The notes beneath the pieces are model-generated. The model did not search any database. It was given only the letters and a program-made list of their open reading frames with translations, and had not been told where the DNA came from. A stretch of DNA of 64,000 bases, taken from the NCBI GenBank assembly GCA_021613535.1, contig CP075495.1, positions 7,192,001 to 7,256,000 on the forward strand. The letters run 5' to 3'. The position numbers and the translations under genes were made by a program. This stretch comes from Adineta vaga (Eukaryota; Animalia; Rotifera). Shown in pieces: positions 1 through 64,000 of the stretch. Position 1 is the first letter of the stretch. Each line of letters starts with the position of its first letter.

Positions 1-583
1 TTCAATAACGAAAAGGTTAGAAACTATAATTTTCTAATCAAACGATTGAAAAAAAAAGAAACGACCTTCATTGAATCGCAAATTACACTAATCAACCTTT
101 ATCTGTTGTGTAAAGTAACAACTACATGTGTAAAGAAACGTTTTTTTACTATAAGTTGTCAATAACTTTATCGTCTTACATCATAAAAGAAAAACTATAT
201 TCAATCTTACCGAGTTAAATTTGCTTTTCCATTCACTTCTTGAACATGAAAGACATGAAAATCTGGACAAAGTTCTTTGGCTTGTTCACCTCGCATACCT
301 TGATTACCGAAATATGTTTTATCATTATCGAAATCTTCTATTTACCTCGTTTTACACCAAAATCTCGAGCTTCATAATTGACAGCAATAAGACTAAATAC
401 ATTTGTTTTTCATTTTCTTCTATAAGATAGTCATTACAATTATACGTACCCACCACCTTTCCATGTGTAATATTGAGCTACACCACATGGTTTACCAAGA
501 AATTCAGGTTGTAATCTTTGTTCGACTTGAACATAGAAACAATCCATATCGATCAATGCAATTACACGATGATCGACATTCAT
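1..583 (-). CDS. POLH: DNA polymerase eta (Y-family), 5' exons; gene probably continues past window start
   Basis: ATG at 583. Spliced exons read MNVDHRVIALIDMDCFYVQVEQRLQPEFLGKPCGVAQYYTWKGGG / LIAVNYEARDFGVKR / GMRGEQAKELCPDFHVFHVQEVNGKANLTR, the Pol eta motif I-II region. Last recognised exon ends at about 211. Confidence 0.9.
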
Positions 584-2844
584 TCTTTCGATCTGAAATA
601 TAGGATAATATTTAAAATATTTTCTTTTCACCAATTTTTAACAATGATTAATCTTAGCATATTATTAGTTCGTTCAGTTTAATTAAGCTATTACATTATA
701 CTCATCGAAAACGTTTTTATCGTATTAGTTCATATATGTAATAATTTAGGAATATTTTAAAGCACTTTATATAAGCAATGATATATGATTACGAAATCCA
801 TGACACATATCTGACTAGCCTATTTATTGGAAAAAAGTTATTGAGTAAGTACGATAGATGACGCCATTTTCTGAATATTAATTCTTATTTGAAAATTTCA
901 TATTTATCCGTTTTAAAAGAAATATAAACATTGAATGAATTTATTAGACCTTGAAATTATAAATTTCAAATCGTTTTACCTTTAAAATTCTTGTGTGAAT
1001 ACGATTAGTTTTGTATCTACAATTAAATTTTTTTGTCAATAAGAAATAGGAGGACAACGACGATTGATCTGCCTATCAATTAATATTGCACGCGATCAAA
1101 TCGATCGATCACTTTTGTTGATCATGAGACACATCAATATCAAAGATATTTATTCATATAACAAAAGATAATATTGTATATATGTATCAAATACATCATC
1201 TAAACTTTTAATTGAACAATACGAATAGTTTTTCTTACTTAAAGGTATTATTTACTTTTTTTTCTCATTAATATTCTAATTTATCATTGATCTATATTTG
1301 TACACTATACTGTTCGTGTATTCTTTTGCCATGTTCTATTCGAATTCAAGCAAAGAGAATTCATTGAATATGCAACTGATTATTTAATCGTTAAATAGTA
1401 TAACACATGAAAAAGCGTGAATTAAATCAAAAAATGATTATGATCAATCGAGAATTTGAATTGAATACAATCGTTTTAGAATAATTTTGAAAAAGAAAAA
1501 TATTGAAACTTGATTTAAGTTTATTTTTTATCGTCTTAATCGTTGATTAGATAATCAGAATTGTTCGAACGATAGTTATTTTCTTGTTTCTAACAATAAC
1601 ATCTTGACAATGTGATGTTATCTAAATCAAATTAAGCCGTTTATGTGAGATATGAATCAATTGTATACAGAAGAAAATAATCTATTTGACGTTCATCTTC
1701 TAACTAATCTTTTCTCACCTTATTCGTTGATGAATCAAACATAAATTTGAGTGATACAAAAAAACACACATACGCTTTTCTTTTAATCTTTTACAAGCTG
1801 GTATCAGCATGCCTAAATCGTTCGTCAAAATTTTCTATTCATGCATTCGCCATTTGCCTTTTTTCTTTCTTTATGTGCATATTTTACTACTTGTTATATG
1901 AACATTATCATGCCTCGACACATGCACATATTAAGAACATATTGGTCGCTCATTTCTATTATTTGGTGCCAAAAAAATCTTGTTCAAAGATGATCTAATA
2001 TAGTCACTGCAAGCAAGACAGCTGTTGAAATTTTCAAAGACATACTGATGAGAAATCGAGAAAGAGGACAGATGTAATGATAATGATGATGATTATGGTG
2101 ATACTAAGCAGGCCAGCTTATGTATGCTCAATCACATACCAATTTTGACATAATATGTTTCATCCAATGAAGCAATTCAATGGCTCAACAACATGAGATC
2201 TTTGCATCTTTTTTCCTCTTTTGATGATATGCGTTGAGGGATACTCATATATGATGATGATTAACAAGATAATTTGAGTATCGACCAGACGAAACGATTA
2301 AAGTTGTTCAATGAACAATTGAAAATAATCGAAAGAAAATCAAATGGACTTTTCTCTTGTATTTTTATTAATCAAATCAATAGTTCAGACATTTTTGTTT
2401 TTAGTATATTCTATTCAGGTGTTGTGATATGCAGTTTATTCTTGTCTCAGTCTTGCTCTCATACTCTTGACGATTCACTGAGTCTCGATCGAAGCAAAAG
2501 AAAAACGACAGAGAATCGGAAATATGAATATGCGATCAGTAAGCAAACAATTTCAAGTGCTTTACATTCAGAGAGAGAGAAACTGCATACAAAAGTTTCA
2601 ACGAACGCCGGATATTCACTCCATCATTGTATTTCCTACGTTTTTTTTACTGTTGACTACTTTCTAACATCACTAAATTTGAATTTCTAGAAAAGCCAAT
2701 CAACAGTTTTCTTTTTCGATTGAAATGTATACACACCTCTCTAATTGAGACTATATCACTTTCACCTTGTTCTCTCCTTCTCTCTCTTCTTTTTTCGTCG
2801 CTAAAGAAAGAAAATATCTGTCCATAGACTGGCTTCCTTTCCCC

Positions 2845-2921
2845 CCTCTCTCTCTCTCTCCTGTCGTAAAGCAAAGAAAAAGAAGAGAAATGTTCGCTTC
2901 TTCTTCTTCTTCTTCTCCTTC
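2845..2921. repeat. (CT)n and (CTT)n microsatellites upstream of Wnt
   Basis: ctctctctctctctc at ~2845-2860 and cttcttcttcttcttct at ~2897-2920 are directly visible. Confidence 0.8.
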
Positions 2922-3163
2922 TGTCGTCACACCATAGTTTTGATCGATACATACATACATAAACACTGCGCACAAGTCTGCCTGTCATCATTATTGTATT
3001 CTCGACAACGACACACGTAAGACGAGAGTAATCATAATAGTAGTAAAGCATCAATTTGTCTCGTCTCTCATCCCGTTTTGTATTCTTAAACATATATATA
3101 TAAATATAAACATACTTATACTTCTAATTCAAATATAATCATTCATACACAAAGTCATATAAT

Positions 3164-4842
3164 ATGTATCTTCTTCGACAACAACAACAACATCAACAAA
3201 TTCTAATTGTTTTTATTGCTATTATCCAAACAACTTCAGCATTTTGGTGGTAAATATTCTTGAAAACTTTTCTTCACTTTAATTTACTCCATTTAATGAA
3301 GAGATCTTTACGATAGGAAGAAAATCAATTTTTATGGTAGATAAGAGAGTTAGAAAAACATTAACGTCATTTCAAAAGAAATAATGATACCCTTAAAGGC
3401 ATGATGACTATCTTCGTCTCTCTTTTTTTATTTAAGGTCTCTTAGTTTACCTTCATTTGAAACATGGTCATCAACTTCAAATGATCAAGAACCATTTTGT
3501 TCTTCATTAACATTTTTAACTGTTGAACAACGTTATCTATGCCAAACCAATCCGAAAATATTTAATATTATTAGTCGATCATTACGACAAGCCATTGATG
3601 AATGTCAATATCAATTTCGTAATCAACGATGGAATTGTTCAATATTTAATCAATCGGATATTTTCGGAAAACTTGTTTTACGAAGTAAGATATATAACTG
3701 TAACCCTGATCTTTTCGTTTACTTCCATCAACAATATGTCAGTCATTAAATATCATATTGTATATCGAAGGAAAGAATAATTAGACCACCTAAGGAAAAA
3801 TAAGCTCTCTTGTTCTATTATAATTGGATGTAATCAAGCGAGAAGGACAATTAAACTGACGCCGTCAAGTATCACCTTTCACTTTCTCACAATGATCTGT
3901 ATTTTCTCTTATTTTATTATAGAAACACCGGAAACAGCATTTATTTATGCGTTAACATCTGCTTCAGTCATGCATAGTATTGCTAAAGCTTGTGCAAAAG
4001 GTGACCTAACAGAATGTGGTTGTGATAAAAGTCAACCATCAACATTATCATCATCAGTATCAGCATCAACTTCCATACGCCCTCGAGCAATGTTAAAATA
4101 TCAAACAAGTACAACACCATCAATGAGCATTTCATTGTTTCCATCAACACCGACACCTCAACCTATGGAAGGATTTGAATGGGGTGGTTGTTCTGATGAT
4201 TTAAAATTTGGTCGAAATATTAGTAACTCATTTATTGATGCGCAAGAATCCTATGTGACGCGCCGTCGTATTGTACGTATGGTTAATTTACATAATAACG
4301 AAGCTGGTAGACAAGTATGTTCAACAAAAAAATTTGTCTTTGAACAAGAAAAAAAAACACAAAGAAGATTTGTTTTCTAGGCTGTCGAACGCAATGTTCA
4401 ATTAACATGTAAATGTCATGGTGTTAGTGGTTCATGTACATTACGTGTTTGTTGGCGAACATTACCCGATTTTCGTTTGATTGGTTCAGAATTACGTACA
4501 AAATATGCAAGTGCAACACAAGTTCGATTAAACCGTCGTTTAGGTTTACTTAAACCACGAAAAAATTCTATGAAATTATTTAATACAACTGATCTGATCT
4601 ATATTCATGATTCGCCGTCGTTTTGTGAGAAAAATCTTCGTCTTGGTTCGTTAGGTACACAAGGACGCGAATGCAATTTGACACTAAATGAACCTGGTTC
4701 TTGCTCAGTATTATGTTGTGATCGTGGTTATGAAACGATTATAAGTACAATAGAAGAAGATTGTGAGTGTCAATTTCATTGGTGTTGCGAAGTACGATGT
4801 AAACGTTGTATTAAACGAGTCGAAAAACATTTTTGTAAATGA
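3164..4842 (+). CDS. Wnt family secreted ligand, 4 exons (subfamily uncertain: Wnt5/Wnt4/WntA-like)
   Basis: Exons ~3164-3249 (signal peptide), ~3437-3684 (AIDECQYQFRNQRWNCS), ~3922-4314 (ETAFIYAL, ACAKG, FEWGGCSDD, NLHNNEAGR) and 4381-4842 (CKCHGVSGSC with the lipidated Ser, CQFHWCCEVRCKRC). Confidence 0.95.
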
Positions 4843-5070
4843 AAGGATTTTCAATGTCAGATACGATCATAAACGAGATAAAGTTTTTCTTTCCTCTTTT
4901 CCTATCGGAGGGCGAGTAACAGTCGAGTTCTTGTATACTTTTTCTCGTTTCTTGATTTCCTTTTTGTTTTATATACGTATGTATGTGTGTCTGTAGCTTT
5001 GTTGTTTCGTGTTTGAATGTCTCTATATATTTTTTGCTTTAAATTCTTCGTATCTCTATGTGTGTCGTGT

Positions 5071-5087
5071 ATGTGTGTGTGTGTGTG
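5071..5087. repeat. (TG)n microsatellite in the Wnt 3' region
   Basis: atgtgtgtgtgtgtgtg is directly visible. Confidence 0.8.
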
Positions 5088-7615
5088 CACACAAGGAAAT
5101 TCTTTATAAATTATTTGTCGTTGGTTAAAATCAAAGTTTGTACTTGTCCTGCTTCAAATCACACCCAATGGCATTTTCAAAGTTAATCATGCAAAAATCC
5201 GATCTTTCTAGAGAAAAAATCATTGTTCAATAAACTCTCGATTAGCTATATATTTACTCTTCTCAAACGGAAGAACAGGTGAAGCAAAGTAGAAGTGCTT
5301 GCTTAGTTACTAACGGCAGTGGTCAATGCCAAAGGGACAAATGTTGATTATTAGTGAATAAATAGACATACGTTCTTTCTTGTTCCTTCTCATTTTAATG
5401 AGCTTGACATAGCATCAGCAACATTAGTTCAGAACTCAATATACAACAGAGAGAGAGAGAAAAAGAAGATATGTACATGACATGCACATGTGTTTGTGCT
5501 CTTGTATGATTATAGTGATGGCGTAAGAAAAACAGCAGGTTGACAAGACGACATTCGAACAAAATCCATATGGGAATGATAATCAATGTTATTCTGTTGT
5601 TTTGAATATACTTAGAAAGAATACTAGAAAGAATTATTAAAGATTAGAAAATGTCAAATCAATACATGTTTACATAGATATCTAATAAGCAAATGAAATA
5701 CGAGTGTTTTCTCTTGTAAAACATGTCCTTTGATCTCAGTTGGTGATCGAATAATAATTCTTCAATGATTTTTTTTTGTTTTGTTTGCTATTTAATCGAT
5801 TATATTTCATCGGTAATGAAGACACATTTATTTTCAAATGAAGGACGAAAGTACAAATATAAATTACAAAACTATAACAAGTTTGAGTTGATCAAATAGT
5901 AAATTTACTATTCTTGATTAATCAATTCAGTTGTATAAAGAAAAAAAGACATTTTTACATATCAATGTCTGTGTACATATCAATATTCATAACAACTCGT
6001 TTTTTTTTGTCAAAGAATAACATATACAATTGAATGAAAAAGTACAAAGAAGAAGTGTTCGTTTTTGTTCGTCAATTCAAATTTTATCAAATCAATCGAC
6101 AAAATATGAACATTTTGATATTCATATTTCGTAAATTATCATTGAAAATCATTGTTTATTCAGAAGACATAAATACTCGTAAAATTCTTAAGTAAATAAT
6201 TCGACAATATTTAGTAAATATGAGATCAAAATCGAATGATTTCACCCTTGAACGATGTCTATCTACTTGAAAATGTCATTTTTCTTCTCTCTGTCTCTCT
6301 CCTTTCTAAATCCATTCAAAAAGATATAGACGGTCAGTTGATTGTCTTGTTTTGGATTCACTTACGTTGTTATATATTAATATTGTTTACAAAACCAAAT
6401 AAAATATGTAAATGCATGCTGATTTCTAGATGATGTTTTTGTCCTCTTCATAGAATTTTATGTTCAGACAATATACACATAAAGTATAGTCTAATCAATT
6501 TTTCAAATTGAAGATAAGATTAGAGATATTTTCTTTTTCTGGAAAGAAAAAAAAAGGTATTTTAATCGTATTACGATTGACTTTAATCTTAAGGAACAAT
6601 ACATTCTTGTAAGTTATCAAAAAAACAAATAATGAGTTGATGATATGCATTTTTTCGAGATTCAATATATTAAAAAATCAAATCAAAATTCAACTTTTTG
6701 AATACAATCACGTTCTAACCTTGTCGATGCCTCCTTTTACTTGTATGTAAATCGAGTTATCGGACAGGGAGTTAATGTATAAAAATAATAGAAATTTATT
6801 TATTTACCCACCTCTTCATTTCCCTATAGGAATGACCTAGATATGTTTTCATCATTCTCGAGTAGAAGTACGTATGTGGGTGGGAAAGTCGATTAGAAGA
6901 CATTGTGAAATAAATCTTTATGTCTGTATCAAGGACCATTATTGACTAGAATTGAATAGAAGAAGTAGAAATAACTTAAGAGATTTTAGTAAGAGGAAAA
7001 CGTTCTTATTTATAAATAGTTTTAATATAGATTTCATGTTGAAGAATAATTATTTCGAGAAAGAATGAATAATTGATTCTTTATTTTGATTTTTTATTTG
7101 TCAAAAGACAAGAAGATAAAGGAAAAGGAGAAGACAAATTCATGGCGCAAATATTAGTTCATCAAGTCGAAGAGTAATAGCATGTTCATGAAAAAGACAA
7201 CAAGGAAACTTTGACGCATATTAGAATAAACAAAACAAAAAAGAAAATTCTTTGTCCTAGAATATATACGAAAGAGAGGAGTGTAAAAAAACAAACATGT
7301 TTATATATATATATATTGCAATCTATAACAAAGCATAATTAATGTAATTTGTTGTTTCTTTTTCCAATTTTATCTCAAAAAAATAGACGCCGTATCACAA
7401 GAGAGAGACAGAGCGAGAGAGAAGAAAAACCTGTTGATGAAATGATAGTATGTGTGAGAGTTTTCAATACTGTTGTGGGGAAAAGAGACCAAAGAATAGT
7501 AAGAACAAACAAAAAAGAAGAAAAAAAACAGAACAACAAAAACTCCTATTATTGAAACGAATGTTATCCTAATCCTGAGAGACATTGACAAAAAACGATC
7601 ATATAGGAATATCCA

Positions 7616-9615
7616 TCAAGATGAAAAACATGTTTTTGTTGAATTTATTCGCTGTTTATTTCGACACGATATTGTTGTTGATGATGTAGGTGATGAAACT
7701 TTTACAAATGGTGCCATGAAGATTAGAGCTAATAGAATACAAATAGCCCAATTCAATCCATAATAAAATAAACGACAAAGTGTAACAAAAAAATTCTTTT
7801 CATTTTTTGTCGATTTGGTTTTTTTCATTGCATCGTAATAAACATTATTTAATTGTTCAGCAGCTGAATCCCATGAATGTTTTAAAGCTTGTTGTCGTGC
7901 TTTAATTGATAGATAACCACGATTTTTCATTGCTAATCGTATAGCTTGTTCAGCCGAATCGATATTATCTGGTTCCCATAAATAGCCATGTTCACTGTTA
8001 ATAAAAAATTCTTTTAATTGTCCGCCTTCAGCAGCTACAACTGGTGTACCACTTGCCATAGCTTCTAAATAAACTTGACCAAATGTTTCACTAACCGATG
8101 CATAAATAAAATAATCTGCACTAGCATAAGCACTTGCTAATTCTTCTCCACCTAGATAACCAAAAAAATGCACACGATCGACTGGAAAAAGTGGTTCAAG
8201 CATGTGACGATAAGGTCCATCACCAATAATACATAGAAATGTTTGATCTGGTATACGATCGAGGACTAACGATAGAAATTGGAAGTTTTTTTCTGGTGAT
8301 ATACGACCAACACAAAGGAATAATGTTATTGAATCCATTTGTTCACGAGTAAAACTATTCAATGTACCAAACATTCGATAGCGCATAGATGATGAACGTC
8401 GAATTGGATTAAATAATTCTGAATCGACACCTGTTTTCCAGACTAGAACTGGACGTGGTATACCTGTATGTTCCATATAATCCGCAAAATCTTGACTAAC
8501 TGTTAAATTAATTGATGAATAGATTAAATGTTTTAAACGTATATATTTATAAATACGTCGTGTTAAATTCACAGCATAAGAACGTATATATGTTGAAAGA
8601 TAAAAGTCAATATTCGTATGTGACGACCAAACAATAGGAATATTCAACGATTTAGCAAATGCACCACAAAGCATAGCAGCAGGAGTTTGTTCAACAATAT
8701 GTATAACATCAGGTGAAAAATTTCGAATGGAAAAATAAATAGCAGGCTAAAAAAGAAATAACATACACACACGATTTTCATGATCTTAATTTTATCTTTG
8801 TTATTTACATTAGGAAATAAAAATGGACATGCACAATCAATTTTATTGGTAAAATCAGTCGATGATAAGATTGAAAATGTAACGTATTCTTGTAGATAAT
8901 CGTTTCCTTCTAGCCATAATTTGGCATTCTAAAAAGGAAAACGATATGAAAAACATGGACAAGTTTATTTTATTTGTTTTCCATACTTTACAACCAGTTA
9001 TCACATGTATATGATGTTTTCTTTTCGCTAAACGTCGTATAATTTCTTTAAAGCGTCGTGTAATACCACTAGTAAAGGAAGGAAAACTTTCGGCAAAGAG
9101 TAAAATTCGTAATGGATCATCGTTATCATGATTAAAACCATTTGTATTAGCTAAATGTAAATAAAATTAATTGAAAAATGACTTTCAAAACGATTGTTTT
9201 TATTTGATTATAATACCTCCATTAGTAGTCATTATTTTAACATTTATTTATCTGACTTTTAAAGAAAGAGAAAAAAGAACCACTTCATTCATTCGTTTCT
9301 TTTTCGTTCTATAGTTTCACTTTCTGTCGAATGAAATATACGATTTCGATACTGATGAAATAAATGAAGGAAAAACTATTACTCACATTGATAATGATAG
9401 TCGGTATGATTCGCTCGTTTCTCCACGCTGTTAGATGAAAGATTTAATGATGGTGTTGGTGATGAAATGGAAGAAGTAGAAATATCTTGCGGTAAAGGAA
9501 CAGATGATGGGAAAAACGTCGTTGATAAGGCTGCACAAAATGTTGTTGTAAAATTTGATTTCCACCAGGTTGGTTGTGTTTCATATGAAGATGATGATGA
9601 TGATGATGACAACAT
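7616..9615 (-). CDS. GT4 (GT-B fold) glycosyltransferase, sulfoquinovosyltransferase SQD2/SqdX- or MgtA-like, with a C-terminal TM helix; 4 exons
   Basis: Exons ~9615-9387, 9150-8987 (LRILLFAESFPSFTSGITRRF), ~8928-8810 and ~8746-7616 (FSPDVIH, PIVWSSHT, WKTGVDSELFNP, VGRISPEK, IGDGPY, ELASAYASAD, SETFGQVYLEAMASGTPVVA). Confidence 0.88.
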
Positions 9616-12600
9616 GATTTAATATGCTTCATTGAAATAGAATAAAGACAAATAATTTAATTGCAATGAATAAGATATGATACATAGAAATAATGATAAT
9701 TAGTATTGCCTATAGGCTATACAAAAAAGAAAAAAAAACAACACCAAAACTACTTTTGTCATAATTGTTTTGCATCATATCTCCCTCTTGTTCTGTTTCG
9801 TTAATTCTATTAACAAATTTAACATAGATTATTCAATAACTTACTCAACTAATTCTTTTAATACGTGATCGAACCATATGACGTCTGGATCTAGATGGCA
9901 GTAAAGAATGATTCACACGAACAATTAAATCTGAAAGTGAAAAAATGCAAGGCAATGTCAGTTGGAAGAAAAGGTTCTTTTTTCTCTCTCTTCTTTTTAG
10001 AAATAGACACACGCACACACACACACATTATATACACATGTAAGAAACAAGAAGGAAAGGAATTTTACTGCTACTACCACAACTGCCGCTAATGCTTATT
10101 AGTCGGCAAGGCACACAGCCACATGATTCTTTTCTCCTTCTTTCTTTTTCCTTTTTTTCTTATTCCATTGCGATTTTTTTCTTTGTCACTAACAGATCCT
10201 CTTCGGCAACTATGCATTCATATTGCATAGAATTGTGTAGCTCTTTCCGTGCCGTTCCGCTTCATTCTGAGGCTAGCACATAGAGGCCCGAAAAGAGAAC
10301 GTTTTTTACACAAAAAAAGAGAAAAAAAGGAGCAGGAAGAAGAAGAAGCAGAAACAGAAGAGACAAACTAGTATCGATAGTGTCGATGTGCTGTCGTCGA
10401 TCAAATGTCAAATGTTGCGAGAGAAGGAATAACGAAAGAGATTTACAGGAAAGACACTCATGAGAAATCTCGAAAGAAAAACTAATAGAAACAAAAAGAA
10501 TTCATATCTTGCTATAAATTAGAGTAATGATAGGTTCTTATCGTCTCTCATCGCACTGAAAACTCTTGAAATTCTGTTATCCTATTCATATTTATCTTCA
10601 CAGTAGATACTATCGGAGATCAAATATGTTCAAATAAAATTTTCATCTAATATTCTCGTCATTTTTTCCGTTAATCATTCATATAATTCATCGAAGTACT
10701 CAATTCAATCATTTTAGGACACCGACAATCAGAATTGATTAACTCGTACTTAAGTACATTCTATTTTGGTACATATGTCAACAGTATATCCATCATATCT
10801 GATGAGAAAAAACAACAACAAGAACAATTTCTCTTCGGCCAATATTTCTCAAATGTAATATCTGAAAAGAAAATAATCCGGTCAATTTTGTACAGAATAA
10901 TATTGTAAAATCAAAAAAAAAGGAACAAAGAAACGAGAAATCTGATCAATCGATCTACTATTTGATTTCCTACATCAAAGACATTATAACGTTCATTAAA
11001 TCTATAAATTAACATTTTTCCATCAACAATCATGCTCATTTTTCTTTTCTTGTTCTTTTTCTTTTCACTACTTTACATCTTTTGTTACAATTACAAAAAA
11101 AAGAGAAAAAGCCCGAGAAAGAACAATAAGAAAATCTATGAATGAACAAAAAAGAAAAAGGAAAAACGACATCGACAAGGAAATGAAAATAATCTTGATT
11201 TACTCGGCAATATCTCGTGATATTTATATAGACGAAAGAACAAACAATTCTAGATTCAATTCCATTCACAGATTATTGATTGGACAACGGAAGCTTATAC
11301 TAAAATCAAAAGTTTGAGCCAAAACTGAATAATTCAGAATGTCTTTGCTAACGATGTGTAGATGCTTTTTTGTCTCTTACTGAAGGGAATATAGTAAGAA
11401 AATATGGCTAGTTTATAAGGCAAATAGATCGATAGATGATTAGTATGCATGAAATATAAAATACACTAGAATGACAGGCAACAGACAATAATCCCACATG
11501 ATACATTTTTCCGATATGGTTTCTAATGTCTCTTTTCTTTCGAATAAAAATAATTTCAATCAGTTTTGTCAATCAAATCTGACTGATATTGACGTAGAAT
11601 ATGAAATATGACAAAGCAGTATGTAAATTTAATATCATAGAATAAATATCAATTAGTAAATAGCATAGAAGAAAGATAGTTCGTATTTTTAATAAACTTT
11701 TGTATATTTTCGCATAACTTTTAAGATCTGAATTTTTAAAAGTATGAAGTGCAAAAGTTTGTGTTTTTTTTCTTATCGAGCAAAATAACTTTTATTCTCA
11801 AGGTATTCCATAGACATTATTTTCAAATGGAATAATTTATACATTATTAGGTAAATCAAAAAATGTCGTTTCTATTCATCGGAGTATTTCTATGAAAGTT
11901 TATTTTATGATTAATAAAAAGAATAAGAACAAGAATACTAAATAATAATTTGTTAAAGAAAATTTCCATAATAATCAATGCCGGATATTGTCACAGGAAA
12001 CAAAAGTGGAGGAGATAGATTAATGATCAAAACAGACAACAAGAGGAAAAAAATTAATCGATATCTCGTTAGAACAAAGACTTTTCCTTATTAGTCATGT
12101 CTCTAACTTTTATCATTACCTACGATGAAATGTACGCAATTTTAACAAGTGTTACTTGATTAGTTTATATAAGAATAAAAAAGTGAGTAAATATTTTGAA
12201 AATTTTTTTGTGAATGAACGATTTAAGCCTTGATTTTAATCTGACGTAAGTGCATAATCGTATCACATTGTTGATTCGTTTAGTTCGTGATGAAGTAAAG
12301 ATGACATTTTATTTATATTTGAATGTGTAGAATAAGAAATACTTGAGGATGTCATTGTTTAAACTTAAAATTCTTGCAAATATAAAATTCTATTGATAAG
12401 TAGTATTATGTTTAAGTACTCTTTTAATGAAATAAATAAAAATGAAGAAGACTAGCGTGAAGTATCAATCGATATTAAATTTCGGAAAATTATTGCTGTA
12501 TTTTATAGATGAATATGAATTATATGAATTGTTAAAATTAAATGAAATTTCAAGAAATTAATTACAAAAAACGAAGTATTTATCATAGTAATTAGTTTAT

Positions 12601-13492
12601 CAGTGAAAGAAACATATCTCAAGGTTTCAACGATTTACCTTGAAAATGTCAACAATGTCTTCTGTCAGAAGATCATTGTCTATGAAATATCTTTCCTTGT
12701 GAAAGAAAAAACATAAGAAAAGGTCTTTGAGTAAATTTTTTCCATTTAGGTTATCAATTACAATTACCAAACTAAAAATTTCATTTTATGATTTTTCTAA
12801 AATATACGAATACTTTTTATATCTCTATGATTTAACAAGTCTCACACAATAGAACCTAAATCATGACTAATATTTGCTATTTCTATCATTAATAAATATG
12901 AAGATTCTATTTTGAGTAAAAATGTTATGGTAATATCAGTTCAAACTCACTTCCGAGTTAAATGCAGCATTATTGATTATGTCTCACAACTCTTTATTAA
13001 TATAATTAGCATCATTTAAATCCAGTATCAGATTATTTACGCTTTTTGAAAACAATTTTTATTTTTTACTAATTTTATTGAAAAATGACTGACATTTGTG
13101 TTCACTTTTTCTCTCACTTTACTTCAATAATGATACATACAAGAATATGAATTGAAGTTTAATGAAACTTGATTCTTATCCAATTTTTCTATCAAATCAT
13201 CTATTATGAATGAAATTACGAGTTTTTTAATGTAACTGTTAATTTTGATTCAGTACTATTATCGGAAACGAAGATATTTTTATATAGAGCATAATTCTAT
13301 CTTTCAAGGCAATACAAAATAGAAAATAATATATCAAACGACTGTAATCATCTTCGACGCACACTTAATATACAGAATATTTTCATGCAAGATCTGTCCT
13401 CCGTTTTTGCTCTTCGTTTTTACTACATAAATTTTTACTTTTAAACACTTGGTAGTTGTTCATTATTACTCATTTATTTTTGTCAACTAGAT

Positions 13493-14467
13493 ATGAATTC
13501 ACCAGCATTTATTATACTGTTTGGTCTTTTATGGATATGGATGAGATTAGTAGATGGCTTGTCCATTGCTAAAATTCTCAATGCGACTTAAGAAGGTATA
13601 GCATTCTCTAAAACGAATATAGTCAAATCAACTTCGTGTATGTGTTCGTGTATTGATCATCCACATTGTTTATCAATCAGTGTGACAACAATGTCCACCA
13701 GTTTTTATCAATGTCAATTATTTGCAACATATCCATCAAAAAGTTCTCAGTTATCTTCATCACTAGCATCATATGTAACTATCTTTGTTAATCGAACGAT
13801 GAGTTCCATTTATATGAATAATGGTACACGTTTATCAAATCCTACGAGTTTATTTTCTAATACTTCACGCCCATGGATACCTATTTTTAAACTATTTACC
13901 GGAAACAATCAATTGTTTTTAGGATTGAATTCCAGTTATTTAACTACATTAACAGCAATACCAACTATTTCAATCCATCAAATAGCACCACATTGGTATA
14001 ATGTTTTACTTTCTCAATGGAATCAAAATTTATACATACCCAATCAATTAGCAATTGCTTTTATCATTAATCGTGTAACTATTATTGATTTTTTAGTTTT
14101 CAATAGTACATTATCAACTACGAGTACTTGGTTTAATATATTACGTTTAATTTCTAATCAATATTGGTCCATAAGTCAATATTCTTCTACATCAATTGGT
14201 CAAACACAAATGACATCAATTTATCAAGATAATGATTGTATAAGATCATTGAATTGTAATTTTAAATATTCCAATAGCGGATGTACACTCGATTTTTATG
14301 GATACTTTTTTATTTACGGTGGTTATAAAGATCTATGTATTGCTGCTGTTAGAAATATATCCAAAGTATCGGTGCCATCGATTTTCTATAGTCCTACAAT
14401 TAATTATACGAATGGAAAACTTGATTATTTCAATATTAGTGATGGTATTATGGGATTTGTTCGTTAA
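13493..14467 (+). pseudogene. Secreted PAN/Apple-like-domain protein with an invertebrate-type C-terminal domain; in-frame TAA at codon 33
   Basis: ATG 13493 gives signal peptide MNSPAFIILFGLLWIWMRLVDG. TAA at 13589-13591 is followed by the same frame running into the 275-aa ORF (CMCSCIDHPHCLSISV...CQLF). No intron is evident. Confidence 0.6.
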
Positions 14468-15651
14468 AAATCTACATACGTGAATATATATATATATATA
14501 CATATATCTAATGTTCTAATTCTTATCATGTACAAATAAATTTATCTAAGGATCAACGATATTCTCTTTAATAAGTTTGTCAGTTCTTGCCAAATTCTAA
14601 TGGCAAATTTTCAGTCGAAAGATATCAAAAAGTAGTTTATCAAAGTATCTGTCATAGTATTCTGCGATTAATGTCACATTTTGTAGATTGACGTTTCATC
14701 TTTGAATTGAATAAAGAAAACAAGATCATGATTATACATAATTGATCAAAAGAATTTAAAAAAATGACTTGTTGTTTTTACAAGTTCATGCTATTTGAGA
14801 TATAAGTAGTAAATGAATATACAACTACAGTTGCAATAAAACAATATCGAAGAATTTCCTCTTTTTTTGTATACCGTCTCAGCTGTATATTTTCAGTACT
14901 AACTGTTCGTGTATCTACTAGATATAAGAATTTCTCAAGTATAGCCAAACTTGTAGAAAGTATTTCAGAATAATATCGAGTTCAGCAATACGTTTGATGT
15001 TGTCTCGTTCTAAACTTATATTGCTGCTGAAGAGGGAAAACGATTGATTCAAATCACAATCTTTTAAGACAAATATAATAATCGATTTACCAATAGTTTG
15101 TCAATCATATAATCGAGAAAATAAAAATCATTATTTGAATAGAAACAAACTATTCGCATTTCTTCAATTTGTATTGTTTTATCGACTTTATATTAGATGC
15201 TAAATTGTTGAAATCACTTAACAATGAAAATTGTTTTTTTTTGTCAATAGTTCATTTCCTTCAAGAATGTTCCTGTTCATTCTCTTCCTTTCATTGGAAT
15301 CAATTTGTCAGAAAAAAGATTTTATACTTTATTTTATTCTCACCAAATAATGAATCTCTTAAGAATAAAGTGAGAAATAGTTTAGTTAATGACATTTGGT
15401 TTTTTTTCCTCTGGTGAAAGTTTTAAACTAAGAAATTTTCTCATCTTCTTTGAATCCAAGCGACATCTGCCTTTAAAAATCATATCATTGATTGATATTT
15501 CCAGCTGTTACAGTTGTTTATTGTTTTTTGTTTCATTCTCTATCTTTTCTTGTTTTAAAATATCAAATTACCTCGACTAATTCTTTTTATTTGATTTTCT
15601 TTGTTTACATTTATATCTATTTTTAAACAACAGAATTACTTCTAGATTATC

Positions 15652-17359
15652 ATGAATTCATTGATTAGCAATATTCCACGTCTAGGCGAAACAAAGACTA
15701 AACCAAAAATAGGTGAAATACGTTTAACTACCGATGGAAAACGACGGAAAATATTCGATGGTAATTGTTGGCAATATCTGTGTGCAGGCGATATTAATTG
15801 TCGAATTCAATCAAAACTTACATGTCGACTACATAAAAATAGCATTTCGACAAGTCCATCACTAGATAAATTATCAGCAAATAAAATCGATCAACTTAAA
15901 TTAGGTGATATGCAAATATTACCGAATGGAAATCGACAGATATGGCGAGGTACTCGATGGTATAATCTATGTCAAGCAAAGAATTGTTCCGTACAAGCTA
16001 AAGAATTTTGTAAAACACATCAAAATCAACGAATATCATTGCCAAATACAAGTATATAAATTTTCTAAGATTCAATTTTCTTGCTTGTAATGATGAATTC
16101 TTTGATTCTTTTTCGAAACTCTAGATGGATCTATTACTGAAAAATTTCGATTAACCGCTCGTACACGATCATGTACACTTACTACTGAAAAATCAGGTAT
16201 GTGAAGTCATTTTTATTTAGATATTGATTCAATGAATCTGTTCTATGTAGAAAAAAAAGAACATGAAGCTATACAATCATCAGATGATACAATTTCTTCC
16301 GAAGTACTGACTAACAAACGTGTTCGATCTTATGAAAATCTTGCTGAAACAACCAACACTACCGAAACAACAACAACAACAACAACACCATTGGAAAAAC
16401 CTGAAGTACATACACGTAATGGTCGTCGTGTACGATGTAATGGTTCAATTTGGAAACATCTATGTGCTGATAAAAAGAATGTTTTGTACAAACGTAAATA
16501 TACGCGTCACAGTATGCCTACGAAAAAAGCTGATCTAATCGATGAAACTAATCCTGAAGAGTCTGTTACAACAGAATTATTACCGTCAGATACAACTGAT
16601 TCAACAGTAAAAACTAGTCCAATTCCACAATCAGATAAGAGTAAAAAACGAAAACTAACCGATGATATTAACGTGAGAGAACATATTGTTCCAAAACGAT
16701 CAAGTCATGCTCAAAAACAAAAAGGTAAGCAACAAAAGAATAGTCTAGGATCTATTATGTTCTATTTGTTTTCAAGATTCTGAAAAACCAATTATTTTAC
16801 ATATTGAACCAAATTCTTCCAGTGCATCAGTAAGTTATCATTATCACTTGTTTTTATGTTTACTTAATTACTAAATGAACTTTTTCTTTCAGATTTTTGA
16901 TAGTCCTACAAAGGATCAATCACTTGATGAACCTGTTTTAGATGATCCGGAGATTTCATTTGCATTAAAACCTAATCGACTCAATACAACTTTTCAATCG
17001 ATTGAAATTCCTGTTCAACCACCAGTACCATTCAATTATGATTCTTCACCGGCATCAATTCTTGAACAATTCGGAACAATTATAAAGAAAGAAGCAGTAG
17101 TTGTAAGTTATTGACCATTGCAAAATCATTCGTTCATTGACCTAATATGCGTTTGTTTACATAGGAAGAAGAATCTTTAATTTGTGTGCCAACAACATAT
17201 ACAAATGGTACTGAATCATCTGCATGTGAAACGTTACAAGACTTTTTACGTGCTGAAGAAATGAAAACCAAGGAATTTAAACTCGATTGTCAACGTATTA
17301 GTTACCGTTTAGCTAAAATTCACGATTGTATTGGTAGTATTTCATCGCTAACTAGTTGA
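15652..17359 (+). CDS. Cluster gene A: two intact and one decayed Capicua-N1-like CCCH modules, ~6 exons
   Basis: Modules GEIRLTTDGKRRKIFDGNCWQYLCAGDINCRIQSKLTCRLH, GDMQILPNGNRQIWRGTRWYNLCQAKNCSVQAKEFCKTH and RNGRRVRCNGSIWKHLC. Exons ~15652-16051, 16125-16196, 16251-16723, 16777-16829, 16893-17102, 17165-17359. Confidence 0.75.
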
Positions 17360-17665
17360 ACCCCATCAAGCAATCAAACCCGTCTCCTAATTCTTATACC
17401 AATTTGTAAATTTCCAATTCGCAAAAAAAAACTCTCAATGGCTTCAATCAGATAAATACAGAATTCAATTGTTAACTCTTGTTTGTTTTGTTTCGTTTCG
17501 TTTCGTAAAGGGAAAAAGAAATGATGATTGTAAGTTTGTATTGTTCATTCATACATTTCGTTTAACATATTCCTGTACTATGTGAATAATTAAAATCACC
17601 TTGAAAAGAAAAAAAGAACCTTGTCTGATTTCTTTGTTTTCCTCTTATTTAAGATTAATTCTATC

Positions 17666-19325
17666 ATGTCAACGAAATCCAACGATATTAATGATAAGAA
17701 TTTATTAATCACATCTATTAAACTTGAAAATGATACAGATGATGATTTATCACATGATGAATCGTCAGATATTCCTAATCAAAAAGATTATTTTTCCAAT
17801 CTATCTTCAACATCTACAGCAAATCTTGCATCTTTATCATCAGCTTATAAAGGAAAAATTGAAGTTACAAGTAAAGGACGTCGGAAAATTTTTGATGGAG
17901 TTCGATGGCAGATTTTATGTCGAAGACCAGGTTTGACTTTTTATCTATTCAAGAATATCAGACATTTTTTTGGAATAGTTGTCTTAACATTTTCTACTAT
18001 TATCTAGTAATAAGATGAAGTATAGTGAATATGATTACTATTTCGTTTTCATACAGCTACTTACTCATATCTTTTCATAAAATTGTTTATATCTCGAAAT
18101 ATTTGAAAAGAAAAATGTAATTAAGTCTTCAAAATTTTGTCATAAATATCTAGAATAAAAATGATTGTCTTTGCAGAATGCCGAAAACAAACAAATAAAA
18201 AATCACTTTGTATAACACATTACAAAGAAGAATATGAGTTACCAAACGATCGATCACCATCATCTTGGTCAAATAAGTTTTCATCATTTCAAGTTCCATG
18301 TTATCGACAGCAACATTTATTTAATACTACATTAACTCAAAATGATATCGAAGATCAAAATAATACAATAAGCACAACAAATATTACTGATAATAACGAA
18401 CAATTATCATTAAATTCTAGTCCTAATCGATCAATCAACGAAGATCAAATCGAATATTTCGATAATGGTCGACGTACTATATTAAAGAATAAACGATGGC
18501 AATCATTATGTAAATATGATCATACTTGTCGAAATATTGCTAAATTTGATTCATTATGTATAAAACATTTTGAAATAACTCAACAAAAACGACGAAATCT
18601 TTTAAAATTTCATAATCCTGATAAACCATATTTACATTCCACTTTGTTTGATAAATATCGATCAGTTTTTACCAATGATCTCGCTAAACGTCTGAAATTG
18701 AGCAATGGTAAATTATCTTCTAAACTCTTCATTCTTGTTAAAAGATCTCAATAATTTCCTTTTAGAGATTCAAAGATCATCTTCTTCCATTATCGAACAA
18801 TTTGATATAAATAGTAATGAAAATATTTACACGGTATTTAGATTAAATTATCATTTTTCCTTGATTTCTATTCTTCTGATTCTTTGTTTTAGTCAACTAA
18901 ATTAGTCGAAAACAATTCTCGTCCATTAACAACTGAACTTACCGGTAATAAAACATTAACATCTTCAAAAACAAATCTACAGATCGGTTTATCAAAATCT
19001 TCATTGGTAAGACAAATTGATTTGATTCAAAAGCTACTATGTGTATTATTTCTAGTTTAAAAAACAAAAAACTGATTATCAAACAGATCAATCCGTCCAA
19101 ACTGATTTAAGCATTCCATTATGTTGTCAAATTCATCATGATGATCATCATTCATTCTATTCGATATGTAAAGATAACGTAAGAGAAGAAAAACAAGATA
19201 TTCAAACAGGAAATCATTATTTTTCTTTTTTGAAATAGCAATCAACATCATCGATGTTAAGTATGAATACCAAATCCGAACCGTTATGTTTTGATTCAAA
19301 TATATCCACATCCGAACTTCAATGA
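17666..19325 (+). CDS. Cluster gene B: two Capicua-N1-like CCCH modules, ~6 exons
   Basis: Modules GKIEVTSKGRRKIFDGVRWQILCRRP|ECRKQTNKKSLCITH (split by intron ~17931-18177) and IEYFDNGRRTILKNKRWQSLCKYDHTCRNIAKFDSLCIKH. The 3' exons were joined by hand to TGA 19323-19325. Confidence 0.72.
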
Positions 19326-19690
19326 AATTCTTTTCAGTCATAGCTTGAACAATCTTCAGTAGATTTTTTTTCTTATTTTTTACTGATAATAGTAGTTATT
19401 GCTTTCTATATTGATTGTATTTTTTAGTATTGTATTGAAAATTTTTCTTGTTTTAAATATTAATTGATAACAGAGATATGAAATAGAAGTGATGATTTTT
19501 TTTCCGATGACGAATGAGATATTTTTTCTTCTGTTCGAACTATAGTTGTTTTATTGTCTCAAATTATGTCGTTTTTTTAGTTTAAATAGAAAATAAATAT
19601 AAATGTGTATGCATGTATCTGATTGTCTTATGAATTGAATTTATTACACGATATATTTAATTCTTAATATTTAAGGAACAACGAAAAATG

Positions 19691-20371
19691 TTATGAAGAA
19701 ATTCCATATAAATTCGTGGAATCAAGAAGATCATAGATACTACTATAATCAGATTCATCGATTTCATGTTTTTCTAATTCTTCACTTTCTTTCAATATAC
19801 CTAATATCCATCTACGTTTGAAAATAATTTTGCCAAGATGATCACATCCTTCTGGCAACATAGAATTCTTCGGCACCAATACATGTCTACCATATTTTCG
19901 CATTGAATCTACTGCTTTTAATCCATCATATGGATGAATAATTATATCATCGGATGTTTCCTTCGTATGACGTCGATAATATTTCGTATGCCATATTTCA
20001 TTAATTTCACGAAGAATTTCTAAGCCATGTAATTGACCTTCTTGCCAATATCGTTCTAAATAATAAACAGATGAACTAGGTCCACCCACACGATGATATG
20101 TTTGTGAACATTCTTCTAAACCATGACGCTCAAGATGTTTAACATTGCCAATAACAGTAACACGCACGTCAAAATTCCACATGATAAATCGATAATTCCA
20201 TATTGATATTTTACGTACAAAACGTGTTTTCATCATTAATTTCAAACGTCGAGCTTCGTTTAACCATTGACGATTAACCAATGATTGTGATAGATAATCT
20301 TTTGGTGTTTGACAATGTAACAAAATCAAGCGAATGGCTTCGTGAGGTAATTCAATATAATTTGATGACAT
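19691..20371 (-). CDS. Intronless F-box-like protein with MORN-variant (YwqK-like) motifs
   Basis: 226-aa ORF. The N-terminus LPHEAIRLILLHCQTPKDYLSQSLVNRQWL fits an F-box pattern, and RHGLEEC and YWQEGQLHGLE fit MORN-2-like repeats. Confidence 0.65.
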   Translation of the reverse strand: MSSNYIELPHEAIRLILLHCQTPKDYLSQSLVNRQWLNEARRLKLMMKTRFVRKISIWNYRFIMWNFDVRVTVIGNVKHLERHGLEECSQTYHRVGGPSSSVYYLERYWQEGQLHGLEILREINEIWHTKYYRRHTKETSDDIIIHPYDGLKAVDSMRKYGRHVLVPKNSMLPEGCDHLGKIIFKRRWILGILKESEELEKHEIDESDYSSIYDLLDSTNLYGISS

Positions 20372-21045
20372 TTGTAAATATGAACTTTTCTTGCCTACGG
20401 AGAAATTTTACATCATCGTATGTCGAAATAAAAGGAGTATGGACTTCTTTTTCTCATTCGATAATAAAAAAAAGAAAGCGAAAGAAAAGAAAAGGTAGAA
20501 ATTGAAGGCAATCAACTGAAAATAGAATGTTTATCTGTCAAGATCGTGTTTTATGAAATATTTCAATAAATTGTATAAATAAAAGATCATTTCTATTATT
20601 CAGATAACAATATAAAAAGAAAGCATGTCTAATACGATTACTGGAAATTACATTCACTTTTTTCAGAATGAATACAATGAAGCAAATCAAAGATCAAATA
20701 AAAGATTCTTTTTGAAATAATAATATAAAATTCTCTTCTTTAGAAAATATCACTAAATCTTCTGTCTGATGATAAGCATATTTGTATATGTTCAACCAAA
20801 TGATTTATAAAATTCTCCAAAAATATATTGACGAAATCATTTATGTCTAAAATTCAAAACAATAGATGTCGTCATTGATTTATAACACCCTTAGTATATA
20901 ATTAGATTCTATTGGTCCAAAGTTATCTAACCGTTCGATCTAATAGTAAAGAGATAGATAGAAGTTACTTATTTGTCAACAAAGGTTTGAAGGGTGTCGT
21001 ATTGTATGCTTTCAATAATGAAATCATGTTTTGTTTTAGATAACA

Positions 21046-24000
21046 ATGGATTCAGATTTTGATGATGAAGATGTTCGTTCATTATCTGAACGTGTTTTAC
21101 CAATAATATCGATATCATCTACAAATTATACATCTTCTTCTCGTGATATTAATCATTCAGTGAAACCACAACCTAGTACTCTATGTGATAAACAATCATT
21201 CCAAGAAATTTTATCTAAGCCCGGAAATATAGGTGATATAATTCAATTAAGTGATGGTACAAGAAAAAAGTTTAATGGTTCAACTTGGCGTCGTATGTGT
21301 TCGGAACCTGATTGTTCGTATTATACTCAGAGAGAAGGTTTATGTAAACCACATTTAGCTACATTGAAAAAACGAAAATTATCTTCCATAACGAAAGATA
21401 ACTTAAAAGATGATGATGATAATTTATTATCTGAAGATCAAATTACAACTAACGAAGAACAACACACTAAAGATTCACTCTTAACATTAGCGAATAGTAC
21501 ACAAAAACCATCTCAACGTATTTGTGCTGATCCAACGTGTTCAACAATAGTTGATGAGGGACATGAATATCAAAATGGGTTTGTTGAAAATAAAACCTAT
21601 CATCTGATAGTTTATTTATGAATTTTAGTTTATGTCCACATCATTATGATGAATTTTGTGCTAGAAATTTAGCAGCAACAGATTCATCTTCAGATACATT
21701 TACGTTTTCAACTTCATTGCGTAAACGTCGACATCCAGATCCACCTTCACAAGTACCGGTACTTTATGATATTCAATCATCAATTACAAAAACAACTCAT
21801 CGTCTTTCAATAGCTGCTATTCCGCCATCTGTAGATATTAATAATCCGAGAAAAGGTGATATTATTGAAATGGTAAATGGTTCACGTAAAAAATTTGATG
21901 GAGTTATTTGGCGTAAAATTTGTTCCGTACCTGGCTGTTTGATTGCTTCACAACGTAATGAATTATGTCGAAAACATATATCTAAATTAGACGACAATTC
22001 TAATGATGTGTCAAGTACAGATCTGGTTGGATTAATGGCAATGATGACATCAACATCGAAACGTATTCCATCGACATCAACATCATCATCGACAGATGAA
22101 AAAATAGGTAGGAATAACACATAATAACGTTTTTCTAATTCTTTTCACAATCTATATTTTTAGAAACTCGTATCTCAACTAATATCAAAGAAGAACTCAT
22201 GGATGATAATAGTACACAAGATGAGTGCAATAATGATAACATATCATATAGTCATCCAAAATCAGGTAGATAATGGCACATTGTTTTTCTTTTCTTTATC
22301 TTTTCTTCGACAAATTTCAGATGACGACGACAATGATGATGAGGAGGAGGAGGATGATGATGATGAAAGTACGGGAAAACCGAATGGCCATCATCAAGAA
22401 AAACTTTCTACAATCGATGAAGATAATTTCGATGCTTCAACTGATCATAGAACATCTACGAATCGACAAAAATTCTCAACAAGTAAATACAATTGATTCT
22501 TGATCTGTGATTAATTTATATAAAATTTCGCTATAGATTCGTTAAAGAAATGGTTACGAGAGCATCGAAATAATCCATATCCAACTAATCAAGAAAAGAT
22601 TAATTTAGCTAAACAATCATCAATGACATCTGATCAAATAACTTTGTGGTTTAATAATGCACGAGCTATTGTTCGACGAACTCATCCAAAATCACGACAT
22701 TCATCGAATACTACTAAAAATAATGATAATACTGAAGTAATGTCTAAAAATGAAGCATATTCAAGTTCAACTACGAAAATTCCTTCGGAAGGTAAAATAA
22801 AATAGGAAATGCTTTTACAATGTGAAAAAGGTAATAACAATGATATGTTTAGTCTATCGATCATTTCCATTATATAATGATATAAATTCACGTTCAATTG
22901 GTGTACAATGTAATCCATCAACAACGAATGAAATAACATCAACCGACTTTTCTCATATGACTGATGAAGAACTAGCATCTGATCGTACAATAAAAATTCT
23001 AACTCCATCACAGCATGTTTTAAAAGCAGTCAATAGTATACAATGCAAAAATGCTAATGATTTGTTAGTAGACAATATTAAACTTGAAAATGATGCAGAT
23101 ATGAAGAAAGAAAAAGAAATCATTCTTTCAAGCACTTGTCTTGATGATGATCAAATGGTAAAAATCTTTTATATTTCTAACACTTATTGTAGTTATTGAG
23201 GATATTTTTTCAAGAATCATATTCGTATTGCATACATTTTGAAGGAGTGGTAGACATAATTTTATCTTTCCTTTAAAACTCTCAACCTCTGAGTTCTTGT
23301 CACCTATGGTTCATTCTGATCTTTTAATTCTCTTACGGTTCACCGATCAAAGTGTAAGCGACAGAAAATAACATAGATAACAAGCAATATTAGAGCTTTA
23401 ATTTCCAGGTCATCTAAATTTAGCTTCAAAAAAGATTTATATAAAATTACATGACCCGGAAAGGAAAAAAATAATTTATTTGAGTCTGACATTCATGGAA
23501 CAATTTAAAAATAGAAGAATATTGCTGACACAAATTTCTTTAATCTTCTATATTTAGACTCGTCTTAATAATTTTTGTACAAGATTTAACATTAAATCAT
23601 CCAATATTGTTGATAAATATACCACACATTTAATTACTGACGAAGAAGGTGAAACACTTGTTTGTCCTTTATCAAAAAAAGTTATTCAAGCAATTGCTTA
23701 TCATATGCATATTTTAACTTATCGTTGGATTGATACGTGTTTAAAAATGAATCAAATTATTCATGAAAAACCCTATGAAATTCAAGGTGATCTAACACTT
23801 TCACCTGATCATCATGGTATGAATAATGATCTTGTTTTTTCTTTCGTTAACACACAATCCTATTTATTAAGGTATGCAACGAAGTCGACAAAGTATTTTA
23901 CCCTATAATCTTCCTAAAACATACTTACTGGAAAATTATTCTATTATGTTAAAATGTGATGGTTGTCAAGGTATGATGAACAATGATGAATTAATCGAAC

Positions 24001-24286
24001 TAGTGAAATTATGTGGAGCAAAATATACAACAGATTCGCATTTTTCACGTTTTCAATCAGGTATTATTCGTGTTGTTCTTTGTGAAAAAGAATATTTAAT
24101 TAATCGAAAAGAAGTCTATGAAAAATGTGTTCAAGCTGGCGTACATTTTGTTACACCGGAATGGTAGCGAATAGAAAAATATTTTCATTCGTATTATCTA
24201 ACATCTTCTTCTATTTATTTAGGTTTCTCGAATCTTTAGTTCACTATTGTATTCAACCATTTCAAGAATATGAAATAACACCATAA
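21046..24286 (+). CDS. Cluster gene C: 2x Capicua-N1-like zinc-finger module + TALE homeodomain + BRCA1-type tandem BRCT; ~9 exons
   Basis: Modules GDIIQLSDGTRKKFNGSTWRRMCSEPDCSYYTQREGLCKPH and GDIIEMVNGSRKKFDGVIWRKICSVPGCLIASQRNELCRKH. Homeodomain LKKWLREHRNNPYPTNQEKINLAKQSSMTSDQITLWFNNAR. BRCT TTHLITD..VCPLSKKVIQAIA..YRWIDTCL..YEIQGD..HHG / ELVKLCGA..VTPEWFLESL. Exons ~21046-21578, 21629-22107, 22164-22265, 22321-22481, 22537-22791, 22853-23157, 23558-23816, 23872-24163, 24223-24286. Confidence 0.82.
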
Positions 24287-24501
24287 AGAGAACAACACGA
24301 ATTTCATTCATTTTATTGGTCAGATTTTGCTTTCATGCATATAGAAAACAATTGTTTTTATAATCTTTTTTTTATTGTTTTTCTTTCAACAACAAAAAGA
24401 AATAACCGAAACCAAACTTAATTATTGTAGTGATCATTTATCTACGATTCTTTTATGTACATATACATTTAGTTAAAGTTTTGTATGATTTCTATCTTCA
24501 G

Positions 24502-27057
24502 ATGTTAGATAAAATGACAAAATATAAAACTAATCAACATGATGGACAACACGTGAAAAAACATTTGAAATCACAAAAGAAAAAAACAAGTATATCAACA
24601 CTTTAACATTAACATTAGCTTCTTTTTTTTAGTCAAATATAGATCGTATCCTAGAGCGTTTCATTTCTATTCTTTGTCTGTTATATAGACATGTTATTAA
24701 ATCTCTAAGAATACACTTTATAATTAAAATGAACAACTTACTTTCATCGTTGAACATTGCAAATGAGATATTTCTTAGTTCTCGTTAGGTTCAGTACCTA
24801 GGAATGTTATTTAATCTGTCCTTATTAAGAGAATCTCTAATTATTTAATCTTTAAATCAGAAACAAAACAAGGATACTTCTTATCTAATTGTTTCTTTTA
24901 AACCTAGATTTTGTCTTTTTGAAAATCTCTAGCGAGTTAATTCTCATCATTAGTATTATCAGGAATGAAAACATTCTCCAGTCTATATTTAGGTCATCAT
25001 TCTTCAGTAGATTCAGATGACAGTTCGATTGAATTAACTAAAGAACAAGTGAAAGCAGCTTTAACATCTCTCATACCAATTGATAAACAAAATCGAACAG
25101 TTGCCTCTCGTAAACGACGTCGAAAACAATCTATTCATCAATCAATAGAACCTGTAAATAAAAAACATAAACAAATCTATCATGATATCATTTTATCAAA
25201 TACTAATCAATCAGAAACCATGGTTCTTGCTGCAAGTAACTTAAATCATCATCAAATGGTTTGTTTTTTTTTCCTTTAAATTTTCTTATTGAATTCTTTT
25301 CTTATGAATTCTTTAGAAGCAAATGAAAAAATTTGTTCTACTTTTTAATTGTCGTTTATTATTATTAGAAAATTCAACAACATTTAATCCTACAATTACA
25401 CATTTAATTACAGACGAAATTGAACCAAATGATTCTTTAATATGTACATTAACTAAAACGGTTCTTTTCGCCATAGCTCAACATTGTTTTATTCTTTCTT
25501 ATCGATGGATTAGTGAATGTTTAAAACAAAATATGATTATCAATGAAGAACAATATGAAATTGAAGGTGATCATATATTTGCAACAAAACATAATGGACC
25601 ACGTCGATCACGTTTATCGAAACGACCTCTATTGCCATTGAATCATTTTAGTAAGAAATCAATAAGTTACAAAACAGTAAATATTCCTTTTTTATTTTTG
25701 TCTCTTTTAGTTATGATCAAAGGCGATAGTCAACATTTGTTAGAATTAACAAATACAGAATTAGGTGATTTGGCATGGTTAGCTGGAGGAATTTATATTG
25801 AACAGAATCGTTTTCCAAATACAGTTTTTCCTCGACAATGTTTTCTATTAATTGAAGATGGAGATATACGAAACAAAGTAGGGAGAAACATTTAATTTTA
25901 TACAATTAGAAAAAAAAATGTCAGTAGGACAAGATCAAAGACAACTTAATTGTATCGAATTCAAAAGAAATTTGTGTCTAGTAATAAACTGGATGGAAAC
26001 GCTTGATTAGAATCTCTAGTATGCTCTTTATTATTTCGTACAAAGTCATAAGAACAAATAAGCATTTAGTTCCTGGGTAAAATTTTGTTTTTTTCCCATT
26101 TTCAATTGTATTCACTCGATTGCAAGTACACAGTAATTATAAATATTCTAGGAATATTTTGTATGAAGAGATTCTTTTATCAATGATGATTACCTCATTA
26201 TAATGAGCATCAAACTTTTTCCTGTAGCTATTTTCGGATTGTCTATACCATTCAATTCATTAGTTTGTTACTTTTTTTAATAATTACCGAGTACGTTTAT
26301 TATTTGAAAACCTTTTAGCTTCTTTCTTCTTTGAGAATTTCACCCTCGAGAGATAGAGTTATGCAGCGAAAGTTAGAGAGCATAGTCCATAGAGGAGTGA
26401 AGCAGTATAAAAAAATGATCGATAAGTCAGCGTTGTTTATACAATCAAATAGGGTCATCCGTTACTTTTCATGAAAAGTACGAAGAAAGATTTTGCTTCG
26501 TTATTGAAGCGAATCATCATCGATCACGTTCTTTACTCAAAACGAAATATTTACTCATCTCATTTTCCCACTTGCCAAATACGCCAATTGAGTCAAAATC
26601 AAGGTTGAGTTGAAAGAACAGTCACAGGTGTTTTGTTTTTGTGAGTAATTTTAATTATACCAAATAATTTTCGAAATAAATCTTATTTCCATTGATTATG
26701 AGATTAATTCTTCGATCTGCATTTTACCAAAATACTCTATGTATCTTGTTTTATGTGTGAAAAAAAAGAACAATCCTTGGGGGTTTACAGATTTACTAGA
26801 AGAGAACTTGACATGTAAATCCTGATAGAAATCTTCTTTTTGTCTTCTAATTTTCGAGTGTAACGTGTTTTTTGATCGTTTTATATTATATAATCACTAT
26901 ATTTCTCTTCATTTAGAATATGTTTCATCGTTGTATAGATAAAGGTTTGAAATTTCTTCGAAGTGAATGGCTTATTCGTTCCATTGTAGAATATCGTATG
27001 GCCGATATTGTTCAATACCATTGTGATCCATTTGATACCATTGATCGATCTGAATAG
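24502..27057 (+). CDS. Cluster gene D: BRCA1/BARD1-type tandem-BRCT-only protein with a basic NLS; 5 exons
   Basis: Exons ~24502-24589, 24993-25258 (RKRRRK; MVLAASNLNHHQM), 25317-25650 (ITHLITD..ICTLTKTVLFAIA..YRWISECL..YEIEGD..HNGPRRSR), 25711-25877 and 26917-27057 (FLRSEWLIRSIVEY). The first exon is less certain. Confidence 0.75.
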
Positions 27058-28938
27058 ATCGATAAGTTATAATTATTATTTTTTTTTCATTCTAAATGTA
27101 AATATTTCTTGTGTTGCTAATAATCCGGTGAACATGTTTCTAGTTAGTCAGATAGATAACATACAAAACAAAGAAGATTTGATCTATTTTTTTCTCTTTC
27201 ACTTTCTTTCTCGTTTTTCATAATACTATTTTTGTTGAACACTATTACTTGTTGCTGTTTGTTTGTTTTTTGCTAGATGTTTCTAAATAAATAAAGATAT
27301 TTTTCATTTCTAGATATATTTTTGTGTGTAAAAATTTCTTTGATTTATTATTTAGATAAACCGATTTACACTTTGTTTTCTGATCGAAAGATTACGCACA
27401 TATGCTCATCATCAATAAACAACAGAAACTCTTTTAAGGTTAGAGCATTATTTTTGTCATTTTTACCGTTATTCTCTGTTTTTCTGCTTATTCTTTAGAA
27501 TTCTTTAGTCTGTGCATACGCCCTCGCTGCTTCGCTCTTAGCTTGTCTGAAGTTTTTCATCGACATGATTTCCTTCTTTTGACGAGTTCGGAAATCTAGC
27601 GGTGCTCTTTTTAGTCTCCATGTGTATGTTGAATGGAAAGCAAGACAAGAAAAGAAAAGCAAAGCAAAAGGAGAGAAAGAAAAGAAAAAATGAAGAAAGA
27701 AACGAATGTAGACAAGTCGACAAACAGACAGTAGAGAACCTAAAAGGAAAAAAAAGAAAGAAAAAGAAAGTAACGAAAAAAGAAATTTTGACCTCATTCT
27801 TCATGCTTTTTTTTCTTCTCTCTCTTACAATTTATAAGAACGAACTTCGACTCTTATCAGTTCGTATGTTGTTTGAGTGTAATAGATTTCTATTGTTTAA
27901 ACAAAAAATCCATATACTTATTTAGAAATAAATAATAAGTACCGATTGATTAGAAGAGCAAGCTTAAATATATTTCTTTCTATTTTTTTTCCTTTTTTTT
28001 GTATGTGTATGTGTTCGATACCAGAGAAAAAAACAACTAGTACTCTCTTTTCTTTCTTATTCTTTCGTATTAGACAGATACATTTTAAGTTAAAGAATAT
28101 AATAATAAGTGAGTAGAAATAAGAAAAGAAAAATGTGTTGTCTTCAATAGCATATTAGAAAGAAATTAATAAGTTCGTAAGAAAAAGAAATGTATACATT
28201 TTTTTGAATACAAATTCTTCCTATTGAAGAGAGATCAGGTGAGACAATTATTCTTTTATATTATACGTCTGGTGTTTTTCTTTTGGTAAAACTAATATGA
28301 AAAAAAACGAGAAAAAAACTAAGAAGAAACAGAATAGAAGAAGAAAAAAATTCATTCATACTTACATATTAGGTATCTATTGGATGGAAACTGACAGACG
28401 TTCTTTGTTCTGATTGACATACGGGTATACCCGATTTTACTTTTTTTATTAAGGGAATATGCTTTAGGTCTTAAGCTATTTTTACTTCTTTAGGTTTTTC
28501 TTATTTTTATGTTAAAGAAAACTTATTTACTTCCGAACATCTGTTTTCACGTTTCATACACTTACATTGGTTTTGTTAAATATCAAAAATAAATTGTTTA
28601 ATTTAATTAGTTCATATGACAAGAAAAAAGATCATTTTGCATTCCTAGGATTCTTTTATTAGAAGTCTATGTCTAGATATTTTGATGTTTTCTTTCTTTT
28701 TCTAGACTATACTCATAAGATAGTCAGTAATTTACTTTGAAAGGTTTGATGTGAGAAAAGTTGTAGAAGTAGGAAACATTTTATTTCATGTATTTTTTTA
28801 TCATGCTTTTATAGTTAAGAACATTCAACTCAAGTTTTACCAAGAATGCTATGTAGGCGAATAAAATGTTCATGCGTATATTAGGAGGTGTCATTTGATA
28901 TTCTTTATTTCCGTTTGTTATCATCACGCTACTATCGG

Positions 28939-29077
28939 TGACGTAAAAACTTAGAAAAGAAAAAGTTTGATTTATTATTATTATTATTATTACGACACCG
29001 GGAAAGACAACGGAAAAAATGCCACCTATTTCCTATTTACTTGACACGTTTAGCTTCTTTATCGTTGAGTGACGTCT
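28939..29077 (+). promoter_or_regulatory. Two near-consensus CRE sites upstream of SIK
   Basis: TGACGTAA at 28939-28946 and TGACGTCT at 29070-29077, each 7/8 to TGACGTCA, 290-430 bp before the SIK ATG. Confidence 0.4.
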
Positions 29078-29365
29078 TCATCAGCGGTTTACGTCCATTC
29101 GCCCTCATGGAATTCTATACGCAAATAAACACAAAAAACTCCATATTAAAAACCTACGATATCTCATGTACAACTACTTTATTTTCTTCTTCTTCTTCTT
29201 ATTCATCAACAGTTTTGTTTTGACTAAAAAACATTCACCTTCTCTTTTCTCTTCTCTTGAAATACACATGTACATTTGAAATAAAGTTTGTTTCGAATAT
29301 GTCACAGAATGTACAACACTATGACATGTTTCATGCATTTTCATTTTTGTTAAATTTTACTTTAG

Positions 29366-33434
<4,069 letters not shown>

Positions 33435-34223
33435 CTGCTCAACATTTGCCTATCCCAACGACGACTTCTTCTTACGTACCCTGATCTGATGAATCTTATT
33501 TGTTTATGTAAATATACATATTTCAAGTATTTCTTTTCTCGCCGGTGATCTTCTTTGATAGTGAATTGTTCTCTTCTTCTTCTTCTTCTTCTTTTAGTCG
33601 TAGCAAATAAAAAGATAATATTTTTGTAGATAATTCTCTTACGGTGAAAGAGTATCATTCACATAAAACTAAATACATATATATTTTCCTTATTCTTATT
33701 GTACAGTTTTTTTCCTCCTTTTTTTCCGTTGGTTTGTATTTTCAATGTTAGTCTGCACAAGCAGTTCAAAAAAAAAGCGTGTTTATATTCATATATTTGC
33801 GTTTCATGTAACCGGTTTCGTTTGTTTATTTGTTTTCTTTTCTTGTTTTTCAAGTAACATTGTATTTCGATTCTTACATTCTTTTTTTCCCTTTCTTTTT
33901 TGAAACAGTTCATTCATGTGCTTCGTTGACTGTATAGACATGGAAAAAAAGAATCTTTTTTCGAACTTCGAAAGAGAAACAAATAGAGTTATAATGAAAG
34001 TGAAAGAAAAAAAGAATAATATCATTCTCTTGGAAAAAACCATTCATGCTGACTCATCTCTTTCTTATTCGTTTACAAGTTTTGTTTTATGTCGTTCTCC
34101 ATGTGCAAACACCTGATTCGCTCACGAATATATTGAATGACTGACTTTGTTTTTATCGAAAAAGACACTTTGTCCGAGAAGAGAAATATCAAATTTCTAT
34201 TTTTCTAGATTTATATCGTTGAC

Positions 34224-35449
34224 ATGAGGACAATCACTGAGGCAGATATACTTCCTGTTCGTCCATTAGAAGGTGCTCGAACCTCAACAGAGTCTATGTC
34301 CACAAATAAAACCATCTCACCACATCTTAGTCGATCAAATAGTAATAATAGTATACAAGAAAGTGTTACAGAGGATTATATTGTTGTACCATCTTCACCG
34401 TCATCAATATTTCCACCTGATACAAGGTAGTTTATCAAACTATACAGTCGAAATAATTTCTGTTTTCTATTTCAGTTCTGAGGAAATTTTGGAAGACAAT
34501 CTATTCGATAATGAAGATGAAATTGATTATTTAACAGAATTTGTATGTCCTACCGATGATGAACATGAATTATCCTATTCTTATGATGATGATGAAAATA
34601 ATGATGACATATTTCTTAAAAGTCATCTTACTAAACAACAACTCGATGCTACTGATCAATTTCATGATAAGAACTATCAACGACATAAACGTTCACATAA
34701 GAAAATGAATGCACAACGTCAGATTAAAACTAAACATGTCAAATCGATAAAGATTAAATCACACAACAAACATTTGTATATACATCATCGTCTAGCAAAA
34801 AAAGTTGTTCTTGATGAACCAAGTTTACATTGCATTCCAGGATCTCAATCAGTTCGATTATATACATTCGAAGAACTTCGTTCTATTGTTTATCAACATC
34901 GTCATGGATATTATTCATTATATACTGATCATTCCACATCCTCAAGAAAACCTCGACATATAAAATCAGATCAGGCGATCTATGTTGATGAATCTCAAAC
35001 TAATTCATCTGCATATCAATTTCGAGAATATACTTTAAATGAATATAATATTCCCGATGAACCATCTTATGATGATGTAATGGTTACTTTTCTTCTTGAA
35101 ATGCAAAATCGTGATCTGTAACTATCTAAATATATACTGTTGCCTTTTTCTTTGATTCATTTATCTTTCCTTCTATTTCAGTTCACCCGAAGATTATGAA
35201 ATGTTATTACGACTTGATGAACGTATCCAACGAAAAACAGTTCATACAAGCATCTTAGATACACTTCCAACGGTTACGGTGAATGAAATTCATTTAGATG
35301 ATCATTGTACAATTTGTATGGAAAATTATACTCTTGGTCAAAAATTAAAATTATTACCATGTACACATGTCTTTCATTGTGGTTGTATTGAAACATATTT
35401 AAAAGAATTTTCTATTCAATGTCCATTAGATAATTTACCATTAGTATAA
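34224..35449 (+). CDS. RING-H2 E3 ubiquitin ligase (ZSWIM2-C-terminus-like), 3 exons
   Basis: Exons ~34224-34426, 34476-35117, 35182-35449. LLEMQNRDLSPEDYEMLLRLDE precedes CTICME..LPCTHVFHCGCIETYL..CPLD (C3H2C2D). Confidence 0.85.
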
Positions 35450-35972
35450 CTGATAAAAATCATTTTCATTTGTTTTCTAATATTTTTGCAAAATCTTTTT
35501 TTTTCCTTCATCAGAAGTTTTCTATTCATCATGTATTATATTTTTCTCCTTCTCCTGTATTCTTATAATTTATTTTGGATACTGTATGATAATATTCTTC
35601 TCTTTTTTTCTCTTCGAACAAAAAGAATATATACGAGAACTCGGTGTGATAACATTACCAAATTTTCGAATTCATTGTTTTATGTCTATTAACTAATTTC
35701 AAATGAAAAATAATAAAAATGAAATAGATTATTTTTGCTAATCAATTATAATTCAGATCTAGACGTTTGCATTTATTCATTAACCTCTCGAAAGGGTTTA
35801 TAGCGCGATCATCATGTGGCGTCCTCTTATGAACGTCTAATATACTGGTGAAAAGATAATTTCAAAGTAAAACGATCTACCCATTACTTTCGATCTGTTC
35901 GTTCATTCATTGTTATTTTCATTTATTCAGCTAGTTGTCTCTAATATTCATTCTAAATTGATTGCAACTCAA

Positions 35973-38900
35973 ATGTCAGATCTTGCAGTAAGATATTAAT
36001 TTATACTTTTTGTCATTAAACGATTACATCTTCTAGGAAACATTTCAAAATGATATTTCTCAAATATTCAATGAACGTGGTCTTCTTCGAACGGAATTAA
36101 TTGCTAAAGAAAAACTTCTGACTGATGCTATATGTAATTTCTTACTTGTTTTTTTTTGTTCAGTAAATATTTATTGAAATATCTTTAGTACAAAAAAATA
36201 CTCTTACTCAAAGTTTAAAACAACTTCGTGGCGAACGAGATGATTTATTTGTGAACAATCAAAAATTGAAACAAGAAAAACTCGCTGCTGAAGTTCGTTT
36301 TTCTTATTATTTCGAAAGAAGAAACAAAAACAAAGGGAAATATATTTTTTTAGGCAGAGAAAAGTGCGAGTACAATACATGTAACAATACTTAAAGAAGA
36401 GAAAACTTTATTAGAACAGAAATTATATCAAATAACTCAACATTATGAAGAATCACGTATACAAATCGAAGACTTAAATCGACAAAATTCAACTCTTCGA
36501 AATCAAAAACAAAGTCAACATTCAATACCTATTCAACAAACAAATGATCATCGTCATGAATTAGATGAAGTAGGCCCACAATTAAATTGATGATTATGAA
36601 TATGTATAGATTTGTTCTCTAGTTAAGAAAACGAATTCTACAATTGGAACAAGCACGAGAAAGTCTTGTAGAAAGACATAGACATGAATTGCAACTAGTC
36701 AAGGTAAATAAATAGAAAATGAAACTTAATGGAGTAATTTATCTTTCTTTCTATTTTATTTAGAATGAATCTGATGCAAAAGATGAACAGATTCATAGTC
36801 TTGAACAGCTACTTTCTCAATATGAACAAAAAATTGAAGTAGATCATAGACGTAAGATGAGATTCTATGTTAGAATATGTACAGAATTATGTTTATTTAG
36901 ATACAAGAGAATTGGAACAACGAATTCAAGATATAAGTCAATCATGTCGATCTCAAATGCCTGATAAATGTAAGATTTTCAAGAAAATACATTTCATATT
37001 TTTTATATACATAACGTTAAATTATAACAGGACAGGTTGAGATTTAGAATTATAAAATCTAATGTTTTGTTTTAGTGACACTTACAAATGAAGAATTACG
37101 TACAATTGAAACGGATCCTAATGGTGCATCGATTCTTGCTATTTATCGTTCATCTAAAAGTTTATTTGATGTAAGATAAATCTTTCTTTTTGTTTATCTT
37201 TAACTAATTTTATTTGTTTCATAGATCCTTGTCGACTATGCACGTTTACAAAAACAGAATGAAACTTTAATAGCTCAGAATGAAAAAGTCGAAACGCAAC
37301 GACGTTACAATGAAAATGTATGTTGAAAAGATTTTCGATGATGTTCAGTTCAATCTTATTCTTTATTTCACTTTCTCATAGCATTTACATCAGATTCAAT
37401 CAGATTTACAACAATTCAAAGTTCAAAATGAACGTTTACAATTCTTAGCTGATAGTCGTCAAACAGAATATGAACAAGCTATTCGTGATAAACAAACATT
37501 ATTTAAAGAAAAATTGGATTTAGATAGACAATTACAACAAAAACTTCGAGAATTCGATGATTGTTTAGATGATCGAAATAATATGCGTGCACAAATATTT
37601 AATTTACTTGAAAATGGTAATGTTAAAGGTCATTTACGCTCATTACCATCGATGGTTGATAATGAAATTCTTGTTCGACAAGGTGTTGTAACATTTAATA
37701 GTATCGAAGAACTTTATGAACAGTATATGAAAACATTAGCAGATATACGTGAAACAGATCGATTTATTCTTGAATTAGAAGATACACATTCCAAAGAAAT
37801 AACAGAAATAACTCAACGAGAATTTCATTTAAAAGAAAATCTTGAACAACTTCGTTTGAAACTTGATCAAACAAGAACAGATATTAATATTCAATCATTA
37901 GCTAAACAAGTACTCGATCGAGAACAACAACAACATGTACCAAAAATTTTAACAAATACAACTAGTATACAAACAGATTTTAATCTCTATGATTTGAAGT
38001 TACTCGAAGATAATGTACAACGATTACAACGAATTTTAAATGAAAAAGAAATGGAATTAACTAGAATGCATGATAATATGAAGTAAGTTATTCGATAAAG
38101 ACAAGCATGATTTTCGAAGTATTTGAATCATAGCTAGTTTTATTAATCTCTCGTATTATTTAGACTTGTTCAACAAAAATTAGATCATGCTCAAAACCAA
38201 AACTTTGCTGATAAACAAAAAGTACTTATGATTTAATCTCTTCTTTTGTCATATCAATTTTTCTTTTAGATCGATGAATTTCAACGTATTGTTGATGAAA
38301 GTTTTCAACGTTCCAATTCACTTCTCGTTGACGTTCAAACATCTGAATCCATATGTGAACAACTTCGAGAACAAAATCGACTCATTCAATATGAATACGA
38401 TCAATTACTAGCTGTAAAATCGAATCTTTCGTATAATTTTCTTATACTTTATTTCGTTCTTTTTTTTTTCTTTCTAGACTGTATCCAATTTGAAAGCTGA
38501 AATTGATAAACTTCAAATCGAAAACCAACAAATGAGTCAATTACAAGAACAAGTTCTTAATCGTATTAAACAAGATATCGAAGTTAAAACAAATAGTCAG
38601 GAAGAAAATCTTCTCAATACTCGTTTACAAGAATCTGTTGAAGAATTAAATGTAAAAATCCATTTGTTCTGAAACATATGACTATTATCTATTTCTTTCT
38701 TATATATTCTTAGTCAATTATGAAAGATTGTGTTAAACAAACAGAATTAACGAATGGTACACCGGCACATATTGCTAATTTAACAAAATTGGAAATTCTC
38801 TATCGTCAATTACAACAACGGCATCAGTACGATCTTGAACAACATTTTGCTATAACTGAATCATTAAAAATCAAAGCAAAAGATGCTCAAACAGATTTAA

Positions 38901-40791
38901 ATAAAGTTGAACGACAATGTGAAGAAATGCGATTGAAATTTGATGAAGAACAAATGAAAACAGCAGCAAAAGTAAGGATCGCTATTGTTTAAGGTCAATC
39001 TTTTTTCATTGTTTTCTTCAAAAGATGCTTGAACTTGAAAGTAAATTACGTAATGCTGATACAACAACAGTTTTAACACGTTTATTACCATCAGCCACAC
39101 TTGAAAATCGTTTGAAAGAAGAAGAAGAACGTACACAACAATTACGAAGCTGGACAAATAAATTAACTGAGAAAATTGAAAATATTCAAAAAGTAAAGAT
39201 TCTTTTTGTTTTTCATTTATCTTGGAGTTGAATGTAACCGATCTTCCTATTTTTCATTTGTTTAGCAAATGGCAACGGATAAAAAAGAATATGAAGAGAA
39301 AATGGAAGAAATGCGTAACGGTATGAATTTAAAAACCATCAGGAAAAGATGTTTTGAATTATTCGGATTATTTTTTTTAGTATTGAGAGATAGTCGAAAT
39401 GAATATGATGCTGCTGAAAAACGTTTGGAAGCTGCCCAAGAAGAACAACAAAAATGTTTGAATGAATTTAAAGAAAAAGTAAATGAGTTGATAGATCGAT
39501 TTTATTCCTTTATGATAATATCAAATATTCATTTCTAGGAAGAAGCATTAGAAATGGAAATCTTTAAATTAAAAACTGAATTGGATACATCACAAGCAAC
39601 CAATTCATCATTAAAAGAAACTATAGCAATGAAAGAAAATAATATTCGAATTTTACATGAACGTATTCTTGATGTAAGGGTTAATATGAAAGTTCTTGAT
39701 TGTTATGCTATTTTCTTTTGCTATTAGTCGGAAACCAAAATGGTCAATATAGAAAAAGAATTTTTTACATTAAAAGAAAAATATGCTCGACAAACGAAAG
39801 AACATGATTTACCTATCAGGTAATTAAGAAGAAAATTTGTCATTCTTTTCACAAAATAAATCCTGATTTTGCATAATAGTGAACCTCCTTCACCTATCGT
39901 CACCCAACAAGATCTGGTAAGAATTAAATTTACGATAGTGATTTATCTATCTACTTTTTGGATCTTTCTTTTGTTTTTTTAGAGTATCGATGATAATTCA
40001 TTGGATGCTGCTGTTGAACTAAAAACTCCATCGAAACGTCGTCGAATTGCGTAAGTTCATTTTTTATTGAATTCATTTGATTAGAAATTCGAGTTCTAAA
40101 TGAAATATTAAGTTCACATTACAAAGGTAGAATAGTCATTGAAGATATGAACTTATATTAACAAAAGTCTAGCAATTAAGAAACATATTATTATCATTTT
40201 TCTAGTTCTTCAAATGAACCTACACCTTCAAGACTTCGTGCTGTAAGTTATTTTTTGTCAATCATACTTTTTCTGATTTATTATTCTATGGGGATTCATT
40301 AGATGCGTTCTCAAAGTGTCGATTGTCAATCAACACAAAATGATGGTGATGAAGCAGTAGATGGTAATGAATAATTTGCTTGATGTTCTCATCAATTATT
40401 TCAATTATTTCAATAGATAATGATGATGCCATGTCAACTTGTTCAGAACCACCATCAGCAAAAAAACGAAAAGTATATCATACTAGGAAAAATATCTATA
40501 CGTTTGATTATTTGAATATTATTTAGCGTCGTGCAAATGAATTAACAACATTACGATTACCAGCTGTTGACGAAGAAGGAGATAATGATACGAGTACAAC
40601 TTCTCGAGGTAAGACACAATCATTTCTTGTTTCTTTTCTTTTATATAATTTTCTATTGAATAGGAGCTTCAGCAATAACTCCTACATATAATTTACGTTC
40701 ACGAACGAAACGTTTACCAAAACGTATGTATTTATTTTTCTCATGAATAAATTCTTACATATTTTGAACATTTATTTCAGAAGAAAATTAA
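35973..40791 (+). CDS. Long coiled-coil protein with a basic, S/TP-rich C-terminal tail; more than 20 exons; family unknown
   Basis: A continuous chain of GT-AG exons encodes E/Q/K/L heptad-rich sequence (ORFs 37514, 38490, 38720, 39025, 39269). The tail has KTPSKRRR, PPSAKKRK and TPTYNLRSRTKR. TAA at 40789-40791. Confidence 0.7.
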
Positions 40792-41155
40792 GTTAGTACA
40801 TTAGATTTGCTAAGCTCTGAACGCTCTGAAATAATTCTGTTTAGTTTTTATTCATTATCTAATTCAATTTTTGTTTTTCTTCTAGTTCAACCCAATCAAA
40901 CAACATAAATTCTTATTCAATGTTTATTGTTTTATTTGAAAACTTTATTCTTTCACACTTCATCTTTTTTCTTCAAATATTTGTGCATGTTTGATTACAA
41001 AAGAAGAAGAAAATTGACAGACAGACAGACCAACAAGAAAAAGAAGGAGATAAAACGCAGTTCTGTGTATATTTTGTAAAGAACATAGTGTATTTCTTCT
41101 GTTCTCATTATGTAATGGTTTATATAAGAAAAATAAAAAATATCAATTATTTGTC

Positions 41156-44100
41156 CTAGAAACTTGGATCACCAAAGCCAACTTGTCGTTGTAATGAAGT
41201 AATCTCATCCATTAATTGACCTGGAGGAAGCTCAAGCTAAAAATCAAAACAAATGATAGGATACAAATGTAGAAAATAAACCTATATATATTCTATGCTG
41301 AATTTTTAAAGTTTTTCGAAACTTAAATACTAGAGTATGCTTTGCCGAAATACATTATTCTCGGTAGTATTAGAAGATATCTAGATATTTAAAAAGTCAC
41401 TACAGATAAAGTTCGCTTTGGTTTATTTAATATCAAAATATCAAGTCTTACTTTAATCGCATATTTATAACTTTGTTCAGCTTCAATAACACGTTTCGTT
41501 TGTAGACATATAAGAGTTAAATACGCCCAAACCTCTAGAAAATCCAAAATAATGATCGAACTGTATTTTATATAAATGTATACTCTTACCGGCATTTTGA
41601 TTGTTCAAAAAATTCGCTTCAGTCAATGCTTCTTCTGCATCATCATATTGATTTAACTTTAAAATATAAACAATACTTTTTTTTCGATCGAAGATAAATA
41701 ATTTTATATCATACTCGATAACAAGCTATTCCAAGACCTAAATAGGTTGTACAAGTAGGTTGAAAACGACTTGCATTTAAGAACACTTCTTTCGCTTCCA
41801 TGTACTAGAACAAGAGAAAAAAAAGAAGAAGAGTCAAAATTTTGAATAAAAGAAACTAATCGATTTAACATACACTTGCTTCCGTTCCTTTTGATAGAAG
41901 AATCGCACCAAGTCGAATATAGACTGTATGAAGATCTGGTGGTTTTTCGGAGAAGACCAATGTACGTTGATATCGACCTAGAAGTGGAAAAAGTTAAGTT
42001 TTGAAGACCACAAAAAAAACACGATCAAACTAACCTTTAGCAGCTTCAAAATCTAATTGTAAATATTTAATATGTCCCCATAATGCCCATGCTTCAACAT
42101 TTTCATATTCAATTGACAATGCTTGTGTAATATGAGTTTCAGCAGCTGCGAAATCTTGTTGAAGAATCTTGGCTTTGGCCAATGCCATTTCTACTTGACA
42201 ATCTTTACCAGCATTGTTTAAAAATTCATAAGCTAATGTTTTTTCTGCCCACTAAAATATAGGAATAAAGTTTATTGATAGAATGAGAGAAACAGTAAAA
42301 GTTCGATTTCTTACCGTTGCAATATTATATTTGAGTAGAAATTCTGCTGTTTTAAGGTAAATACTCTTTTTATTGGCAACTTTTTCTGGTTCAATAATAT
42401 TTGAAATATCTTGAGATTTTCGAGCTGATAAAATTTCTGCTTTTGTTTTTTCTAGAAAAATTTAAAACATAAGATATTTATGTCGGAAAATAACTTTCGC
42501 GTAAGTATTACCTTGCTTTTGTTTACTAGATTTACTACTACGACTAAGACGAGCTTTTGATGCGACGTTCAATAGAGGATCAGAAGTTTTCAATGCTTCT
42601 TCTAAACATATTTTCTTTGAAAAACTGTTGGATTGAAAATGATTCGAAATTCCTACCGGCACTACGATCTTTTTCTTCATCTTCACGTCTTTCGTCAGTT
42701 AATGGTGCTGATTGTTGTGCTACGGCTGCTGTCTGTTCTTCTTCACTTTTAAGAATAGCACGCTGAAGTTTTTCGGCTTGTCCTAATGTTATTTGTGCAT
42801 TTGTTTCATTACCAATATGTTTTTGAAAAACACCTAAATATAACTAGAAATATGACTTTCATTTCTCGACGTTTTTTACTGTACCATAAAGTGTCCATGC
42901 AACAACATTTTCAGGATCTTCAACTGTCACTGTTTCGAAAAACAAATCAGCAACTTCATTATTTTCTAATATAGCATTGATAACAGCATTTAATAATAAT
43001 CTATAGACAAAAGATAGATGTATTATTAAAATAATGGAAAGAATTGATTGCGAAGAAGTCTATTCGATTCATTTTTTTTTTGTCTTACGCTGTACTATTT
43101 GTTTGCTCGATTGAAATACATTCCTTTAAACATTCTTCAGCTTTGATCAAATCATTAACAAGTAAATGAAATGCAGCAAAATCAAGCCACGAACGAAGTT
43201 TATCTGGATTTTGTGCGATACGCTAAAAGAACATTTCGAAAATGATTTCTGTCTATATTTTTACATGAAATGAATCTACTTGTTTATAATAATTTGCAGC
43301 TAAAAGATAATCGCCATTACTTTCTGCTTCTAATGCAAACATACGTAATTGTTCATCAGTATTTCTTAAAGGTGGTACAGGTTCGGGTTCTTCAATATTC
43401 AATGATTTATTTAATGAACGATGCATTTCATCAAGAAGAAATACATATAATTGACTGATAAATGTCTAAAAATTAATTAATTATAGTTACACTAATGTTT
43501 TAATCAATATCACAAAAAATTAATTTACCTGTAGTTCATCTGGATTATTAAATTTACTTGTACGAAGAAATTTTTCTCGAACAATTTTTATCACACTATG
43601 TTTCAATTGTTCTTTGAATGCAAAATATTTACCCGTTGAATTTAATTCATACAATAATTTACGACGTCTAAAAAAGATGTATGTATAATATATTCGAATA
43701 AGATATGTTTTTTCTTAGCAGAAATATACTTTTGATCATTAGGCAAAGGTGCTTCGGAATTTGTTTCATCGCCACAAACTTTCCTAAATTCAATTAAGAG
43801 AAATATTAACTTGACAAAAAAGAATACATCTTTATTACATACCGATATTCATCAAGAACGAGACAACAAACATTTTTGATTTGTTGATGATAATCGTCGA
43901 CTGCTTTTTCTGAACTATTGACTTTTACTGGATAATTTGAACGGGGTGGAACAATTTCCGATATTCTTTTGTAAAAAGAATTTTTATAGAGAAAATTTCC
44001 TTAATAATATACTTACTTTCGAATTAAATCACTTAATTCTCGTCGTTCAATAATGGGTCGATCAAGTACAATATCAATAATAATATAAGAATTTTGTTCG

Positions 44101-46324
44101 AGATATTGTTGTGTTTCAGATGTTGTTGGAGCTGCTTCTTCGCCTGATTCTGCTTTCTTTAAATCAAAATAAACAAAAACATGAGCAAATCGATCATAGA
44201 TTTCTTTACATAGAGTCTAATATAAATGCTGAATAATATCATTTATCAATAAAGATTTAAAAAAATATAAACAAAAATGCAAAAGAACGTAGTTTATTCT
44301 ATGTCATTTTTACTTTTCTCCATCTTTTCTTTGTATATCTTTTTCTTGATGATATACTGCGATGTGTTCGAATTTTAGATGATTTTCTTTTTTTCTTTAA
44401 ACAAACGAGAATTCGTCAAGATTTCTCTTTCTTGTATTCTCATGAAACAAATAAAAGAATTACTTACTTTTTTTGATGCACTCACGCCTGCACTAGACGT
44501 TGGTGGTTTTTCTGTTCCTGATTTCGTGTCTTTTTTTGTTGAAGATAAAGCTGAACGATCGAATAAATGACTAGCAATACGCATAGCATCATCGAGTACA
44601 TTGTTCGATCGTTTTGTCTAATTGAGATAATGAAAAAAAAATAAGATAAGATCAAATTTTGATACATTTAATGAATATTACTTTTGATTTATATTCAGCT
44701 TCATTATATGGTACAACTTTATATGCACCACGAGATCTTGTTGCTATAATAAAAAGGAGAATAAAAGAAATTCTTTTGCATTTTAATTACCGCCTGGATA
44801 AAGGAGTGGTGCTGTTTCGATGTAAGCAACTCCATGATAACTAGTTCCACTATCATCATCCTAAAAACAAAACAATGATTCGATTGATAATTTTAGTTTG
44901 TATTTGAAACGAACCTTCTTTCCTCGAGGTGCAGTTGGAGCACTTGTACGCACGATTTCAACTGCAATGTATGGCGAACGTGTTATTTGATGTTGCAAAC
45001 TAGAAATATTCAATTATGAATTCGTCCTTTTACATTTCTCTCTCTCTCTCTCCGTCGTCCTACCTTTGACTACCATGTGGAAGTAGAAAACATCGTCGTT
45101 CAATATTCCAAACAACTTGTGACTTAGTTTTCTCAGAATTTGTTCGAAATTCTCGATCTTTTTTATCACGTAATTCACCTTGTTCATCATCAATTGATTC
45201 TTCATGAATTGTACTATAATCATTCTTGTTTAGTTCTTCAGATAGTACATGCATCAATTTAACTTACTGTCCAGGAATATAATTACCATTTGTAGTTAAA
45301 ATTCGACGAGCATCTGGCCAACGTTTTTGTTTATTTGTTGTATCAGCTGGTGCACGTACTGTACCATTAGTAAAGACCAACATTGTATCTTTCTATAAAA
45401 ATGAATAACGAAATCAAAGATATGATTATCAATACAGAATGATTTACATCATCATTTATTGGAATTGGTAATGTAGCTGTATAGATAAATGATGATCCAC
45501 TAGTTATCCAGGTTTCAGGTGGTGAATATAAACCTTCTAATGTAATTGAAATAGCATTTGTATTTGATTGATCACGTGTAGGAATCAATGGTTGGTCGAC
45601 ACTAACATTGACAATCAATGATGCCTATGAAATAATAGTGCTAGAGAATCTTTCTTGGCTAGTTATTGTTTTTCTGAAATAGATCTTTCAGTAGAAATCA
45701 AATCAATACCTGATTTTGTTCTCCTTGTGCTTCTAAAAATGATCCCGTAATAGGATGAATTGGTAGAGTAACAGAAATTTGTGTTTCTTCTAAAAAAAAT
45801 AAATGATTTATTTGTATTATAAAAATATGATTTAAATTTACTTTTTAATAAAGGCCACAGATCTAGTACAGCTTGACCAAAAGGTGTTGATTTATCTTCT
45901 TTAACTTTCTTATCTTTTGGTGCAGCTTCCAATAATGTAACTACAATTCATTTTGTCCTAGACAATAACTTTATCCATCTAAATCTTTTCTTACTTAGAA
46001 CAGGCTTTTGTCCTAAATCATCGACTTGTATTGGATCGGTAGCATTAATACCTAATACAGCACTATGCTCAACTAGTCGTGGATTTCCATCGGTTACATC
46101 GACTTTTCCTGATTCCGAAAACTGTCCATCATTATATTCAAATCGAAGAAATACACTTAATGGTTCAGCTCTTGGACTTTTCTATAAAGTAACAAAAAGA
46201 ATTCGAATGAAATATTTCACTTTCTGTAATGATTAAAATGATTACATACAAGATTTTGTATTTTAGAAACATTGATATTGATTTTATTAGGAAATCGATC
46301 TACTTTTTCAGCTCGAGATGTCAT
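41156..46324 (-). CDS. CFAP70: Cilia- and flagella-associated protein 70 (TTC18), TPR protein
   Basis: [75 protein letters not shown] exons and the C-terminus QVGFGDPSF*. Confidence 0.9.
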
Positions 46325-46382
46325 TTTTTCAAGTGATAAACTTAAAATAACGTTTCAATAACTACTACCATTTGCAATTCTG

Positions 46383-46396
46383 ATTTCCATAGTAAC
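46383..46396. promoter_or_regulatory. X-box (RFX-binding) motif upstream of CFAP70
   Basis: ATTTCCATAGTAAC (minus strand GTTACTATGGAAAT) is close to the GTNRCC-N0-3-RGYAAC consensus and lies ~60 bp upstream of a ciliary gene's ATG. Confidence 0.65.
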
Positions 46397-46637
46397 ACAA
46401 CCATTACAGATGTCACTGTTAAAATACTTTTTTCTCATTTGAATTATTTCTTTTTTTTCTTCTTAATAGAAAGTAAATAAAATTATTTCGAAGATAATTT
46501 ACTAAGAACTTCACGAAAAAAATATTCATTTTCTCTTTTCATTTAATGACTCATTCAATACTCAGTCGTTTGTTCATTTATTCATTTCTTTTCAATAACA
46601 CAAATATCTTTCAGACTTAAAAGAAAGAAATACTCCA

Positions 46638-48394
<1,757 letters not shown>

Positions 48395-48532
48395 ATAATT
48401 CCTTTTCTCTCCTCTTTTTCTTGTTATTTCTTAAAACATTAAAAAAAAGATCATTTTTATTCAGCAGATTGTCACGTACAAATAAAACTATTCATTCTAG
48501 ATTTAAACAACAAAGAGAAAAGAAAACCCATC

Positions 48533-49599
48533 ATGGACGTACTTAATCCAAAGACTTATGATGCTGAGGAAGATCAATTACGTGAACGTACACAATATAG
48601 TCAAATGGATAAGCTTATTATACCAATGGAATTTCAACAACAACCAGTATCGACTGGTGTAAGAATATGATTTATTAGTTTTCGTTTCAAATTGAAAGAA
48701 TAAAATTGCTCGTTGATTTTTAGACAACTATCGTAGCTGTTGAATATGATGGAGGTGTAATCATTGGTGCTGATACACGTACTTCAGCCGGGTAAGATTT
48801 GTATAGTAGGGAAACTTTCGTTTTTTTTTATTGTTTATTTTTTTCCGAATAGATCATTCGTTGTGAATCGCTTTACGGATAAATTAACACCATTAACTGA
48901 TCGTATCTTTTGCCTTCGATCTGGTAGTGCTGCTGATACACAAGCTATTGCCCAGATTGTTACTTATCAACTGGATTTTCTTTCGTAAGTCTAATATTCT
49001 TTTTTTCTGTTTGAACAGAAATTCAAATACGATCAGTTGATACATGAATAGATCTCCTGTTTGCGATGAATTTTAGGGCAGAAATGAACGAACCACCACT
49101 TGTGCGTATTGCTGCTAATTGTGTTCGTCGTTTGATCTATCAGTATCGTGATGATTTTGTTGCTGGTATGATTGTTGCGGGATGGGATAAAAAGTTAGGC
49201 GGACAAGTAAGTTGCGAAATAAATAAAAATGATGTAATCATTTCATTTTGTTCAAATATTCTTTAGGTTTATTCTTGTCCACTTGGTGGTTTACTTGTTC
49301 GACAACCGGTTACACTTGGTGGTTCAGGTAGTACTTATATCTGGGGTTATCTCGACAATAATTATCGTCCCAACATGACAAAACAAGAATGCTTCGATTT
49401 CGTATTGAAAGGTCTACTGAAAATAATCAATTATTTCTTTATTTTAACTATTTTATTCGATTCTTTTCTAGGTATAACTTTAGCAATAACTCGAGATGGT
49501 TCAAGTGGTGGTTGTGCTCGTCTTGCTATCATCAACAAAGAGGGTGTTGAACGTATTGATGTCCTTGGAAATGATTTACCAAAAGTTTTCGATCTTTAA
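48533..49599 (+). CDS. PSMB6: 20S proteasome subunit beta-1
   Basis: Propeptide ..VSTG|[59 protein letters not shown]. Confidence 0.96.
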
Positions 49600-49911
49600 A
49601 AAAATCGTTATCAACAATCTTCATGTCTTAGCCAAGGATTATAAAACATTTTTTTTCTCTTTCACTTTTTTCCGTCTCCATGTTCTTTTTTTTCTGTCTC
49701 TTGTCTTATCACTTTAAAAAAAATATTCTGATCAAAAGAAAAAAAGAAAAAAGTGACATCTTCAGTTATTATGATTGGAAAGTTGAATTGAGCAATAAAC
49801 TATTGAGACGAATGTGGCACATCATTTGGATAAACTATGGACTTTTTGTCGACGATTCATGGATGTTAGTTATACACTTCTTCTCGTAAAATATTTTGTA
49901 GATTTCTAGCC

Positions 49912-52251
49912 ATGGTTCGTTTATCCATTATTTGTATTGGACTATTTCTATTTGCATCCGTGTGGTCAACAACAATAAATATAGATGGATCATCCAAACG
50001 TTTATTAGTACTTTTGGATAACTTGGGCATACGAGAATCACATTCGTTTTATTTTAAACAATTGACTGGTAAGAATAATAAAAATTTTCGCGTAATTAAT
50101 TTAATATTCAAATTGGATTCAGTAGGTTAAATAATGAGGAGAAATAGTTTCGTGAGTAGATCTCTGCTTAGCTGATCAGTAAGTTTTTGACAATCGAGTG
50201 ATGAATATTAGATTTATAGCTGTTCACATTCTGAATATCCTATGATTGGTATTATTAACTTATCTGACGATTGTCTTTATACTGAACACTACTTTCATTT
50301 GGATATATCATACGAAATCAACGATAAATACTTTGATTTTGTTTTTATAGATCGTGGATTTGACATTACGTATAAATCATCCGATGATAGCAGTCTTCAA
50401 ATTGTGAAATATGGTGAATATCTTTATGAAAATATTATCATCTTTGCACCTGCAACAAAAGGTAATGTTATCGATGACTTCTTTTTTGTTGTTGTTTTTA
50501 AAATAGCTGAATATATAGAATTCGGTGGACGTTTGGATGCAGAAATTTTAACCCAATTTGTTGATGCAGGTGGTAATGTTCTTGTTGCTGGTAGTAATAC
50601 AATCGGTAAGTCATACCGAATCATTCTTTTCGAGATTCTTACTCATGACCGATTTCAGGTGATGCTATTCGTGAATTTGCCGGTGAATGTGGTATCGAAT
50701 TTGCTGATGACAAAAGTGCAGTCATTGATCATTTGAACTACGATGTGAATGATGATGGACAAGTAGGACTTAGTATATTTTTGTAAAGGAGATGGAATAA
50801 ATTCGACTTTTCTTTTAGCATACATTAATTGTTGCCAGTCCAGATAATCTTCTTTCAGCGGAAATTATTGTTGGAGGTGCTAAAAAGAATGCTGTACCAT
50901 TTCTTTTTCGAGGAATTGGGTAAGATCTCATTCATTTATCTTTTATAGATATCATAAACGATTTAATTTATAGAATGTCATCTGATCAAGATAATCCTTT
51001 ATTACTTGATATTTTAACAGCTTCATCAAGTTCATATACAGCAAATCCAGAAGAACAAACTTTAAATGAAGTACTGAAATAACATATTTTCTATTGATTT
51101 GTCAAATTTCATTCATTTTCATATGAATAGTATCCAGCTACAGTTGGTAAACGAACATTATTAATCTCTGTACTTCAAGCTCGTAATAATGCTCGTGTTG
51201 GTTTTGTTGGTTCATTGGACTTTTTCAGTAATGATTTTTTTGAAGGTTCAATTCAAACAATTAATGGAAAGAAGTAAAATGAAAATGACTTTCAAATAAT
51301 TAAAATATACAATTGAACTTTTAGACATCCAAAATCAGGTAATCAAGATTTAGCTGTTGCTTTAACTGATTGGGTATTTAAACAACGTGGTGTTTTACGT
51401 GCAAGAAATATTCGTCATTATTTGAAGAGTGATAAATCAACACCAAGATTTTATACAGTTAAAAATGATATTGTAAGAATAGAAAAATAGTTGAACGAAA
51501 AGTGTTATATATCTGAATATTGATTTTAAGGTATTTAATGTTCAATTTGATGAATTCGTACATGGAAAATGGATGCCATTTAATGGCACAGATGTTCAAT
51601 TGGAATTTGTTCGTATTGATCCATTTGTTCGAACAACATTGAAAAATAAAGGTTTGATTGAAAAATTCGATCATGTTTTTTTGAAAGTATAAATATTCCA
51701 AAAGCTATTGTTCTATGGTTGAGAGGTTTTAATCTAAAAATTATCTAGTCACTAATCTATATAGAAAGAAATATGAATCGCTGATGAAAAAGACAATTTT
51801 TTATCTATAATAACAAGTTTTCAATATTTTTAGGTGGTCAACTTGAAGCTCAATTTCGTGTTCCAGATACTTATGGTATCTTTAAATTTGTGATTGATTA
51901 CAATCGTGTTGGTTACACATATTTATATTCGGCCACACAAGTATGTTCCTATTTCATACGAATAATTGTTTAATGATCGGAACGATTAGAATATCGATTT
52001 CGAATAAGTTTTATATGAATGAATGATATTCTTTCGATATTTTTCATTTTTTTTACTGTACTCAATGAATAATTGTGATATTTTTATTTTAGGTTTCTGT
52101 TCATCCATTACGTCATACTGAATATGAACGTTTCATACCATCAGCTTATCCATATTATATTTCATCATTTTCAATGATGGCTGGTGCATTTCTTCTCAGT
52201 TTTATCGTACTTTATCATCGAGATGACGTACCAAAGAAGAAAGCAGAATAA
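49912..52251 (+). CDS. DDOST: Oligosaccharyltransferase 48 kDa subunit (OST48/Wbp1)
   Basis: Signal peptide, [76 protein letters not shown], a TM helix and a KKKAE ER-retrieval end. Confidence 0.97.
50189..50275 (+). ncRNA. Intronic box C/D snoRNA in DDOST intron 1; predicted guide for LSU rRNA 2'-O-methylation
   Basis: 8-bp perfect terminal stem GACAATCG/CGATTGTC, box C GTGATGA 50198-50204, D' CTGA 50231-50234, C'-like ATGATTG and box D CTGA 50264-50267. Guide GCTGTTCACAT is complementary to the 28S sequence AUGUGAACAGC (recalled). Confidence 0.85.
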
Positions 52252-52882
52252 ACAAACTGAACAATATCAACGGACATAAGACATTTTATTCATTCCTTTT
52301 AGGTGAATCTTTACTATTATTATTATCATCATTATCGTTGTTGTTGTTGTTGTTATGTTATTAACCGATTTGTTTTTGATTGCTTTATTGATTTTCTTTC
52401 CTTTTCTTTTATATAACGACTCTCTTTGTTTTGTGTGTAGACACTAGAAAAAAAAATATGATCTTGTCCATTTCCTGAGGGATACTTAACATGCTTGTTT
52501 TTTGTTTTTGTTATAAGAAAAAAAAGGAGAATAAAACAAATTCTTTATCGATTAAATTTACTTTCCAGATACTAATTTTGTCGAAATTCGTATCAATGAT
52601 GTTCATAAGGTAGAATACAGATAGAGTAAATTATAATAATTTACATAACTGATGATAGATCAACAAAGATTGCATAAAATACTATGAATACTTAGTTCTA
52701 TAAAAATACTTTTGATAAAAAAATGTATCATAGTTTATCGTCGTTGTTTCTTTCGATACTGTATACGTAAATGTCTGTACATGAAAATTTGTTTTTTTGT
52801 TCTTTAAGAAAACAATAATGAATATCAAGGTTTGAACGATTTTATAGTCTCATTTTTTAGATCGATTTTATAATATAGAATA

Positions 52883-54875
<1,993 letters not shown>

Positions 54876-55023
54876 CAAACTCAGTACTTTTAGTTCATTT
54901 GAAAAGTAAAAAATCAAGCAATAAAGAAAGATAAAAGAAGAGATTTGTTTTATTTTCTAATTAAGCAATCATAGATAAAATAAAATCATAGTGTTTTTGT
55001 ATTCGAAGATGAAGTATTTGAAA

Positions 55024-55593
55024 TTAGATATTTTGATCCTTTAAATCATAGAGTTTTGGTCGAACAGTGACATGTTGTTCATTTAAAACTTTTGATTTTT
55101 TCCATGCTTGACTAAGAATTGTTACATAGGCATATTGTTTTGTTGGTAATTCAATTAAATAATGGTAGAGAACTCCGCTAACAATTTGTGATGCAACCTT
55201 AGCTGGTTTGATTTTATGTTTGAGATCAACTTTATGAAGATCATGAAGTTTTTTTGAAATGATTTTTTTATGCTAAAAAAATGAAATCTTCAATATATAA
55301 AAAGAAATCTTACTAAGAAAAACAAACCGTATCGAATAATTTTTTACTTTTTGCATCAATTTTTGTAGACCAAGCTGTGCGACCACCACCAATTTTCACT
55401 GGCCTTGAAATAAAGATTAGATAAAAATGGATTATAATTCAGGTTTTTTTTTCAGAAATAATTACTTATTGGTAACTGCATGCTCTTTAACGATAGCTTT
55501 TTCTTGTTTTACAACTGCTGGTGCACTGTTACTTGTTTCAAATAGAGCCACAAGAATCGTACAAATTAGAACAAAAATTGTTTTGGATTGCAT
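55024..55593 (-). CDS. Secreted cystatin-like protein, 3 exons
   Basis: Signal peptide MQSKTIFVLICTILVALF, N-terminal IGGG, QxVxG motif QIVSG and a downstream AW (PW-like) motif. Very Lys-rich. Confidence 0.75.
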
Positions 55594-56410
55594 GATACTG
55601 TCTTATGACTGTCTTGTAATGGTATGATATCTATTTTCTCTACGAAGGTCATCATATATACACATATCTATGTTATTTATTTTTCTGTGCTATTCTACCA
55701 TAAAAAAAACTATTCTATGTTCTATCTATTATTCTTTGTCATTTCCCTTTGATAGGCGTTATTATCATTAACATCATATCATCGAGTAAACAAATGCGAA
55801 TTAATTTATTGCATTAGTTTGAAGTCAGATGATTTTCTATATATCGATGAATGTATCAACTAACATTTACTATAACCATCAGCAATCTTTTCAGGGGAAA
55901 TAGACACTGTATACTTTCAAAACTTGTAGAATGTTTTTTTTGTGAATTTCCAATATAATGCACCGTTTGCTGTACTCATAAACGTATGACCTCTTTTATT
56001 TTTCGCCTAGTGATTTCTTAGCCAAAGAAGAATAAACATTTTCTTTCTTCTGTATACATAAATGACTCATTTTTTTCCTGTTCTTGCATTGTATAAAGAT
56101 TTGCAACCAAGTTTTTTTTTCTTTATGACAAAATAGAGAAAGACAATATCAACATCGATTATATTTTAGTGCTACTACGAAGAAACAGAAACCAACTAGT
56201 TCTTGTCATTATGAAAGATAAAAACATGTCATCGATATGATTGTTACATTATCAACATGACTTTCTGAATAAATTAGACTTATCTATAGTCTTTAATTTT
56301 TTCTTCTTTTATTTGAAAATTTCGCAAGACGACTTTTTCTCTTTTCTTCCTTTTCTCTCGAATAATCTGATGCATTTTATTTTACCCACTACACCTTTTT
56401 TTTGATCAAC

Positions 56411-56418
56411 TATAAATA
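56411..56418 (+). promoter_or_regulatory. TATA box of the 56520 gene
   Basis: TATAAATA lies upstream of a probable short 5'UTR exon and intron (gtactt...ttccag, ~56473-56516) that ends just before ATG 56520. Confidence 0.4.
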
Positions 56419-56519
56419 CGTCCGCTACATGTATATTTCAATTGAAAGTAGTAAACAAGAAAGACAACACAGGTACTTGCATCAGAAATATTACTAAATA
56501 ATATTAAGTGTTCCAGATA

Positions 56520-57473
56520 ATGTTATTAGCTGATTTTTTACCACAATCAAATTCAGTACAACTGCCCAATAATATGGCTGAAGCAGGTCAAAATAACGAA
56601 TTTGAAAAATCATCAGAGATATCATCATCCGAAGTGAAACCAATTGAAGATGAACCTTATTCGATCTCTTCGATTAAAATTCCACTAGTATCCTTCCAAC
56701 CAATTTTGGCTACATCACCAGAATTTCTTCTGGTGAATGAAAACACAAAAAGAAGAAATACTTTTATTATCTTTGATCAAAATTTTCAAAAATTTGAAAA
56801 ACGTTCTTTCATAAAAGAACCTCTGCTTGATGGTTTATGGTATGAAGATGAAAAGAAATTTCTTCTCCTTACAGCAACAAATATATCTGCCCTTGATCCA
56901 ATGACAGGATATATCGAATTAGTACAGACTTTAATCCCAACAGACAATAAATATTTTAAATGTTTTACATTCTTAAATCAATCAATATTATTGATAGCAT
57001 ATGAGGAATGGGGTGCAGACTATATTGATCAATGGAAACAAGATAAGGAAAATGGATCTTGGAAACTCATTGGGAAATTGCCTGTGAACCTAACCTATAA
57101 TGAATTTATTGGAAGTATGTTAACAATTATTGAAAATAATTGCTCATATGTTGCATTAACAATTTATAACCATTTAACTGAACAATGGCGATTAGAACTT
57201 CGTCACACAGAAACATTTATATGTCAAAAAGAAGTTTTACTTCCGGATACTAATGTGGCACATGATTATAGAATTATATCCATTGAAAACACAAAATCGG
57301 ACGTGAAATTCCTTGTTTTTTCTTCAATGAACTCAAATATCATAGCAATTGATTCACAATGGAAGAAAACACAATTGAATTATAAACATCCTGTTCAACG
57401 TATGGCATTATTTCAAGGAAATCAATTAATTGTACGCACAACAGAAAGAGTTGACATACATTTATTCCTGTAA
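56520..57473 (+). CDS. Uncharacterised protein with an intronless CDS, probably beta-propeller-like
   Basis: A ~317-aa uninterrupted ORF in AT-rich DNA with repeated short beta-strand patterns (FLLVNE, FIIFDQNF, LWYEDEKKFLLLT, IIAIDSQW). Confidence 0.7.
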   Translation: MLLADFLPQSNSVQLPNNMAEAGQNNEFEKSSEISSSEVKPIEDEPYSISSIKIPLVSFQPILATSPEFLLVNENTKRRNTFIIFDQNFQKFEKRSFIKEPLLDGLWYEDEKKFLLLTATNISALDPMTGYIELVQTLIPTDNKYFKCFTFLNQSILLIAYEEWGADYIDQWKQDKENGSWKLIGKLPVNLTYNEFIGSMLTIIENNCSYVALTIYNHLTEQWRLELRHTETFICQKEVLLPDTNVAHDYRIISIENTKSDVKFLVFSSMNSNIIAIDSQWKKTQLNYKHPVQRMALFQGNQLIVRTTERVDIHLFL

Positions 57474-58756
57474 AGATTTTGAAATTATAATTAAAATAAA
57501 TTATTCTTGAGGAATGCGGTCATTTTTCCGTGTTATTTGAGGTCCTTCCTTTACTTTTCTATGAATCATATAGTATCAAAAAATGATGCAATAATATGAT
57601 TCACTTGGAAAAAAATTCTTTTTATGTTTGTAAATATGTATATAGTAGATTTAATAAAATATATATTTTAATATAATATGACTCATAATGATATGCTATT
57701 ATTAAACTTGAAAAATAATAAAAAAAAGATTTTTGATAATTTTTCAGATATAATAACTCTGCACATCTAATGTATTTTTCAGTATAAGTATAATCGGTAT
57801 AATCTTGATCTTGATGCTCAAAAACATAAAGTTTACACAATAAACTAAAGTGCGCATTCCATGGATTTTTTGAGCATTTGTTCATTCATAATTTTGACAT
57901 TGTGAATAGGGTTTTGTGTAATTTTTGTTGTTGGCAACAAAACGTTTCTATAAGAAAGAGTACTAAGATATTTTTATAGTTCAAGTTCAACTTCATTGAT
58001 ATACAATACATCTAGCGTAGATAGTTTCTCATCTGATCCAACATAATTATTGAAGGGTATAAAAAAATCTAATTACTCAGTAATAAAGTTTATTTAAATT
58101 ACATTCATGGTGTCCGATTCGAAAGAGACTATCTATTCAAATAGAAAATTGAACATTTGAAATGTGTTATCGATCTACCATACTATGTATATGTTGAAAG
58201 GTGATAAATTAAACGATTTTATAATTGTTGTACGGTCTTATACGATGTAACATAGTAGAGTATTACGAAAATTTAATTCAATTACTAGTTTTTTCGAAAA
58301 TGTTTGTCCTTTATTTGACTATGTATTACAATAGATGTAATAAGTTGAAGAAAACCGTTACACTTTTCTTAACCTTGATGGATTACATTCACAAGTTCGA
58401 AAAGACACATGTAGTGCGTATGAAGATGTCGTATGGATATGTGATTTTACCGGTTATTTGTTCGTATTCAGAGAGAGAGAAAACCAAAATCTAGGTATTT
58501 CTACTGTCTGATATAGTGACAAGAACGAGAGAGAGATAGAAAAGAATAGAGAAAAAAGAGAAGACCGTTTATATACTTATATATAACGTGCGGACACCGT
58601 GTCATAGTCACAAAAGAAAACGAGCTTTTTAATCACATTCGTGTCCTCCTCATTAATTTATACATATATATACTGATCCTCTAGTTTTTTTTAAATTGTA
58701 CCGATCGATTTGTTTTGTTTTGAATACATATATACATATAAAATCGTCGATTCAAG

Positions 58757-61700
58757 ATGCCAAGCATTGTGTAAGTGATTGATTTGAAAAACATCTTCGA
58801 ATAATCTAATGTCTTATTTTTGTTTCAGACGACAAGATAGCCTTTGTTCGCATGTGGATCAATTACGATTTTTTGATTTTCTTGAGCCAAATTTTGATTT
58901 CAAAACAGCAATGTCAAGATTTGAACGACAAGTTAGTTGGTTACCATTTGTTGCACCAACAGCTGAATTGGAATCATCACCAATCGAAAACAACAATACA
59001 TTTGATTCAATATGGCAATCACAACATTCATATTTATCAACATTACCCGAAACACCACCAGCATTTCTCGATGATGATCATCATCGACCATCAGAAATTA
59101 GCATTGATTCAATTATTGATGAAAGGCATTTGAGTAATTTTCTCTCACCGCCATTGCCACCACCGATTCCTTGTAAAGAATTTGAAAGAGAAAATTTTCC
59201 GATCTATTTTTAATCTTTTCTTTCTCTTTTAGTAATGAAAACAGTAACAACACCACGATTGAATCTACCTGTTCGATCTCAAGAAAAAATCTCTCGAGCA
59301 ATATCACCATCACCCTATGAAGCTTCATTACCATCGCAAAAACGAACAAAATCATCTACTAATATTCATGAATCTGAACCATTTGTCACCGGTGTTTCTC
59401 AGTAATTTTCAAACTAGATCTATATTTCATAGTTTTATTTATTTTATTATTTTGTATTATAGAACAGCTTTGGAAGTAGCTGCTCTTCTCAAGGAACATC
59501 CTGGTTACACATGTCCAATGTTAACACTTGTACAAGAATATCAAAGTCGGTAAGTTAAACACTTATAGAATTCAATTAGTGAAGTTACTATAATCCGATT
59601 GCATTTAAATAATTCTATGTTCTGTTTTATTCATTTAGATTTTGCAAACCATTACATACATCTGAATTAAATACGGCACGTGATATTATTGAAATTCATT
59701 ACAATGGTCAGATGGGTTATGCAAGATTGACACCGGCATTTCGAGCAACAATTGGAAATGAAGCACTTCCAGTAGATGATATATTTCTGTATAAAAGATT
59801 TGTAATTTTTTGTGTTTTACTAGGTTCGACTTGAACGTCCTTATTGTACTATTCATTGTCCAACAAATTTTGTTGTTAGTTCAACATTCGATATGCCATT
59901 CGTTCGATTACCATTACAACGATTTTCTGAAAATGTTCATTTTTTACTTGCACAACATGCTAGTGCCATGCCACTAGGAAGGTATTCATTTCATTTTGTA
60001 GTGTTAGATCTTTCTCTTCTATAAAAATTTTATTTTAATGTTTTAGTTTTGTTCAATGTTATTCATATTATTTTCCACGTTTAGTTGATGATGAATATGG
60101 TGTACCACTCGAACATTATATCACTTGTGTTAAAAATGTCGAAATTGTTACTGATCAAGGTGTTATTAAACGTGTTCAAACAACAATTACACCATCATTT
60201 TCTGTTCCACTCAATCATAGTAAACAAGATAATAAACTATAAACTTCAAAAACTAAATCAAATAATTCTTTTATTTTCAGTGGTACCTGATAAACGATCA
60301 ACATCATCATCAACTGGTTCATTACAAACATTTGCTCGTGAAGTCATTGATCTACTTAAACAACAAACAGTTCATTGTCGTTTACCATTATCTAAATTTG
60401 TAACAACTTATCATATGAAATATAGTCGACATTGTCGGGCAGCTGATTATGGTTTCGAAAAAATTCTTGATCTATTAATTGCTATACCAAATGCTGTTCA
60501 AGTAAGTAAAAGTTTCTCTTATGAAAATTAATAGGAAGAAAAAAAAATCTTCAATCCATCTTCTAATTTCTAGATACTCGGCGATGGTAATAAACGTATA
60601 TTAACATTAACTCATCGATGTCAAGTAAAACGTTTTTTTAATGATCTCGTCCGAATTCTTAAAAATAAACCACAAAGAACGATGGCAATTAGTGAAATAC
60701 CCAAAGAGTTTGGTAAGTTGATTAGATTATCCCATTTCTACTTGTGAGATTTCTGATTAAATCTCTTATTTTATATTTCCAGCCAATTTTAGTAAGAAAC
60801 CATTTGATATTATTGATTTTGGTGTTTGTTATCTCGATGATCTCATTGGTGAACTTCAAGACAACAAAGAAGTTGTTATCGATAAAGAACATGGAATAAT
60901 AAAACTCTATCGAAAAGGTATATTGATTTCTTATTTGATCATTTCATGAATATTTTGCTCTTACCAGAACAAACGGATGTTGAAAAATTTGCTACACAAA
61001 TCTTTGCTGATGATATCATTAATATGTTTCGTCATCAACAGGATTTTAATATTCCATTCCAACGTTTTATTCCAATGTATCATCATCATTTTGGTTATCA
61101 ATGTCGTGTACAACTATATGGATGTTTACGTTTAATTGATTTATTTGAAGAAATTCCACATATTGTTCAAATACTTGAAGATAAAAATGGTGAACGTATT
61201 GTACAATTAACTCATGAAGCAATTCATCAAGCTGTTTTATTAAATATCATGCAACTTATTCGACAACATGAAGGTTCAATCTTATTTGATCAATTATCTA
61301 AACTTTATGCTGAAATGTTTCGTTTTGAACTTAATTGTGAAGAAATGGGTTTTGATTCTATTGAATTAATGCTCGAATCAATGCAAGAAAAATTAACTGT
61401 AAGTTAGTTTTCAATCATATTAAGAAAATCTTTTGTCTTTGAATAGTGTGCTCAAACCAATAAAAGTACCGTTGTTATTCGTGTTATTGAAGAACATCAT
61501 TCAGATATTGTATTTGCTCGAAATGTTGTACACATTTTAATGGAAGCACAAGGTGAAACAACAATTTGGTTACTTAAACAAGAAATGGCAAATCGATATA
61601 GAAGAGAATTAAAAATTGAAGATTGTCAAAATCGTCTTAAACAATATATTGAAGTATGGATAATCAAATGAGTCAATTTCTGATAAACAATTGATATTGA

Positions 61701-62155
61701 TCTATATTTTTATCATTTTAGTTAATCGGTCAAAATGTTCGTTTAACACCACCAATGCGATTTGCTTACGAAGTAGTTAAAGGAATGCGTGCATGTGGTT
61801 TAGATAAAATGAATTATGAAGATTTTCTTATTGATTATCAATTACGTCATGGTAATGCACATTGTCCAAATCCATCAGAATTTGGTTATCCAACGATCGA
61901 TCGTTTATTCAATGCAATACGTATTGTTGTTTTAACACGTGGTCATCGACAAACGAAAACAGTTTCATTAACCGATGAATTTCGAAGTAAGTCAATTTAT
62001 TATGTAGTTAAAAACGATCTTTCTTTCTTTCTAGTGCATATTCGTCCTAGTTATTCACTTCATTTAAACAATAATAATCCGTAAGTGAATTATTGTCTTT
62101 TTAAAAAGATCATCAGCATTTTCTTCTGTTTCTTTTTTTTAGTTTTGCTAAATGA
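58757..62155 (+). CDS. MARF1: MARF1/Limkain-b1-like tandem LOTUS (OST-HTH) protein
   Basis: FAREVIDLLKQQ..LSKFVTTYHMKYSRHCRAADYGFEKILDLLIAIPNAVQILGDGNKRILTLTHRCQVKRF, GVPLEHYITCV and FIPMYHHHFGYQCRVQLYG match MARF1 LOTUS repeats. No NYN domain is seen. Confidence 0.85.
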
Positions 62156-62858
62156 GATATGTGTGTATATATATATGTAATATTTATTCCAGAGGATCAG
62201 ATATATATTTTTTTTCGACGAATCTATTTTTGTTTTGTACTTACTTTTTCCGAGAGAATACTTAACATTCTCTCCTTCTTTACTTCTCTTGTTCTTGTAT
62301 GATCTTTCCTCGACTTTGTAGAGTGCGAGTCTTAATATGTCGGAAAAAGCTCGTTTTTTTCATTATTTTCGCAGGGCATCTTGCCCTTACCCTATAGTTT
62401 TTATTATAGCATTTTTATTATTATTATTATTATATTATATTGTCAGTATGTGTGTGTTTTGACGAAAGATTTTTTTTGTATGAGGAGGAACACAACAGAT
62501 AAAAACCATGAATTTACACGATGTATACATTTATTTATTAAAAGATGAATTGGTAAAATGTTCTTTTTTCCTTCTCCTAATGACATAACTTGTTTCAAAC
62601 AGAATTCGAAGAAAGAAGATTCGATAAAAGTTTTGCTTTATGTTGTTGAGAATCTTGGTAAGTATAATTTGTTAAACTTCGCTGCGGTTTATATCTGAAA
62701 ATCTGAACAAAATAAAATTTTCATACATGTAGCAATACATTAGAAATTCATTCTAATAAAATCTATCTGCTATGAATGCTGACCGCTAATCTATCTAATC
62801 TTATATTCTACTATTCAAATCTTATTTCTCTCTGTAATTCATGTCTTTCTACATAATC

Positions 62859-63940
62859 TTAAGATGTATCGCTTTGAAAACTATATTTGTTGTTTACTAT
62901 ACTTTTTGATGATTATTATTGTATTTCTTATTGACAGATTGAACAAGTCTGTCAAAAACATCATTTGGTGAGTGGATTTGTTTCGAACTTTGTGAATGGA
63001 ATGACGAAATAGGTTTGATTAATGTGGTTGTTAAATGTTTAGGTGCATCAGCAATATTTGATAACGTAAAAGAAGATTGGCGACGATTAATCGGCTGATG
63101 TGAATAAAACGATCGTTCGTTGAATCGTGAAACTGAAGAATAAAGTGAATTGGAATATTTCGGAGTAAATGAGTGATGCGATGATATACAAAACGATGGT
63201 TTACGTTCTTATAAATAATATATTGACGATATGACATATATGTTAAATACAATACTAACCGACAAGATCTGATGAAGATGAAGATGATGAGATTGAACTC
63301 GATGGTGAACTTACATTTGACATTGAAGATATTGTAGAATTTTTTGATGTTTGTTGCTGAATTTGATGTAAAAGAAATAATAAATCATTCAAATTCAATT
63401 TTGTTAAATCCATCGTGCGTAATTTATCGAATGAGGATATTTCATTTGAAGCATTGAAAACTACTAATTTTGATCCAGTTGCAGTAGGAGATTTACTGAT
63501 CATACGAACAAGTGGATCATCCGCTGGTACATTAATTGAATCTATTATTAACAGAATGTTTCCCTAATACCATACATAGCGTTGAAATAATATTAAATAC
63601 ATACAATTTACATTATTTGTATAGTTTGTTACCCAGACAATTCGAGTATTTATTCGATTACAAATAGGAAATGAACATAGTTGTTGTTGTTGTTGTTTTT
63701 GTTGACGTTCAATTTCATTAGTATTTTTGTTAACAGACCAGAATGAACTATTGATATCTAATGAAAAGTAAATTAGTCTAAAATCTGTTCATAATTATAA
63801 CATACTCTGCTCCATCGAATGATTTGGAATGATTCGAAAATCAAACTCCTTCATCATATATTGCCGAATATAGGACTGTTCAAATTGACGAAGAAATTTG
63901 ATGTAGTATAGGAAAAAAAGGCGCAATGTCTTCTCGTTAT
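62859..63940 (-). CDS. 3' exons of an unidentified gene, probably continuing past the window end
   Basis: Spliceable exons: DNEKTLRLFFLYYIKFLRQFEQSYIRQYMMKEFDF / ..LCSFPICNRINTRIVWVTNYTNN / GNILLIIDSINVPADDPLVRMISKSP.. / Ser-rich tail. The 3' end is uncertain. Confidence 0.55.
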
Positions 63941-64000
63941 CTTAATGGCAGTTCTAATGTTGCAAAGACTCGACCAAAACGTTTTTTTTTCAGTTTAAAT

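Follow-up and report, generated by a model that had tools for sequence, protein, structure and literature searches.

A conserved bdelloid gene block in Adineta vaga combining Capicua N1-type modules, a TALE homeodomain and BRCA1-type BRCT pairs

Bdelloid rotifers survive massive DNA breakage, yet to our knowledge the route from damage signalling to gene expression in these animals is not understood. A locus on chromosome 2 of Adineta vaga may bear on this question. Within the window, the whole 64-kb stretch of DNA analysed here, four genes on the same strand (A to D) were described as sharing out one set of parts: Capicua (Cic) N1-like modules, a homeodomain and BRCT repeats. That preliminary description proposed that local duplication with fission or fusion had built a system of one full-length regulator and truncated partners. 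Do the four genes form such a system, or are they members of something larger that happen to be neighbours? Gene models and domain searches bear out the shared parts, and the locus is laid out as follows.

15652-17359, plus strand: gene A, 6 exons, 467 aa; N1-like modules only and a conserved C-terminal helix region
17360-17665, plus strand: A-B spacer, 306 nt; blocks conserved with Rotaria (by eye and blastn)
17666-19238, plus strand: gene B, 5 exons, 386 aa; two N1-like modules
19691-20371, minus strand: single-exon gene, 226 aa, conserved; convergent with B and divergent from C
21046-24286, plus strand: gene C, 9 exons, 816 aa; N1 modules, TALE homeodomain and BRCA1-type BRCT pair
24287-24501, plus strand: C-D spacer, 215 nt; 3' part conserved in Rotaria
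24502-27057, plus strand: gene D, 5 exons, 341 aa; basic N-terminus and BRCT pair only

The ATG of A lies at 15652 and the stop codon of D ends at 27057. All introns of the four genes are GT-AG and 49-73 nt long, except for longer ones noted singly below. The spacer lengths given in the preliminary description, 306 and 215 nt, hold, along with all of its coordinates. Absent from it was the minus-strand gene, which sits between B and C and interrupts the run of four genes, leaving A-B and C-D as two separate pairs. This gene is unrelated to A-D and stands outside their shared domain set although it lies inside the cluster. It has zero Pfam matches; an F-box label, which looked plausible by eye, was dropped because Pfam gives it no support. 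Identity to its Rotaria counterpart is 65%, with a dN/dS of 0.35. Searches throughout used single exons or database proteins as queries. We reject the reading of A-B or C-D as one mis-split gene each, since stop codons, separate orthologous predictions and cDNA-like contigs that hold A only and carry 3' UTRs speak against it.

Genes A and B were modelled by hand.

15652-16051, 16125-16196, 16251-16724, 16777-16829, 16893-17102, 17165-17359, plus strand: exons of A
15736-15834, plus strand: A module 1, basic hairpin and C-C-C-H finger
15928-16020, plus strand: A module 2, full module
16421-16465, plus strand: A half module, hairpin and first Cys retained and the remaining finger gone; conserved in orthologues
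17666-17930, 18177-18707, 18766-18833, 18893-19006, 19056-19238, plus strand: exons of B
17876-18220, plus strand: B module 1, interrupted by a 246-nt intron (17931-18176)
18467-18568, plus strand: B module 2, full module

The model of A is identical to the NCBI A. vaga protein I4U23_007996 and is collinear end to end with its Rotaria orthologues; it holds two full modules and one conserved hairpin-only half module. B aligns over its full length with A. ricciae P0027 at 67% identity. Splicing out the 246-nt intron rebuilds B module 1, the protein sequence of which is identical in the aligned B orthologues of other bdelloids. In Pfam, A, B and their orthologues match nothing above threshold; the only match, Zf_WRKY19, is below its cut-off.

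Gene C brings the modules together with two further domains, again in a hand model.

21046-21578, 21629-22107, 22164-22265, 22321-22482, 22537-22791, plus strand: exons 1-5 of C
22853-23157, 23558-23816, 23872-24163, 24223-24286, plus strand: exons 6-9 of C
21256-21354, plus strand: C module 1, full module
21523-21644, plus strand: C finger-only module without hairpin; intron 21579-21628 inside
21879-21977, plus strand: C module 3, full module
22461-22671, plus strand: TALE homeodomain with P-Y-P loop; intron 22483-22536 inside
23119-24283, plus strand: tandem BRCT, spread over 4 exons

This model, which includes one long intron of 400 nt, is identical to NCBI protein I4U23_007999. C contains two full modules, one finger-only module, a Homeobox_KN domain and a BRCT pair. 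The Homeobox_KN match (22551-22664) has an E-value of 1.9e-15 and 56.8 bits against a cut-off of 24. The best solved relatives of the homeodomain are PKNOX1, TGIF1, PBX1 and MEIS, the top matches are all TALE, and the P-Y-P three-residue loop insertion can be read directly from the sequence. Exon 7 scores 26.1 bits on Pfam BRCT (cut-off 21.3). The BRCT pair of the Rotaria C orthologue aligns with BRCA1 chains along some 200 residues (E 1e-15); microcephalin, the next family, follows at E 5e-5. In alignment, C and most of its paralogues keep the phosphate-pocket Ser/Thr of strand 1 and the Lys of helix 2. Among the relatives found, full-length C-type proteins occur in bdelloids only.

The name Cic-N1-like proved correct. 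Seven hairpin-bearing modules lie within 6.3 kb and none elsewhere in the 64-kb window; the whole 100.8-Mb A. vaga genome holds only about 23, so the clustering is far above chance. Profile-profile alignment confirms that the modules of A and B are homologous to those of C, as had been proposed. A profile of 11 rotifer modules matched 1723 proteins, and among these are single full-length matches (profile positions 2-48, E about 1e-14 to 1e-15) in proteins with DUF4819 and an HMG box, that is, true Capicua proteins. The joint consensus alignment of rotifer modules and Cic N1 has invariant G, R, W, C, C, C and H. An AlphaFold model of the module (pLDDT 93.3) shows three strands (7-9, 15-18, 23-26) and one helix (43-47). 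The N1 domain of Cic-L has been described with three strands, one helix and three close Cys (PMC9351367), and the predicted fold agrees with that description. Judged by profile similarity and predicted fold, the modules belong to the Capicua N1 domain family. When the module fold was compared with 48,161 solved chains, the best match reached Z 2.5; A20-type fingers align with the zinc half, at an insignificant Z of 2.3-2.4. With no solved relative of the fold, any binding of the modules to DNA or chromatin would be extrapolated from Drosophila Cic-L. HMG_box and DUF4819 gave no match in any exon of A, B or C or in full-length orthologues. By their domain content A, B and C do not qualify as Capicua orthologues, which would carry the HMG box, C1 and the Tudor-like domain. 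RING likewise gave no match, and the architecture of C (N1, homeodomain and BRCT) is not that of a BRCA1 orthologue.

How are the four genes related to each other? Aligned with hhalign, A and B match at 97% probability and E 1.2e-11 with both modules in order, and they also share a short motif downstream of the modules. The matches of A and B to C are weaker than this (1.6e-7 and 1.9e-7), and outside the modules no similarity of A or B to C was detectable. N1 genes on other chromosomes match A and B at least as well as C does, and A and B may therefore not derive from C. No further close paralogue of A or B was found in the A. vaga genome. As far as alignments can tell, origin by local duplication is well supported for A and B only.

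Gene D consists of the following parts.

24502-24589, 24963-25258, 25317-25650, 25711-25877, 26917-27057, plus strand: exons of D (hand model)
25220-27054, plus strand: tandem BRCT, containing a 1039-nt intron (25878-26916)

Two of its introns are long (373 nt and 1039 nt), and the first mini-exon, 24502-24589, is conserved in Rotaria. By blastp the BRCT pair of D aligns with that of C over 227 residues at E 2e-32, while on Pfam BRCT it reaches 17.7 bits, under the 21.3 cut-off. D and its orthologues retain the pocket Ser in alignment. The pocket Lys, present in 13 of 15 family members and in BRCA1, is T or N in the D orthologues of three species. A tree places D as sister to the C clade with support of 79/62 on a very long stem, and one of three BRCT-region intron positions is common to C and D. 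Descent of D from C is weakly supported, and the long stem may mislead the tree. Of the proposed local duplication with fission or fusion, the tandem kinship of A and B is well supported (E 1e-11, against 1e-7 to C), and the kinship of D with C is weakly so.

All four genes are under purifying selection. Estimated by a simple method at AT-rich, possibly saturated sites, dN/dS is 0.52 for A, 0.51 for B and 0.61 for C overall, values of 0.5-0.6 being high; all four genes are below 1, with bootstrap upper bounds below 0.75. In C, dN/dS is 0.22-0.37 in the domains and close to 1 in the linkers. Constraint is strongest in D, at 0.24 overall and 0.14 in its BRCT pair, which per exon shares 86-96% identity with Rotaria. 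We reject the reading of D as a decaying pseudogene, because it is the most conserved of A-D. The preliminary description had left room for neutral evolution of A, B or D, and dN/dS below 1 in all three speaks against it. None of the three grounds on which that description would have fallen was found, expression being assessed through orthologues of A and B.

The linkage expected in related species was found: A-D are linked in other bdelloid genera. The order A, B, minus-strand gene, C, D and a SIK3-like kinase is found again in Rotaria as well as in a further bdelloid contig. In Rotaria sp. Silwood1 all six are on one contig, in a Logan contig from ERR3089237 they lie within 10 kb, and in Rotaria sordida A, B and the minus-strand gene are together. 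Adjacency of C and D is also seen in two metagenome contigs and in A. ricciae. In Didymodactylos a D-like remnant with homeodomain and BRCT follows the C orthologue downstream (L047:7800-8480). However, synteny is just as good for the minus-strand gene, for the gene upstream and for the kinase downstream as it is for A-D. Because unrelated neighbours share it, the linkage is no argument for function. The ohnologous locus on chromosome 5 keeps only C'; remnants of A', B' and D' were searched for there and none were found. Genome-wide, N1 modules occur at at least 14 loci and BRCA1-type BRCT pairs at at least 16, and other combinations include homeodomain with BRCT, N1 with BRCT and tandem BRCT genes. 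Other tandem pairs are located on chromosome 1 (2.80 Mb) and chromosome 5 (13.33 Mb), and a true Cic-like N1 copy resides on chromosomes 1 and 4. The parts list of N1, homeodomain and BRCT is not private to the A-D cluster.

Features of the spacers raise the possibility of joint transcription. The same-strand spacers A-B and C-D measure 306 and 215 nt in A. vaga and 333 and 232 nt in Rotaria sp. Silwood1, and A-B is 327 nt in R. sordida; both contain conserved noncoding blocks. The splice-acceptor-like AG reported closely before each ATG is there, as a pyrimidine-rich tract and AG within 14 nt at all four starts, against 10.5% of all ATGs in the window. Rotaria retains the sites of A, B and D (that of D directly before the ATG) but not that of C. 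As for a spliced leader on the downstream mRNAs, such acceptor-like sites are what the sequence shows. An intronless, RNA-like contig, L049, joins the A and B orthologues. A GT-starting segment present in contig L050 is gone from L049, 7 nt before the B ATG, and from this comparison we predict a spacer intron at 17582-17653. L049 also merges the opposite-strand gene, and therefore it may be an assembly of overlapping RNAs and is no proof of a single RNA. In A. ricciae, C and D are run together in one gene model that resembles an annotation artefact; among 5.8 billion clusters no second C-D fusion protein was found, the A. ricciae cluster standing alone. Being short and conserved, the spacers hint at possible shared or read-through transcription within each pair, A with B and C with D.

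Could the cluster be a true multi-component system, with A-B and C-D co-transcribed in operon-like fashion, A and B competing at N1 sites and D competing for or bridging phospho-ligands, so that they act as adaptors or dominant negatives of C? The short same-strand spacers with their conserved blocks, the conserved pyrimidine-AG before the A, B and D ATGs, and a block kept since before the split of Adineta and Rotaria are all in its favour. The joining of A and B in L049, with the segment before the B ATG removed, would also fit, but the same contig merges the opposite-strand gene; likewise the fused A. ricciae model for C and D has no second instance. A minus-strand gene parts the two pairs, unrelated neighbours are as syntenic, and C' persists without A', B' or D', so C-type proteins need no adjacent partners. 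The altered pocket and long stem of D suggest a changed rather than a competing specificity. We consider this system unlikely.

It is equally improbable, in our estimation, that the arrangement is a historical accident, in which A-D belong independently to large dispersed families, became neighbours by ancient tandem duplication and serve unrelated functions today. The many N1 and BRCT-pair loci elsewhere, other tandem pairs included, would be expected from such a history, as would collinearity of the whole neighbourhood regardless of gene family and the lack of detectable likeness of A and B to C beyond the modules. Yet the noncoding blocks of both spacers are conserved, an RNA-like contig joins A and B, and the tight spacing is kept in every lineage sampled.

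Taken together, our results favour, with a probability of roughly 60%, the reading that A-D are an ancient, bdelloid-specific block of nuclear regulator genes and not a private, self-contained system. With the same confidence we place the block in a larger lineage-specific family that mixes Capicua-L N1-type zinc modules, a TALE homeodomain and BRCA1-type tandem BRCT. A and B would stem from an ancient tandem duplication of an N1-only gene with two modules. D may be an old truncated paralogue of a C-like gene with homeodomain and BRCT; after rapid divergence it would have been held nearly unchanged by strong constraint. C is a candidate sequence-specific transcription factor: its homeodomain would read DNA, its N1 modules would add chromatin or DNA contact, and its BRCT pair would read a phosphorylated partner. 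D would be a nuclear BRCT-only protein with the pocket Lys replaced, and because of that replacement it is likely either to bind another ligand or to act as a partner or competitor of C-type proteins. For A and B we propose a role as N1-only, chromatin-associated proteins resembling the HMG-less Proto-Cic forms; they may have N1 targets in common with C or compete with it there.

A bolder version can be drawn up, which we rate as less probable than any of the readings above. Here the block would act as a conserved regulatory unit, co-transcribed in part, through which phospho-signalling (for example after DNA breakage or desiccation) would reach transcription. C would read a phosphorylated partner through its BRCT pair and bind specific promoters through homeodomain and N1. 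The strongly constrained D, together with A and B, would tune C at these ligands and chromatin sites, either as competitors or as bridges; a bdelloid-specific expansion of homeodomain-BRCT transcription factors would then have its first example in the block. A family fusing a BRCA1-type phosphopeptide reader, a homeodomain and Capicua-type modules would be a direct candidate for the link from damage to expression, and it adds conserved truncated neighbours and the BRCT-pair loci genome-wide. All of the domains are already known and the functional unity of the cluster is unproven, which makes it a good lead and not a new principle.

The C-terminal tandem BRCT of BRCA1 is a reader of phospho-Ser-x-x-Phe. 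The rotifer proteins resemble it in that the best solved match spans both repeats and C keeps the pocket Ser/Thr and Lys. They differ in that C has no RING or other BRCA1 regions, the Lys is Thr or Asn in D, and the residue aligned to Arg1699 of BRCA1 is a different one in the rotifer pair, and therefore +3 specificity is probably different. C shares with PKNOX/MEIS, TGIF and PBX the three-residue P-Y-P loop extension, a Homeobox_KN match above cut-off and a W-F-x-N recognition helix. Unlike the MEIS and PBC factors it is without their partner domains, and its homeodomain could be placed in no TALE class. A full-text literature search on rotifer homeobox and BRCT returned no homeodomain-BRCT fusion, and literature searches on bdelloid or rotifer BRCT, homeobox-BRCT and spliced-leader operons yielded nothing on an N1/homeodomain/BRCT family.

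The finger half of the modules, C-x-C-x-C-x2-H, is like that of Zf_WRKY19 (PF24906), which gives sub-threshold matches in 6 of 11 modules, and the rotifer profile also matches proteins with 6-30 Zf_WRKY19-like repeats. However, these repeats are without the N-terminal basic hairpin, and all scores are below the curated cut-off. The closer likeness is to the N1 of Cic-L: a length of about 45 aa, a basic hairpin with three Cys and a His behind it, and 44-50% identity to the Cic N1 consensus. Unlike in Cic-L, the module comes in 2-3 copies per protein, without the Tudor-like domain (DUF4819), HMG box or C1, and in C it is fused to a homeodomain and BRCT pair. A and B bear N1 without an HMG box, as does Proto-Cic of sponge and placozoan (PMC9351367). 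After Proto-Cic they would be the second independent case of a Cic N1 module without that box, and as such they bear on the role of N1 itself.

Gene models for the block, built by hand from splice sites and open frames, place four plus-strand genes, A to D, in the window, with a further gene on the opposite strand between B and C:

15652-17359, + strand: gene A, 6 exons, 467 aa (hand model)
17666-19238, + strand: gene B, 5 exons, 386 aa (hand model)
19691-20371, - strand: single-exon gene, 226 aa
21046-24286, + strand: gene C, 9 exons, 816 aa (hand model)
24502-27057, + strand: gene D, 5 exons, 341 aa (hand model)

The models of A and C are the same, at every residue, as NCBI I4U23_007996 and I4U23_007999 (both 'hypothetical protein', Adineta vaga), and the B model can be aligned over its full length to an A. 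ricciae protein, 67% identical. The window, positions 7,192,001-7,256,000 of A. vaga chromosome 2, is ~29% G+C with short GT-AG introns; those of A-D measure 49-73 nt with four exceptions, one in B (246 nt), one in C (400 nt) and two in D (373 and 1039 nt). Splicing out the 246-nt intron restores a complete B module. The small first exon of D, which sets the C-D spacer, is kept in Rotaria at both the protein and the nucleotide level, as is the pyrimidine-AG immediately 5' of the D ATG. The last intron of D (25878-26916, 1039 nt) is very long for the A. vaga genome; that of Rotaria D is likewise long (1.9 kb), and its sequence content is not conserved.

What the preliminary description observed of the block is confirmed and sharpened, and its interpretation is supported in part. 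Its coordinates for the four genes and its spacers of 306 bp (A-B) and 215 bp (C-D) are exact, the domain content found matches its sharing-out of parts (modules only in A and B, all parts in C, the BRCT pair only in D), and the AG it saw before each ATG is a pyrimidine-AG at all four starts, compared with 10.5% of ATGs in the window. The 226-aa minus-strand gene was absent from its gene list. This gene has no Pfam match, is 65% identical in Rotaria with a dN/dS of 0.35, and is syntenic in Rotaria and in a Logan contig from a bdelloid (run ERR3089237).

Each module consists of a basic hairpin and a C-C-C-H finger. A carries two full modules plus a half module that is conserved, B carries two, and C carries two full modules and a finger-only one. 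Seven hairpin-bearing modules lie within 6.3 kb, with none elsewhere in the window and about 23 in the whole genome. A profile from an alignment of eleven A. vaga modules, searched against 1.84 billion representative proteins, gave 1723 protein matches of two kinds. One kind comprises many-repeat proteins matched over the finger half only, which is Zf_WRKY19-like, in agreement with sub-threshold Pfam matches of the modules. The other has a single whole-module match per protein at E about 1e-14 to 1e-15, and the sampled members are Capicua because they bear DUF4819 and an HMG box. When 56 sequences are aligned jointly, G, R, W, C, C, C and H are invariant, and the Capicua consensus is 44-50% identical to the rotifer modules. 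An AlphaFold model built on this alignment (pLDDT 93.3) shows three strands, with a helix at the C-terminal end; the N1 domain of Cic-L has likewise been described as three strands and a helix with 'three closely spaced cysteine residues' (PMC9351367). Taken together, the profile matches, the invariant residues and the fold make 'Cic-N1-like' the right domain assignment. Among solved structures, a fold search found none resembling the module (best Z 2.5). An ohnologous pair of sites on chromosome 4 (13467218-13467334) and chromosome 1 (1420963-1421079) encodes an N1 module that differs very little from the Capicua consensus, and these are likely the true A. vaga Cic-L orthologues.

C has a TALE-type homeodomain, scored by Homeobox_KN at 56.8 bits (cut-off 24). 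In Rotaria, the BRCT pair of the C orthologue aligns with the BRCA1 tandem BRCT over ~200 residues (E 1e-15), microcephalin being next at 5e-5. D has the BRCT pair only, which aligns to that of C over 227 residues (E 2e-32). In the BRCA1 tandem BRCT, a Ser/Thr and a Lys touch the phosphate. By alignment, both are retained in C-type proteins, and the Lys is kept in 13 of 15 members of the BRCT family; its position holds Thr or Asn in D and in the Rotaria and A. ricciae orthologues of D.

The first outcome that the preliminary description named as refuting it, unlinked genes in related species, is not what is observed: the genes are linked in relatives. One contig of Rotaria sp. Silwood1 has the order A, B, minus-strand gene, C, D, SIK3-like kinase; R. 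sordida has the same order in part, with the C orthologue on the same contig, and the ERR3089237 contig has the complete order inside 10 kb. C followed directly by D is also found on two metagenome contigs and in A. ricciae, where the annotation merges them into one 1091-aa model. The kinase downstream of D (29366-35453; UBA_SIK3 domain 31173-31655) is still present on chromosome 5, and in the ERR3089237 contig, as in Rotaria and Didymodactylos, it occupies the same place. Because unrelated neighbours are linked too, the linkage of A-D by itself is uninformative on function. Upstream of A lies another conserved plus-strand gene (13525-14471), a 275-aa open frame with no Pfam match and 75% nucleotide identity to a 325-aa Rotaria gene in the same position.

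Neutral evolution is seen in none of the four genes. Nei-Gojobori dN/dS against Rotaria is 0.52 for A, 0.51 for B (modules 0.26), 0.61 for C (N1 0.22, homeodomain 0.37, BRCT 0.26, linkers 1.08) and 0.24 for D (BRCT 0.14), all upper estimates since on AT-rich sequence this method is crude and probably underestimates dS; bootstrap upper bounds are below 0.75 for all four. D is the best conserved, with BRCT exons 86-96% identical between Adineta and Rotaria, and on this ground a reading of D as a remnant was rejected.

Local duplication with fission or fusion had been proposed as the origin of the block, and a local origin is well supported for A and B and weakly for D. Profile-profile alignment of orthologue sets matched A with B (probability 97%, E 1.2e-11, both modules in order), A with C (E 1.6e-7) and B with C (E 1.9e-7), always through the modules, so those of A and B are homologous to those of C. 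Downstream of a Ser run, A and B also have in common a short acidic-Gln-Phe motif, and no further close paralogue of either was found in the genome. A and B are most simply read as old tandem duplicates of a gene with two modules. A maximum-likelihood tree built from 21 BRCT pairs puts the D clade beside the clade of C, C' (the C-type gene on chromosome 5) and Didymodactylos with support no higher than 79/62; the stem of the D clade measures 1.55 changes per site, and its tips are very short. Of three BRCT-region introns, one coincides in position and phase between C and D. A Didymodactylos carnosus contig (CAJNOQ010000890.1) has uncalled fragments at 7806-8425, between its C orthologue and the kinase; they resemble the recognition helix of a homeodomain together with D-type BRCT repeats, and may be a D-like gene still with its homeodomain, or its remnant. 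They suggest, with moderate confidence, that D derives from a homeodomain-plus-BRCT duplicate whose front half was later lost.

On both flanks of the block, chromosome 5 (11.044-11.074 Mb) matches the gene order of the window, and of the block this ohnologue retains only C' (I4U23_025467); no counterpart or remnant of A, B, D, the minus-strand gene or the 13.5-14.5 kb gene was found there. In a full-length tree of C-type proteins, a C' group holds both Adineta and Rotaria sequences (support 99/99), and the copies neighbouring A, B and D form separate Adineta and Rotaria groups. Since the C' group spans both genera, the C and C' loci parted before the Adineta-Rotaria split, and by this tree a solitary C' has persisted since then without adjacent partners. 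Three window stretches (10421-20960, 24300-29340 and 35453-49752) are without counterpart on the otherwise collinear chromosome 5, a pattern of gene-by-gene fractionation.

Co-transcription was also considered. Three contigs from other samples (L049, L050 and L051) carry the A orthologue in one unbroken frame across all five intron positions, and therefore come from spliced RNA. L049 runs on through the spacer into an intronless B orthologue and then the opposite-strand gene. It equals L050 up to one spacer point, where L050 continues into a GT-starting segment and L049 jumps to 7 nt 5' of the B ATG; a spliced spacer intron would look like this, and its A. vaga equivalent, by position, would be 17582-17653. 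L049 is no proof of a single RNA: it merges the convergent gene too, so its assembler clearly joins overlapping transcripts. Both spacers (17360-17665 and 24287-24501) contain noncoding blocks conserved between Adineta and Rotaria, possibly UTR or processing signals. A T-rich/ATTCATACA-like element 3' of the A stop is also present in the three RNA-derived contigs. The pyrimidine-AG before the ATG is conserved for A, B and D; bdelloids use spliced-leader trans-splicing. For C and D, support for joint transcription is limited to the fused A. ricciae model, with no other C-D fusion found in the protein collection.

Searches of the 100.8-Mb assembly in six contigs gave 17 places with the D BRCT exon and 23 with the module profile. 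Other arrangements of the parts elsewhere in the genome are:

chromosome 2, 4.19 Mb; chromosome 5, 13.25 Mb: homeodomain-plus-BRCT genes
chromosome 2, 4.68 and 13.83 Mb; chromosome 1, 2.80 Mb: module < 1 kb from a BRCT pair
chromosome 1, 2.80 Mb; chromosome 5, 13.33 Mb: tandem BRCT-pair genes

Tandem duplication seems to be a usual growth mode of the family. Of the two tandem loci (chromosome 1, 2802986-2805657; chromosome 5, 13334288-13337414), whose pairs are BRCA1-type, one has an N1-like module between the pairs. One Didymodactylos protein combines four modules with a BRCT pair. The full-length relatives of C that were found are all bdelloid (Adineta, Rotaria, Didymodactylos and environmental contigs), and the A family was found only in Adineta, Rotaria and further samples. 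The block thus represents a local sample of a combinatorial, bdelloid-specific family. The domains themselves are known; the architecture of C and the family appear to be undescribed, no description having been found in the literature searched.

Beyond the anatomy, homologies, conservation and constraint documented here for A-D, we propose that C may act as a transcription factor in which the homeodomain would supply sequence specificity and the BRCT pair would tether it to a phosphorylated partner. Its N1 modules could give DNA or chromatin contact, by analogy with Drosophila Cic-L, whose N-terminus, of which N1 is part, needs no HMG box to bind chromatin (PMC9351367). A and B would be chromatin proteins with N1 as their sole domain type and conserved helices at the C-terminus, and D a nuclear protein with only the BRCT pair and with basic stretches near its N-terminus. 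The changed pocket of D and its long-stemmed, then frozen history suggest that its specificity is new and fixed and that it is not simply a competitor.

The module is common to Capicua and to A, B and C, whereas the HMG box and the Tudor-like domain belong to Capicua only; Pfam finds neither in A, B or C, which on domain content are not Capicua orthologues. The best solved relatives of the C homeodomain are PKNOX1, TGIF1, PBX1 and MEIS, and it is TALE-type like these factors, though not assigned to a class. By alignment, the C-type pairs have the pocket Ser/Thr and Lys of BRCA1, whereas D has Thr or Asn for the Lys.

Follow-up and report, generated by a model that had tools for sequence, protein, structure and literature searches.

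Bdelloid rotifers survive desiccation and very high doses of radiation, both with massive DNA breakage. BRCA1 is defined by the ubiquitin ligase that its RING domain forms with BARD1, and at its C-terminus Ser1655, Thr1700 and Lys1702 contact the phosphate of a ligand whereas Arg1699 reads the +3 residue of pSer-x-x-Phe. In the classical GAL4–BRCA1 experiments, the BRCA1 C-terminus tethered to DNA reportedly acts as an activation module. To our knowledge, the activity of the N1 domain is not known, even in Capicua. The published fold of N1 in the long isoform of Capicua (Cic-L) consists of three strands and a helix, and N1 without the Cic core occurs in a sponge and a placozoan (PMC9351367). 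Bdelloids trans-splice a 23-nt leader (PMC1925144).

We analysed a window of 64,000 nucleotides of the Adineta vaga genome (contig CP075495.1, positions 7,192,001 to 7,256,000), in which nine GT–AG exons with consistent phases add up to 2451 nt and encode 816 residues. The nine exon translations, taken in order with one split-codon residue between each, equal the A. vaga hypothetical protein I4U23_007999 (816 aa). The gene has the following parts, with domain names as assigned by sequence comparison:

21038–21039, forward strand: trans-splicing acceptor (AG) for the spliced leader; position 21040 opens the mature mRNA and lies 6 nt ahead of the ATG
21046–21578, forward strand: exon 1, with the start codon, N1 module 1, KKRK (a basic patch) and the opening half of a decayed middle finger
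21629–22107, forward strand: exon 2, second part of the middle finger, followed by N1 module 2
22164–22265, forward strand: exon 3, linker
22321–22482, forward strand: exon 4, an Asp/Glu tract (about 22321–22369) followed by the homeodomain's N-terminal arm; 162 nt, in agreement with the contig records
22537–22791, forward strand: exon 5, 255 nt
22853–23157, forward strand: exon 6, linker, with the first BRCT1 strand beginning at about 23116
23158–23557, forward strand: intron 6, 400 nt, interrupting BRCT1; skipped as GT..AG in contigs from three runs
23558–23816, forward strand: exon 7, remainder of BRCT1 (Pfam BRCT positions 29–78 of 78)
23872–24163, forward strand: exon 8, the linker between the repeats and the larger part of BRCT2
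24223–24286, forward strand: exon 9, last helix of BRCT2; stop codon TAA at 24284–24286

Transcript evidence came from assembled contigs of four runs from four studies, a form of data that hides minor isoforms and carries no expression levels. Seven of the eight intron joints are directly visible in the contigs, including 22791/22853. A preliminary description, made from the sequence alone, had proposed nine in-frame exons on a single transcript, and the contigs do not bear out its refuting case, transcripts ending within 23158–23557. The joint across the 400-base intron (23157/23558) is present in three of the four runs; in the fourth, a contig stops at 23157 with a loose end that is the start of exon 7. 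The exon 3/4 joint lies inside a masked low-complexity stretch, and the record lengths match exons 4 and 5 exactly (162 + 255 nt). One contig spans the leader to exon 8. The contigs carry a non-genomic 5′ end, ...CAACTTACCAAG, followed by the AG at 21038–21039, and the same end is found at the next gene. In the A. vaga genome, CAACTTACCAAGAG with GT after it is found 44 times and its reversed control not at all, as expected of spliced-leader RNA genes; a leader pattern with the donor after ...CCAAG had no genome match, the leader ending in ...CCAAGAG. An artefact of a processed copy was rejected, since at 100% identity the genome has only the intron-bearing copy and the contigs carry the spliced leader. 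We conclude that the stretch is one real, expressed A. vaga gene with a spliced-leader-capped, nine-exon mRNA that encodes all the domains, as the preliminary description had it for the exons and domains.

Intron 6 is some seven times as long as a typical intron of this gene and is long in relatives too (441 nt in Adineta ricciae, 233 nt in the ohnolog). It contains a conserved core. As a possible snoRNA host it gave only a sub-threshold C/D-box match (snoR41, 23.5 bits; gathering score 40).

The N-terminal part of the protein carries zinc modules:

21202–21354, forward strand: Capicua-type N1 module 1, residues 53–103 of I4U23_007999 (hmmsearch domain E 1.9e-24)
21523–21644, forward strand: decayed middle N1 module, of which only the Cys-Cys-Cys-His finger is left; crosses intron 1
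21819–21977, forward strand: Capicua-type N1 module 2, residues 242–294 of I4U23_007999 (hmmsearch domain E 4.3e-25)

Both full modules keep a Gly-Asp...Arg-Lys-Lys-Phe-x-Gly-x2-Trp-Arg core together with three Cys and one His, which are invariant or near-invariant columns across 105 sequences; the G-D-I...RKKF(N/D)G pattern is as previously read. Each is 49% identical to the N1 of amphioxus Capicua (E 1e-16 for module 1, 3e-16 for module 2), and the 1083 proteins found with an N1 profile include one named Capicua that bears an HMG box. A Pfam scan by exon gave weak Zf_WRKY19 matches on both. The AlphaFold2 model of module 2 (pLDDT 89.2) has strands at 19–22, 27–30 and 35–38 and a helix at 55–63. 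This predicted three-strand and helix arrangement agrees with the published description of Cic-L N1 (PMC9351367), which supports the N1 identity. Foldseek with the model against the PDB returned nothing at E up to 0.001, and an ESM Atlas feature search gave no usable match. VIA-align wide reached a best Z of 3.0, and the finger-plus-helix part locally resembles A20-type zinc fingers at a Z of 2.7–2.8, which is not significant. From profile and motif we identify the zinc modules as Capicua N1 domains, in line with the match proposed in the preliminary description. The third finger (CADPTC...LCPHH) is present as described, but it is not the bare Cys-Cys-Cys-His finger it was taken for: the N1 profile misses the copy here and detects N1 in the ohnolog, Rotaria and Didymodactylos, where the module is complete, and comparison with these marks it as a degenerate N1 module.

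An acidic tract separates these modules from a homeodomain:

22452–22685, forward strand: TALE homeodomain, split by intron 4 (22483–22536); Homeobox_KN, 56.8 bits

The Homeobox_KN score lies well above the curated cutoff of 24 (E 1.9e-15), and the best matches among solved structures are of the TALE class. The three-residue loop extension, NNPYPT, aligns without gaps to GHPYPT of PKNOX1 over 51 residues, with TGIF1, PBX1 and MEIS among the other matches. The recognition helix WFNNAR (22647–22664) has Trp48, Phe49, Asn51 and Arg53. Judged by these features, the homeodomain is of the TALE class; this assignment, the acidic tract and the PYP loop had all been correctly recognized from the letters.

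The C-terminus is a tandem BRCT pair, with Pfam BRCT matches by exon at E 1e-5 and 0.009, and two sites in it bear on phosphopeptide binding:

23134–23136, forward strand: Thr605, which profile alignment to rat BRCA1 places on Ser1655, a phosphate contact
23672–23680, forward strand: Ser651-Lys652-Lys653, with Ser651 at the position of Thr1700 and Lys653 at that of Lys1702, by alignments

A BRCT family profile over the whole tandem matched BRCA1 at E 6e-29, compared with 4e-8 for BARD1 and 2e-7 for MCPH1. Among solved structures, BRCA1 was the best match of exon 7 (BRCT1; E 2.4e-6); the BRCT2 exon alone gave no match to solved structures and required the family profile. We modelled the pair with AlphaFold2 (pLDDT 79.6, pTM 0.74; the BRCT linker is poor, with pLDDT about 40), and the top 29 Foldseek matches were all BRCA1 BRCT structures (TM 0.75–0.84, about 217 aligned columns). 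Going by profile and predicted fold, we conclude that the pair is BRCA1-type and nearer BRCA1 than BARD1 or MCPH1, as had been suspected. The Ser/Thr and Lys noticed earlier near the phosphopeptide pocket fall on Thr605, Ser651 and Lys653; position 605 is Ser or Thr in 16 of 16 aligned family sequences. Leu650, just before Ser651, aligns with BRCA1 Arg1699, and each of the 16 aligned family members has Leu there. Because of this Leu, BRCA1-like reading of pSer-x-x-Phe cannot be assumed and the direct transfer of BRCA1 peptide specificity is weakened; the alignment indicates that the specificity probably differs from that of BRCA1. The reported absence of a RING also held: no exon has a RING family match at E up to 1, and the precomputed Pfam list for I4U23_007999 contains homeobox and BRCT families only.

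Full-length orthologs with the whole architecture occur in Adineta, Rotaria and Didymodactylos, and the ohnolog on C5 is collinear with the same architecture. Against A. ricciae, dN/dS is 0.047–0.056 in the BRCT exons, 0.066 in the exon that holds N1 module 2 and 0.146 in that of the homeodomain, rates that indicate strong purifying selection, strongest on the BRCT pair. The A. vaga genome has at least 16 BRCA1-like BRCT loci (BRCT1-like), the heads of which vary between N1, homeodomain, C2H2 and none recognized. Searches for relatives outside bdelloids, which needed shared five-residue words, had length limits and do not imply absence elsewhere, gave only bdelloid or environmental proteins. 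So far, the combination of N1, TALE homeodomain and BRCA1-type BRCT pair has been met only in bdelloid rotifers.

The preliminary description had called the architecture undescribed, and this stands only in that the combination has so far been met in bdelloids alone. The protein and its orthologs are already deposited as hypothetical or unnamed proteins, and in a published A. vaga supplement, KEGG-based tables list Homeobox_KN(+BRCT) genes without comment as ‘BRCA1’ (K10605) under homologous recombination. The record is to be corrected: the published ‘BRCA1’ entries include homeobox–BRCT fusions without a RING. In the columns shown there, homeobox-bearing ‘BRCA1’ rows, which may or may not include this gene, have |log2FC| < 0.4 after desiccation or irradiation, none of them significant.

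We favour, with moderate confidence, a reading of the spliced-leader-capped, 816-residue protein, with its N1 modules, acidic tract, TALE homeodomain and BRCA1-type BRCT pair, as a site-specific DNA binder with a phospho-reading or activating BRCT pair. The protein is probably nuclear. Its homeodomain would place it on specific DNA sites, and its BRCT pair would read a phosphoserine or phosphothreonine mark on a partner. Such reading could bring the partner to homeodomain-bound sites; alternatively, the pair may serve as an activation module, in the manner of the BRCA1 C-terminus tethered to DNA. The direct wiring to phospho-dependent DNA-damage signalling put forward in the preliminary description is not yet supported and stands as inference only.

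Three other explanations were weighed. That two genes have been wrongly joined, one with the fingers and homeodomain that stops near 22805 and one with the BRCT pair that begins in exon 6 or beyond the 400-base intron, draws on the unusual length of intron 6, on the in-frame stop at 22805 that arises if intron 5 is left unspliced, on the BRCT-only paralogs that adjoin the gene and on some Rotaria database models that end before the BRCT pair. Yet individual contigs from three or four independent studies read through both joints in frame, the only spliced-leader site seen for this gene is at 21040 (the next is at 24502) and the joined model is conserved in other genera. BRCT1, moreover, has its first strand in exon 6 and its remainder in exon 7, so that neither half is a whole domain. 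We consider such a misjoining very improbable, and the splice joints together with the division of BRCT1 by intron 6 led us to reject it for the main isoform. A different possibility accepts the joined protein but holds that the BRCT pair no longer reads phosphate and that, on a homeodomain transcription factor, it simply binds proteins, dimerizes or binds nucleic acid or poly(ADP-ribose). The family-wide Leu in place of Arg1699 would fit, as would the adjoining BRCT-only paralog, which has Thr at the Lys1702 position, so the pocket can drift. We nonetheless regard this loss of phosphate reading as fairly unlikely: this gene and every one of its orthologs retain all three phosphate-contacting positions, and nowhere in the gene is constraint stronger than in the BRCT exons (dN/dS about 0.05).

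The protein might instead be the working BRCA1 of bdelloids, a RING-less repair scaffold that reaches chromatin through its homeodomain and N1 modules and acts in homologous recombination, not transcription. The BRCT pair is much nearer BRCA1 than any other solved BRCT pair, and the KEGG-based tables place the homeobox–BRCT genes under homologous recombination as BRCA1. In a coarse regex survey of open frames, the regions upstream of the 16 BRCA1-like BRCT loci showed no RING match, although a split RING could escape such a survey. The defining RING–BARD1 ligase is nevertheless absent, the Arg1699 position is Leu, and the published rows show no induction after irradiation. At least 16 members with interchangeable DNA-binding heads also look like a radiation in the style of transcription factors, not a single repair factor. 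With these points against it, the repair-scaffold explanation seems to us unlikely.

Returning to the site-specific DNA binder, a wider proposal can be made tentatively, as possible rather than probable. In bdelloids, the BRCA1-type BRCT pair may be the general C-terminal effector of a DNA-binding family with N1, TALE homeodomain and C2H2 heads; phosphorylation, perhaps by DNA-damage kinases, might then be read at defined genomic sites, and the ‘BRCA1’ of bdelloid repair inventories might be such fusions and not a RING-bearing BRCA1. A conserved, constrained protein joining a homeodomain to a BRCA1 phospho-reading module offers a testable link between phospho-signalling and defined DNA sites, and the unexplained N1 domain of Capicua gains a new natural context. 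If the protein is an ordinary developmental transcription factor, the interest lies in a lineage-specific domain shuffle.

Compared with Cic-L, the N1 modules here are alike in their length of about 45 residues, their β-hairpin and Cys3-His finger and the same predicted fold. Unlike in Cic-L, one protein has two to three copies of N1, N1-like modules are multiplied over several bdelloid genes, and N1 is accompanied by neither an HMG box (no HMG_box match in any exon by Pfam scan) nor the Tudor-like DUF4819 (no exon match at E up to 1), both of which the true Capicua proteins found with the N1 profile have; a C1 motif also seems to be lacking. With PKNOX/MEIS, TGIF and PBX the homeodomain shares Homeobox_KN, the PYP loop of three residues and a recognition helix reading Trp-Phe-x-Asn-x-Arg; it differs in having Asn at residue 50, Ile at residue 55 and a BRCT pair at the C-terminus, and flanking domains specific to a class, such as MEIS or PBC, were not found here. 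BARD1, MCPH1 and MDC1 have the same tandem-BRCT fold class (Foldseek TM 0.6–0.7), but their sequence relation is much weaker than that of BRCA1, MDC1 appearing only in the fold search. BRCA1 itself differs from this protein in its RING, in the long central region and PALB2-binding coiled coil, neither of which is recognized here, and in Arg1699; here a Leu takes that position, and the pair, one of a family with at least 16 loci in a single genome, is attached to a homeodomain protein. In the tandem itself (human and rat BRCA1; PDB 1t2v and 1l0b) the likeness is closest, with two repeats packed together head to tail, the best match in both profile and fold, and Thr, Ser and Lys in the places of Ser1655, Thr1700 and Lys1702.

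We inspected positions 20500–25000 of the window with a listing of its open frames and read the fusion gene, which joins N1 modules, an acidic tract, a TALE homeodomain and a BRCT pair, as nine exons:

21046–21578, plus strand, exon 1
21629–22107, plus strand, exon 2
22164–22265, plus strand, exon 3
22321–22482, plus strand, exon 4
22537–22791, plus strand, exon 5
22853–23157, plus strand, exon 6
23558–23816, plus strand, exon 7
23872–24163, plus strand, exon 8
24223–24286, plus strand, exon 9
22452–22685, plus strand, homeodomain (Homeobox_KN), interrupted by intron 4

Every intron starts with GT and ends with AG, the phases are compatible, and the coding sequence comes to 2451 nt, with 816 codons before the TAA. 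Exons were translated and searched one by one, each in its own frame. A database search showed that the public protein P0167 holds all nine translations in order, with one split-codon residue between each, and later work used this protein. Because P0167 is 'hypothetical protein I4U23_007999 [Adineta vaga]', the model is already public, without a name. The preliminary description had proposed this in-frame GT–AG structure, and its observation was right in every detail checked.

The gene is one transcript, as had been proposed. Sequencing runs were found with about half of the sampled words present, as expected of spliced RNA, and contigs from four runs of four studies were placed on window positions 20901–26800. 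These contigs, which reveal neither minor isoforms nor expression levels, confirmed seven of the eight predicted introns by GT..AG joints, one of them 22791/22853, at which two separate genes would require a stop. Intron 6 (400 bases, 23158–23557) was spliced out in contigs of three runs; in the fourth, a contig ended at 23157 and went on with the eight opening letters of exon 7. One 2139-letter contig started at the 5′ end, covered everything up to exon 7 and entered exon 8 by 28 letters; a second spanned exons 8 and 9 and the 3′ UTR. At the exon 3/4 joint, which lies within a masked Asp/Glu-coding repeat, the coordinates of the record leave exactly 162 letters for exon 4 and 255 for exon 5. 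The first BRCT domain (BRCT1) also argues for one gene: exon 7 matches the Pfam BRCT profile only from position 29 and exon 6 ends with the first strand, so that intron 6 splits the domain. A processed DNA copy was excluded as the source of the contigs, since the only 100%-identity copy in the genome assembly (six contigs, 100.8 Mb) carries introns.

The contigs start with the letters ...CAACTTACCAAG, absent from the genome at this place, which precede an AG at 21038–39, so the mature mRNA begins at 21040, six bases upstream of the ATG at 21046; identical letters stand before the next gene at 24500. In bdelloids, over half of the mRNAs receive a 23-nt leader by trans-splicing (PMC1925144). CAACTTACCAAGAG followed by GT occurred 44 times in the genome, compared with 0 for a reversed control, and these copies resemble spliced-leader RNA genes. 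The 44 exact copies of the leader exon 3′ end plus GT donor (for example C5:9884354–9925971, C2:8684671–8691981 and C5:10912929–10934589) include many clustered as divergent pairs ~165 nt apart, presumably SL RNA gene arrays.

The proposed PYP TALE homeodomain scored 56.8 bits against Homeobox_KN (Pfam cutoff 24). Among solved structures, PKNOX1, TGIF1, PBX1 and MEIS match it best, with a gap-free alignment through the PYP loop, and it has Trp48, Phe49, Asn51 and Arg53.

For the zinc modules, which had been likened to the N1 domain of long-isoform Capicua (Cic-L), Pfam returned only weak Zf_WRKY19 matches. More copies lie elsewhere in the A. vaga genome, some of them nearly letter-for-letter the Capicua N1 given in the preliminary description. 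A profile of eleven A. vaga modules drew 1083 matches (E up to 0.001) from 1.84 billion proteins; long matches had the order DUF4819, module, HMG box, and one match, from amphioxus, is named 'protein capicua homolog'. Because the profile itself included Capicua-like copies, we compared the fusion-gene modules directly with amphioxus N1 and found 49% identity (pairwise E of 1e-16 and 3e-16), which bears out the likeness. A model of module 2 from 105 aligned sequences (pLDDT 89) has three strands and a helix, and resembled none of the solved structures searched. The third CCCH finger, which had been called bare, is a decayed N1: at that position the module is complete in the contig-5 duplicate of the gene (the ohnolog), in Rotaria and in Didymodactylos. 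At L013 (G000:C4:871 kb), L014 (C1:10.727 Mb) and L016/L017 (C1:1.42 Mb, C4:13.467 Mb), N1 is nearly identical to that of animal Capicua (...KESQR...); these loci are probably true Capicua or Cic-L-like genes, in two ohnolog pairs.

The BRCT pair proved to be BRCA1-type, as described. Exon 7 alone found BRCA1 first among solved structures (E 2.4e-6), and exon 8 alone found no match among them. A profile of 16 bdelloid pairs matched BRCA1 over the whole tandem (E 6e-29, versus 4e-8 for BARD1 and 2e-7 for MCPH1). With an AlphaFold2 model (pLDDT 79.6, pTM 0.74; linker poorly modelled), the first 29 structural matches were BRCA1 BRCT structures (TM 0.75–0.84), followed by BARD1, MCPH1 and MDC1 (TM 0.6–0.7). 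A phosphate pocket is likely, because Thr605, Ser651 and Lys653 align with BRCA1 Ser1655, Thr1700 and Lys1702, in line with the Ser/Thr and Lys noted earlier. All 16 aligned bdelloid pairs have Leu in place of Arg1699, so it cannot be taken for granted that the pair reads the +3 residue as BRCA1 does.

The ohnolog (public protein P0163) keeps the same order of parts. Full-length orthologs of 783–837 residues, all unnamed proteins, occur in Adineta ricciae, A. steineri, four Rotaria species and Didymodactylos, and all nine exons are collinear with the A. ricciae ortholog. The BRCT pair is the most constrained part, since dN/dS against A. ricciae (taken at dS ~0.6–2) is 0.047–0.056 in its exons; the values are 0.066 in the exon with N1 module 2, 0.146 in the homeodomain exon and 0.12–0.23 elsewhere. 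No relatives turned up outside bdelloids, in a type of search that cannot demonstrate absence. Some Rotaria models (P0001, Rotaria sp. Silwood1, 672 aa; P0169–P0171) break off where exon 6 ends and continue into an unrelated OST48 fragment, or are without the BRCT pair; they are most likely mis-predictions at the long intron, as 824-aa sister models are complete. Intron 6 is also long in A. ricciae (441 nt, L031:5718–6158) and the ohnolog (233 nt, L011:2311–2543). Its conserved core, ...CTTGTCACC...TTCTGATC..., may be an intronic snoRNA or a regulatory element; Rfam gave only a sub-threshold C/D-box snoRNA match at 23238–23327 (snoR41, 23.5 bits against a gathering score of 40, E 0.097).

At least 16 A. 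vaga loci have a BRCA1-like first BRCT. A coarse motif survey over open frames gave their head types:

C2:4.19 Mb, C5:13.25 Mb, homeodomain plus BRCT
C2:4.68 Mb, C1:2.805 Mb, N1-like finger plus BRCT
C1:2.80 Mb, C4:11.6 Mb, C2H2 plus BRCT
Remaining loci, long low-complexity heads or none

This survey, a weak test for RING, saw none at these loci. Didymodactylos has one four-N1-plus-BRCT protein and one C2H2-plus-BRCT protein. Next to the fusion gene lies a BRCT-pair-only paralog of ~331 aa (24502–27057, plus strand), with these exons:

24502–24589, 24993–25258, 25317–25650, 25711–25877, 26917–27057, plus strand

Its leader is trans-spliced directly at the ATG (24502), 215 nt past the fusion-gene stop, and its last intron (~1039 nt) is inferred from a loose contig end matching 26917 onward. 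It shares with the fusion gene a phase-0 intron inside BRCT1 after ...Gln-Met, and has Thr at the Lys1702 position; the A. ricciae database model P0166 wrongly merges the two genes. Upstream of the fusion gene, open frames at 15652–18754 (plus strand) encode at least five N1-like modules of divergent sequence (near 15769 and 18497, among others) and appear to make up one or two finger-only genes. The window would thus hold a cluster made up of N1-only gene(s), the BRCT-only gene and, between them, the full fusion. Between these frames and the fusion gene, the minus strand has an F-box-like frame of 226 aa (19691–20371).

We found no paper discussing a homeodomain–BRCT protein. In A. vaga DNA-repair inventories (PMC10809525 supplement file 12; PMC12220480 table), several genes entered as 'BRCA1' (K10605) have Pfam columns that give BRCT, in some cases together with Homeobox KN, but lack a RING; this BRCT family is probably what the bdelloid 'BRCA1' count in such tables reflects. 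Moris et al. 2024 (PMC10809525, supplement) place such genes, labelled 'BRCA1, K10605', under homologous recombination, with Pfam columns giving BRCT plus Homeobox KN for FUN_020908, Homeobox KN alone for FUN_007433 and BRCT alone for FUN_025314. In the columns shown, FUN_020908 and FUN_007433 change little and non-significantly after desiccation and irradiation (|log2FC| < 0.4) and FUN_025314 reaches 0.59 in one column (PMC10809525); these rows could not be mapped to the fusion gene.

One mRNA, one protein, its domains and strong constraint are established. Basic KKRK and KRR patches suggest that the protein would be nuclear. The homeodomain would bind specific DNA, the BRCT pair would read a phosphorylated partner, and the N1 modules may contribute nucleic-acid or protein contacts. 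Either the partner would be brought to homeodomain sites or the BRCT pair would be an activation module; the BRCA1 C-terminus tethered to DNA reportedly behaves as one. The preliminary description had read the protein as a DNA-binding regulator wired to DNA-damage signalling: the architecture stands and the function is unproven. Kinship with BRCA1 makes the link to DNA damage a reasonable guess, for which the published desiccation and irradiation tables, with rows unmapped to the gene, gave no support.

The fusion gene is a lineage-specific new combination of known domains; its product is unnamed in public databases and in part carries the wrong label BRCA1. More interesting than the gene itself is the larger bdelloid expansion to which it belongs. 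The protein differs from BRCA1 in its Leu at the Arg1699 position and in having no RING, as had been noted: an exon-by-exon Pfam search of its exons found no RING, HMG box or DUF4819. In sponge and placozoan, N1 occurs without the Cic core (PMC9351367), and module 2 of the fusion gene is predicted to have the same three-strand-plus-helix fold as the Cic-L N1 described by Rodriguez-Munoz et al. (PMC9351367).
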